DNA from: Macrostomum lignano
Lineage: Eukaryota
Assembly: GCA_002269645.1 (NCBI GenBank)
Contig: NIVC01001356.1
Span: forward strand, 186,001 to 250,000
Reading direction: 5' to 3'
Length of the DNA stretch: 64,000 bases
In this document: one piece after another, positions 1-64,000 of the stretch
How the letters are laid out: each line of letters opens with the position of its first letter
Position numbering within the stretch: the first letter of the stretch is position 1
Position numbers and translations under genes: made by a program
The notes under the pieces: model-generated
Seen by the model: the letters and a program-made list of their open reading frames with translations, nothing else
Told to the model about the DNA's origin: nothing
Databases searched by the model: none

Positions 1-355
1 GACGCCCACCACCCCATTGTGACTGCCAATAGCAATAGTGAGGTTTTATTGCGTTACTGACGACACCCACCACCCCATTTTGACTGCCAATAGCAATTGC
101 AATAGTGTCTATATAGTGAGGTTTTATTGCGTTAGGGAGGACGCCCACCACCCCATTGTGACTGCCAATAGCAATTGCAATAGTGTCTATATAGTGAGGT
201 TTTATTGCGTTAGGGAGGACGCCCACCACCCCATTGTGACTGCCAATAGCAATAGTGAGGTTTTATTGCGTTACTGACGACACCCACCACCCCATTTTGA
301 CTGCCAATAGTAATTGCAATAGTGTCTATATAGTGAGGTTTTATTGCGTCAGGGT
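1..355. repeat. Intronic tandem repeat, 59-79-bp units
   Basis: GACGCCCACCACCCCATT...GTGAGGTTTTATTGCG recurs at 1, 61, 140, 219 and 278. Confidence 0.9.
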
Positions 356-435
356 GGACGACCATTGGTCAGTTTTATTTAAGTTTGCACTAGAATTTTC
401 AGCTTAAAACTAAATAATCGCCTTAGACTACTTAC

Positions 436-19591
<19,156 letters not shown>

Positions 19592-20249
19592 TGTTTGTTT
19601 TGCTTCTTTTAAGCAGATGCTAATATAAACACAAATCCTCTAGTAGTTTGCTAAAAAGAAGAAATCAACCCGATCCCTTATGCAACAAAGCGAGTTGTTA
19701 GAGTTGTGCACTGAGCTGGCAATCCCCCATTTTTATCCATATGTCCCAACAGTGTATCCGGGTACTGGCGTACTGAATCTCTCCCCAGTTTCTCTCCCCT
19801 CCCTTCCCTTTCTCTCAGCCTCCCTATAGCGCCATCCCTGCCTCTTAGCCAATCCACTTTGCTGGCTGGGGCGCATTGTGAAAGGGGTCAGGGCTGCACT
19901 GAATAACTCTGCAGCCTTAAGCACTGATGCTGCTTATAGGTTGTCCAAGCAGAAAGCAATTGTCTGATTGCCTGTTTATTGTCATCAGTTGCTGCACTTG
20001 CAACCCTACTGTAGTACATAATAGCTCTGCTCAAGCATTCAACATCGCCTTTTTTGGGATTGAGATGATTAACGCACAATATTCGCATGTAGTTCACTCA
20101 GCGAATCGATTAAGGGTTCCTGAAACTGTGGAAGGTTTTCGGCTCAGGGTTGGTAACAGGCCATTATATACCGGGTGATATAGGAAGGATATCGGATGAG
20201 ATAGGGAGCATAAAGGGTTAGACAGGAGAGACAAGTGAGAGACAAGAGA

Positions 20250-20815
20250 ATGGGTGAGACAAGAGAGATACCGGATAAGACATGAGAGATACCGGGTGAG
20301 ACAAGAGAGATACCGGGTGAGACAAGAGAGATACCGGGTGAGACATGAGAGATACCGGATAAGACATGAGAGATACCGGGTGAGACAAGAGAGATACCGG
20401 GTGAGACATGAGAGATACCGGGTGAGACAAGAGAGATACCGGATAAGACATGAGAGATACCGGATAAGACATGAGAGATACCGGGTGAGACAAGAGAGAT
20501 ACCGGGTGAGACATGAGAGATACCAGGTGAGACAAGAGAGATACCGGGTGAGACATGAGAGATACCGGGTGAGACAAGAGAGATACCGGATAAGACATGA
20601 GAGATACCGGGTGGGACAAAAGAGATACCGGGTGAGACAAAAGAGATACCGGGTGAGACCATACAGAAGAGATACCGGGTGAGACCATACAGAATAGATA
20701 CCGGGTGAGACCATACAGAATAGATACCGGGTGAGACCATACAGAATAGATACCGGGTGAGACCATACAGAATAGATACCGGGTGAGACCATACAGAATA
20801 GATACCGGGTGAGAC
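20250..20815. repeat. 21-bp and 26-bp related minisatellites (GATACCGGGTGAGAC core)
   Basis: Visible. Confidence 0.92.
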
Positions 20816-21460
20816 AAGGTTGAGAGATACTGCATGGGTTTAAAAATGAGAGATACCGGGTTGAATTGAAACAGGGGAGATACCTGTGAATGAGAGAAAC
20901 TCCGATAAAACAAAGACCAGTGCAAAACAGTAAAAGTACATATACATACATTTTACACGGTAATTTCAAAGATCGTATAATATGGGAAAGAAATTGGCTC
21001 AATCAAGACAATTTGCAGTCTGCTCTAACTTGAGGTGTTACAGTGCCAATGAGAAGGAATTGTAGCTAGCTAGTGCAGAAGACTGTGAAGCATCAATAGA
21101 GAAATCCTACAGAGTGCTAGACGACGCGCCTTAATTCTCTCGAGCATATAGGGGCTAAACTGCATTTTTCTACTGATGCATGGTTGAATATTGTATACGC
21201 TTGGTTAATTAGCAAACTAATTAATGAGAAGCAATTAGCAGCAATATTTGCGGTACTTATGACTTATGGTTGAGTGAATTTAATGGTATTTACGATCTAC
21301 ACGTGTAGATATGTAGATACACATATATGGAATTAGAATTTGTACGTGTAGGTAGGAATTCAGGTCGTCAGCTCTACATTCAATTACATGTAATAGGGGG
21401 ACAGTGTATTGTTGGTTGTGTGTGGCAATGCTGCATACAATCAAATGTTTCATGTAGGTG

Positions 21461-22031
21461 TCAAATGTTTTAGAATAATGTGTTGGGGGGGTGTGCCCCT
21501 CTGACTATGATCGTTGATGTTTCTGTTGAATCAAATAAGTCGGAGGTTCGATTTGTTTCTCTCGATCTCTAACCTTCAACAAGATGTTTATTACTAATCA
21601 ATGTTAGTAGCAATTCCTAATAGGATATTGATCACGCAATTACGCAAATTTGTTAAGCAATTCAGTGAAAATGGAGCCACAGGCTACTTATCGATATTGT
21701 TGCACGAATTGACGTTTGTCCGGATTTATCTCTGTTAAATCGGGATATTAGAGTTCAGGCCCGATTGTTGGGGCAAGCTAGCGGAGCAGTTGAGGAGGCA
21801 AAGAGGCGGAGACCCGAGAACCGGGAAAAACTGGAGAGAGGCTTCATTCTCACTGAACGCTAGTATATATATGATTTCTATAACGCATTTCATTGGTGTT
21901 CGCTTCACGCAATAGGATCTTTACTGGTGCACAAGCATGTGCTGTACTTTCCTGATAGAGAAACCTTCTGAAGTTCGCATTAGACTAAAAAATAACATTG
22001 GGCATAACATGCTTAAATTAAGATCACTTCA
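21461..22031 (-). repeat. 3' LTR
   Basis: Direct repeat of 28514-29084; preceded on the minus strand by GTGAAATAAGGGCAA (PPT-like, 22032-22046). Confidence 0.93.
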
Positions 22032-22712
22032 TTGCCCTTATTTCACAAAGCGAAGGCCCACCGAGCGGCATAAGCAAAAGAAAACAGGTGTTGGATTATT
22101 AGTGAAGTTGTAACTAATGCTACTTGCATACGAGGCGCAAGGTGTAGGCTAGAGAAAGTGGATAAAGTGGTGAGTAAAATGGTGAAAATAAGCATAGAGC
22201 ATGGCTTAGGAAAGGGTCTTAAATATTAGAGTAAAGCTGTTGAAACCAAAGTTAAATGAACAGAGGAATAGCAAGGAGGATAAAATAAGTTTCAAAAGTG
22301 GCTTATTAAAGGGTTTGCTAAAACAGACAAAGACAGATAAAACAGAGAATTTTCAGATGGACGAAAATAGGCAACAAGTAAAGTTAGAGGTATAAATAAA
22401 ATTGAGTAAAGGACAGTCAAACGAAATTGAGATTATTAAAGAAACGACTGGGACGCAAGGTGAAAAAGAAAGCTATTTTTAATCAAGGGTGTGGAATGTA
22501 CATTGTACGTGGGGTCGAAGAGATTATTGGCTTGGGGTGGGTGTTCGTAGAGCGCGTGAGTGTACACTGAAGCTAATTCAAAGGAAAGGATGGAGTCGCG
22601 TGGTATAAATAAGATAAAAAACGATAGGGAGGGAATTTTCTAGTTCAGGTTTTGTCCGCAATTGTTTTTAAGTTTCGATATAGCTCGTTTATCATTCAAG
22701 TTAGATTAGTCA

Positions 22713-22967
22713 ATGGCAGGTCTGTCTTTGGGAAGAGAGCAAATTACAGAGATCGCGGCTGGTATTCTCCAGGGGCGTCACGCGTATTTCATTTCCATCA
22801 GCGCGGTCGTCGCCATCATGCTGCTGCTGCTGTTACTGCTAGTGGCGGCGTTTGTAGCCTGCTGTTGTTGCTGCAAGTGTTGTTGCTGCTTTGGCGGCTG
22901 CAGCCGCTGTTGTCGCGCACCATTGCGGCCCGCTGCAACTGCCCGTGTCCAGGAGACTGCGGTGTAA
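22713..22967 (+). CDS. Putative 84-aa single-pass membrane protein with juxtamembrane Cys cluster, antisense within the LTR element
   Basis: ATG...TAA; about 26-aa hydrophobic segment followed by CCCCCKCCCCFGGCSRCCR; TATAAATA at 22604-22611; AATAAA near 23453 and 23489. Confidence 0.5.
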   Translation: MAGLSLGREQITEIAAGILQGRHAYFISISAVVAIMLLLLLLLVAAFVACCCCCKCCCCFGGCSRCCRAPLRPAATARVQETAV

Positions 22968-23788
22968 CTGCACAGTTGGTCTGCCAAGTCTTCTGCGTCC
23001 TTTGGGCGCCAACGTCAAAACGGCCTTTTTCAAGGCCACCACGTGTCAGATAGTGCTGTTCGTCTTAGTTTTGTTGCAGCCAGTAGGGTTTCTGTAGTCA
23101 GGCCGGTGTCGTAGTTCGTAGTTAGCCGTAGTTGTCGGTAGCAGGCATGTATTCTGTTAATTCTGAGCATAGCAGGTTGTTTCCAAGTAGTAGATAGGGC
23201 TGGGCAGTGGGCCGGGTTGGTGTTGAACAGAGTCGAAGCTGAATTTCGGTCAGGGCAGCGTGTAGAGCCGGATTGCAGTGTAGAGCGGGACGGCTGTGTA
23301 GATCCGGGTAACGCGTGGTCTTACAAAAGACCGAATAGGGATTATGAGGTGACGAAAGAAAAGATCATTGAGTTCACGTGGGTGAGCAAGAGTAGAGAAG
23401 ATGGTTCTGATAAATTTTTTCAAGGGTGAGTGATAGTAATTAAAGGTAAGCAAATAAAATGTAGGGCTAAAGCGTTTGACGACAACAGAATAAAACAAAA
23501 ATTTTGATAAGAGTGTTGAGAACTGACATTTCTACTGTGAGTAGCAAAAGAGTAGCGTATTGTCAAGGAAATTATCTAACGAAGATAGATAAGTTGAAGC
23601 GGAAAATGATAAATTGCGATTTAAGAGGAAGAAAGATATAATATATAATTATAAAACTAATAGAAATAATATAAACGGAAATAATTTTCAAAACGTATCG
23701 ATAATCAACTGTCCATCGATAATCAACTGCCGCGTATTGATTCACACATCCCGTGAGCGCAGATGATATCGCACAGCTGGAATAGGTT

Positions 23789-26566
23789 CTAGTCCGTGCT
23801 GATCACGAGTGTCAGGCTCATCCACGACGTCAGTCTGAGTAGCGTGATGCTGTGCCAGTGGCGGGTGGTGGTCGAAGTGAGTCTGTGGTATCGATGATGT
23901 GAAGTTCGGCAGATTGAGTTCCAGATTGATTTATAGCGTTTCATGTTGTCAAAGGTTTTCTCAATAATGCAGCCTTGAGATGAATAGCTACAGTGTGCCA
24001 TGGAGAAGGCTAACGATTCCATTGGTTTGCTAGGAGAGGCGAAAGCTATTATCCCTTGTATGAGTGTTGAAACTATTTGAGTTCGTGCCTTGCGATGGTA
24101 ACAGTCTTCGAGGAAGGAGGTTCCTGTATTGGAGCGAGAGATTTTGTAGTTTCCAGTGGTGGCAACCAGTTGAAGCTGACCATCAGGTGAGTTATATGAT
24201 TCGGTCCAATGTTGGCAATCTTGTGCGGCGACTGTAAGTGGGCGTAAGGTTACGTACGCATCACGGAGAGAGCGCAGAACCTGGCTCATTGGGAGGCAAT
24301 TAACCGAGATTTCCTCACGGAAGCATAAGCTGACTGGTGTTCTGGTTTGCTCCAGGTTAGTAGAGTAGAGCTGTAAGTGCACTGGTGTCGTAACGTCCTG
24401 TGACGACGTGAACTGTTCGCATCTGATCTGCTGAGGAATCTTGAAGATGCGCACGGGTCCATCTAATGGACAGAGCATTGGTGTGTCCACGTAGAGTGGA
24501 TGTTGCTTAGGATTCGATGGCAGTGGTGTTGTCTGCACCGTCGGGAATAGCGATAGCCAGATGAGTGTCACGAGAAGCGTCGTTAGACCAGTTAGTCGAC
24601 GTCCTTTCTGCTGAGACAGTGGTCTTTTTACGTGTACCTGCTGTCGCTGGGCACGTAGCATATCTTTTCTTAGCTTTGGTTGAGCGGCTGATAGCGTAGT
24701 GTACGGTTGAACGTGGATGACTGACAGTGTAGATGGACTGTCGCGGATTAATTTCTTAAACTGCCTGGTCGAGCCATGGAACTTGTACTCAATTGGTCTG
24801 TCCAAAGCATAGGTTGGAGTAGCCGTTGATTTTGACACAGGAACCTCAGTGAGACGCTGTGGAGCACTGGGTGTGCTGTTCGGTGGCACAATTTGTTGAG
24901 GCGAGTCCATAGTCGGCAGTTGTGGCATGGGGTCGTTCGAGACAACCTGAATTGAGTTTACACCGGCTGCAGGAGGGCGCGGTGACGGTGTTCTGGAACG
25001 TCCGTGGTTTGGTGAATCAGAGTGGCGTTCCCGTTGATATCGTTGAGTGGGGTTGCGCTGAAATTGTACGCGCCGGCCTAGATTATACCGCTGTGGGTTA
25101 TTGTTTGTTGTTCTCCCCTGTTTAATATCGTGTAGGGTACGACATTCTTCGGTATCATGGGTGTCCGAGTTGTGAAAGTGGCAGTATTTGGCTGGAGAGC
25201 CTGTGTCTCGGCTGCGAGGATCATCGGAGCCTCGTCTGTACCGGTCTTGAATCGGTTGATTGCGTGTCCACTTAGAGTCAGCCTGTCTTGGTTGTCTAGC
25301 ATTGGCAGTTTGTTGGCGTGCATTTCGAGGATCCTGGTAGCATCGATCTGTTGTGTGTCCAATCCTGTGGCAGAATTTGCACGTTGGTGGTTCTCTAGTA
25401 TTGCTAGCGCCTTGAATAGCCGCTACTATTGGCTTGGGCTTGATGGTTCCACATTCTAAGGCAGCAAGGCGTTTTTCTATATCGGCCGGAACGTTGTTTG
25501 GGGCCGTTAATTGTGAAGACTGCTGTATTTGTTCAAGGCGAATGGCCTGGTTGAGCAGCTGTTGTTCGGTATTCAGCGGGTTTCGCAGTAGTTCAACGCG
25601 AAGGTGAGGTAGAGCGCCACTTAGTATATGGCCGATCAATGTTTTGTTAAACATTTCATTTCGTTGGTCAATGACCGCTTGGTTAGCCGGTGCATTTTCG
25701 CCATCCACGGGTGGTAGTGGCGAGACTTCTGGGTAAATGGCACGAAGTTTGCGGCGAATGTCCGTGTAGTACTGGATGAATGGCTCACCCGGGAGTTGTC
25801 GGCGGTTGGCGATGTGATGTAGTGCCGAAGTGGATCCGAGAGTGAGTACCGCTATTCTGTCGGACAGAGACCGAACTAATTGGGTGTAGTCATTTTGTGT
25901 CTCGGCGGGTAGAGCGGCATATTCGATCTTTAGGAGATCGTTGAGGAGCCGAGGAAAGATGCGAAGCTTTGAGTTTTCATCTAGATTAAAAGTTCTCGCT
26001 GATAGATCATACTCCATGATGAAAGAGGCAAAATCATGAAGTTGATCTATCTCCTTGAGACCTTCGCGGATCTCGTTGATGGTACTAGCTGGGATTGCAG
26101 CGTGTGGTCTTTGTTGATCTCGCACAGCATTGATAAATTGTTGCATTAGTGCTTCTGCCATTGTAACGTTGCTCTCAGTTTCCTGGATATTGGCGTTATT
26201 TTGATTCAAATGATCAGGTTGCAGAAGTGGCTGTGGAGGATTTTGTTCTTGTTGCTGCTCGTACAACTCAGAAGGTTGTTCTTCGTCTCTGGTGCCGATG
26301 GCAGTGTTTTCTTGATGGAGGCCAGGTAGATGGCAAAATGTAGCTGGGGTAGCTGTTTGTGTTAGTTGCTGTTGGGTGTCGTCAGTATGGTGTCCTCCAA
26401 TGCCAGTAGAATGTCCACCAATACCAGTAGAATGTCCACAAATGCCAGTAGAATCACCAGAAATATCAATAGGATTTTCAGCGACACCGGCAGAATTTGG
26501 TGTGGATATTGCAGGCGGCTCTTGTTGTTGTTGTTGTCCGAGTTGGGTACCAGAACGCAATTTCAT
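23789..26566 (-). CDS. 925-aa Gag-(linker)-signal peptide-viral glycoprotein-like fusion; Env part appears truncated
   Basis: MKLRSG start; Gypsy capsid-like core (RRQLPGEPFIQY); zinc knuckles CKFCHRIGHTTDRC (25340-25381) and CHFHNSDTHDTEEC (25142-25183); no D(T/S)G, YxDD or integrase motifs; hydrophobic LTTLLVTLIWLSLFPTVQT at about aa 660-680; then a Cys-rich domain (PMLC, DCQHW, SPDGQL, HCSYSSQGC). Confidence 0.85.
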   Translation of the reverse strand: MKLRSGTQLGQQQQQEPPAISTPNSAGVAENPIDISGDSTGICGHSTGIGGHSTGIGGHHTDDTQQQLTQTATPATFCHLPGLHQENTAIGTRDEEQPSELYEQQQEQNPPQPLLQPDHLNQNNANIQETESNVTMAEALMQQFINAVRDQQRPHAAIPASTINEIREGLKEIDQLHDFASFIMEYDLSARTFNLDENSKLRIFPRLLNDLLKIEYAALPAETQNDYTQLVRSLSDRIAVLTLGSTSALHHIANRRQLPGEPFIQYYTDIRRKLRAIYPEVSPLPPVDGENAPANQAVIDQRNEMFNKTLIGHILSGALPHLRVELLRNPLNTEQQLLNQAIRLEQIQQSSQLTAPNNVPADIEKRLAALECGTIKPKPIVAAIQGASNTREPPTCKFCHRIGHTTDRCYQDPRNARQQTANARQPRQADSKWTRNQPIQDRYRRGSDDPRSRDTGSPAKYCHFHNSDTHDTEECRTLHDIKQGRTTNNNPQRYNLGRRVQFQRNPTQRYQRERHSDSPNHGRSRTPSPRPPAAGVNSIQVVSNDPMPQLPTMDSPQQIVPPNSTPSAPQRLTEVPVSKSTATPTYALDRPIEYKFHGSTRQFKKLIRDSPSTLSVIHVQPYTTLSAAQPKLRKDMLRAQRQQVHVKRPLSQQKGRRLTGLTTLLVTLIWLSLFPTVQTTPLPSNPKQHPLYVDTPMLCPLDGPVRIFKIPQQIRCEQFTSSQDVTTPVHLQLYSTNLEQTRTPVSLCFREEISVNCLPMSQVLRSLRDAYVTLRPLTVAAQDCQHWTESYNSPDGQLQLVATTGNYKISRSNTGTSFLEDCYHRKARTQIVSTLIQGIIAFASPSKPMESLAFSMAHCSYSSQGCIIEKTFDNMKRYKSIWNSICRTSHHRYHRLTSTTTRHWHSITLLRLTSWMSLTLVISTD

Positions 26567-28502
26567 GCAATGATCTGTGGAATGGGTTTACTTCGAGTGG
26601 TCTTGCAATTAAGAGTTGAAAATAATTCGCAATTTTGTAACAATAAAGATTTGAAATAGCGTGAAGCAATAGCATCTGAGCGTGATTTGCGGTCATCTAT
26701 CCAGGGTCAGTTTTTTGTTTTATATAAGCAAATTTTCAATATGTAGAGCTTCGGTAGCTGTAGTATCAATTATCAAAAGTGTGAGTTTAGAGCAATTTTG
26801 AGCAAGTGTTGAACAGTTGTATAAAGTAGAACTGAGTAGAGTCGGCTGATGCGCCTGTACTAATTATAATATAGCTCAGCGGTGGAGCGGTTAAAATATT
26901 TCATAGAAGCAGCAAGAAAAGCTGAGCCTCATCCTTGGATTGAGTTTGATTAGAATTTGAACAGATTTCGGTAGAAGATTCAGCGGAGGCGGCAATGTGC
27001 GCGTTGATTGATGCCTTTGAGATTGAACGGATTGGCGTTGAAAACTCAGCTGGTGAGTTGTGGTTAAGATGCCAGCGGATGTGGCGATGCGTGTTGAGTA
27101 CGCGATTTGAATTTGTTGTAAAAGGAACGAAAGAGACTCTGCAGAAGTCTGTGGAAGCAAGGCAGAGGCGTATGAGTGGCGTGCCAAAACTTCAAACTTG
27201 GAACACGATGAGCATGAACCAAGCACCAGTCCTGGGTTTAAGTGTGTAATTGACAAATAGATTCGGCCGACTAAAATAGAATTATTATTACCTGAAGGCA
27301 GGTGTAGAGGTCCTGTGTATAGGACAAATTGCCGCGGGCTTATCGCTGCTAATCATGAAGAAATGATGTGGCTGCTTGAAATTGAGAAACAAGGAATAGG
27401 GAATAGGAGAGGGTGGGTAGCAATCACAGCGTAATTTTTATTTTGTTTTGAGAAATTTTGAACGACTGCGAAGGCTAAAGGGCTGGTGTATGGGTAGACG
27501 AGGGTGGTAGGTTGTACTTTGCGGAGAAGGAAAGCGGATTGTAGTATAAATAAGAGCTTGGGACGGAAATTATTCCCATTAGAGAACAATGGGGGTTTCT
27601 GATGGGAAAGCCCAAGGAGGGGGAGCAGCCATTGAAAAAAAATGAATTCCCTGGGGTAAGAGAAGATTGAGAGTACTGAGAGTGTCGCACCGGTGTGACA
27701 GAATCATTCTCCCTCACTTTCTATCCCTGAGGATGAGAATTGCAGCGGAGAGAAGAGCTGGAGCGGATCACAGCTGAATTGTGGTAGGGCGTTGAGCCAA
27801 CTGAGTGAGGCGCGGAGCCGATAGGGCGTTTTAGCCAACTGAGTGAGGCGAACTGAGGCCAGTTGAGGCTGGTTTGTGAACTGATGCAGACCGGAATGGA
27901 ACTAGAATTTCCAGAAGACGAAAAACGATGCAGATCTGCTGTGAACCAGCCGGAGTAAAGGCGGAATTCTCCGGACGAGAACTGGTTTTGCGAGGCTAAA
28001 AATAGAAAAAGGATTGAGACAATGCTGGTTGCCTGGTTGGGATTTGTCGCCCAGGCAGGATATTTATAGAACAGAGTGAGATTGTGGAGAAAGAGCAAGG
28101 TGAACTTGACGTTCTTTGAGGTGAGGCGAGCAAAGTACTCGGAGAAAGTATATCAGAAGGGCGTAAATAGTGGGAATGGGTGGATTCCCATCGGAACCGG
28201 TTTGAGGACTGGTTCGCTGCTGGTTCTCCGAAGCGGGAGAGCGATTAGAGGTTGTAAATTTAAGAACATTAAATAACACTAATCTTTTCTACGATTCTAC
28301 AGCTTGGGAGAATCATACACGTAGTATTTTTGTAGTTTTGCAAATTGTATTGGTTTTTATATTTTGTAATTTTTTAATTTTTATATTTTTTACTGACCCT
28401 TTCTAAGATGCCATCACTAGCTCATAGCCAGCTCCACGGAGGTGTTCACCCCAGCATATTGAAGCCGGGCATGTTGAAGGAAATTACGGAGAGAAACAAG
28501 GT

Positions 28503-28512
28503 CGGGGAGCCA
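28503..28512 (-). promoter_or_regulatory. Primer-binding site TGGCTCCCCG, complementary to the tRNA-Asp(GTC) 3' end
   Basis: 1 nt after the 5' LTR. Eukaryotic tRNA-Asp ends ...CGGGGAGCCA; 10-nt match. Confidence 0.75.
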
Positions 28513-28513
28513 G

Positions 28514-29084
28514 TCAAATGTTTTAGAATAATGTGTTGGGGGGGTGTGCCCCTCTGACTATGATCGTTGATGTTTCTGTTGAATCAAATAAGTCGGAGGT
28601 TCGATTTGTTTCTCTCGATCTCTAACCTTCAACAAGATGTTTATTACTAATCAATGTTAGTAGCAATTCCTAATAGGATATTGATCACGCAATTACGCAA
28701 ATTTGTTAAGCAATTCAGTGAAAATGGAGCCACAGGCTACTTATCGATATTGTTGCACGAATTGACGTTTGTCCGGATTTATCTCTGTTAAATCGGGATA
28801 TTAAAGTTCAGGCCCGATTGTTGGGGCAAGCTAGCGGAGCAGTTGAGGAGGCAAAGAGGCGGAGACCCGAGAACCGGGAAAAACTGGAGAGAGGCTTCAT
28901 TCTCACTGAACGCTAGTATATATATGATTTCTATAACGCATTTCATTGGTGTTCGCTTCACGCAATAGGATCTTTACTGGTGCACAAGCATGTGCTGTAC
29001 TTTCCTGATAGAAAAACCTTCTGAAGTTCGCATTAGACTAAAAAATAACATTGGGCATAACATGCTTAAATTAAGATCACTTCA
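28514..29084 (-). repeat. 5' LTR (TGAAGTG...CATTTGA in element orientation)
   Basis: Direct repeat of 21461-22031; followed on the minus strand by the PBS. Confidence 0.93.
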
Positions 29085-29249
29085 GGTGACAATTCAATTA
29101 ACTGCATGTGGGAAACTATATGCGGGCAGTGTGTGTAGCTTGCTTGCATCTCAGGCCGGGGCTCCAACCCGCTGTGATTTTTTATTGGGTAAGGCGCTCT
29201 GCCTGTGTAAGTGCTGTATGCATATAGTGCCGCGTCTTGGGGGATTTCA

Positions 29250-30045
29250 TTTTGGGGGTATTTCATTTAGCTGGCGATGGGTAATTCCATCTTGGGGTAT
29301 TTTGGGGGTATTTCATTTAGCTGGCGATGGGTAATTTCATCTTGGGGTATTTTGGGGGTATTTCATTTAGCTGGCGATGGGTAATTCCATCTTGGGGTAT
29401 TTTGGGGGTATTTCATTTAGCTGGCGATGGGTAATTTCATCTTGGGGTATTTTGGGGGTATTTCATTTAGCTTGCGATGGGTAATTCCATCTTGGGGTAT
29501 TTTGGGGGTATTTCATTTAGCTGGCGATGGGTAATTCCATCTTGGGGTATTTTGGGAGTATTTCATTTAGCTGGCGATGGGTAATTCCATCTTGGGGTAT
29601 TTTGGGGGTATTTCATTTAGCTGGCGATGGGTAATTCCATCTTGGGGTATTTTGGGGGTATTTCATTTAGCTGGCGATGGGTAATTCCATCTTGGGGTAT
29701 TTTGGGGGTATTTCATTTAGCTGGCGATGGGTAATTTCATCTTGGGGTATTTTGGGGGTATTTCATTTAGCTGGCGATGGGTAATTTCATCTTGGGGTAT
29801 TTTGGGGGTAGTTCATTTAGCTGCTGGCGATGGGTAATTTCATCTTGGGGTATTTTGGGGGTAGTTCATTTAGCTGCTGGCGATGGGTAATTTCATCTTA
29901 AGGTATTTTGGGGGTATTTCATTTAGCTGCTGGCGATGGGTAATTTCATCTTGGGGTATTTTGGGGGTATTTCATTTAGCTGCTGGCGATGGATAATTTC
30001 ATCTTGGGGTATTTTGGGGGTATTTCATCTTGGGGTATTTTGGGG
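29250..30045. repeat. 50-bp minisatellite GTAATTCCATCTTGGGGTATTTTGGGGGTATTTCATTTAGCTGGCGATGG
   Basis: Period 50 (29281, 29331, ...); later units are 53 bp. Confidence 0.95.
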
Positions 30046-30357
30046 ATATTTCATTTTGGAGTTAATTTCATTTGAGAGCTGGCGCTGCATCAGCCATATG
30101 CCACTGCGCGTAAACCTTCATGTAGATATTTGCATAAAGCACCTCTATCAGCAGCATGCGGTGGAAGCAGCAAAGTTTATATCTAAAATTGTCAGCCATT
30201 ATTCTCTCTACAATTTATATATTTATTAATCTCAATTGTGTATGAATTTTTATACATAATTGATCCATGCAATAATAAATGTACAGTGCAGAGAATGCGC
30301 TCTCTCGCGAAAAAACTCGATTTGCAGTTGCAGTGCATATCAATCTACCATGTAAAC

Positions 30358-30659
30358 CAGGGGCGTCGCCATGAATTTTATGGTGGGGAGGGGCGGACAA
30401 AGCCAAGAATTCAACATTATGTACATGACTAACTTTTGGCACTCATTTTGGCGTTGCAGGCACTCATTTTGGCACCGCAGGCACTTATTTTAGCGCCACA
30501 GTCATTCATTTTAGCGCTGCATGCACTCATTTTGGCGCCGAAGGCGCTATATTTTGGCGCCCTGAAGAGATACTATTGATTACCACAACGACTCACAACG
30601 TGGGTGGGGGGACAAAGCATTGGCATGTCCCCCCTGTCCCCCCGGTGGCGACGCGCCTG
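30358..30659. mobile_element. MITE, probably hAT-type
   Basis: 14-bp TIR CAGGGGCGTCGCCA / TGGCGACGCGCCTG (1 mismatch), G- and C-rich subterminal tracts, internal ~21-bp repeats GCACTCATTTTGGCGCC; flanks ATGTAAAC / TATGTAAC form only an imperfect 8-bp TSD. Confidence 0.6.
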
Positions 30660-32635
30660 TATGTAACGCAAGCTAGGACGCCCATGTACGGATGGGCGTT
30701 ATTCCTAGTAGCTGTAAATTCAAATTTACGATGTTAAATAAATAAGAAATCACAGACTTATCTCTAGCTCTTTGAAATCAAATGCTTTTCTAAGGACCAC
30801 TCTATATAACTGTTTTATACCGTGATCGTTGTGCTTTACTCGACATGGTTAGTTTGTGAGCAATTGTTATATTAACTTATCTTTATACTTAAAAGAACTT
30901 TTGATAACACGTAAATATAAAAGGTAAAAATTATTTTTTAACAATTTCTACAAACATTTGTTTAAACCTTTAAAAGACAAACTAGTCGAATTTAACTCAA
31001 ATTTTTTTGTAAGAAATAGAAAAGGAAATCCGAAGTAAGTTGAACTGGGTATCGTCGTCTGCATGTGCGTGTTGTTGAATGTTGACTCGAAAGTTGGTTT
31101 TTGCATTCTTTAGATGGTTTGAAAGTCAAGACAAGGTGACTATGTTTTGTTTATAGTCGCAGTTTAATTTTTACGGGAAATGCTACTGATAATTTCAATA
31201 TGTTGCTTAGCTTAGTTTTTGAATTTTATTTTATCGGCTTGGCTGGCTTGCGACTGTCAGGAATTTTAAATTTGCAGCCTGATACGGACTACTTACGTGT
31301 TATAACTTATAATGCCACTGTCAGTCATTGCTATCATTAAGTATGTCTTTCATATCAAGTAGTTATATTTTCAACATAGCTTAGATAGACTAATTGAATT
31401 AATAGTAATAGGTCTAATATTTTTGCAGGCTTGCACTTCCACTTGCAGCTTGCTTATAATTATAATTATAAAATTATACTTTATGCTGCAGTAGCAGTAG
31501 GTAGGCTTAGTGAACTCACTATTGTCATTGATTGTCAGGTCAAATTTTGTGCAGTTAATGTTTTTAATAAACTTGTCATGATTTTTAAAAATTTTCTATT
31601 GATATCTTTGACTTGTCTTTAACTCTATTGCCAGTGTTGGAATAAATATGTAGCCATAGCAGATGCCTATATTTTTGCACCTTACTAAGAATCTTGGTAT
31701 ACAATATTTAGGTCCAATATTACCAAACACAATTATTATAGTTTTATACAAAAATGGCCAAGTTTGGGTTTGGCTATAGTATATAATATAATATAGCTAA
31801 CTTTTGATCAAAAAAGCTCTTTTATCAAAATAAAAACTAAGCTGAAATAGTAAGCACCTTACAAAGAAAGTGTACTTATAAAACTAAAATAGCTTTTGCT
31901 TCTATGTAAAAAGTTATATAAGCAAGTTTTTTGGCAAAATTTAATTTTATAATTATAGCAGCCTAAGCCTTAAAAAAATTTTTTTGATCTAGATTATAGA
32001 TTATTAGATTTTAAACATTTATTCCATTTGACTAGGCCTATAATAAAATTTTAACTTTACTTTTAATTGAATTCTATCACAAATAATTTATAATGCAACT
32101 TTGTCTTTCAAAACAACTTAATGAAGTATGGTATAGTATATCTAAGATCTAAAATTATAATATTCTTTCAATAACCATAAGAAATTTAAAATAATCATCA
32201 TATTATAAAGGATAGATATGTAGTATTATTAAACTATATTAAATAAATGATTCCCTAAGTCTAACACTTAAAAAGCTAAGCAAAAGAATGTATCATGTAA
32301 TTGACGAGATTGAATCTATAGAATTAAAGTACAAGTGTCATATGTAGCTTAAATTGTCAATTTAAATAACGGCTTATATTACTATGAACTAGGTTGTACT
32401 TATAGTAATAGTGATATTTAAGTCTAAGCTTTTTAATATTGCTTTGTTTAATAATTTTTTAAATCATACTAATTTTACCTTTTTGCATTATTCAATTTAC
32501 TATACAAATTTCAGTGCACATTATGCAATGACTTGAAGTTGTTTGCAACTTCAAAAATTCTTGTTTTTAAAAATACTATTGCTGTCACATACTTAAAGAT
32601 TACTGACTGAAAAAGCAACTTGATAGAAAAAACAC

Positions 32636-33036
32636 ATGGGCTGCTCTTATTCCAAGCAGTCTGTGGCAGGTGTTGAGAGAAACCAGCCTCAACAGGTGAA
32701 TCTGCAGCAAGCAGCCATTGCCAATGGAGCTAGCAGTGCATCTGCTCAGGCCACAGATCTCACCGATATTCAAGTTGAAGAACTATGGCCAAAATTCATC
32801 CAGGCCATAGACATAACTGCAGATCGAGCCAGGGACATGGCTGCTCTGGATAATGATAAAAAACGACAGGCTGTGCAAAACTGGCTGAAATCTGTTCAAC
32901 CTGGTCAGAACAGCCACACTGTGGGATATTATGTAACCCAGCTGCAGCGCTGCATCAGACACGGGTCTGCTGTTAGTGGAGAGAAAATCGATCTGATTCG
33001 CAGCTTGGAGAATAGTTTGAGAACTTATTCTGTTCA
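32636..33036 (+). CDS. FMNL exon 1 (acylation motif, start of GBD)
   Basis: MGCSYS...LIRSLENSLRTYSV; donor CA|GTGAGT. Confidence 0.88.
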
Positions 33037-36000
33037 GTGAGTACAACTGTTTTATGGCTTATCCGTTATAACTTGTTGATTCGTTTACTCTGCGTGTTTT
33101 TGGGTCTTTGTTCCGTGTAGTTGTGGGTCTTTGTTCCGTGTAGTTTGGGGTCTTTGTTCTGTGTAGTTTCGGGTCTTTGTTCCGTGTAGTTTGGGGTCTA
33201 TGTTCTGTGTAGTTTCGGGTTTTTTTCCGTGTAGTTTCGAGTCTTTTTTCGTTTAGTTTCGGGTCTTTTTTCGTTTAGTTTCGGGTCTTTGTTCCGTGTA
33301 GTTTCCGGTCTTTGTTCTGTTTAGTTTTCGGTCTTTGTTCTGTAGTTTGGTGTCTCTGTTTTGTAGTTTCGGGTCTTTAATCCATATAAGTTTCGGGTCT
33401 GCTGCGTAGTATGGGGTTCTTGTGTAAGCACATACGGCGATATATGAAGTAATAGCTGTAATACTTCGTGCATTTTTTGCGAACCAAACAAGTGGTTAGT
33501 TTGCACCTAAAACAAAAAATAATCTTAATTATATGCGCAGTGAAGACCGCCTCTTCTACTCAGCTTTTTCTGACAATTTAATTCTGTTTACAACAATTTT
33601 TTTTACTGAATCTCCTATTTTTTACGCGCTTGTAGACTTGAGTATGTTTTCTCGCAAAAAGATACCGTTGCTAAAAATAGCATCATGCTTATGATAGAAG
33701 GTTTGCTGTGGAATCAACCATTGCAATTTAAGTTTGAGAACTGTGAGAATTTTCAAATTCACAGTTCGGTGATATTTTTCAGAATCATGAGTGCCATTTG
33801 TCAGAATCATAAATGCCATTTGTCAGAATCATTAGTGCCATTTGTCAGAATCATGAGTGCCATTTGTCAGAATCATAAATGCCATTTGTCAGAATCATAA
33901 ATGCCATTTGTCAGAATCATAAATGCCATTTGTCAGAATCAAAAGTGCCATTTGTCAGAATCATAAATGCCATTTGTCAGAATCATAAATGCCATTTGTC
34001 AGAATCAAAAGTGCCATTTGTCAGAATCATAATTGCCATTTGTCAGAATCATAAATGCCATTTGTCAGAATCAAAAGTGCCATTTGTCAGAATCATAAAT
34101 GCCATTTGTCAGAATCATAAATGCCATTTGTCAGAATCATAAATGCCATTTGTCAGAATCATAAATGCCTTTTTTGTCAATACACAAGCACCCTAACATT
34201 AAAAACATTTCTCACAGGTGGCTGGAACAATTTATCGAAGAAGGCGGCCTCGACCTGTTAATCGAATACATGGGCCGATCTTTGGACGATTTGATCAGGT
34301 AAAGTTCAAGATGTACTTTTATTGTGTTCGAAAAAATCAAAATAACCCTTGTTGCCTCGTTGTAAAACAAGCTAATGCACTGAAGGTTGTATATTTATTT
34401 AGTGTATAAAATAACTCGATTTGTCACCCCCACCGATTGATATAGATGGTGGATTGGCAGAATAATGCTATCACAATCTGCACCATTGCTAAGTTCGTAA
34501 GTTATCAAATTTTAGATTATTAAATCTTGATTGCTGTGTAACCAACTAATAGATAGATCAATTGATATTTAATATAAATTATAACTGCATGTTCTGTGTG
34601 CCTCTTAACTTACAATAAAAACGGGTGCAGTATCGGAATGTGTACATGGGAATAATTCATATTCTTCTCGATCTACCGTCTCGATCTCTGTCTGCGGTCT
34701 GTCTGATCTCTATCTGCCGTTTGTCTGATCTCTATCTGCCGTTTGTCTGATCTCTATCTGCCGTTTGTCTGATCTCTATCTGCCGTTTGTTTGATCTCTA
34801 TCTGCCGTTTGTTTGATCTCTATCTGCCGTTTGTTTGATCTCTATCTGCCGTCTGTCTGATCTCTATCTGCCTTCTGTCTGATCTCTATCTGCCTTCTGT
34901 CTGATCTCTATCTGCCGTTTGTCTGATCTCTATCTGCCGTCTGTCTGATCTCTATCTGCCGCCTGTCTGATCTCTATCTGCCGCCTGTCTGATCTCTATC
35001 TGCCGTCTCTATCAAGTTGATAAAAATTGCAATATTTTCAGTGTTTTGTTTAACACGCATGCAGGCATGAATGGCTTGGCGTGCAAAGAGTTATGAATAC
35101 TAATATCTACTACCATTATCACAATAAAGATAGCGACTAATTTAAGCATTGCTTTCTGTATACAACATTTCATATTTTGCGGCGTTAGTTTTGTGCTGTT
35201 TCGGCTTGGCTTTGGACTGTTTTGATCTTGTTAAATGGATTAATATAAAAGTTGTATCCAGCTTCTATGGCGGCATCGCGGTTCCTTTTGATGTTGCTGA
35301 TGCACCATCATTTTTTAAAGATATCTCTGTCCTCAATTCATTTGTTGATTTCTGTTGTCTGTGTGCCTGTTTATCTATGCCATAGTTTTCTCAGCATTTT
35401 TCGCACTGCCTGTCGGATCTCTCTAATTACATTCTCTCTGATCTCTATCTGAAGTTTCTGTGATCTCTATCTACAGTCTCTGTGATCTCTATCTACAGTC
35501 TCTGTGATCTCTATCTACAGTCTCTGTGATCTCTATCTACAGTCTCTGTGATATCTATCTCACAGTCTCTGTGATCTCTATCTACAGTCTCTGTGATCTC
35601 TATCTACAGTCTCTGTGATCTCTATCTACAGTCTCTGTGATCTCTATCTACAGTCTCTGTGATCTCTATCTACAGTCTCTGTGATCTCTATCTACAGTGT
35701 CTGTGATCTCTATCTACAGTCTCTGTGATCTCTATCTACAGTCTCTGTGATCTCTATCTACAGTCTAAGTGATCTCTATCTACAGTCTCTGTGATCTCTA
35801 TCTACAGTCTCTGTGATCTCTATCTACAGTCTCCGTGATCTCTATCTACAGTCTCTGTGATCTCTATCTACAGTCTCTGTGATCTCTATCTACAGTCTCT
35901 GTGATCTCTATCTACAGTCTCTGTGATCTCTATCTACAGTGTCTGTGATCTCTATCTACAGTCTCTGTGATCTCTATCTACAGTCTCTGTGATCTCTATC

Positions 36001-39000
36001 TACAGTCTCTGTGATCTCTATCTGAAGTTTCTGTGATCTCTATCTACAGTCTCCGTGATATCTATCTCACAGTCTCTGTGATCTCTATCTACAGTCTCTG
36101 TGATCTCTATCTACAGTCTCTGTGATCTCTATCTACAGTGTCTGTGATCTCTATCTACAGTCTCTGTGATCTCTATCTACAGTCTCTGTGATCTCTATCT
36201 ACAGTCTCTGTGATCTCTATCTGAAGTTTCTGTGATCTCTATCTACAGTCTCCGTGATATCTATCTCACAGTCTCTGTGATCTCTATCTACAGTCTCTGT
36301 GATCTCTATCTACAGTCTCTGTGATCTCTATCTACAGTCTCTGTGATCTCTATCTACAGTCTCTGTGATATCTATCTCACAGTCTCTGTGATCTCTATCT
36401 ACAGTCTCTGTGATCTCTATCTACAGTGTCTGTGATCTCTATCTACAGTGTCTGTGATCTCTATCTACAGTCTCTGTGATCTCTATCTACAGTCTCTGTG
36501 ATCTCTATCTACAGTCTCTGTGATCTCTATCTACAGTCTCCGTGATCTCTATCTACAGTGTCTGTGATCTCTATCTACAGTGTCTGTGATCTCTATCTAC
36601 AGTCTCTGTGATCTCTATCTCACAGTCTCTGTGATCTCTATCTACAGTCTCTGTGATCTCTATCTACAGTCTCTGTGATCTCTATCTCACAGTCTCTGTG
36701 ATCTCTATCTCACAGTCTCTGTGATCTCTATCTACAGTCTCTGTGATCTCTATCTCACAGTCTCTGTGATCTCTATCTACAGTGTCTGTGATCTCTATCT
36801 ACAGTCTCTGTGATCTCTATCTACAGTGTCTGTAATCTCTATCTACAGTCTCTGTGATCTCTATCTACAGTGTCTGTGATCTCTATCTACAGTCTCCGTG
36901 ATCTCTATCTACAGTCTCTGTGATATCTATCTCACAGTCTCTGTGATCTCTATCTACAGTGTCTGTGATCTCTATCTACAGTCTCTGTGATCTCTATCTA
37001 CAGTCTCTGTGATCTCTATCTACAGTCTCTGTGATCTCTATCTACAGTCTCTGTGATCTCTATCTCACAGTCTCTGTGATCTCTATCTACAGTCTCTGTG
37101 ATCTCTATCTACAGTCTCTGTGATCTCTATCTACAGTCTCTGTGATCTCTATCTACAGTGTCTGTGATCTCTATCTACAGTGTCTGTGATCTCTATCTAC
37201 AGTCTCTGTGATCTCTATCTACAGTGTCTGTGATCTCTATCTACAGTCTCTGTGATCTCTATCTACAGTCTCTGTGATCTCTATCTACAGTCTCTGTGAT
37301 CTCTATCTACAGTCTCTGTGATCTCTATCTACAGTCTCTGTGATCTCTATCTACAGTCTCTGTGATCTCTATCTACAGTGTCTGTGATCTCTATCTACAG
37401 TGTCTGTGATCTCTATCTACAGTCTCTGTGATCTCTATCTACAGTCTCTGTGATCTCTATCTACAGTCTCTGTGATCTCTATCTACAGTGTCTGTGATCT
37501 CTATCTACAGTGTCTGTGATCTCTATCTACAGTCTCTGTGATCTCTATCTACAGTCTCTGTGATCTCTATCTACCTACAGTCTGTGATCGCTCTGAGTTC
37601 ACACAGTTTCGAAAAGCCATGTCTATTTCTTGTGTCAGTTTATTGTCATTTAAAAAACTTATTATTATAAGACAGCCCCGCAGCTAAAATAACACAAAAA
37701 ATAGGATCCTTGTTTTTATATGCTATTTTTCATAGCTGCCATGTAAGCGGTTTGCTGTGCTATAATATTCTGTGTTGTTTGCCATTATTCTGGCTGTCTG
37801 TCTGTCTGTGTTTTTTGCCACCTTATAGAATCCTGAGTCCTAATAGATCTGTTATTTAAAGTTCTAAATTTAGACTAGCATATTACGTATCTACTGTAGT
37901 AATGCCATGCTTGCTTTGCTTTAGAATGCGCAGATTCAGATATTTAATTTTAGTTAGTGGCGCAAGCGATAAAGAGAGTTCTGTGCCCGCGTGTGCAATG
38001 TAAGGTAAACAAAAATATTCAAGTTACACTGGCCCGCTTGGAAAGTAGAAGTTGCTTAGCATAAGAAAAATGTATGTATATTATATATAATTTAGGCGTT
38101 TACCTAGTTAGATACATCTGCCTTATTGTAACAGTGACTTTTGTGCAGCTTTGCATTGCAAGGTTTTGGGCTTGAGGTAGCGGGTGGTTTTCTGTTTGCT
38201 GCCAAAGTGTTTTTCTTATGCAGTTGCTAGGTTGTTCCTTTTTTCGTGATGTACAAGCAAGCGAACTTGCCTAAATTAGTTTATAGTTCAGTTTTTTAAA
38301 GAAGGTACATCTTGATATAAATTTAAAAAGTTCCTTTTTTAAGATTTGCATTGGAATGCAATTTTAACTGAGAGAAAGTCTTGACAGTGAGATTCTTAGA
38401 CTGACCCGAAACTGCAGGGTGAGATTCTTAGACTGACCTGAAAGTGCAGGGGTGAGATTCTTAGACTGACCTGAAAGTGCAGGGGTGAGATTCTTAGACT
38501 GACCTGAAACTGCAGGGGTGAGATTCTTAGACTGACCCGAAACTGCAGGGTGAGATTCTTAGACTGACCTGAAAGTGCAGGGGTGAGATTCTTAGACTGA
38601 CCTGAAAGTGCAGGGGTGAGATTCTTAGACTGACCCGAAACTGCAGGGGTGAGATTCTTAGACTGACCCGAAACTGCAGGGGTGAGATTCTTAGACTGAC
38701 CCGAAACTGCAGGGGTGAGATTCTTAGACTGACCCGAAACTGCAGGGGTTAGATTCTTAGATTGACCTGAAACTACAGGGGTGAGATTCTTGGACTGACC
38801 TGAAACTGCAGGGGTGAGATTCTTAGATTGACCCGAAACTACAGGGGTGAGATTCTTACATTGACCAGAAACTACAGGGGTGAGATTCTTAGATTGACCA
38901 GAAACTTCAGGGGTGAGATTCTTAGATTGACCCGAAACTACAGGGGTGAGATTCTTAGACTGACCCGAAACTACAGGGGTGAGATTGTTAGACTGACCCG

Positions 39001-42000
39001 AAACTACAGGGGTGAGATTCTTAGATTGACCCGAAACTACAGGGGTGAGATGTGCTTAACACTTACAAGACCCATCTAAAATCCCTGGGAATTTTTAACG
39101 CATTCTCTACCAGATCCGAGGACTCGCTGCCCCTATTGAACGGTTCCGCCGCGGCGGCTGCGGCAGCTCTGGGTGCCGCACCCGGCAACATGTCGGCCCT
39201 GTCGCCCTCTCTGCAGCGCTCCACCCTCGGTCCAAGCCAGCCTCAGCAGACTCCGCCAACGGCAAAGTCAAAATCCGGCAAATCTGGCAAACGGCACAAG
39301 GCCGCTGCAGTCGGCGAGACCAGCTTCGTTGTTAGCGGCGGCAGCGGCGCGCGCGCAGGTCGTCGACGTTCGTCCTCGGCGCTGCGCGTTGGCAAGAGTC
39401 AGTTCCATCGACTGCAGCTGGCCGGAGCTACTGTTGAACCGGACGAGTCGCTCTTGAACGATTTGCACAATGGCATCAAGTGCATGCGGGTGTTCTTTAA
39501 TAATCAGCGCGCTTGTCAGAGAACTTTTCAGGTGAGACCATGCCTTTCTCTAGTCTCACCCTGCCGGTCTCTAGTCTCACCCTGCCGGTCTCTAGTCTCA
39601 CCCTGCCGGTCTCTAGTCTCACCCTGCCGGTCTCTAGTCTCACCCTGCCGGTCTCTAGTCTCACCCTGCCGGTCTCTAGTCTCACCCTGCCGGTCTCTAG
39701 TCTCACCCTGCCGGTCTCTAGTCTCACCCTGTCTGTCTCTAGGCTCACCATGTCCTTTTCTAGTCTCACCTGTGTCTCTAGTCTAACCCTGTCTATTTCT
39801 AGTCTCACCCTGTGTCTCTAGTCTCAACCTGAAAATTCTCCCTTTCTGTCTGTTGTCTCACCCCGTCAGTCTCTAGTCTCAACCTGTCTGTCTGAAATTT
39901 CTCCTGTCTGTCTGTTGTCTCACCCTGTCTGTCTCTAGTCTCACCCTGTCTGTCTCTAGTCTAACCCTGTCTGTCTCTAGTCTAACCCTGTCTGTCTCTA
40001 GTCTCATCCTGTCTGTCTCTAGTCTCATCCTGTCTGTCTGTTTTCTCACCCCTTCTGTCTCTAGTCTCACTCCGTATGTTTCTGCTCATCCTGTCTGTAT
40101 CCACTTTCTCTCTCCCTGTCTCTACTCCCTCTTCCCTATCTCTCTACATGTCTAAAATACACGCTATATCTGTAGTCTCACCATGTGAGACTTGCCAACT
40201 TGCCATTCCCCCAAAACCTACCTACTTGCAGGACAAGACCGCCATAAACATAATTGCCCAATGCCTGTTGCATCCCCGTTTCGCCACGAAGACTCTGGTG
40301 CTGGAGCTGCTGGCAGCCCTGTGCATGCTAGACGGCATGCACCAGCAAGTTCTGGACGCTTTCGACTTCTTCAAAGAGCGAGTCGGCGAGAAACGCCGCT
40401 GGGAGACTTTGATGATGCACTTTAAGCAGCATGACAGCCTACCGGCTGAGCACTACTGCCTAGAGTTCATGATCAGCTGCGCCAGGTTCATCAATATTGT
40501 GCAGAATGTCAGCAATGAGCACATTGGACTTCGGGTCTTTTTACAATCGGAATTCTCCCAACTGGGTCTGGACAGCTTCCTGCACTCGTTGCGCGGTCAC
40601 TACGAGGATGCGAGATTAAATAGTCAGATTGAAGCGATATTTGAGAATAGCATCGATGTTGCCGGCTTGTATCAGGACTCGCTGGCTAAGCAGAGCGCCG
40701 TTACTAGGTGAGTTTAGCGACAATTAAGCGCCACATTGTCTAGACTTCAGCGCCAATTAAGCGCCACAATCTAGACTTTGGCGACAATCAAGCGCCACAA
40801 TCTAGACTTTGCGCCAATTAAGCGCCACAATCAAGACTTTAGCGCCAATTAAGCGCCACAATCTAGAATTTAGCGCCAATCAAGCCCCACAATTTAGACT
40901 TTGGCGACAATTAAGCATCACATTCTAGACTTTAGTGCCAATTAGGCGCCATAATCTAGACTTTGGCGACAATCAAGCGCCACAATCTAGACTTTGGCGA
41001 CAATCAAGCCCTACAATCTAGACTTTGGCGACAATCAAGCGCCACAATCTAGACTTTAGCGCCAATCAAGCGCCACAATATAGACTTTGGCGACAATCAA
41101 GCGCCACAATCTAGACTTTGGCGACAATCAAGCGCCACAATCTAGACTTTAGCGCCAATCAAGCGCCACAATCTAGACTAAAGCGCCAATTATAAGCAGT
41201 AGAATCTATGACAAAAATCACAGCAGTGATTTAACTAATTCCAATATCCCCTATTCCTCACCCCGCAGAGCCGCTGCCCTGGAGGAGCAACTCTACCAAA
41301 CTCAGTCCCGACTCCGTGAAGCCGAAGACACCGCCGCGGAACGCTTGGCGGAGCTGCGCGAACGCTTGACCAGCCGGGAGGCGGATTGCGCAACCCTTCG
41401 AGCTGATAAAGAGGCCGCACTCGAGGAGATGCAGAACAGCCTCAGTGCCGCGAGCAAGCACGCGGACGAGAAACAGCACCGACTGGCTCAGCGACTCGCA
41501 GATTTGGAGACGAAACTCCGCCAAGCCGAATCTGCCGTCGCCGCCGCGAAAGAGCGGGAGCAGAAACTGCTGCAACAATTGCAGCAGCAGCAGCAGCAGC
41601 AACCGACTGAGACGCCGGGAGTTCCCGCCGCTAAGATTCCCGGCGTTAATTCTCCGGCTCCCGCTGCTGCAGCGCCACCTCCTCCGCCTCCGCCTCCGCC
41701 GCCACCACCACCGCCGCCGCCACCGCCTGGAGGTCCGGGCGGTCCGCCGCCTCCGCCCCCTCCGCCGCCTCCGCCAGGCGTCCCAGGCGGAGCCGGGCGT
41801 TTAGCGGTGAAATCTCCGCTGGTGCCGAAGAATCGTTTGCCAATGTTGAATTGGACAGCAATACCTGCCAATGTGTGTCGGGGCACCGTGTTTATGGATA
41901 TGAATGACGATCAGGTTGGTTGCTTTAGTTGCTTTTGCACTTTTTATAGTGTAAAATATGTATATTGTAATCCTTTCATATCCAAACTAAGCTCCCTTCA

Positions 42001-45000
42001 CAAACCCCTAGTTAAGCCACACTTCACTAAGCCCTGATTAAGTTCCGCTCACAAACTTAAATTAAGTTCCCTCCAAAAACCCTATTTAAGCCCCTTTCAT
42101 AAAACCTCTAATTAAGCTCCCTCCACAAGCCCCTAATTAAGCTGCCTCCATAAAACCCTAATTAAGCTCCTTTTACAAAACCCTAATTAAGCTCCCTTCA
42201 CAACCCCTAATTAAGCTCCCTTCACAACCCTTAATTAAGCTCCCTTCACAACCCCTAATTAAGCTCCCTTCATAAAGCCCCTAATTAAGCTCCCTTCAAA
42301 AAACCCCTAATTAAGCTCCCTTCACAAAACCCCTAATTAAGCTCCCTTCGCAAAACCCCTAATTAAGCTCCCTTCACAAAACCCCTACTTAAGCTCCCTT
42401 CAAAAAACCCCTGATTAAGCTCCCTTCACAACCCCTAATTAAGCTCCCTTCACAAAACCCCTAATTAAACTCCCTTCACAAAACCCCTAATTAAGCTCCC
42501 TTCATAAAACCCCTACTTAAACTCCCTTCACAAAACCCCTAATTAAGCTCCCTTCACAATATCCCTAATTAAGCTCCCTTCACAAAACCCCTAATTAAGC
42601 TCCCTTCACAAAACCCCTACTTAAGCTCCCTTCACAAAACCCCTACTTAAGCTCCCTTCACAAAACCCCTACTTAAGCTCCCTTCACAAAACCCCTAATT
42701 AAGCTCCCTTCACAAAACCCCTAATTAAGCTTACTTCACAAAACCCCTACTTAAGCTCCCTTCACAAAGCCTTCAAAGCGCCGAGTCCCCCATGGCCTCC
42801 CCTCTGCAGGCTCGCAGCCGCATCGACCTGGACGATCTGGAAGACAAGTTCAAGCTAGCCGGCGGCGGTGGCACCGCATTCGGCGGCAAAGGCGACGCAT
42901 CGGACGGCGAATCGATGACTGCATCGTCGACGCGTCTTGCCGCCGCAGTTAAAAAAGTGGAACGACCGACACTGCTGAGTCACGACAGGTTCCGCAATCT
43001 GGCGGTAACCAAGCACAAAGTTGACTCGTTGGGACTGTCCTATGATCAGCTGGCTCTGGCTATTAAGCGATTGGATTCGGACAAGATTAACGCTGATATG
43101 GCTGAGATACTGCTGCGGCAGGGGCTGCCCTCGGATGAAGAGGTGCAGGCTTACAGAAGGCACCAGTTTGATGAGGGCAATCGGGTGGAGGATCTGAGCG
43201 AACAGGTGAGGATGAAGCAGAGATGCCTTTTTCGTGATTCTTCTCTACACTGCTTTTTGGGAAATTCTAATTACTAAATAAGTTCAGGATTTATGTGATT
43301 TTATTACGTAGTTGCTAAATTAGGGATTTGGGAGATTTTAGTCACTAAATTGAAGATTTAGGAGCTTTTAGTTATTAAATTGAGTATTGGGAGAGTTTAG
43401 TTACTCCGCCTCCTCGCTGCATCCGCCGGACGCCCCTGCAGCTAAGTCAAGTAAGTCAAGAGTTTAGTTACTAAATCGAGGATTGGGAGAGTTTAGTTAC
43501 TAAATAGAGGATTTAGAAAAGTTTAGCTACTAAATTTAGGATTTAGGAGAGTTTAGTTACTAAATTTAGGATTTAGGAGAGTTTAGTTACTAAATTTAGG
43601 ATTTAGGAGAGTTTAGTTACTAAATTTAGGATTTAGGAGAGTTTAGTTACTAAATTTAGGATTTAGGAGAGTTTAGTTACTAAATTTAGGATTTAGGAGA
43701 GTTTAGTTACTAAATTGAGGATTTAGAAAAGTTTAGCTACTAAATTTAGGATTTAGGAGAGTTTAGTTACTAAATTTAGGATTTCGGAGAGTTTAGTTAC
43801 TAAATAGAGGATTTAGGAGAGTTTAGTTACTAAATTGGGGAATTGGGAGATTTTGGTTGCTAAGCTGGGTATTTGGGAGATTTTAGTTGCTAAGCTGGGG
43901 ACTTGGGAGATTCTAGTTTCTAAGTTAAGGATTTGGCATATTTTAGTTACCAAGTTAAGAATTGAGGAGATTTTAGTCACTAAATAGAGAATTTACTGGA
44001 AGCTTGCAGTTATTAAATCGAGAACTTTTAGGAAGATTTTCCATGATGTCTGAAAACTGTTTTTACCTATTAATAAAGTGATTTAGACTTTATTTCATTT
44101 TCAGTAAAGTTAGCATTTTCAATCTTCAATTTTCAATCTATCAGGACCAACTCTTGGCTCGGTTGTGCCGGGTCCCCCGTCTGGAGCGCAGACTCAAAGC
44201 TCTACAATTTATTGGCCAGTTTGCTGAGAACCTGGCAGCGGTTGAGCCGCCACTGCTCACCATCATTGCGGCCTGCTCGTCACTGGAGAAAGCTAACAAG
44301 TTCAAGAAAGTTCTGGAGATCATTCTGGCTATAGGGAACTACTTTAATAGTCACCGGAGAGGCACAGCTTACGGCTTCCGTTTAGCCAGTTTAACAACTC
44401 TGCAGGATGTTAAATCTGCTGACAAGCGATGGACAATGCTGCAGTACATTGTGAACCTGATTGATACTAAAATGCCTGAGTTGAGCGATTTTGATGTGGA
44501 ATTGAAGCACTGCGAGAAGGCTGCCACAGTGAATCTGGATAATGTGAAAGCTGATGGGAATTTGCTGCTGGCTGGGTTCCAACAGGTGAGAATGCCTTTG
44601 TTTAGATTTATGAGGTCTCTGAGTTCATTTAGAATCGCATTCAGAATAGATCTAGTCCTATCGGGACTATGGTATAAAAATGTATCTTTTCTATCGACTG
44701 AGGTTTCAGAATAGATCTAGGTCTATAAAGACTGAGGTTTGAGAATAGATCTGTGTCTATAGAGACTAGGTTGAAGAATAGATCTAGGTATAGAGACTGA
44801 GGTTTGAGAATAGATCTCAGTCAATAGACTGAGATTTGAGAATAGACCTCGGTCTATAGAGACTGAAAGTTTGAGAGTAGATCTCGTCTATTCTCTTAAG
44901 ACTGATGTTTGAGAATAGACCTCGGTCTATAGAGACTGAGGTTTGAGAATAGATCTCGGTCTATAGAGACTGAGGTTTGAGAATAGATCTCAGTCAATAG

Positions 45001-48000
45001 ACTGAGATTTGAGTATAGACCTCGGTCTATAGAGACTGAAAGTTTGAGAATAGACCTCGGTCTATAGAGACTGAGGTTTGAGAATAGATCTCGGTCTATA
45101 GAGACTGAGGTTTGAGAATAGATCTCAGTCAATAGACTGAGATTTGAGTATAGACCTCGGTCTATAGAGACTGAAAGTTTGAGAATAGACCTCGGTCTAT
45201 AGAGACTGAGGTTTGAGAATAGATCTCGGTCTATAGAGACTGAGGTTTGAGAATAAATCTCAGTCAATAGACTGAGATTTGAGTATAGACCTCGGTCTAT
45301 AGAGACTGAAAGTTTGAGAATAGACCTCGGTCTATAGAGACTGAGGTTTGAGAATAGATCTCGGTCTATAGAGACTGAGGTTTGAGAATAAATCTCAGTC
45401 AATAGACTGAGATTTGAGAATAGACCTCCGTCTATAGAGACTGAAAGTTTGAGAGTAGATCTCGTCTATTCTCTTAAGACTGATCTTTGAGAATAGATCT
45501 CGGTCTATAGAGACTGAGGTTTGAGAATAGATCTCGATCTATAGAGACCGAGGTTTGAGAATCGACCTATTTTATAGAGATTGAGGTTTAAAAATAGATC
45601 TATTTTATACACAGAAGTTAAAAAATTTTGTGTCTATAGAGACTGAGGTTTGAGAATAGATTTCAAATACTGTGTAAAATCTATTGCCAGCAAATAGAGA
45701 CCACAGCTGAACATCTCATATCTAGACCTGTCAGATACTAAGAATCGATCCGCCAATACTCAATCTTCAGCTTCGCGCCTTAGCCGATGAAGAAGCCGCA
45801 TCAAACGAGGAAGACTCTCCAGATTTGCAACGCCTGACCCAGTTCATTCGGTCCAACCAGTCCAGAATGGACAAGATGAAAACCGATTTGAAAACAGCGG
45901 AGGACTGCTTCAATCTGGCTCGCACCCGATTCGGCGAGGGCATGCAGCAGGTCAGCACCGATGCCTTCTTTGGCGTGCTGAGCCGCTTCCAGACTGAGGC
46001 TCGTCGGGCCAGACATGAGCTGAAGAAGAGGCGAGAGGCTGAGGCCGCTGCTGAGGAGAAATCTGCCAAGGTAGGCTTATCTAATTTGTTCATTTAGCTA
46101 TTTTTATAGTCTAGCTGGAGTTTGGGGGAATTTCTCGAGTGTGGGGTATTTTTCCAATTAGGGTTATTATTATTTGTAAAATTTGGGTATTTTGTCCGGG
46201 AGGGGAATTTCGGAAGTGGGAGTATTTTTCTCCGGAAGGGGAATTCCCGGAGTGAGGGTATTTTGTCCGAGTGAGGGAATTCTCGAACTGGGGGTATTTT
46301 ATTTTGGGGGCAATTTTCGGAGCCGGAGTATTTCTTCCGGTAGAGAGAAACTCTCGGCGGGTTATTTTAGGGAGAGAGGAATTCTCGGAGAGGGGAGTAT
46401 TTTTTCGGGAGGGGGAATTCTCTGAGTGGAGGGGTATTTTTTCCGGGAGAGAATTCTTGGAGTGGGAGTATTTTTTTTCCGGTAAAGGGGAATTCTCGAG
46501 GTGGGGGGTATTTTTAAGAGAGGAAGGGAATTCTCGGAGTGGGGGTATGTTTTCGGGTGAGAGGAATTCTCGGAGTGGAGGGGTATTTTTCGGGGATGGG
46601 AATCCTCTGAATAGGATATTTCGTCCAGAAGTGGAATTCTCGGACTAGGGGGTATTTTGTCCGGGAGAGGGGAATTCTTGGAGTGTGGGGTGTTTTTTCC
46701 GAGGGAAGAATTTCCATTTTAACGGGATTCCCAATGTGAGGGGGTATTTTGTCAGCCAGGGGGGCAATGTGGAATTTTCTGAAAGTAGCTGCCACCCACT
46801 TTGAATAGATTATACTTAGTGAAATTGTATCACTTTAAGAAAGGCATTTTATTATTTTTGCCAACTATTTTCAGCAGGGTGACACATTTGATCGGGCAGA
46901 TATTCAGGTAAAAAAATAAATCTTATCTTTATCTATGCTGAAATTATTTAGCGGCTTCTCTGTCTATCTAAGCTGCCAGTACCGGATCATTGTGGTTATT
47001 AATTTTATATATAAGGCACTCATTAAGTATGCAGCTACCTTTAAAAACTTAATTGGATTGTTTTAATAGCGCCTCTACGTGGCTTTGTGTGTTGCGCAAC
47101 ACAATAATATTTGATTAACTGTCTGTCTGTCTTCACTCCACTTAAAACCTTGCAGCTGTTGCATTATATAATATAATAACTTGGAGCTTCTCATGCTCTT
47201 ATGGAAGTTTGAGTTCAGTGCTCCAGATTCTAGGGTCTATCCAATCCAGATTCTATGTCTAGAGAACTCCACGGCTCTTCTCTATCAGCAGTTTCCATCC
47301 AATCCAGATTCTATGTCTAGAGAACTCCACGGCTCTTCTCTATCAGCAGTTTCCATCCAATCCAGATTCTAGATCTAGAGAACTCCACGGCTCTTCTCTG
47401 TCAGCAGTTTCCATCCAATCCAGATTCTAGATCTAGAGAACTCCACGGCTCTTCTGTGTCAGCAGTTTCCATCCAATCCAGATTCTAGATCTAGAGAACT
47501 CCACGGCTCTTCTGTGTCAGCAGTTTCCATCCAATCCAGATTCTAGATCTAGAGAACTCCACGGCTCTTCTGTGTCAGAAGTTTCCATCCAATCCAGATT
47601 CTATGTCTAGAGAACTCCACGGCTCTTCTGTGTCAGCAGTTTCCATCCAATCCAGATTCTAGATCTAGAGAACTCCACGGCTCTTCTCTGTCAGCAGTTT
47701 CCATCCAATCCAGATTCTAGATCTAGAGAACTCCACGGCTCTTCTGTGTCAGCAGTTTCCATCCAATCCAGATTCTAGATCTAGAGAACTCCACGGCTCT
47801 TCTGTGTCAGCAGTTTCCATCCAATCCAGATTCTAGATCTAGAGAACTCCACGGCTCTTCTGTGTCAGCAGTTTTCATCCAATCCAGATTCTAGATCTAG
47901 AGAACTCCACGGCTCTTCTGTGTCAGCAGTTTTCATCCAATCCAGATTCTAGATCTAGAGAACTCCACGGCTCTTCTGTGTCAGCAGTTTCCATCCAATC

Positions 48001-51000
48001 CAGATTCTAGATCTAGAGAACTACACGGCTCTTCTGTGTCAGCAGTTTCCATCCAATCCAGATTCTAGATCTAGAGAACTCCACGGCTCTTCTGTGTCAG
48101 CAGTTTCCATCCAATCCAGATTCTAGATCTAGAGAACTCCACGGTTCCTCTGTGTCAGCAGTTTCCATCCAATCCAGATTCTAGATCTAGAGAACTCCAC
48201 GGCTCTTCTGTGTCAGCAGTTTCCATCCAATCCAGATTCTAGATCTAGAGAACTCCACGGCTCTTCTGTGTCAGCAGTTTCCATCCAATCCAGATTCTAG
48301 ATCTAGAAAACTCCACGGCTCTTCTGTGTCAGCAGTTTCCATCCAATCCAGATTCTAGATCTAGAGAACTCCACGGCTCTTCTGTGTCAGCAGTTTCCAT
48401 CCAATCCAGATTCTAGATCTAGAGAACTCCACGGCTCTTCTGTGTCAGCAGTTTCCATCCAATCCAGATTCTAGATCTAGAGAACTCCACGGCTCTTCTG
48501 TGTCAGCAGTTTCCATCCAATCCAGATTCTAGATCTAGAGAACTCCACGGCTCTTCTGTGTCAGCAGTTTCCATCCAATCCAGATTCTAGATCTAGAGAA
48601 CTCCACGGCTCTTCTGTGTCAGCAGTTTCCATCCAATCCAAATTCTAGATCTAGAGAACTCCACGGCTCTTCTGTGTCAGCAGTTTCCATCCAATCCAGA
48701 TTCTAGATCTAGAGAACTCCACGGTTCCTCTGTGTCAGCAGTTTCCATCCAATCCAGATTCTAGATCTAGAGAACTCCACGGCTCTTCTGTGTCAGCAGT
48801 TTCCATCCAATCCAGATTCTAGATCTAGAGAACTCCACGGCTCTTCTGTGTCAGCAGTTTCCATCCAATCCAGATTCTAGATCTAGAAAACTTAGAGTAT
48901 TAAAGTTATTAATAAAATATAGAGATAATCCAATGAATGACTCAGCCTTGTGCTATGGTCAGACATTGGGAATTTGAAGTGGTGTGAAGAAGTCAGTGCG
49001 CGTGCCTTAGTGGTTTCCATTTAAATTACAATGGCTGTGCTATTCATAATTTCTAGCTTGTTGATATTTCTAGGGGCCAAGTCCGTCTGTCTGTCTTGTG
49101 CCCATAAAATCTCTTGATTCTGCCAACTTCTATGCTGTGTTTTAATAATGGTTTCTTAGTCAGCTTTCCGCTACTGGGCAGACGGTTCAGCGCTATTATT
49201 TATTGTTATTAGCAATCAGTTCCTCTTCTCGGTTTCTGCACCATGCCATGCTTCTTGTATCTTCTCTCCTTTCTCCTCTATCCTCCCCTTTCCTCTCCTC
49301 TCCTCTCCTCTCTTCTCTCTCCTTTCCTCTCCTCTCCCCTCCTCTCCTCTCCTCTCCTCTCCTCTCCTCTCCTCTCCTCTCCTCTCCTCTCCTCTCCTCT
49401 CTTGTCCTCTCCTCTCCTTTCCTCTTCTCTCCTCTCCTCTTCTCTCCTCTCCTCTCCTCTCCTATCCTCTCCTCTCCTCTCCTCTCCTCTCCTCTCCTCT
49501 CTTGTCCTCTCTCCCTCTCTCCTCTCCTCTCCTCTCCTCTCCTCTCCTCTCCTCTCCTCTCTTGTCCTCTCTCCCTCTCTCCTCTGCTCTGCTCTTCTCT
49601 CCTCTCCTCTCTTCTCCTCTCCTCCTCTCCTCTCCTCTCCTCTCCTCTCCTCTCCTCTCCTCTCCTCTCCTCTCCTCTCCTCTCCTCTCCTCTCTTGTCC
49701 TCTCTCCCTCTCTCCTCTCCTCTCCTCTCCTCTCCTCTCCTCTCCTCTCCTCTCCTCTCTTGTCCTCTCTCCCTCTCTCCTCTGCTCTGCTCTTCTCTCC
49801 TCTCCTCTCTTCTCCTCTCCTCCTCTCCTCTCCTCTCCTCTCCTCTCCTCTCCTCTCCTCTCCTCTCCTCTCCTCTCCTCTCCTCTCTTGTCCTCTCTCC
49901 CTCTCTCCTCGGCTCTCCTCTTCTCTCCTCTCCTCTCCTCTCCTCTCCTCTCCTCTCCTCTCCTCTCCTCTCCTCTCCTCTCTTGTCCTCTCTCCCTCTC
50001 TCCTCGGCTCTCCTCTTCTCTCCTCTCCTCTCCTCTCCTCTCCTCTCCTCTCCTCTCCTCTCCTCTCCTCTCCTCTCCTCTCCTCTCCTCTCTTGTCCTC
50101 TCCTCTCCTCTCCTCTCCTCTCTTGTCCTCTCCTCTCCTCTCCTCTCCTCTCCTCTCCTCTCCTCCCCTCTCCTCTCCTCTATTCTCCTCTCTCTACTTG
50201 TGGCATTCCATTCTCTAATTTTCCTTTCGCCACGCAGCCACTCCCCAAACAAAGTAGAGTTTTAATTAGGCAAATTCAACCCATCATGCCATGCCGCCCA
50301 CTGCTCGCTGGGCCCATATGAACAAACCATTTGCGTCAGTCGTAAAACAGTCGTAGAAAGGGCCCTTTCTGCCGCCAATGTTTGCTGAAATAGCAGCTCA
50401 ACACAGTAGCATTATTGGCATTATAAAAAAGTTTTCAGTTCCTGATTACGTAATCTCTTAATAAATGCAAACAGTAGCTTCTCTGACTGCTTTTCAAATC
50501 ACTGGTGGAATGACTAGGAAATTTTTAAAGGCAATATTTTTGAGTGATTTAGTTACTACTCATGACTTTACACTAGTAGTAATGTATACATTTAGATACA
50601 AAATTAAGAGTCGTATTGATATTGTAATATTACATTTGTTAATTATAAATTACTATAGTTGACTTTGCAAATGATTATTTGATGACGCAATAACGTGCCA
50701 TTTTGATGATTATTTGATGACGCAATAATGTGCCATTTTGATGATTATTTGATGACGCAACAATGTGCCATTTTGATGATTATTTGATGACGCAACAATG
50801 TGCCATTTTGATGATTATTTGATGACGCAATAATGTGCCATTTTGATGATTATTTGATGACGCAATAATGTGCCATTTTTATGAATATTTGATGACGCAA
50901 TAATGTGCCATTTTTATGATTATTTGATGACGCAACAATGTGCCATTTTTATGATTATTTGATGACGCAACAATGTGCCATTTTGATGATTATTTGCTGA

Positions 51001-51510
51001 CGCAATAATGTGCCATTTTTATGATTATTTGATGACGCAATAATGTGCCATTTTTATGATTATTTGATGACGCAATAACGTGCCATTTTTATGATTATTT
51101 GCTGACGCAATAATGTGCCTTTTTGATGATTATTTGATGACGCAATAATGTGCCTTTTTGATGATTATTTGATGACGCAATAATGTGCCATTTTTTCTAG
51201 ATTATTCTCTTAGACTCTTTTTCGATACAGACTGCATTTTGAAAGTTTCCACTGTGCTTACATTGCGATTTAGTTCCATAGTAACTAATGGAAACTATCA
51301 AACTATAAAATATTTTGCGTTTCTTTTCCCCAGCGCAAACTGGCAGAGGAGCTGAGCCAGCGGACGCGCAAGCACACGCGGACCATTCAAGACGGCGCCC
51401 TTGACAACATCATGTCGGACTTCTATCGAGGCGCTCTGCTAGTTGACGACGGTTTTAAACGGAAGCGGAAAACTGCCGCGAATACTGGAGAGCCGGTGGC
51501 TGCTCAGTGA
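32636..51510 (+). CDS. FMNL: Formin-like (FMNL/FRL family) protein, 9 exons, 1111 aa: GBD/FH3-FH1-FH2-DAD
   Basis: Exons 32636-33036, 34218-34298, 39114-39531, 40232-40707, 41269-41914, 42810-43205, 44145-44585, 45771-46070 and 51334-51510 join in frame (3336 nt including stop). MGxxxS start, LENSLRT..WLEQF, TKTLVLELLAALC, polyproline FH1, LPMLNW, LEIILAIGNYFN...AYGFRL..L..L.DVKS, DAD DGALDNIM. Confidence 0.93.
33095..33400. repeat. ~23-bp repeat TTTCGGGTCTTTGTTCCGTGTAG
   Basis: Visible. Confidence 0.85.
33775..34165. repeat. 22-bp repeat ATCATAAATGCCATTTGTCAGA
   Basis: Visible. Confidence 0.93.
34218..34298 (+). CDS. FMNL exon 2
   Basis: WLEQFIEEGGLDLLIEYM; CACAG acceptor, GTAAAG donor. 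Confidence 0.88.
34680..35010. repeat. 22-bp repeat CTGATCTCTATCTGCCGTTTGT
   Basis: Visible; shares the GATCTCTATCT core with the next array. Confidence 0.9.
35435..37575. repeat. 22-bp minisatellite GTGATCTCTATCTACAGTCTCT, about 95 copies
   Basis: Visible. Confidence 0.97.
38385..39050. repeat. 33-bp minisatellite GGGGTGAGATTCTTAGACTGACCCGAAACTGCA, about 20 copies
   Basis: 11-aa periodicity in the track ORF. Confidence 0.95.
39114..39531 (+). CDS. FMNL exon 3 (low-complexity insert, then DLHNGIKCMRVFFN)
   Basis: In-frame GT/AG exon. Confidence 0.85.
39540..40070. repeat. 21-bp minisatellite TCTCTAGTCTCACCCTGCCGG
   Basis: Visible. Confidence 0.92.
40232..40707 (+). CDS. FMNL exon 4 (FH3/DID)
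   Basis: TKTLVLELLAALC...FMISCARFINIV...RVFLQSEFSQLGL. Confidence 0.92.
40712..41190. repeat. ~31-bp repeat AATCAAGCGCCACAATCTAGACTTTGGCGAC
   Basis: Visible; begins inside the exon 4 donor region. Confidence 0.9.
41269..41914 (+). CDS. FMNL exon 5 (coiled coil, FH1, FH2 start)
   Basis: Poly-Gln and poly-Pro tracts, then RLPMLNWTAIP...GTVF. Confidence 0.92.
42040..42770. repeat. ~26-bp repeat CCTAATTAAGCTCCCTTCACAAAACC
   Basis: Visible. Confidence 0.92.
42810..43205 (+). CDS. FMNL exon 6 (FH2)
   Basis: DLDDLEDKFK...LLSHDRFRNLAVT...LPSDEE. Confidence 0.9.
43295..43985. repeat. 30-bp repeat TAAATTTAGGATTTAGGAGAGTTTAGTTAC
   Basis: Two units per 60-nt line at 43561-43740. Confidence 0.92.
44145..44585 (+). 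CDS. FMNL exon 7 (FH2 post)
   Basis: FKKVLEIILAIGNYFN...AYGFRLASLTTLQDVKS. Confidence 0.93.
44690..45660. repeat. ~34-bp minisatellite with a 135-bp higher-order repeat
   Basis: Units of 34+34+32+35 bp recur; 45-aa periodicity in track ORF 44896-45402. Confidence 0.92.
45771..46070 (+). CDS. FMNL exon 8 (FH2 end)
   Basis: FGE...FFGVLSRF; TTCAG acceptor, GTAGGC donor. Confidence 0.9.
46125..46745. repeat. Degenerate ~33-bp repeat GGGAATTCTCGGAGTGGGGGTATTTT
   Basis: Visible. Confidence 0.8.
47225..48890. repeat. 58-bp minisatellite containing the palindrome TCTAGATCTAGA, about 28 copies
   Basis: Period 58 (47401, 47459, ...). Confidence 0.97.
49260..50195. repeat. (CTCCT)n microsatellite with duplicated variant blocks
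   Basis: Visible. Confidence 0.96.
50670..51195. repeat. 34-bp repeat ATGATTATTTGATGACGCAATAATGTGCCATTTT, about 15 copies
   Basis: Visible. Confidence 0.95.
51334..51510 (+). CDS. FMNL last exon (DAD + basic tail)
   Basis: CCCCAG acceptor; IQDGALDNIMSDF...FKRKRK...TGA. Not in the ORF track. Confidence 0.85.
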   Translation, partial: RKLAEELSQRTRKHTRTIQDGALDNIMSDFYRGALLVDDGFKRKRKTAANTGEPVAAQ

Positions 51511-51639
51511 TTTCTGTGAATAGTTTTTTTTGCTACTGTTGACTAAATTACTGACTTTGGTGAAACTTTGAAAATTTGTAAATCCATGATTGTTTTGTGT
51601 GAAGCTGAATAAGTTTTTACAATCTATGAATTATGGAGA

Positions 51640-52240
51640 ATTCAGGAATGAATTCAGTAATTTATTGAATCCATAAAATTGGTGAATCGATTAAATCAGT
51701 GAATTCAGGAATTTGGTGAATGCGGTAAATTGGTAAATCGGTTAAATCAGTGAATTCAGGAATTTGGTGAATCCATAAAATTGGTGAATCGATTAAATCA
51801 GTGAATTCAGGAATTTGGTGAATGCGGTAAATTGGTAAATCGGTTAAATCAGTGAATTCAGGAATTTGGTGAATCCATAAAATTGGTGAATCGATTAAAT
51901 CAGTGAATTCAGGAATTTGGTGAATCCATAAAATTGGTGAATCGATTAAATCAGTGAATTCAGGAATTTGGTGAATCCAAAAAATTGGTGAATCGATTAA
52001 ATCAGTGAATTCAGGAATTTAGTGAATCGATTAAATCAGTGAATTCAGGAATTTAGTGAATCGATTAAATCTGTGAATTCAGGAATTTGGTGAATTCATA
52101 AAATTGGTGAATCGATTAAATCAGTGAATTCAGGAACTTGGTGAATCCAAAAAAATTGTGAATCGATTAAATCAGTGAATTCAGGAATTTGGTGAATCCA
52201 TAAAATTGGTGAATCGATTAAATCCGTTAATTCACGAAAT
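51640..52240. repeat. ~34/51-bp GTGAAT-core repeat in the FMNL 3' region
   Basis: GTGAATCGATTAAATCAGTGAATTCAGGAATTTG recurs. Confidence 0.9.
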
Positions 52241-53134
52241 TAGTTATTCATAAAAATCATGGAAACAATGACTTTAATTTTTTCCACTGTTATTAATATT
52301 GTTACAAACAAAAGTTTCTGTGAATGCGTGAATTATCTATGTGAATAAGCTTATAATGTTCATGTCGCACTATTCTAAATTCACAATTCAAGCCTCTCAG
52401 TTCTTCCAACATTTAACAGATATCAATGCAATACAATGGGTCCCATGATTGGCCTAGTTGACCGTAATTAATTTCGTTTGTTAATTCTTCTTTTCGATTT
52501 TTTCCTGTATGCGCGTTTTTCACGCAAAAAAAATTAACAATGGTTGTCATTTTTCACCAGCCTTTTTCTACAAGATAGTTAGCTTCTAGTGTCTATTTTT
52601 ATATCTCTATTTACCGAGCAAATTTCATTTACAATACTCGTATCAGCCTACTTGTACCTACTGTTCAGCAGTAGAGTAGTCGACATGTTTATTGTTTTCT
52701 GTATTTTGTTGCTGAAAAGAAATCGACAATAATATTTAATTTAGAAGTTTCATTTTTTCTGCATACTACTACTGATCGAATGTAAGTAGCTTGTTGAGGG
52801 GATGTTTTTTGTATGATTAGTGCCTATTTATTTATTAAGGTTTCAATATGCACCGCTATTTAGTTTTTGTGTGCAGCATATCGGCACCGCATGGCCTGTA
52901 CATAACTTACTCTTATCGTTGAGGCTCCTGTGTGCATGTCAAAAATTTGAGAAACTTTCTTATGTATCTATCAGTTTATATAAATTCTTTCAATTCCTAA
53001 CTGCGTTGTTTTACCTCATTAAAACAGGAAAATTATGTTAATTTGATTATTAAATATTTTGATTCCTAATCTGTAAGCTTGGCTTATGATATGTATATAG
53101 GCCTTGCACACTGCTTTCTGACCAAATATGAGTT

Positions 53135-53580
53135 TTTCTGTGACCCATTGACCTTTGGCCCCGTTGCACTGTGACCCGTTGACCTTTGACCCATTCCGCT
53201 GTGACCCATTGATCTTTGACCCGTTGCACTGTGCCCCACTGACCTTTGACTTGTCCCACTGTAACCCATTGACCTTTTATTCGTTCCACTGTGACCCATT
53301 GACCTTTGGCCCCGTCGCACTGTGATGACCCATTGACCTTTGACCCGTTCCAATTTGATGACTCATTGACCTTTAACACGTTCCACTGTGACCCGTTGAC
53401 CTTTGACCCCGTTGCATTGTGACCCGTTGACCTTTGACCCCCTTGCACTGGACCCATTAACCTTTAACCCCATTGCACTGTGACCCATTGACCTTTGACC
53501 CGTTCCATTGGGACCCATTGATGTTCAACCCATATTTGACCCGTTTGTTTGCGACCTATTGACCCGTTATAGTGACCCGC
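53135..53580. repeat. ~30-bp repeat with TGACCTTTGACCC core
   Basis: Visible. Confidence 0.88.
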
Positions 53581-54119
53581 TAAAATCGACAACTATTGTA
53601 ACACCGCATAATATACTAAAGATATTGGCCTGTCAATATTATCTTAAATTCAGTAGTATGCCTATGTAATCAGTGTTCTCTGTGTTAAGAAAATTGTTTA
53701 TGAGCAACTATTACTCCACCTCTGTAGAACTATTTCTATCAATATTTAATTTTTTATACTGTTAATCATGAGCGAGTATTTAATCAGGTCTTGCTTCGAG
53801 AACAATATATTCTATCCGTTGATAATTTAGTTATTATTACTGAAATATCGTGTGGACTTTTTCCTAACTATAACAAAAAATATATCTTACAGTTTTGCTC
53901 GTTTGTTCAACGGGTAAAGTTTTCTGAAACTGTGCTGTTCTCGCGAATTCGCTTATTGACTGACAAATTGGAAATCGCAGAGAGTCTCTCGACTTTGTTT
54001 ATTCATTTCGGGACGACAAAAAAATGAAAATGCCTAAAGAATTCGCTAATCTTCTGATTGGAGCTAATTGCTCAAGTCCTGAAAATATTATTTCCTTAGT
54101 AAACTTTTCCTGCTTGTTG

Positions 54120-54235
54120 ATAGTTAGTTAGTCAGTTGGTTAGGTAATTAGTTTGTTAGTTATTTGGTTAGTTAGTTAGTTAGTGAGTTAGTTAGTTAGT
54201 TAGTCAGTTAGTTAGTTAGTTAGTGTGTGAGTTAT

Positions 54236-54272
<37 letters not shown>

Positions 54273-54283
54273 GTGTGAGTTAT

Positions 54284-54332
<49 letters not shown>

Positions 54333-54343
54333 GTGTGAGTTAT

Positions 54344-54396
<53 letters not shown>

Positions 54397-54457
54397 GTGT
54401 GAGTTATTTAGTTAGTTAATTAGTCAGTCAGTTAGTTAATCAATTAGTTAGTTAGTG

Positions 54458-54492
<35 letters not shown>

Positions 54493-54567
54493 GTGTGAGT
54501 TATTTAGTTAGTAATTTGGTTAGTTTGTTAGTTAGTTAGTTAGTTAGTTAGTTAGTGTGTGAGTTAT

Positions 54568-54634
<67 letters not shown>

Positions 54635-54723
54635 ATGTGTGAGTTATTTAGTTAGTTAGTTAGTTAGTTAGTGTGTGAGTTATTTAGTTAGTTAGTTAGT
54701 TAGTTAGTTGGTGTGTGAGTTAT

Positions 54724-54764
<41 letters not shown>

Positions 54765-54818
54765 GTGTGAGTTATTTAGTTAGTTAGTTAGTTAGTTAGT
54801 GTGTGAGTTATTTAGTTT

Positions 54819-54852
<34 letters not shown>

Positions 54853-54884
54853 GTGTGAGTTATTTAGTTAGTTAGTAGTTAGTG

Positions 54885-54923
<39 letters not shown>

Positions 54924-55004
54924 GTGTGAGTTATTTAGTTATTTAGTTAGTTAGTTAGTTAGTTAGTTAGTGTGTGAGTTATTTAGTTAGTTAGTTAGTT
55001 AGTG

Positions 55005-55037
<33 letters not shown>

Positions 55038-55207
55038 AGATAGTTAGTTAGTTAGTTAGTTAGTTAGTGTGTGAGTTATTTAGTTAGTTAGTTAGTCAGT
55101 CAGTTAGTTAGTTAGTTAGTTAATTAGTCAGTCAGTTAGTTAATCAATTAGTTAGTTAGTTAGTGAGTTTGTTAGTTAGTTAGTTAGTTAGTTAGTGTGT
55201 GAGTTAT

Positions 55208-55250
<43 letters not shown>

Positions 55251-55289
55251 AGTTAGTGTGTGAGTTATTTAGTTAGTTAGTAGTTAGTG

Positions 55290-55324
<35 letters not shown>

Positions 55325-55405
55325 GTGTGAGTTATTTAGTTATTTAGTTAGTTAGTTAGTTAGTTAGTTAGTGTGTGAGTTATTTAGTTAGTTAGTTAGT
55401 TAGTG

Positions 55406-55469
<64 letters not shown>

Positions 55470-55627
55470 GTGTGAGTTATTTAGTTAGTTAGTTAGTCAG
55501 TCAGTTAGTTAGTTAGTTAGTTAATTAGTCAGTCAGTTAGTTAATCAATTAGTTAGTTAGTTAGTGAGTTTGTTAGTTAGTTAGTTAGTTAGTTAGTTAG
55601 TGTGTGAGTTATTTAGTTAGTTAGTTG

Positions 55628-55661
<34 letters not shown>

Positions 55662-55672
55662 GTGTGAGTTAT

Positions 55673-55737
<65 letters not shown>

Positions 55738-55845
55738 GTGTGAGTTATTTAGTTAGTTAGTTAGTTAGTTAGTGTGTGAGTTATTTAGTTAGTTAGTTAG
55801 TTAGTTAGTTAGTGTGTGAGTTATTTAGTTAGTTAGTAGTTAGTG

Positions 55846-55880
<35 letters not shown>

Positions 55881-55925
55881 CAGTTAGTTAGTGTGTGAGT
55901 TATTTAGTTAGTTAGTTAGTTAGTG

Positions 55926-55980
<55 letters not shown>

Positions 55981-55991
55981 GTGCGAGTTAT

Positions 55992-56044
<53 letters not shown>

Positions 56045-56077
56045 GTGTGAGTTATTTAGTTAGTTAGTTAGTTAGTG

Positions 56078-56132
<55 letters not shown>

Positions 56133-56143
56133 GTGCGAGTTAT

Positions 56144-56208
<65 letters not shown>

Positions 56209-56234
56209 GTGTGAGTTATTTAGTTAGTTAGTTG

Positions 56235-56318
<84 letters not shown>

Positions 56319-56375
56319 GTGTGTGAGTTATTTAGTTAGTTAGTTTGTTAGTTAGTTAGTTGGTGTGTGAGTTAT

Positions 56376-56412
<37 letters not shown>

Positions 56413-56482
56413 GAGTTAGTTAGTTAGTTAGTTACTTAGTTAGTTAGTCAATTAGTTAGTTAGTTAGTTAGTTAGTCAGTTA
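54120..56482. repeat. (GTTA)n microsatellite punctuated by a GTGTGTGAGTTATTTA cassette
   Basis: Visible. Confidence 0.97.
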
Positions 56483-56696
56483 ATGTGGTGTTTGTGCCAC
56501 GGACATTACGAACGTTTCTAATGTTTTCCGAATGCAATGCACTTTCCCTGTCTCAAACATTGCATGGTCTGTCTAGCTCCTTCATCTCTATTTCTCTGTG
56601 TGTGAGTCACTGCCTCATCCCTGTCTGTGTCTATGTGCGCGCGCCTTCCCTCTACGAAGCTCGGGGAGTACCCACCTCAAATATACTGCTTATATG

Positions 56697-58336
56697 GGGT
56701 GCACGACAATTGACTTCCACAATTTGACCGCGGTCAATTTGACTGTGGACAATTTGACTGCCGAGTAATTTGTCTGCCAACAAAATGACTGCCAACAAAA
56801 TGACTGCCGACAATATGACTGCCGACAAAATGACTGCCAACAAAATGACTGCCAACAAAATGACTGCCGACAAAATGACTGCCAACAAAATGACTGCCGA
56901 CAAAATGACTGCCGACAATATGACTGCGGCAATTTGACTGCCGACAATATGACTGCGGCAATTTGACTGCGGCAATTTGACTGCCGACAATATGACTGCC
57001 GACAATATGACTGCGGCAATTTGACTGCCGACAATATGACTGCGGCAATTTGACTGCGGCAATTTGACTGCCGACAATATGACTGCGGCAATTTGACTGC
57101 GGCAATTTGACTGCCGACAATATGACTTCGGCAATTTGACTGCGGCAATTTGACTGCCGACAATATGACTGCGGCAATTTGACTGCGGCAATTTGACTGC
57201 CGACAATATGACTGCGGCAATTTGACTGCCGACAATATGACTGCGGCAATTTGACTGCCGACAATATGACTGCGGCAATTTGACTGCCGACAATATGACT
57301 GCGGCAATTTGACTGCCGACAATATGCCTGCGGCAATTTGACTGCCGACAATATGCCTGCGGCAATTTGACTGCCGACAATATGCCTGCGGCAATTTGAC
57401 TGCCGACAATATGACTGCGGCAATTTGACTGCCGACAATAATGAATAACCGAGTACAATGCAATCCAGTAGTAGTTTGTTACACCATGAAAATTTTAACA
57501 TTAAGTTTCACATAAGGGTACCTTAAAATTCAAATGACCTTAAGAATGCGTATTTCCTTGGGTGTAAGGCTGTAAACTGCGGTGGAGCTGGAGATACACA
57601 AACTTCTCTCAGGGCTGCTAATTGGCCAGAAAGATGACGCGATTAAAGCATGAGAAATGGTAATTAGAGTAGTACGTCCCACAAACTGGCTTTCGAAGCA
57701 GGGATTGGCAGACTTTAACCTCAAAGGCCAGATAAAGAATCCACCTCATAGCTGCGGGCCAGATGCGAGTGGAAAGGAGAAGAAATAGACTGTTAGAAGA
57801 GAGGAGAGGCGAGAGGGGGGTAAGAGAAAAGATAGAAGAGACGAGGGGTGAAGAGAGAGCAGAGAATAGGGGAGGAAGAAGCGAGAGGAGGGAGAAGGAA
57901 AGAGTAGAGGTGAGAGGAGGGAAGAGATGAGACAGAGGATCAATGAGAGAGGAGAGTTGAGAAGAGAGCAGAGAGGAGATAAAAGAGGATCGAGAGGAGA
58001 GATTAGAAAGGATAGAGAAGAGAGGAGAGAGAGATGAGAGAGCAGAGACGAGAGAGAAGAGACGAGAGACGAAAGAGAAGTGAGAAAAAAGAAGAGAAGA
58101 TAGAAGTTTCAAAAGATGCAAAGGACATAGGGAGAGGCAGAGGTAGAGGCCAGAGTTTGCCTGACATTCTGCACAGCACCCCAGCCAACAATATCAATTA
58201 ATAATCGGTTATTCATTAATTTTTTCTTGGCAGTAATTTTGTCCGCAGTCGTATTGTCGGCAGTCAAATTGTCCGCAGTCAAATTGTGGCAGTCAAATTG
58301 TGGCAGTCAAATTGTGGCAGTCATTGTCGTAGACCC
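56697..58336. mobile_element. Non-autonomous Mutator-like (MULE) element with repeat-built TIRs
   Basis: Ends GGGTGCACGACAATTGAC / reverse complement GGGTCTACGACAA-TGAC. Subterminal 12-14-bp repeats (AATTTGACTGC) inverted on the two arms. 9-bp TSD GCTTATATG / GCTGATATG (1 mismatch). No transposase. Confidence 0.8.
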
Positions 58337-59364
58337 GCTGATATGAGCCTCCCACTCTGCGGAGGGAAGGCCCACTTCTTTTTCCGGTATCTCTCTGCGA
58401 TTCTCACTCAGTTGTGCAGAGAAAACTTATACAAGCCAGTCAGCCATTGCCTTCCAAGATATTACAGTTGATTACGTAGTTAGTTAGCTAGGTAATGTAC
58501 ATGTATAGCAGCCATAACTATATCCAATAGCAGTGTTCAGGAAGGAGAGCTTATGCATGAAATAGCAGCTGAATGTATTGCTTACATTTATGCTTATATA
58601 TACGAGCTACAATTGATATCAGTTTGCAAATCTCAGCTTGCGTGCAGTTAACTTGAACTGTTAAAGTCAAAATTGCCTGTCTACACTGAATAAACAGCAC
58701 AGTTGCGGTGAGTGAATCCAGCATCAGAAACATTTTTGCTGCCAAATAAATTATTTAACTGCTAAATATATAGTGGTGTCTTCCTGCGGACATGGCTTAC
58801 CAAGAAAACTTTATCTTGATAAACTCTTTCTGCGACAATTTGACTGTTGTCACAATTCCACAAGGTGAACCAGCCCCAAAAAAGGCACAGATCGAGATTG
58901 TACATGCCTGAAAGTCTAAGAATCCAATCTAAGAAATGCTAGGAAACTTCCGATCGGTTGTGTCGGTGTCGAGTACATCGTAAGCCAAAGCGGTATCGGT
59001 AATTAAGGGGGTTTATGTACATCCTGGCGCACTTTAAGCGACATTGTCACAACCGACGAGAGACATTACTGCCCATTCCGCCGACCCCCCCCCTGAGCAG
59101 GCACACAAGCGCGCGGATACGTACGCAGTCATACGCACAGGTACACACTCAGACAGGGAGTGTACATCGACCCTACTAAACTTTATTTATCGTTAGGCAT
59201 GTACACTTCACTGTGCCTTGGTGGGGGGGGGGGGGTCGGTCTTCAGGGCGTTAATTGCACGAGCAGAGCCAAGCCGAGATTCCAATTTTAGCCCAATATA
59301 TTAATGTGGCTGCACTTGGAATCGAGCCGTTGACCGTTATTACTTATCATTAAGTATTAATCAT

Positions 59365-59560
59365 CATGCTTATGAGAGGGGTCGCCACACACACCCTCAA
59401 TTACCCCAGCTAATGCTGGCGCCCATTTTACAGCTGGGTGAACTGAAGCAATGCAGAATTAAGTATCTTGCTCAAGGACACAATTTGTTCCGAGTTGGTC
59501 AAGAATCGAACCCCCGACCCTTCAGTCGTGAGTCCGACGCTCTAACCACTAGGCTGCAAC
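59365..59560 (+). mobile_element. L2-type LINE/SINE 3' tail fragment
   Basis: CATTTTACAGCTGGGTGAACTG...TCTTGCTCAAGGACAC...GAATCGAACCC...CGCTCTAACCACTAGGC resembles the conserved L2-derived tail (recognised from memory). Confidence 0.6.
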
Positions 59561-60529
59561 CCCTCCCCACTAAGTGAACCCACTGAGCCAGTCAATGATT
59601 ACAATTGGATCATAATAGCCTAGAAATACGCATACAAGTCATGACCAAGTCCAGAGGGTAAGAAACACTGCCAATATTATGCTTAAGAAATGCCTGAAAA
59701 TCTAAAAATGTGAGTGCTCAGCATTCTTCTGCTTTTACGAGATGGAGCTGGGCGTATAAACCTTCCATACTTTGTAGCAGTCCCTCTCTCTCCTCAAAGT
59801 GTACAGAGATTGGCAGCATGCTCAAAAAAGATTCCCCAACCCCCACCCCAGGGAGGCCGTGATGAGGCCTGTGAGTGATGGGGAAAATTTTGGTAAGCAC
59901 GCTTCGAAATTTCGTCCCTCCATCCCACTTGCCTTACCTTCCCTCGCCCTCCTCACTGACCAGCAGCCTCTGTACACAGGCAGGGAGTGGATAAGATAAA
60001 GCTTAAAAATCCTTAGTTCTTGCTTTGCGAATTGCTTCAATGAAGGAATCACATTGTGATAGCGGCCTGAGTAAACGGCCTTCATAAGAAAGCTCAAAGG
60101 ATCGCTACACTCTTGGCGGTACGTTTGAAAAATGCAACATTTTGTGATTACACTAGAAAATTTGTCTAATTCGTTACATTTTTGGTTTTGAAGCAAACAA
60201 CGAAAAGAGGCTCTGTCGAATATCCAAAATCGTAGTGGTTAAATTAGTAGTTAAAGTGTGCCAGGCAAATCACTGAATTCTTTGTTGGTTTAACAATAAA
60301 AAAATCATACAATTTTGCAATTTGATTTGCCCCTATGCTCAGTTTTAGTCATTTATTGCTTTGGAAACTTCAAGATTGAGATCTTACGTTAAAAATATTC
60401 TCTCCATTCTACAAGCCTACACAGAAGTATTTATTAACGTTTCCTTGTGTTATTTTGAGTAACTTTTTTGCCTTGCACACTGATTTCTATAGCCGGAACA
60501 TACTCTCGCCCCCTTTCTCTCCCTCATCT

Positions 60530-61357
<828 letters not shown>

Positions 61358-61539
61358 TGTGGTAGCGTGGGTCTGCTCAATTGCTCCGCTTAGTGTAATG
61401 TACAGTGCAGGTGTACACCTGCACGCGCGCGTGTGATTGGCTGACGCTTTGTCAGACAACCTTTATTGTTGGCCAGCTATATTAAATACAAGCTCTCTGC
61501 CTTGGGGGGGGTCTTACCCCCGAAGTGGAGTTTTCACAG

Positions 61540-61549
61540 TGGCGACGAG
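61540..61549 (+). promoter_or_regulatory. PBS complementary to the tRNA-Ser(GCT) 3' end
   Basis: tRNA-Ser(GCT) ends ...CCTCGTCGCCA; 10-nt match, 1 nt after the LTR. Confidence 0.75.
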
Positions 61550-61569
61550 ACTGAAACGATCCTGCGCAA

Positions 61570-64000
61570 ATGAGTAGTGCAAGTGCACTAGGGCTTGTCG
61601 GCCCATACGAAGAAGGCTCTGAGCCGTGGCATATGTACCAAGCAAGGTTAGAACAATATTTTGTTGCCAATGACGTCACTGAGGAAGCGAAAAAGCGAGC
61701 GATTCTGCTGAGTTCATGCGGCAAGAAAGTCTTCCATCTGGCCTTCAGTTTGCAGTCTCCTGCACAGCCATCAGCCAAGAGCTACACCGAAATTTGTGAG
61801 GCACTGAAGAGCCATTTCGAGCCTGAGGAGTCCGAGATCGTCCATCGTTACCGATTCTACACCAGAAATCGCAGGGAAGGTGAGGGCGTCGCTGACTTCG
61901 TCGCAGACCTCCGAGACCTGGCTCGCGACTGCAAGTTCGGCGACAGCCTGACTTCGATGCTTCGCGACAGGCTGGTGCTGGGAATCAACAACGACGGCGC
62001 TCAGCGGCGGCTGCTGGCGGAGCCCGATCTCACTCTAGCGAAGGCATTGAAGCTGGCCCTGGCCCACGAGTCCGCCGCCAAGGGCTGCCAGCTGGTGTCG
62101 GGAGCGAGTAAGCCAGATCCAGTCAGTCAGGAGTCCGTCAGCATTGTCAAGCAACAGCAGAAGTCATCTTCGACAAGGAGGTGCTTCAGGTGCCTGTCAA
62201 CGAAGCATCTCGCTAATAAGTGCCCGTTCGCCACCCAGAAGTGCTACAAGTGCTCAAAGACCGGCCACACTGCGGCTGCCTGCAAATCCCAGTCGAAGGA
62301 CGATAGAAGAGAGGCTCTGCAGATGCAGGACGGTGAGGAAAAAGACAGCTGCGAGGAGGAAACGGCCCACTCACTGTACCAGCTGTCCGGCAAGCGAGTG
62401 TCGAAGGTGCCGCCGATTACAACGACGGTGCGCATCAATGGCCGACCTGTTGTCATGGAAGTGGACACCGGAGCCTCCGTGTCCCTGGTATCCTCGAAGA
62501 CCTACAGGACCGTGCTCAACTCCCAGCCAGCACTGCAGCCTGCGTCCATGCAGCTGCGAACATACTCCGGTGAGAAAGTGTCAATCGAAGGCTGCATCTG
62601 CGTTGCTGTGGAAGCTGCTGAAGCACCGCCCAAGTCACTCAGCCTCCTTGTGGTCGCCGGCTGCGGATCCGACCTGCTCGGAAGAGACTGGCTGTCCGAG
62701 TTGCGGCTCGACTGGAGATCAATCAAGCAAATGGCGGCTGCTCCGGAGGTGTCGCCCAGACTGCAGCAGCTGCTCGACAAGTACAGCGATGTTTTTTCGC
62801 CTGAGCTAGGAAAGTACAACGGACCACCAGTGAGTTTGAATATGAAACCCGATGCTCAACCTCGCTTTATGAAGGCCAGGAATCTCCCCTTTGCTGTGAA
62901 GGATAAGGTGGAGAGCCAACTGAACCGCGAGATCGAACAAGGAATCCTGGTGCCCGTGCAGCACTCCGAGTACGCATCGCCGGTGGTGCCAGTGCTCAAG
63001 TCCGACGGCTCTGTGAGGGTCTGCGCCGACTTCAAGCAGACCGTCAACCCGAACGTGGAGCCCGACTCGTATCCTCTGCCGCGGATCGAAGAGCTGTTCG
63101 CGAAGCTGACTGGTGGGCGGCTCTTCACTAAGCTCGATTTGTCGCAGGCGTACATGCAGCTGCCACTCGATGAGGCTTCCCAGGAAGTCTGCACGATCAA
63201 TACGCACAAAGGGCTGCTTCGGTACACGCGGCTGCCCTTCGGTGTCTCGCCAGCGGTCGGGATTTTTCAGCGCCGGATGGACTGCTTGCTGCAAGGAATC
63301 ACCAGCACCGCCTGCTTCATCGATGACCTCATCATCACCGGGAAGGACGACAGCAGTCATCTGAACTCCCTGGAGCAGGTTCTGGAGAAGCTGAGCCAGA
63401 GCGGCCTCCGGTGCAAGCTGGAGAAGTGCCAGTTCATGCAGACGAGCGTCAGTTATCTCGGTCACCGCATCGATGCCGACGGCCTGCACCCGATCAAAGA
63501 CAAGGTCGAGGCGATTGTCAGCGCTCCAGCTCCCAAGGACGCAACTCAGCTGCGCAGCTTCCTAGGCATGGTGAACTACTATGGCAAGTTCCTGCCTAAT
63601 TTGTCTCAAGTCCTGGCACCGCTGCACCTGCTGCTGTGCGAGCAACACCGCTGGAACTGTGGCGCTGCTCAGAACGCCGCTTTCGAGAAGTGCAAGGCCC
63701 TGCTGTCTTCGGCTCCGGTATTGGCGCACTTCGACCCGAGCGAAGACCTGCTGCTTGAGTGCGACGCGTCCCCCTACGGCCTGGGCGCGGTCATTAGCCA
63801 CAGGATCGATGGAGCTGTCCGGCCTGTGGCCTTTGCCTCGCGTACGTTGCACGACGCTGAGAAAAACTACTCGCAGCTCGAGAAGGAAGCCCTCGCTGTA
63901 GTGTTTGCGGTCAAGAAGTTCAACGCGTACCTGTTCGGCCGCCCATTTCTGCTGGTGAGTGACCACAAACCTCTGCTTGGATTGCTTGCTGAGAACAAGG
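61570..64000 (+). CDS. Gag-Pol polyprotein (open at window edge): capsid, 2 CCHC knuckles, protease, RT, RNase H
   Basis: Read codon by codon with no stop: RLEQYFVAN, LRDRLVLGI, CFRCLSTKHLANKC / CYKCSKTGHTAAAC, MEVDTGAS, LDLSQAYMQL, RLPFG, FIDD, ECDASPYG, YSQLEKEAL, SDHKPL. Confidence 0.96.
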   Translation, partial: MSSASALGLVGPYEEGSEPWHMYQARLEQYFVANDVTEEAKKRAILLSSCGKKVFHLAFSLQSPAQPSAKSYTEICEALKSHFEPEESEIVHRYRFYTRNRREGEGVADFVADLRDLARDCKFGDSLTSMLRDRLVLGINNDGAQRRLLAEPDLTLAKALKLALAHESAAKGCQLVSGASKPDPVSQESVSIVKQQQKSSSTRRCFRCLSTKHLANKCPFATQKCYKCSKTGHTAAACKSQSKDDRREALQMQDGEEKDSCEEETAHSLYQLSGKRVSKVPPITTTVRINGRPVVMEVDTGASVSLVSSKTYRTVLNSQPALQPASMQLRTYSGEKVSIEGCICVAVEAAEAPPKSLSLLVVAGCGSDLLGRDWLSELRLDWRSIKQMAAAPEVSPRLQQLLDKYSDVFSPELGKYNGPPVSLNMKPDAQPRFMKARNLPFAVKDKVESQLNREIEQGILVPVQHSEYASPVVPVLKSDGSVRVCADFKQTVNPNVEPDSYPLPRIEELFAKLTGGRLFTKLDLSQAYMQLPLDEASQEVCTINTHKGLLRYTRLPFGVSPAVGIFQRRMDCLLQGITSTACFIDDLIITGKDDSSHLNSLEQVLEKLSQSGLRCKLEKCQFMQTSVSYLGHRIDADGLHPIKDKVEAIVSAPAPKDATQLRSFLGMVNYYGKFLPNLSQVLAPLHLLLCEQHRWNCGAAQNAAFEKCKALLSSAPVLAHFDPSEDLLLECDASPYGLGAVISHRIDGAVRPVAFASRTLHDAEKNYSQLEKEALAVVFAVKKFNAYLFGRPFLLVSDHKPLLGLLAENK

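What the first reader, a model, noticed from the sequence alone, without database searches (positions are those of the whole stretch)
21461..29084. Young pol-less LTR element whose only long ORF is a Gag-Env-like fusion
Seen: complete cis-kit (571-bp LTRs with 2 differences, GGTG TSD, tRNA-Asp PBS, PPT-like tract) and a stop-free 925-aa ORF with a capsid-like core and two zinc knuckles. After the usual Gag end (AGVNSI) there is no protease, RT, RNase H or integrase; a ~120-aa linker leads to a signal peptide and a Cys-rich ectodomain. Known: non-autonomous LTR elements are mobilised in trans, and some Gypsy/BEL elements capture viral envelope genes. Inference: the near-identical LTRs and TSD mean this exact pol-less structure was recently reverse-transcribed and integrated by a helper. 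It would be a satellite retroelement that supplies capsid and a membrane/secreted module while borrowing enzymes.
Basis: partly seen in the sequence, partly recalled or inferred. Interest (0 to 1): 0.88.

Follow-up and report, generated by a model that had tools for sequence, protein, structure and literature searches.

The report
Deleted Gag-Env-Pol retroelement, antisense membrane gene
This is a single, internally deleted copy of a young flatworm retrotransposon family whose long copies encode capsid, a herpesvirus-gB-like envelope and the enzymes in one reading frame, so it is likely a dead end rather than a satellite element; the family also carries a tiny opposite-strand gene for a predicted membrane protein that likely does a real, still untested job.

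Summary
The sequence features are real: 571-bp LTRs with 2 differences, GGTG target duplication, a 13-nt tRNA-Asp primer site and a 925-aa ORF. The interpretation mostly fails. The genome holds eight 13.4-kb copies (about 99.5% identical) whose single 2,852-aa ORF reads Gag–Env–protease–RT–RNase H–integrase. The Gag–Env fusion is therefore the parent's design, not a product of pol loss. The window copy lost 5,742 bp (codons 879–2793): three quarters of Env, its membrane anchor and nearly all of pol, with a frameshift. That junction occurs in 1 of 9 copies. Env folds like herpesvirus gB. Gag-Env-Pol order is already published for nematodes, bryozoans and flatworms, though this family is not among that paper's flatworm rows. 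What looks new is an antisense 84-aa ORF (window 22713–22967) for a predicted single-pass protein with a cysteine string and basic tail. It sits at the same place in five related families, shows dN/dS of 0.08–0.15 among copies of a sister family, and forms a divergence island. It resembles FAST/sORF2 proteins but is antisense, lacks their myristoylation motif, and sits beside an env. Its function is untested.

The parts
28514..29084 (-). 5' LTR, 571 bp
   Evidence: 2 substitutions against the 3' LTR
21461..22031 (-). 3' LTR, 571 bp
21457..21460 (.). 4-bp target site duplication (second copy at 29085-29088)
   Evidence: a single copy of the site in two homologous empty loci; 4-bp TSDs in the 7 long copies with both ends
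28500..28512 (-). primer binding site, 13 nt, tRNA-Asp(GTC)
22032..22044 (-). short polypurine-tract-like sequence
   Evidence: identical in all 9 copies
23789..26566 (-). 925-aa ORF: first 878 aa of the family polyprotein (873/878 identical) plus 46 aa of out-of-frame tail
25142..26149 (-). Gag capsid-like region and two zinc knuckles (aa ~140-475)
   Evidence: Atlas first hit Ty3_capsid/Retrotrans_gag cluster at 0.94, a lead; profile of 7 relatives hits Gag/nucleocapsid chains at E 2e-5 to 1e-4, mainly through the knuckle; zf-CCHC in 6 of 7 aligned Gags, not the window's own
24536..24592 (-). predicted internal signal/first membrane segment (aa 659-677)
   Evidence: hydropathy 1.65 (19-aa) and 2.01 (15-aa); matching segment called in 7 of the other 9 long ORFs that cover it; cleavage inferred
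23931..24529 (-). N-terminal ~200 aa of a gB-type class III Env; stalk, crown C-terminal part and anchor deleted
23922..23931 (-). deletion junction: 5,742 bp lost, 8 nt inserted, frame shifted; 7 of the 8 nt repeat a word 5 nt into the right flank
   Evidence: unique in 1 of 9 copies; rough chance of the repeat ~1.5%
23740..23922 (-). last ~60 codons of the polyprotein (after the integrase core), now out of frame
22713..22967 (+). antisense 84-aa ORF: 23-aa N-terminal part, hydrophobic segment, Cys string, basic tail; predicted single-pass membrane protein
   Evidence: open in 8 of 9 family copies; positional equivalents in 4 other families; dN/dS 0.08-0.15 in the sister family

Best explanation
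The window element is a single, internally deleted and likely dead-end copy of a recently expanded Ty3/gypsy family whose long copies carry Gag, a predicted gB-type class III envelope and Pol in one 2,852-aa reading frame, and the deletion most likely arose once, by double-strand-break repair after insertion. Shown: gene order, single frame, copy counts, breakpoints, gB-like fold of the model. Inferred for the parent: the polyprotein is threaded through the ER with Gag in the cytosol. An internal signal (aa 659-677) opens the ectodomain and a second membrane segment (aa 1483-1501) returns Pol to the cytosol. The element's protease would cut at recurring VN(S/T)(I/L)-like sites, and furin at two basic sites (aa 1022, 1192) that flank a Thr/Ser/Pro-rich insert. 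Gag, Env and Pol would be made 1:1:1 and start out membrane-tethered together. The deleted copy could still make Gag and a secreted, non-fusogenic Env stub. The antisense ORF is very likely a real gene (about 0.85), transcribed from the integrated copy and so regulated apart from the polyprotein. I rank its job as: palmitoylated surface accessory that excludes or modulates entry of related particles (0.35), FAST/sORF2-like membrane fusogen (0.25), other such as viroporin or assembly scaffold (0.4).
For: Eight 13.4-kb copies share LTR, PBS and PPT and are 0.4-0.6% from the window copy. The Gag/Env boundary is unbroken in 8 of 8. The ORF is open end to end in 4 of 8 and Pfam gives protease, RT, RNase H, integrase after aa 1626. 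Short-read contigs from three runs cover 7.7-9.8 kb of the laid long-copy stretch in one piece with 0-4 differences. The junction is in 1 of 9 copies; 5' and 3' internal probes return the same 9 near-identical copies. The inserted 8 nt look templated from the flank. Three of 4 private ORF substitutions change the amino acid. The Env model (pLDDT 66, mostly >85 in the ordered parts) matches herpesvirus gB at E 8e-15 and nyami/chu/rhabdo-like glycoproteins at 7e-21. Antisense ORF.
Against: The time of the deletion is not fixed: the two homologous loci are empty. Both window LTRs share a 6-bp gap and one substitution absent from the 8 long copies, so the direct donor is not in the assembly and may already have been deleted. 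Reverse transcriptase can also make deletions with insertions (recalled). The junction was not seen as a joint in 4 of 4 laid runs, though such contigs drop rare variants. Only 40 of 136 LTR candidates were scored. Processing sites are read by eye and by regex, not tested. The whole-model TM-scores to gB are low (0.3-0.4) because the insert is disordered.
Confidence: 0.85

Rival explanations
1. Satellite element: the pol-less form is itself a mobile lineage that borrows enzymes from the long copies and supplies capsid and a secreted module.
For: All cis signals and Gag are intact. Near-identical long copies with open ORFs exist as possible helpers. LTR-shared private changes show an unsampled donor. 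The insertion is in 1 of 3 homologous loci, so it is recent.
Against: One copy only. Env is cut at one quarter and frameshifted. No sign of selection on the retained ORF (very few sites).
Confidence: 0.08
2. Assembly artefact: the locus really holds a 13.4-kb copy and the deletion is a mis-join.
For: The junction was not recovered in 4 of 4 laid runs. Half of the long copies show frameshifts, which may be sequencing errors.
Against: The junction has an 8-nt insert, not a clean repeat collapse, and no repeat links the two breakpoints. The copy has its own private substitutions on both sides. Contigs of this kind drop rare variants, as the tool states.
Confidence: 0.07
3. The antisense ORF is not a gene. 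It is the shadow of low-complexity CAG/CTG-rich DNA or of a short sense-strand reading frame that shares third codon positions.
For: The sense frame that shares third positions has no stop across the span in 5 of 10 copies. The C1189/C4628-type ORF is missing from close relatives C368 and C1674. No expression data: no run is on record as RNA. Sequence similarity between the families' ORFs is weak (E 1e-4 to 7e-3 in a small database, low-complexity driven).
Against: That sense frame has stops in the other 5 copies, including the window family, and has no ATG ahead of the span. The antisense frame starts with ATG and keeps one architecture in five families. Changes fall on third positions (24 of 33 for C172 vs C759). 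In two of three pairs ORF indels are multiples of 3 while frameshifting indels run up to the ATG; the third pair has two compensating 2-nt gaps. Resampled 3' regions gave such an ORF in 0-5 of 300 trials; the criteria were set after seeing the ORFs.
Confidence: 0.15

Closest known systems
GAG-ENV-POL Ty3/gypsy 'ancient errantiviruses' with HSV/gB-type Env in Nematoda, Bryozoa and Platyhelminthes (PMC13524379; Sacco et al. 2022 cited there, not held)
   Same: Gene order, gB-type Env bounded by a signal and a membrane segment, Ty3/gypsy Pol, multiple near-identical copies, flatworm host (host label).
   Different: The paper's one Macrostomum row has 864-bp LTRs and another PBS. That fits the C2112-type copy here, only ~31% identical in Pol. 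This family has ~577-bp LTRs, a tRNA-Asp PBS, a ~190-aa mucin-like insert between two furin-like sites and an antisense small ORF. The words antisense, mucin, polyprotein, small ORF and accessory have 0 hits in that paper's main text.
sORF2 of MDG1-group retrotransposons and reovirus FAST proteins (bioRxiv 10.1101/2025.03.14.642691)
   Same: 63-107 aa size range, one membrane segment, short N-terminal ectodomain (22-28 aa in three families here), juxtamembrane basic patch.
   Different: All 105 published candidates are in sense orientation and were selected for an N-myristoylation motif; the MDG1 elements lack env. These ORFs are antisense, lack the motif (0 of 8), carry a Cys string, and sit in elements that already have a gB-type env.
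Antisense ORFs between pol and the 3' LTR in plant Retand elements (PMC11963269); retroviral antisense genes (HTLV, mentioned there)
   Same: Same position and orientation.
   Different: Retand antisense products are larger, mostly TRP28-domain and predicted DNA-binding, not small membrane proteins.
Ordinary internally deleted LTR copies versus amplified non-autonomous families (TRIM/LARD; definitions recalled)
   Same: Both LTRs, PBS, PPT and TSD kept; pol lost.
   Different: No amplification: 1 copy with this junction.

Membership tests
Ty3/gypsy (Metaviridae) LTR retrotransposon (parent family) | Pol order PR-RT-RH-IN | tested here: met
   PR 1626-1705, RT 1969-2124, RH 2190-2322, IN 2433-2606
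Ty3/gypsy (Metaviridae) LTR retrotransposon (parent family) | LTRs, tRNA PBS, PPT, short TSD | tested here: met
   LTR ends are non-canonical TGA...TGA
GAG-ENV-POL errantivirus, HSV/gB type | env between gag and pol | tested here: met
GAG-ENV-POL errantivirus, HSV/gB type | class III gB-like ectodomain fold | tested here: met
   weak Pfam PF24664 E 5e-4, below the curated cut-off
GAG-ENV-POL errantivirus, HSV/gB type | placement in the published POL tree and Cys-bridge class | not tested
   the paper's sequences were not used; my tree has only local and database relatives
GAG-ENV-POL errantivirus, HSV/gB type | enveloped particles, fusion activity | not testable with these tools
   needs experiments
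Non-autonomous (satellite) LTR family | cis signals kept, enzymes lost | tested here: met
Non-autonomous (satellite) LTR family | several insertions of the same deleted structure with different TSDs | tested here: not met
   1 of 9
sORF2/FAST-like protein | small single-pass protein, short ectodomain, at least 3 K/R within 15 aa after the membrane segment | tested here: met
   8 of 8 examined, by hydropathy only
sORF2/FAST-like protein | N-myristoylation motif MGxxxS/T | tested here: not met
   0 of 8
sORF2/FAST-like protein | sense orientation on the genomic transcript | tested here: not met
   antisense in all five families
sORF2/FAST-like protein | cell-cell fusion activity | not testable with these tools
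   needs expression assay

The most novel reading that the evidence does not exclude
Enveloped Gag-Env-Pol retroelements of this flatworm carry a second, provirus-expressed membrane gene on the opposite strand: a palmitoylated, non-myristoylated FAST/sORF2-like fusogen or exclusion factor that is swapped between near-identical elements as an allelic module. This would be an animal LTR element with two membrane-acting systems under separate control, and even pol-less copies like the one in the window would keep expressing it.
Probability: 0.3. Interest if true: 0.75.

Novelty: new variant of a known kind. Interest (0 to 1): 0.48.

Why it matters
The headline claim (a pol-less Gag-Env satellite) falls away: this is one broken copy. 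The parent family is still useful. It is a young, multi-copy, single-frame Gag-Env-Pol element in a tractable flatworm, which makes the open question of how such elements process Env and Pol and set their ratios addressable from RNA and protein data. The antisense small membrane gene is under purifying selection, optional in one lineage and polymorphic in another. The published sORF2/FAST screen could not have found it, since it required a myristoylation motif and covered arthropods. If it acts on membranes, it widens the accessory-gene repertoire of invertebrate enveloped retroelements towards that of complex retroviruses.

Tried and rejected
Pfam on the window ORF: 0 families. Word-based homolog search with the whole Env: no hit among 7,998 candidates. 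Single-sequence fold of Env: pLDDT 35, not used. The idea that deletion created the Gag-Env fusion: rejected. The idea that the PBS is tRNA-Glu: rejected for this family; sister families do carry a Glu-type PBS. Same-site copy with pol: not found, both homologous loci empty. Sequencing runs: no RNA holder listed; no joint for the window's deletion in 4 of 4 runs, uninformative because contigs drop rare variants. Atlas on the small ORF: SMIM5/22-like hits at 0.90 with low recognition, a weak lead. Nine weak genome hits to the small ORF: 5 fetched; 4 were not in related elements, 1 (C513) was a C1884-type 3' fragment. The RT tree does not settle one versus two origins of the small ORF (the C1189/C4628 group joins the ORF-less group at 84/62). 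Sacco et al. 2022 is not held. The Cer1 paper passages added nothing. Earlier findings of this scan: none returned.
Full report
Observation. On the minus strand, 21461-29084 is bounded by 571-bp LTRs with two substitutions and a GGTG duplication. The primer site matches 13 nt of a tRNA-Asp(GTC) gene type in this genome. The only long ORF is 925 aa, with no Pfam family.

The family. An LTR search of the own genome gave 41 matches from 40 scored of 136 candidates, including eight further two-LTR elements of about 13.4 kb. I fetched all eight. Each aligns with the window copy in two blocks separated by about 5.74 kb. Seven with both ends have 4-bp TSDs and 0-4 LTR substitutions; C270 and C4280 have near-identical 5' flanks and may be one insertion. 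Copies differ by 0.1-0.4%, the window copy by 0.4-0.6%. Four of eight carry one open ORF of about 2,852 aa; four have frameshifts. Pfam places protease, RT, RNase H and integrase from aa 1626 onward. The Gag/Env boundary of the window is unbroken in 8 of 8 long copies, so the fusion predates the deletion. Contigs of three public runs cover 7.7-9.8 kb of the laid stretch in one piece with 0-4 differences, so the single frame is no assembly product. A database protein identical over the 1,011 aa searched and of the same length is labelled Macrostomum lignano by its source.

The deletion. It removes 5,742 bp against the open copies, from codon 879 to 2793, inserts 8 nt and shifts the frame. Seven of the inserted bases repeat a word just inside the right flank; my rough chance estimate is 1.5%. 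This resembles polymerase-theta end joining, though reverse transcriptase can make similar junctions (both recalled). The junction occurs in 1 of 9 copies. Probes next to the PBS and in the 3' region return the same nine near-identical copies plus 4 and 2 partial, more distant matches. Two homologous loci carry the empty site, so the insertion is recent but the timing of the deletion stays open. Against a clean post-insertion story: both window LTRs share a 6-bp gap and one substitution not seen in the eight long copies, and no laid run showed the junction. I put a one-off dead end at 0.85, and within that favour repair after insertion roughly 2 to 1.

The envelope. The C-terminal ectodomain has weak Pfam hits to Monjiviricetes fusion protein (E 5e-4) and herpesvirus gB (E 0.01), both under cut-off. 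A model built on 28 aligned sequences reached mean pLDDT 66 with a disordered middle. It matches herpesvirus gB structures at E 8e-15 and nyami-, chu- and rhabdo-like glycoproteins at up to 7e-21. A ~190-aa stretch with 54% Thr/Ser/Pro lies between two furin-like motifs in this family and its two nearest relatives; the six more distant copies examined have one motif and no insert. The window copy keeps only about 200 aa, without the long central helix or the anchor.

How the parent likely works (inferred). Two hydrophobic segments (aa 659-677, 1483-1501) would put Gag and Pol in the cytosol and Env in the lumen. Recurring VN(S/T)(I/L)-like words at aa 536, 1600, 1844 and 2346 sit at domain borders and would suit the element's protease. 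No frameshift or stop separates the genes, so the products would be equimolar unless splicing intervenes; no joint was seen in contigs, which is weak.

Wider clade. The Env probe gave 126 matches in the genome, from 100% to about 25% identity. Of 10 loci fetched in full, 8 had paired LTRs; those with long frames show the same Gag-Env-Pol order. Two outside proteins (47-49% in Pol) have an Env C-terminus fused to Pol, and two others of ~3,770 aa have Gag, PF24664 and Pol in one chain. The single-frame design is therefore not unique.

The antisense ORF. Window 22713-22967 (+) encodes 84 aa: a 23-aa N-terminal part, a hydrophobic segment, a Cys string (12 Cys in all) and a basic tail. It is open in 8 of 9 family copies. 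Among 9 loci with an LTR-bounded 3' region, five families have such an ORF (67-89 aa) at the same place and four copies of a distant group have none. Of 20 further loci, 7 had the C172-type ORF; several of the other 13 were partial or belonged to the distant group, and two close relatives of the C1189/C4628 type lack the segment. Within the C172 type, dS/dN is 0.46/0.054, 0.79/0.066, 0.72/0.108, 0.22/0.032 and 1.48/0.21 for five pairs. Within the window's own family there is too little variation to test; against C1884 the synonymous sites are saturated. Frameshifting indels run up to the ATG and stop there. The ORF and its upstream 250 bp are 81-84% identical between two elements that are 93-100% identical elsewhere, which suggests exchange of old alleles. 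Caveats: the sense frame sharing third positions is stop-free in 5 of 10 copies, though without a start; expression is unshown; the ORF is known from one species.

Comparison with print. PMC13524379 (abstract, passages, sections 6 part 1, 14 and 22, and the nine Platyhelminthes rows of supplement 1) reports GAG-ENV-POL elements with gB-type Env in nematodes, bryozoans and flatworms. Its Macrostomum row matches the distant C2112 type by LTR length and PBS, not this family. Its figures and other supplements were not seen. bioRxiv 10.1101/2025.03.14.642691 (abstract, passages, sections 8 and 10; supplements not seen) describes sense-strand sORF2/FAST-like proteins. PMC12801592 (passages only) classifies 137 LTR families of this species, with no 'antisense' hit and its one 'env' hit being 'environment'; its supplements were not read and may list this family. 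PMC11963269 (passages) covers antisense ORFs in plant Retand elements. Sacco et al. 2022 was seen only as a reference title. I found no report of an antisense small membrane gene in an animal env-carrying Ty3 element in searches (listings only, open-access library).

Verdict. The finding as written is an ordinary deleted copy of a known kind of element. The family is an uncatalogued-looking variant with a mucin-like Env insert and an antisense membrane gene under selection. Interest 0.48.

Noticed in passing
window 32627-46097 (+): Exons of a formin-like gene (poly-Pro FH1 and FH2-like stretches, label from recall) separated by introns filled with minisatellite arrays.
   Followed up: no
window 892-2190 (-): Open 432-aa Tc1/mariner-like transposase frame (label from recall).
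   Followed up: no
L017:1028: Loose contig ends with the same foreign sequence in two runs: another structural variant of the family, branching inside gag.
   Followed up: no
L089 (C1674), about 5385 in element orientation: A 254-aa sense ORF follows pol in this relative, which lacks the antisense ORF; the stretch is partly shared with C4628 and C1189.
   Followed up: no
L101 (C513:439500-449400): C1884-type 3' region with the antisense ORF and LTR but no pol in the 6 kb before it: another truncated copy that kept the small gene.
   Followed up: partly
L022-L041: LTR ends and primer sites vary across the clade: TG..GA with tRNA-Asp, other ends with Glu-type PBS, TG..CA in the distant group.
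   Followed up: partly
P0004, P0005: Closest outside relatives (58-60% in RT-RH); one is labelled as a bacterial MAG protein by its source, probably animal DNA in a metagenome bin.
   Followed up: partly

Follow-up and report, generated by a model that had tools for sequence, protein, structure and literature searches.

Evidence for an antisense membrane-protein gene with a histone-type 3' end in a gB-Env Ty3/gypsy element of Macrostomum lignano

The DNA analyzed here, a 64,000-nt stretch of Macrostomum lignano contig NIVC01001356.1 (hereafter, the window), carries on its reverse strand a Ty3/gypsy copy that is delimited by two LTRs and flanked by a target-site duplication (Table 1), a duplication of 4 bp being found in the eight family A copies that have both ends present. 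The gag-env frame of this copy is truncated by an internal deletion of 5,742 nt, which has removed the rest of env together with the protease, RT, RNase H and integrase domains and which is private to the window copy: eight further copies of the family, at 98-100% identity, were located in the host genome, and all of them contain the ~5.7 kb that are missing here. Four of these siblings hold gag, env and pol in a single open frame of about 2,860 codons, and the other four carry frameshifts. Their domains are arranged in the order gag, signal segment, Env, membrane segment, protease, RT, RNase H and integrase, the order of the pol domains (read on sibling L026, pol being deleted from the window copy) being that of gypsy elements. 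A profile of ten Env halves searched against the PDB identified herpesvirus gB (EBV gB, E 6e-10), whereas a PDB search with a single Env sequence returned no match, and PF24664 was matched by all ten Env members. Among proteins, the Env profile recovered one Macrostomum polyprotein, and a metagenome scan with Env yielded no match. With its GAG-ENV-POL order and gB-type Env, this Ty3/gypsy element belongs to a kind already known, since gB-type errantiviruses with this organization have been described in Platyhelminthes, Nematoda and Bryozoa (PMC13524379). In the accessible text of that source, the HSV/gB-type errantiviruses share with it the PR-RT-RH-IN order of pol, the location of Env between gag and pol, the LTRs, the primer site and the presence of several recent copies; the sole Macrostomum row in its table differs from family A in primer site and LTR length, and the terms 'antisense', 'accessory', 'small ORF' and 'sORF' have no occurrence in its main text.

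In the interval from the end of pol (~23742) to the 3' LTR, the strand that does not carry gag contains an open reading frame whose product comprises a 23-aa N-terminus, a transmembrane segment, a cluster of 12 Cys, basic residues and a C-terminal ETAV. The positions that an earlier, sequence-only reading of the window had given for its TATA box, ATG, 84 codons and two AATAAA hexamers were all confirmed (Table 1), as was the layout that it had described for the protein, with an uncharged run from residue 24, 12 Cys within residues 50-67 and basic residues thereafter. The TATA box is also found in family D, at -82 to -115. The reverse CCAAT box matches the 7-mer found most often ahead of host histone genes (14/23) and is absent in families B and D, and no histone-specific promoter motif common to families A, B and D was found.

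Table 1. Features of the element and of the antisense mini-gene, in window coordinates
Feature	Position	Strand	Remarks
Target-site duplication, 4 bp	29085-29088 + 21457-21460		Flanks both LTRs
5' LTR, TG...GA	28514..29084	-	99.65% identical to 3' LTR
Primer-binding-site-like stretch, TGG start	28501..28512	-	1 base past 5' LTR; alike in 9/9 copies; candidate
gag (2 Cys/His knuckles) fused in frame to signal segment and N-terminal gB-type env	23931..26566	-	
Deletion junction, 5,742 nt internal	23922..23931	.	From comparison with sibling copies
C-terminal pol remnant and pol stop	23742..23922	-	
3' LTR	21461..22031	-	Partner of 5' LTR at 28514..29084
Reverse CCAAT box	22526..22532	+	Generic motif, weak evidence
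TATA box TATAAATA	22604..22611	+	109 nt 5' of ATG
Antisense ORF, 84 aa	22713..22967	+	ATG 22713, stop end 22967; frame translation
Histone-type 3' end	23010..23042	+	Host-like 5' flank, 6-bp stem and 4-nt loop (23022-23037), then ACCAC
GATAG, candidate histone downstream element	23049..23053	+	12 nt past stem
Two AATAAA hexamers	23453..23494	+	At 23453 and 23489; possible back-up poly(A) signals for read-through RNA

The distribution of the frame was analyzed through an Env search of the host genome, which gave 148 matches, 20 of which were retrieved, 18 of them reaching the 3' region. Families B, D, E and F, the env of which is, respectively, 69%, 55-57%, 36% and 30% identical to that of family A, also have antisense ATG frames at the same place, coding likewise for a membrane segment, Cys and basic residues. 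The frame is intact in 8/9 family A copies, 8/14 family E loci and 4/4 family F loci, is open in 16/18 family D loci (two of which continue past the usual stop and through the stem-loop described below), is intact in a short form in one of the three family B loci and was found in 9/9 of the more distant E-type loci read. The family A siblings differ from one another by four synonymous and four codon-changing substitutions, and one of them bears a 1-nt deletion. Stops and frameshifts spread freely over related copies had been named beforehand as what would speak against a gene, and some copies are indeed broken (1/9 in A, 2/18 in D, 2/3 in B and 6/14 in E), mostly by 1-nt indels, while most of the frames in families A, D and F are intact. 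The gene is nonetheless dispensable, because it is absent from the Env-bearing families C, G and H (0/8 loci) and from two loci of families E/F, L058, with a deletion over the site, and L059. The loci retrieved to look for the gene in env-less elements consist of nested, decayed clusters.

Conservation of the frame and dN/dS across copies and relatives, which the sequence-only reading had put forward as a check, reveal purifying selection. Over pairs that are not independent of one another, dN/dS ranges from 0.08 to 0.31 in 14/15 family D pairs, the remaining pair being saturated, and from 0.11 to 0.38 in 8/10 family E pairs, the others again being saturated. In family D, gap events within the frames are multiples of three in 3/3 cases, as against 13/53 outside them. 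A filter set after the frames had been seen (an ATG frame 60-130 aa long in which a hydrophobic segment precedes Cys and three or more K/R) was passed on the antisense strand in five of nine family 3' regions and on the sense strand in none of the nine, and nowhere else in the remaining 56,230 nt of the window and 28,884 nt of host flanks, on both strands. The sequence-only reading had cautioned that CAG/CAA-rich DNA may generate Leu/Cys-rich antisense frames by chance, or that the variable codon positions may reflect a Gln-rich sense frame. Such by-products do exist, and a set of weak protein matches (L038-L044 and L046) was dropped from the analysis as poly-Leu by-products of poly-Gln host sequences; besides, the Gln-rich sense frame, which shares its wobble positions with the antisense frame, is open across the gene in 5/6 family D alleles. 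Against this origin, however, the filter is passed by only 0-2 of 300 shuffles per region with two shuffle types, and the sense frame has one stop in A, one in B and three to six in E. In 12/15 family D pairs and 9/10 family E pairs, variation is higher at first than at second codon positions, the pattern of an antisense frame and the opposite of the sense expectation, which disfavors the sense frame in family D as well. Furthermore, ATG, TATA box, stop codon and stem-loop all lie on the antisense strand. The by-product reading is therefore largely refuted, and we regard it as extremely improbable. The antisense mini-gene for a small, Cys-rich, single-pass membrane protein is borne out by selection, copies and shuffles, and the frame is almost certainly a real protein gene.

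The 3' end of the mini-gene resembles that of replication-dependent histone genes. On its strand, 54 nt past the stop codon, there is a stem-loop that constitutes the best match in the whole element to the Rfam Histone3 model (RF00032; E 2.2e-5, 29.7 bits), host histone stem-loops scoring 31.9-33.5 bits and those of families B and D 28.3-31.3 bits, with element and host histone stem-loops alike falling below the 34-bit gathering line of the model. A hairpin pattern common to families A, B and D has 114 exact matches in the genome and none for the reversed control pattern; among the 30 exact matches that were read, 16 end host histone genes (H2A, H2B, H3, H4 and H1), 11 correspond to these elements and three were left unassigned. 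The stem-loop is kept in 9/9 family A, 17/18 family D and 3/3 family B loci (29/30 in the three families), at 47-88 nt past the stop in intact copies, as compared to 62-123 nt in host histone genes, and it is conserved where the neighboring non-coding DNA of families A, B and D barely aligns. Covariation is limited to stem pair 5, the only compensatory pair, which is U-A in family A, C-G in hosts, in B and in most of D, and U-G in a single lineage of D. Mini-gene and host histone genes also have in common the ACCA after the stem and the 5' flank, for which the focal copy scores 5.5 bits, lower than the 12.6-18 bits of family D, and a GAT(G/A) element located 12-13 nt downstream in the mini-genes and 11-14 nt downstream in hosts (17/20); in the focal copy this element reads GATAG instead of the usual host GATG. 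From these features, cleavage is predicted as likely near 23042. The host encodes the SLBP domain (nine matches above the cut-off), and no U7 snRNA was found in its genome with RF00066. The sequence-only reading had listed the AATAAA hexamers among the features of the mini-gene. They are present, but they are probably not its main 3' end, because the histone-type stem-loop precedes them by ~430 nt, and AATAAA on its own is weak evidence, as the window contains 68 instances versus 55 +/- 6 expected. Families E and F have the antisense membrane gene and no stem-loop, and several of their copies show an AATAAA 85-290 nt past the stop.

Histone mRNAs, which SLBP and the U7 snRNP cleave past the stem-loop, have no poly(A) and increase ~35-fold in S phase, a downstream poly(A) site also being used by some histone genes, and the accessible part of the same source describes histone mRNAs as the only known cellular mRNAs with a stem-loop end (PMC5100578). 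With metazoan replication-dependent histone genes the mini-gene shares the TATA box, the lack of introns, the 16-nt stem-loop, the 5' flank, ACCA and GAT(G/A). Unlike the histone genes in the portion of PMC5100578 that was available, its product is a non-histone membrane protein and it lies in antisense within a mobile element. In the literature covered, which included word counts in 10.64898/2026.10.14.759114 and had the bioRxiv supplements and the 2020 catalogue of LTR elements of this species outside its scope, neither a histone 3' end on a retroelement gene nor the antisense mini-gene itself was found to have been reported. Contigs of eight sequencing runs (seven presumed to be RNA and one of unstated type) cover the element and are unstranded, without information on starts or ends; among the contig pieces listed none ends at the stem-loop, and the loose ends at 22819-22890 are unrelated CAG-rich sequence. 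With regard to proteins, word-based searches from two alignments returned one protein each, identical to family F copies, and the family F protein in NCBI is PAA87975.1. The annotation apparently behind this entry drew on stranded RNA and discarded weak antisense models, according to the accessible text of PMC5730564, an origin that indirectly supports transcription for family F alone.

The proteins encoded by these antisense genes are 67-116 aa long, with an N-terminus of 23-30 aa and amphipathic stretches. In 8/8 proteins the net charge lies between -1 and +1 ahead of the membrane segment and between +3 and +5 behind it, with 3-5 K/R within 15 residues past the segment, and the charge rule for membrane topology predicts, from charge alone, an N-out/C-in orientation. 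A class I PDZ motif has the form S/T-x-V. The C-termini are ETAV in family A, ETEV in family B and ES(A/V)V in 10/16 family D frames, while 4/16 D frames end in A-A-V, which is not class I; the tails of E-type proteins carry YxxL, a motif with a sorting role. The focal protein starts with MAGLSL and has no Cys before residue 50. The N-myristoylation motif MGxxxS/T is absent in 8/8 proteins, that of family B having Gly2 and no S/T at position 6, and none of them has an ectodomain Cys pair. The mini-gene likely encodes an accessory protein that spans the membrane once, is palmitoylated and ends in a PDZ-type tail.

Similarity searches provide few relatives. Pfam gave faint matches to the membrane segment only, Orthoreo_P10 being faintly matched by one of ten members (E 0.15), and the nearest language-model look-alikes, all of them weak, are the host SMIM5/22 proteins (0.90), influenza B NB (0.86) and coronavirus E (0.85). 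No homologue outside M. lignano was found with the word-based protein searches or the metagenome scan with Env. Between the proteins of families A/B/D and those of E/F, hhalign gives 38%, for the membrane segment only, and the integrase tree places the two groups apart, in well-supported clades that have gene-less families next to them; that the two groups form one family is unproven. In the E/F proteins the N-terminus shows a heptad pattern and an indel of 7 residues, and the AlphaFold monomer of the family E protein is one long helix (pTM 0.28). Modelled as a homotrimeric coiled coil, the latter scores 0.68 versus 0.18 for the best of three controls, the runs agreeing in at least 97% of contacts with pLDDT of at least 80; the model contains three copies, unlike the calibration, in which the mark was reached by 21/30 solved pairs and 0/23 single chains of microbes and by 7/16 animal pairs.

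The mini-gene also departs from its surroundings in its pattern of divergence. Elements of family D are 91-100% identical to one another in pol and over most of the 3' region, and the unit running from TATA box to stem-loop is 62-86% identical in most pairs. There, 4-fold degenerate sites differ by 0.13-0.59 in the gene versus 0.05-0.09 in integrase, the latter compared in four elements, and the two halves of the frame have different closest partners, yielding a mosaic in which transversions are many. Between families B and C, identity in pol is 97.5-98.7%, while the 3' regions are unrelated and C has no gene. RNA editing was rejected as the cause of this island of divergence, given the frequency of transversions, and local hypermutation is disfavored by the mosaic, in which the first half of the frame shows 99% identity in one pair and 63-91% in others. 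The pattern points instead to old alleles that would have been kept and exchanged by recombination.

The function of the protein has to be considered in the light of the element as a whole. The sequence-only reading had proposed that an element with a broken Env may carry the small protein in its place, a replacement that was rejected because the siblings keep a gB-type Env, in four of them within one open frame. The explanation that we place first, with about an even chance of being right as a whole, is that of a selected antisense gene with its own TATA box and a histone-type end, which would produce an S-phase mRNA for a membrane protein that aids the Env-dependent exit of particles at the cell membrane, in its placement or its timing. 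Pol II would start ~30 nt past the TATA box, and SLBP and the U7 snRNP would cut the RNA just past ACCAC, a step that we consider quite probable; the resulting mRNA is thus likely, judging from its signals, to be ~410 nt long, non-polyadenylated, SLBP/U7-processed and restricted to S phase, where the known behavior of a histone 3' end would keep it stable and translated. The early end of the RNA would limit its overlap with the sense transcript to ~0.4 kb, and the AATAAA sites would serve as back-up 3' ends. With a probability only slightly lower, the protein would adopt the N-out/C-in orientation with a palmitoylated Cys cluster, and its class I PDZ-type C-terminus would tie it to cortical or junctional scaffolds. 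The weakest step, for which the chances seem somewhat below even, is that it would act like coronavirus E and other small accessory proteins by organizing the budding or the cell-to-cell hand-over of enveloped particles in dividing cells. S-phase cells in a flatworm are stem and germ cells, and dividing cells would matter in that new insertions in them are inherited.

The same gene and timing could also serve a factor that excludes superinfection or blocks rivals, which resident copies would install in the membrane of dividing stem and germ cells to impede entry or fusion by particles from the same or competing families, with the alleles as specificity types. The divergence island of family D with its mosaic halves, the absence of the gene from family C in spite of its near-identity to B in pol, the independence of the promoter from the LTR and the heptad indel and trimer model of family E all agree with such a role, in which a helix anchored in the membrane might serve as a decoy for fusion. 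On the other hand, the amino acids are under purifying and not diversifying selection, and the trimer model comes from family E, whereas the outside part of the focal protein is just 23 aa. We regard exclusion as somewhat unlikely in itself and rank it close behind the accessory role, mainly for the allele pattern, since alleles that are old and recombine are accounted for by recognition or exclusion no less well than by assistance in budding, which counts against our preferred explanation. Ranked third is a FAST- or sORF2-like fusogen that would open contacts between a dividing carrier cell and its neighbor, as a second route beside Env. The FAST-like layout noticed in the sequence-only reading holds in part: small size, a short N-terminus, one membrane segment, a basic patch and palmitoylatable Cys are shared with the sORF2 proteins of MDG1-group retrotransposons and with the FAST proteins of reoviruses in the accessible text of 10.1101/2025.03.14.642691 and PMC12945298, and the faint Orthoreo_P10 match goes in the same direction. 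The N-out/C-in topology predicted from charge and the short N-terminus also agree with the ectodomain of about 20-40 aa of such fusogens. The mini-gene differs from them in its antisense orientation, its own promoter, the retention of Env, its 12 Cys, its PDZ-type C-terminus and the lack of a Gly2 myristoylation motif and of an ectodomain Cys pair, even though some sORF2s also lack the N-myristoylation motif in what those two sources make available. In addition, the 105 insect sORF2 candidates reported in the accessible part of 10.1101/2025.03.14.642691 are all sense-oriented and the elements studied there lack env, and the layout is generic, as attested by SMIM5/22, influenza B NB and coronavirus E among its look-alikes. 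FAST membership is hence unproven, and fusion, although possible from the protein layout, is unlikely as the main role. Finally, the RNA rather than the protein might be what matters, with an S-phase-timed antisense transcript that would damp or time the expression of the element or soak up SLBP. Retroelement antisense RNAs can regulate via double-stranded RNA, as described in the available text of PMC7264820, and a stem-loop conserved amid non-coding DNA that barely aligns is congruent with a role of this kind. Nonetheless, near-saturated synonymous change with conserved residues indicates selection on the protein, so that an RNA role can be additional and not the whole story; on its own it appears very unlikely.

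Several components of the preferred explanation, that of an S-phase accessory protein, have precedents. Elements of this type are already known, and so are small membrane ORFs in retrotransposons and antisense ORFs located where the mini-gene lies (PMC7264820). In the accessible text of PMC7264820, the antisense aORFs located between pol and the 3' LTR (Grande gene23, RIRE2, Retand and Boty) share with the mini-gene their position, orientation, own promoter and retention in most copies, and the antisense promoter of HTLV-1 is grouped in the same comparison. The aORF examples given there are from plants and fungi, and those characterized are nuclear, whereas the mini-gene belongs to an env-bearing element of an animal, codes for a small membrane protein and has a histone-type end. 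Coronavirus E, in the available text of PMC6537279, has in common with its product a short N-terminus, a membrane segment, juxtamembrane Cys that are palmitoylated in E, a C-terminal PDZ-binding motif and an accessory role to a large fusogen; no sequence homology between the two was found, E being a weak feature look-alike.

A broader view of the element, which we advance tentatively and with slightly less than even confidence, is that it wires its antisense gene into the SLBP/U7 pathway, so that the protein would be made only in S-phase stem and germ cells, steering or policing infection of the very cells that pass their insertions on to offspring, with old allelic specificity types traded between elements as a cassette. 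If true, this would add a viral user to a pathway described as serving histones only. A selected mobile-element gene with a histone end lets one ask whether the pathway has other clients and whether a parasite can use it as a cell-cycle switch, and it suggests a route by which an enveloped retroelement might target dividing stem and germ cells with its LTR promoter unchanged. The likely host is, moreover, a model animal in which transgenesis is established. Annotation based on poly(A) would overlook genes of this type, in agreement with the observation that the only database protein comes from the poly(A)-type family F.

The family A element carries, on its sense (genomic RNA) strand, a second hairpin resembling the histone stem-loop that ends the mini-genes of families A, B and D. 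All of its stem positions are paired and its loop departs from the consensus; it was found in all eight sibling stretches of family A and was not seen in other families. Exact histone stem-loops with neither a histone gene nor an element gene ahead of them were also observed at three further loci (L173, L186 and L200), that of L173 scoring 36.3 bits, over the Rfam line. As for SLBP, the host protein tied to the processing of histone-type mRNA 3' ends, the genome searched (G000) yields nine matches of equal score (on contigs C130, C732 and C2024, among others), each lying within an open frame of 232 codons; the gene is multi-copy and apparently intronless.

Mini-genes of the family E type recur in several copies, 7-9 kb apart, inside nested clusters of decayed LTR elements, and many of them remain open. 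A decayed family D gene (L203) contains several stops and many changes of G-to-A appearance. In family C, two copies (L048 and L049) lack the stretch from protease to RNase H, have a 3' region unrelated to that of sister family B, and present a weakly hydrophobic antisense frame of 81-83 codons.

The middle of Env in a family A sibling copy (L026) contains a long mucin-like stretch rich in Thr, Ser and Pro, flanked by two furin-type basic sites and immediately ahead of the gB central helix. Families E and F possess an extra sense ORF of about 250 aa, located about 350 nt downstream of pol, for which a Pfam search returned no match. A frame of 58 aa in L063, close to where a family G element ends, has a signal-like start and carries 9 Cys; it probably belongs to the host flank. 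Most other long frames in the window are due to its abundant tandem repeats, with units of 20, 21, 50 and 4 nt.

Coordinates of the additional features
Feature	Location	Strand	Other loci or contigs
Second histone-like hairpin	window 23317-23332	-	
Nested clusters with E-type mini-genes	L156-L161, L167-L168		G000 C272, C2421, C1405
Decayed family D gene	L203		G000 C725 about 91700-92000
Mucin-like Env stretch	L026 about 1900-2450		
Extra sense ORF	L060 4969-5727	+	L059, L057, L135, L141
58-aa frame	L063 1811-1987		
Tandem repeats	window 5228-8000, 18496-18840, 20168-20860, 29249-30030, 60574-61040

Follow-up and report, generated by a model that had tools for sequence, protein, structure and literature searches.

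A recent, internally deleted Ty3/gypsy element of Macrostomum lignano with a probable gB-like Env fragment in frame with Gag

LTR elements with a gB-type envelope and the gene order GAG-ENV-POL have already been published from flatworms. According to the available part of PMC13524379, the errantiviruses of Nematoda, Bryozoa and Platyhelminthes have HSV/gB-type ENV only, in the order GAG-ENV-POL, and were described from sequence and predicted structure. Nine flatworm elements are tabulated there, one of them from M. lignano. The main text of that paper nowhere uses the terms 'single ORF', 'polyprotein', 'frameshift' or 'splice', and its available part contains nothing on protein production or particle formation. 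ENV also precedes POL in metavirus among the nematode non-canonical endogenous retroviruses of Sacco et al. 2022 (doi 10.1099/jgv.0.001739), as cited in PMC13524379, and a gB-like Env of chuvirus origin is carried by the invertebrate BEL/Pao element Anakin (PMC12440569, PMC13524379). For M. lignano, 137 LTR families have been catalogued (PMC12801592); the word 'glycoprotein' is absent from the main text of that paper.

Here we analysed a stretch of 64,000 nucleotides of the M. lignano assembly (contig NIVC01001356.1, positions 186,001 to 250,000; hereafter the window), which contains, on the minus strand, a 7,625-nt LTR element. We consider it highly probable that this is a recent, internally deleted copy of a Ty3/gypsy Gag-Env-Pol element that retains the N-terminal quarter of a class III Env. 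The following features all lie on the minus strand. The 5' LTR (28513..29084) and 3' LTR (21460..22031), 572 bp each, are identical at 570 of 572 positions, with mismatches at 28804/21751 and 29013/21960; judged from its sequence, the element is young, a recent insertion. A primer-binding site starting with TGG (28501..28512) abuts the 5' LTR and a purine-rich tract (22032..22045) precedes the 3' LTR, so that the paired LTRs, primer site and purine tract typical of Ty3/gypsy elements (Metaviridae) are all present. We take the primer site to resemble the 3' end of tRNA-Asp; the window itself held no tRNA to match against it. A leader of 1,946 nt with 16 upstream ATGs (26567..28512) is followed by a 925-aa frame, P0001 (23789..26566), which comprises a Gag region (aa 1-655, 24602..26566), an internal segment resembling a signal peptide (aa 656-679, 24530..24601), a candidate gB-type Env N-terminal fragment with 8 Cys (aa 680-878, 23933..24529) and 47 out-of-frame residues. 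Downstream lie the end of integrase (23742..23921), of which the final 59 codons and the stop remain in a frame other than that of P0001, and a 3' region of 1,710 nt.

The family resembles the flatworm GAG-ENV-POL errantiviruses of PMC13524379 in its Ty3/gypsy Pol, gene order, flatworm host and near-identical copies, and in having a gB-type ectodomain flanked by a signal segment and an anchor. It is set apart from them by a Ser/Thr-rich insert of 170 aa and a small antisense ORF, perhaps also by having its three genes in one frame, and the window copy by its deletion. It is not Mlig_errantivirus_2 of the same source, since that element measures 10.6 kb and has an LTR of ∼863 nt and a different primer site; the corresponding lengths in the present family are 13,359 nt and 572 nt. 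In supplement file 3 of PMC13524379, the rows for Bryozoa C2b and Nematoda C2 show a motif and Cys order that is similar by eye, in an unscored comparison. The elements of Sacco et al. 2022 are alike in having ENV before POL and differ in host phylum. Anakin is alike in being an invertebrate LTR element with a gB-like Env, but among solved structures the Pol of the present family is nearest to that of Ty3, and Env precedes it; no BEL-specific Pfam family was among the matches listed for the intact sister protein. Nor is this a chuvirus element in the sense of a glycoprotein beside chuvirus N or L and outside a retroelement frame, as Env stands between Gag and a Ty3-like Pol, within LTRs. The original prediction had contrasted the Env with that of errantiviruses, a contrast which is dated now that PMC13524379, in its available part, places elements of the gB type within the errantiviruses, those of flatworms with the order GAG-ENV-POL among them.

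The fold assignment alone is thus not new. The family itself seems uncatalogued, although it may stand in the bait sequences of the eLife authors, in Sacco 2022 or in Biryukov 2020, and it may be one of the 137 families of PMC12801592, unannotated. Gene identifiers and two short strings from the window were not in five supplements of that paper, whose family consensus file may not be one of the five, and our literature search found no paper joining Macrostomum lignano, LTR retrotransposon and envelope.

Intact sisters and the single Gag-Env-Pol frame

The window frame is identical at 873 of 878 residues to an M. lignano sister protein, P0003. The annotated sister proteins are single 2,852-aa frames that read Gag-Env-PR-RT-RH-IN, and three of the five members of the P0003 cluster are full-length frames of 2,852-2,859 aa, with 1 and 8 differences from P0003 over the aligned residues in the other two full-length members. 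The intact element is 13,359 nt long and has the gene order gag, env, pol. In P0003, Env is followed by PR, RT, RH and IN in that order, and the closest solved structure is Ty3-G Gag-Pol (PDB, E 1.9e-91). Two hydrophobic peaks, identified by hydropathy only, flank the ectodomain at 659-677 and 1483-1501. Between the signal-like and membrane segments the ectodomain measures ∼800 aa, with a Ser/Thr-rich stretch at 1000-1170 (47% Ser/Thr) and one RIRR site, at 1192. Since P0003 carries Env, then a membrane segment, then PR-RT-RH-IN, the family encodes Gag-Env-Pol in one frame. We also considered the segment after Gag as an integrase remnant fused to Env, and rejected this because these residues are also found in the intact frame of the sister.

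The Gag region has a capsid-like part at aa ∼165-345, a CCHC knuckle at aa 396-409 and a second motif, CHHC, at aa 462-475. It gave no match in a Pfam search, and the Gag label therefore rests on position and motifs; the region matches that of two distant relatives, P0004 and P0005, with E-values of 2e-26 and 9e-25 respectively. We recovered the hydrophobic segment and motifs named in the original prediction from the 925-aa frame, which starts at 26566 on the minus strand. The segment, at aa 659-677, is the most hydrophobic 19-mer of P0001 (Kyte-Doolittle 1.65). The surrounding segment (aa 656-679), in which RRLTGL begins at 24601 (aa 656), has the build of a signal segment: a basic start, a hydrophobic core and small residues at -3/-1. 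The same anatomy is seen in P0004 and P0005, and so is the in-frame arrangement of Gag, signal segment and Env, at 25-29% identity, which bears out the claim that Env is in frame with Gag. A signal peptidase cut is predicted near 679/680, and the release of Env by signal peptidase, as originally proposed, is plausible and consistent with this anatomy.

We favour, with somewhat better than even confidence, a polyprotein model in which an internal signal leads the chain to the ER, signal peptidase frees Env, an anchor returns the chain to the cytosol and protease frees Pol. In intact copies the polyprotein would cross the ER membrane twice. Gag would stay cytosolic, the internal signal sequence would direct Env to the lumen with cleavage near 679/680, and the second hydrophobic segment would act as a stop-transfer sequence, so that Env acquires a cytosolic tail on which Pol is synthesised. 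The protease of the element would then release Pol from this tail, furin-like cleavage at RIRR would prime the Env trimer, and Pol would enter particles via the Env tail rather than as Gag-Pol.

Alternatively, the single frame may be incidental: Env could be translated from an RNA that has been spliced or trans-spliced or is initiated internally, and/or Pol from one in which env is skipped. This reading is possible though doubtful. Met636 is available as a start, 20 residues before the signal segment, and the 1,946-nt leader with its 16 ATGs makes plain scanning unlikely, so RNA processing or internal entry would be needed anyway. A single frame would also fix Gag:Env:Pol at 1:1:1, which is unusual among retroelements. 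However, relatives at 25-29% identity share the in-frame layout, and the last Met of P0004 lies 56 residues upstream of its signal segment. The contig listings of the four runs examined show no joint of leader or gag to env in any run, although contigs drop rare forms and none of these is on record as RNA.

The internal deletion of the window copy

The identity of P0001 to the intact sister stops at aa 878. At the corresponding site of the window stand 8 letters (23923..23930) where contigs from three of the four runs (X4, X1 and X17) have 5,742, which is three times the codon distance from 879 to 2793 in P0003; the fourth run has loose contig ends at both boundaries of the deletion. The window copy has thus suffered a net loss of 5,734 nt and a frame shift, and the integrase remnant beyond the junction matches P0003 without a difference from residue 2794 onwards. 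Because 5,742 letters were replaced by 8, the copy has lost its membrane anchor, some three quarters of the Env ectodomain and almost the whole of pol. Since sister identity ends at aa 878 and the junction lies at 23923-23930, SIWNS and the 47 residues past aa 878 are junction products and not Env, so that SIWNS loses its standing as one of the Env motifs named in the original prediction. The fragment was likewise taken for the N-terminal half of a glycoprotein, but on the sequence of the sister it would be about a quarter, ∼200 of some 800 ectodomain residues.

At the junction, eight letters recur 6 nt downstream. Repeated letters at a junction fit templated end-joining or template switching, and the deletion has the look of a scar left by repair or by a template switch. 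An origin of the short form as a retrocopy of spliced RNA was rejected, as the ends of the missing segment are not GT..AG. On these comparisons the window copy is a defective, internal-deletion derivative of a Gag-Env-Pol element. Its predicted product is Gag together with a secreted, anchorless Env fragment of ∼250 aa (199 true and 47 out-of-frame residues). Lacking a membrane anchor, this fragment cannot be a working fusogen, and the copy alone would be expected to support neither membrane fusion nor reverse transcription. The LTRs, primer site and purine tract are retained, and intact sisters could therefore mobilise it in trans; most likely it is a non-autonomous passenger.

It is very unlikely that the deletion is an assembly error and the locus really intact. 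The contigs of X4 and X17 cross the 5,742 letters with no listed branch, and X4 also has the join between flank and LTR of the window insertion, both points in favour of this reading. Against this, a contig of X1 spans 23893-23988 with 0 differences, including the 8 junction letters, although with 30 and 58 letters on its two sides it falls one letter short of our bridging rule; moreover, contigs drop rarer forms.

We regard as very unlikely indeed a second reading, in which the deleted copy has been co-opted or selected, its Gag and secreted domain I fragment interfering with the intact family in the manner of a restriction factor. The frame is open over 925 aa, and the junction letters in the X1 contig indicate that the short form also exists outside the assembly. 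But with no more than 2 mismatches between the LTRs over 572 sites, the open frame needs no selection, and four of the five contig differences listed inside the frame change a residue. The deletion, besides, shifts the frame and is scar-like, with its repeated 8 letters. Co-option is unlikely because the copy is young, and we retain the interpretation as a non-autonomous passenger.

The Env fragment and class III fusion proteins

Eight Cys were counted in the 205 aa from TPLPSN to SIWNS, in agreement with the original prediction. A domain search over 1.84 billion representatives returned five proteins: P0003 (99% identical, 2,852 aa), the distant relatives P0004, P0005 and P0007 (27-31%), and P0006, which was rejected as a tandem-repeat artefact. 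The Env domain matches of the three distant proteins are significant (E 5e-11, 4e-10 and 2e-5, respectively), and the domain is therefore not a chance match. Six of the eight Cys (699, 716, 748, 784, 859 and 866) are invariant across P0001, P0004 and P0005; C757 and C822 of P0001 are absent from P0004 and P0005.

Other sequence-based searches gave little. Word-index protein searches returned no match at E 0.001 for P0001 560-900 among 3,031 candidates (the 2,852-aa sisters being outside the length range), P0003 itself as the sole match among 1,374 candidates, and no match among 2,681 shorter proteins. The window Env fragment had no match by sequence in Pfam or PDB, and a profile search was likewise empty. 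Locus scans found no relatives in the viral contigs, metagenomes and prokaryote genomes scanned, and P0005 755-1009 gave no usable match in the ESM Atlas. The sister ectodomain matched Glycoprotein_B alone in Pfam (E 0.068; score 13.1 bits, where the cut-off is 43), and this weak match falls on the part of the ectodomain that is deleted from the window copy.

The AlphaFold model of the window fragment was built from an alignment of four rows. Its mean pLDDT is 52, with a core (about residues 60-160) at 54-88 and residues 1-58 and 161-204 below 50. In Foldseek searches, as suggested with the original prediction, the top matches of this model were class III fusogens, herpes gB first. Against the BFVD viral models there were 5 matches at E ≤0.001, all of them herpes gB fragments (E 2.7e-5 to 3e-4); against PDB no match reached E 0.001, and all 34 matches listed were gB or the Thogoto glycoprotein. 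TM-scores normalised to the query were ∼0.3. We also compared the model with 48,161 chains using VIA-align, which gave 28 with Z ≥2. Ranks 1-9 of the 28 were five gB chains and the Thogoto, GP64, Bourbon and Chandipura G glycoproteins, and the best fold outside class III had a Z of 3.0. The five gB chains aligned over 105-110 residues (Z 5.2-5.9, rmsd 3.5-3.8), the two from HSV-1 over 105-108 residues (Z 5.3-5.6, rmsd 3.6-3.8), and the class III alignments as a whole covered 96-110 residues at 4-12% identity; the best Z of 5.9 is below 8, the level at which VIA-align flags a possibly common arrangement. Model residues 53-167 (24020..24364, minus strand) superpose on HSV-1 gB 151-286, a range that we take to lie within domain I, the bearer of the fusion loops. 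The model thus matches the class III domain I fold, with moderate scores.

The gB-like reading is supported because unrelated class III proteins head three lists, each score being modest, and from the predicted structure we consider it very probable that the Env fragment has a gB-like, class III fold. Of the original description as chuvirus- or herpes-gB-like, the class III gB-like part stood, with herpesvirus gB the best match; chuvirus-like and rhabdo-like glycoproteins rank lower. Neither an F-type fold nor a Baculo_F profile is among the matches listed for Env, and class III heads the two Foldseek lists and that of VIA-align. Herpesvirus gB, GP64, thogotovirus Gp and rhabdovirus G share the domain I fold, which here stands inside a retroelement polyprotein and which, in the window copy, is the only domain left. 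The model of the whole ectodomain was uninformative (pLDDT 36.5, with a low-confidence helix at model residues 539-567), and we do not count as evidence its top Foldseek match, the spike glycoprotein of Wenling dimarhabdovirus 10 (E 7.4e-4, TM 0.06). For the central helix and crown of class III proteins (domains III-IV), which the window copy has lost, the sister offers this low-confidence helix and the weak Glycoprotein_B match as possible traces. An ESM Atlas feature search (P0002) returned clusters that were unnamed or labelled DUF8395 or ependymin, at 0.89-0.92, and its recognition value was low.

That the segment is instead a captured host secreted protein (ependymin-like, for example) or a non-fusogenic beta protein matching class III through a shared arrangement is barely credible: the ependymin clusters at 0.89-0.91 and the VIA-align Z-scores under 8 speak for it, but the Atlas recognition of 1593 is below the reliable level, the ependymin rows share 138-147 of 256 features, nine class III chains, drawn from four groups of viruses, outrank any other fold, the weak gB Pfam match falls on another part of the ectodomain, and all informative, long-enough homologues sit behind Gag.

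An antisense small ORF and the biology of the family

The 3' region also contains an ORF of 84 aa in antisense to the element (22713..22967, plus strand), with one strong hydrophobic segment, a Cys cluster and a mildly basic tail. A TATAAA stands at 22604, ∼105 nt upstream, and AATAAA at 23453 and 23489. Its hydropathy, with Cys not counted, is 3.24; ATG frames of at least 60 aa with such hydropathy occurred once in 500 dinucleotide shuffles and never in 500 trinucleotide shuffles, both for the whole region and for the local 310 nt, in a test that was designed after the ORF was seen and whose outcome could be explained by longer-range repeat structure, the ORF being partly a CTG-rich tract. 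Among the contig differences listed in this ORF, one is silent and one changes Gly to Cys, which is uninformative on selection.

In size and in having one membrane segment the ORF is like the sORF2/FAST-like proteins of MDG1-group elements, which are of 63-107 aa (PMC11952523). It differs from them in beginning with MAG, without the MGxxxS/T myristoylation motif, in being antisense and in its Cys cluster, although some members described in the available part of that source also are without the motif. The antisense ORFs of plant Retand elements occupy the same position between pol and the 3' LTR (PMC11963269, in part), but they are long and mostly encode TRP28 domains, unlike the 84-aa ORF.

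On a bolder reading, which we think unlikely, the family would be an active enveloped retrovirus-like agent, with a membrane-threaded Gag-Env-Pol whose processing may be likened to that of the flavivirus structural polyprotein, Pol delivered via the Env tail, a mucin-like shield on gB, a Cys-rich accessory or cell-fusion protein from an antisense promoter, and a defective, deleted passenger. The combination of a Gag-Env-Pol polyprotein, a mucin-like gB shield and an antisense membrane protein was not found in the parts of the literature examined. The antisense membrane ORF, if expressed, would be a new type of accessory gene for animal Ty3/gypsy elements. Macrostomum lignano is amenable to transgenesis (PMC12801592), and with its near-identical intact frames the topology of the polyprotein, the packaging of Pol and spread from cell to cell could be examined in the natural host.

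Termini, leader and Gag of the element

With TG..CA termini assigned to the minus-strand Ty3/gypsy element, comparison of window positions 21456-21460 with 29083-29087 revealed no 4-6-bp target duplication; with the termini set one base inward, a 4-bp duplication, AGGT, appears. The loose ends of other copies, in sequencing-run contigs, were located at 29083-29085. The leader (26567-28512, minus strand) is long and contains 16 upstream ATGs, behind which Gag translation probably depends on internal entry or on processing of the RNA. A short direct repeat also lies within this leader, near 27790-27860. Following its CCHC knuckle, Gag carries a second, non-canonical zinc-knuckle-like motif, C-x2-H-x4-H-x4-C (25142-25183, minus strand).

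Related proteins

In the intact sister protein P0003, residues 1000-1170 are mucin-like (47% Ser/Thr, no Cys) and lie shortly ahead of the Env ectodomain's RIRR site; the matching stretch is deleted in the window copy. We also noted a Gag-signal-Env protein like that of the window family (P0005 / P0012) whose database entry is assigned to the genome bin of a Kangiellaceae bacterium; the entry probably represents animal DNA inside the bin.

Other features of the window

A 432-aa open frame at 892-2190 (minus strand) resembles an intact Tc1-type transposase, and the Gag-Pol frame of a different, env-less-looking LTR retrotransposon (61555-64000, minus strand) extends past the window end. The region at about 39000-44700 we take to hold exons of a formin-like host gene, with a poly-proline stretch and FH2-like segments. 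Since its frames lie on the minus strand at 39049-40711 and on the plus strand at 41177-44714, an inversion or assembly flip is suggested.

An antisense small ORF

Antisense to the element, an 84-aa ORF (22713-22967, plus strand) would encode a single membrane segment and a Cys cluster, with TATAAA at 22604 and AATAAA at 23453 and 23489 around it. In a post hoc test, a comparable frame arose in one of 500 dinucleotide shuffles and none of 500 trinucleotide shuffles. This ORF is a candidate accessory gene.
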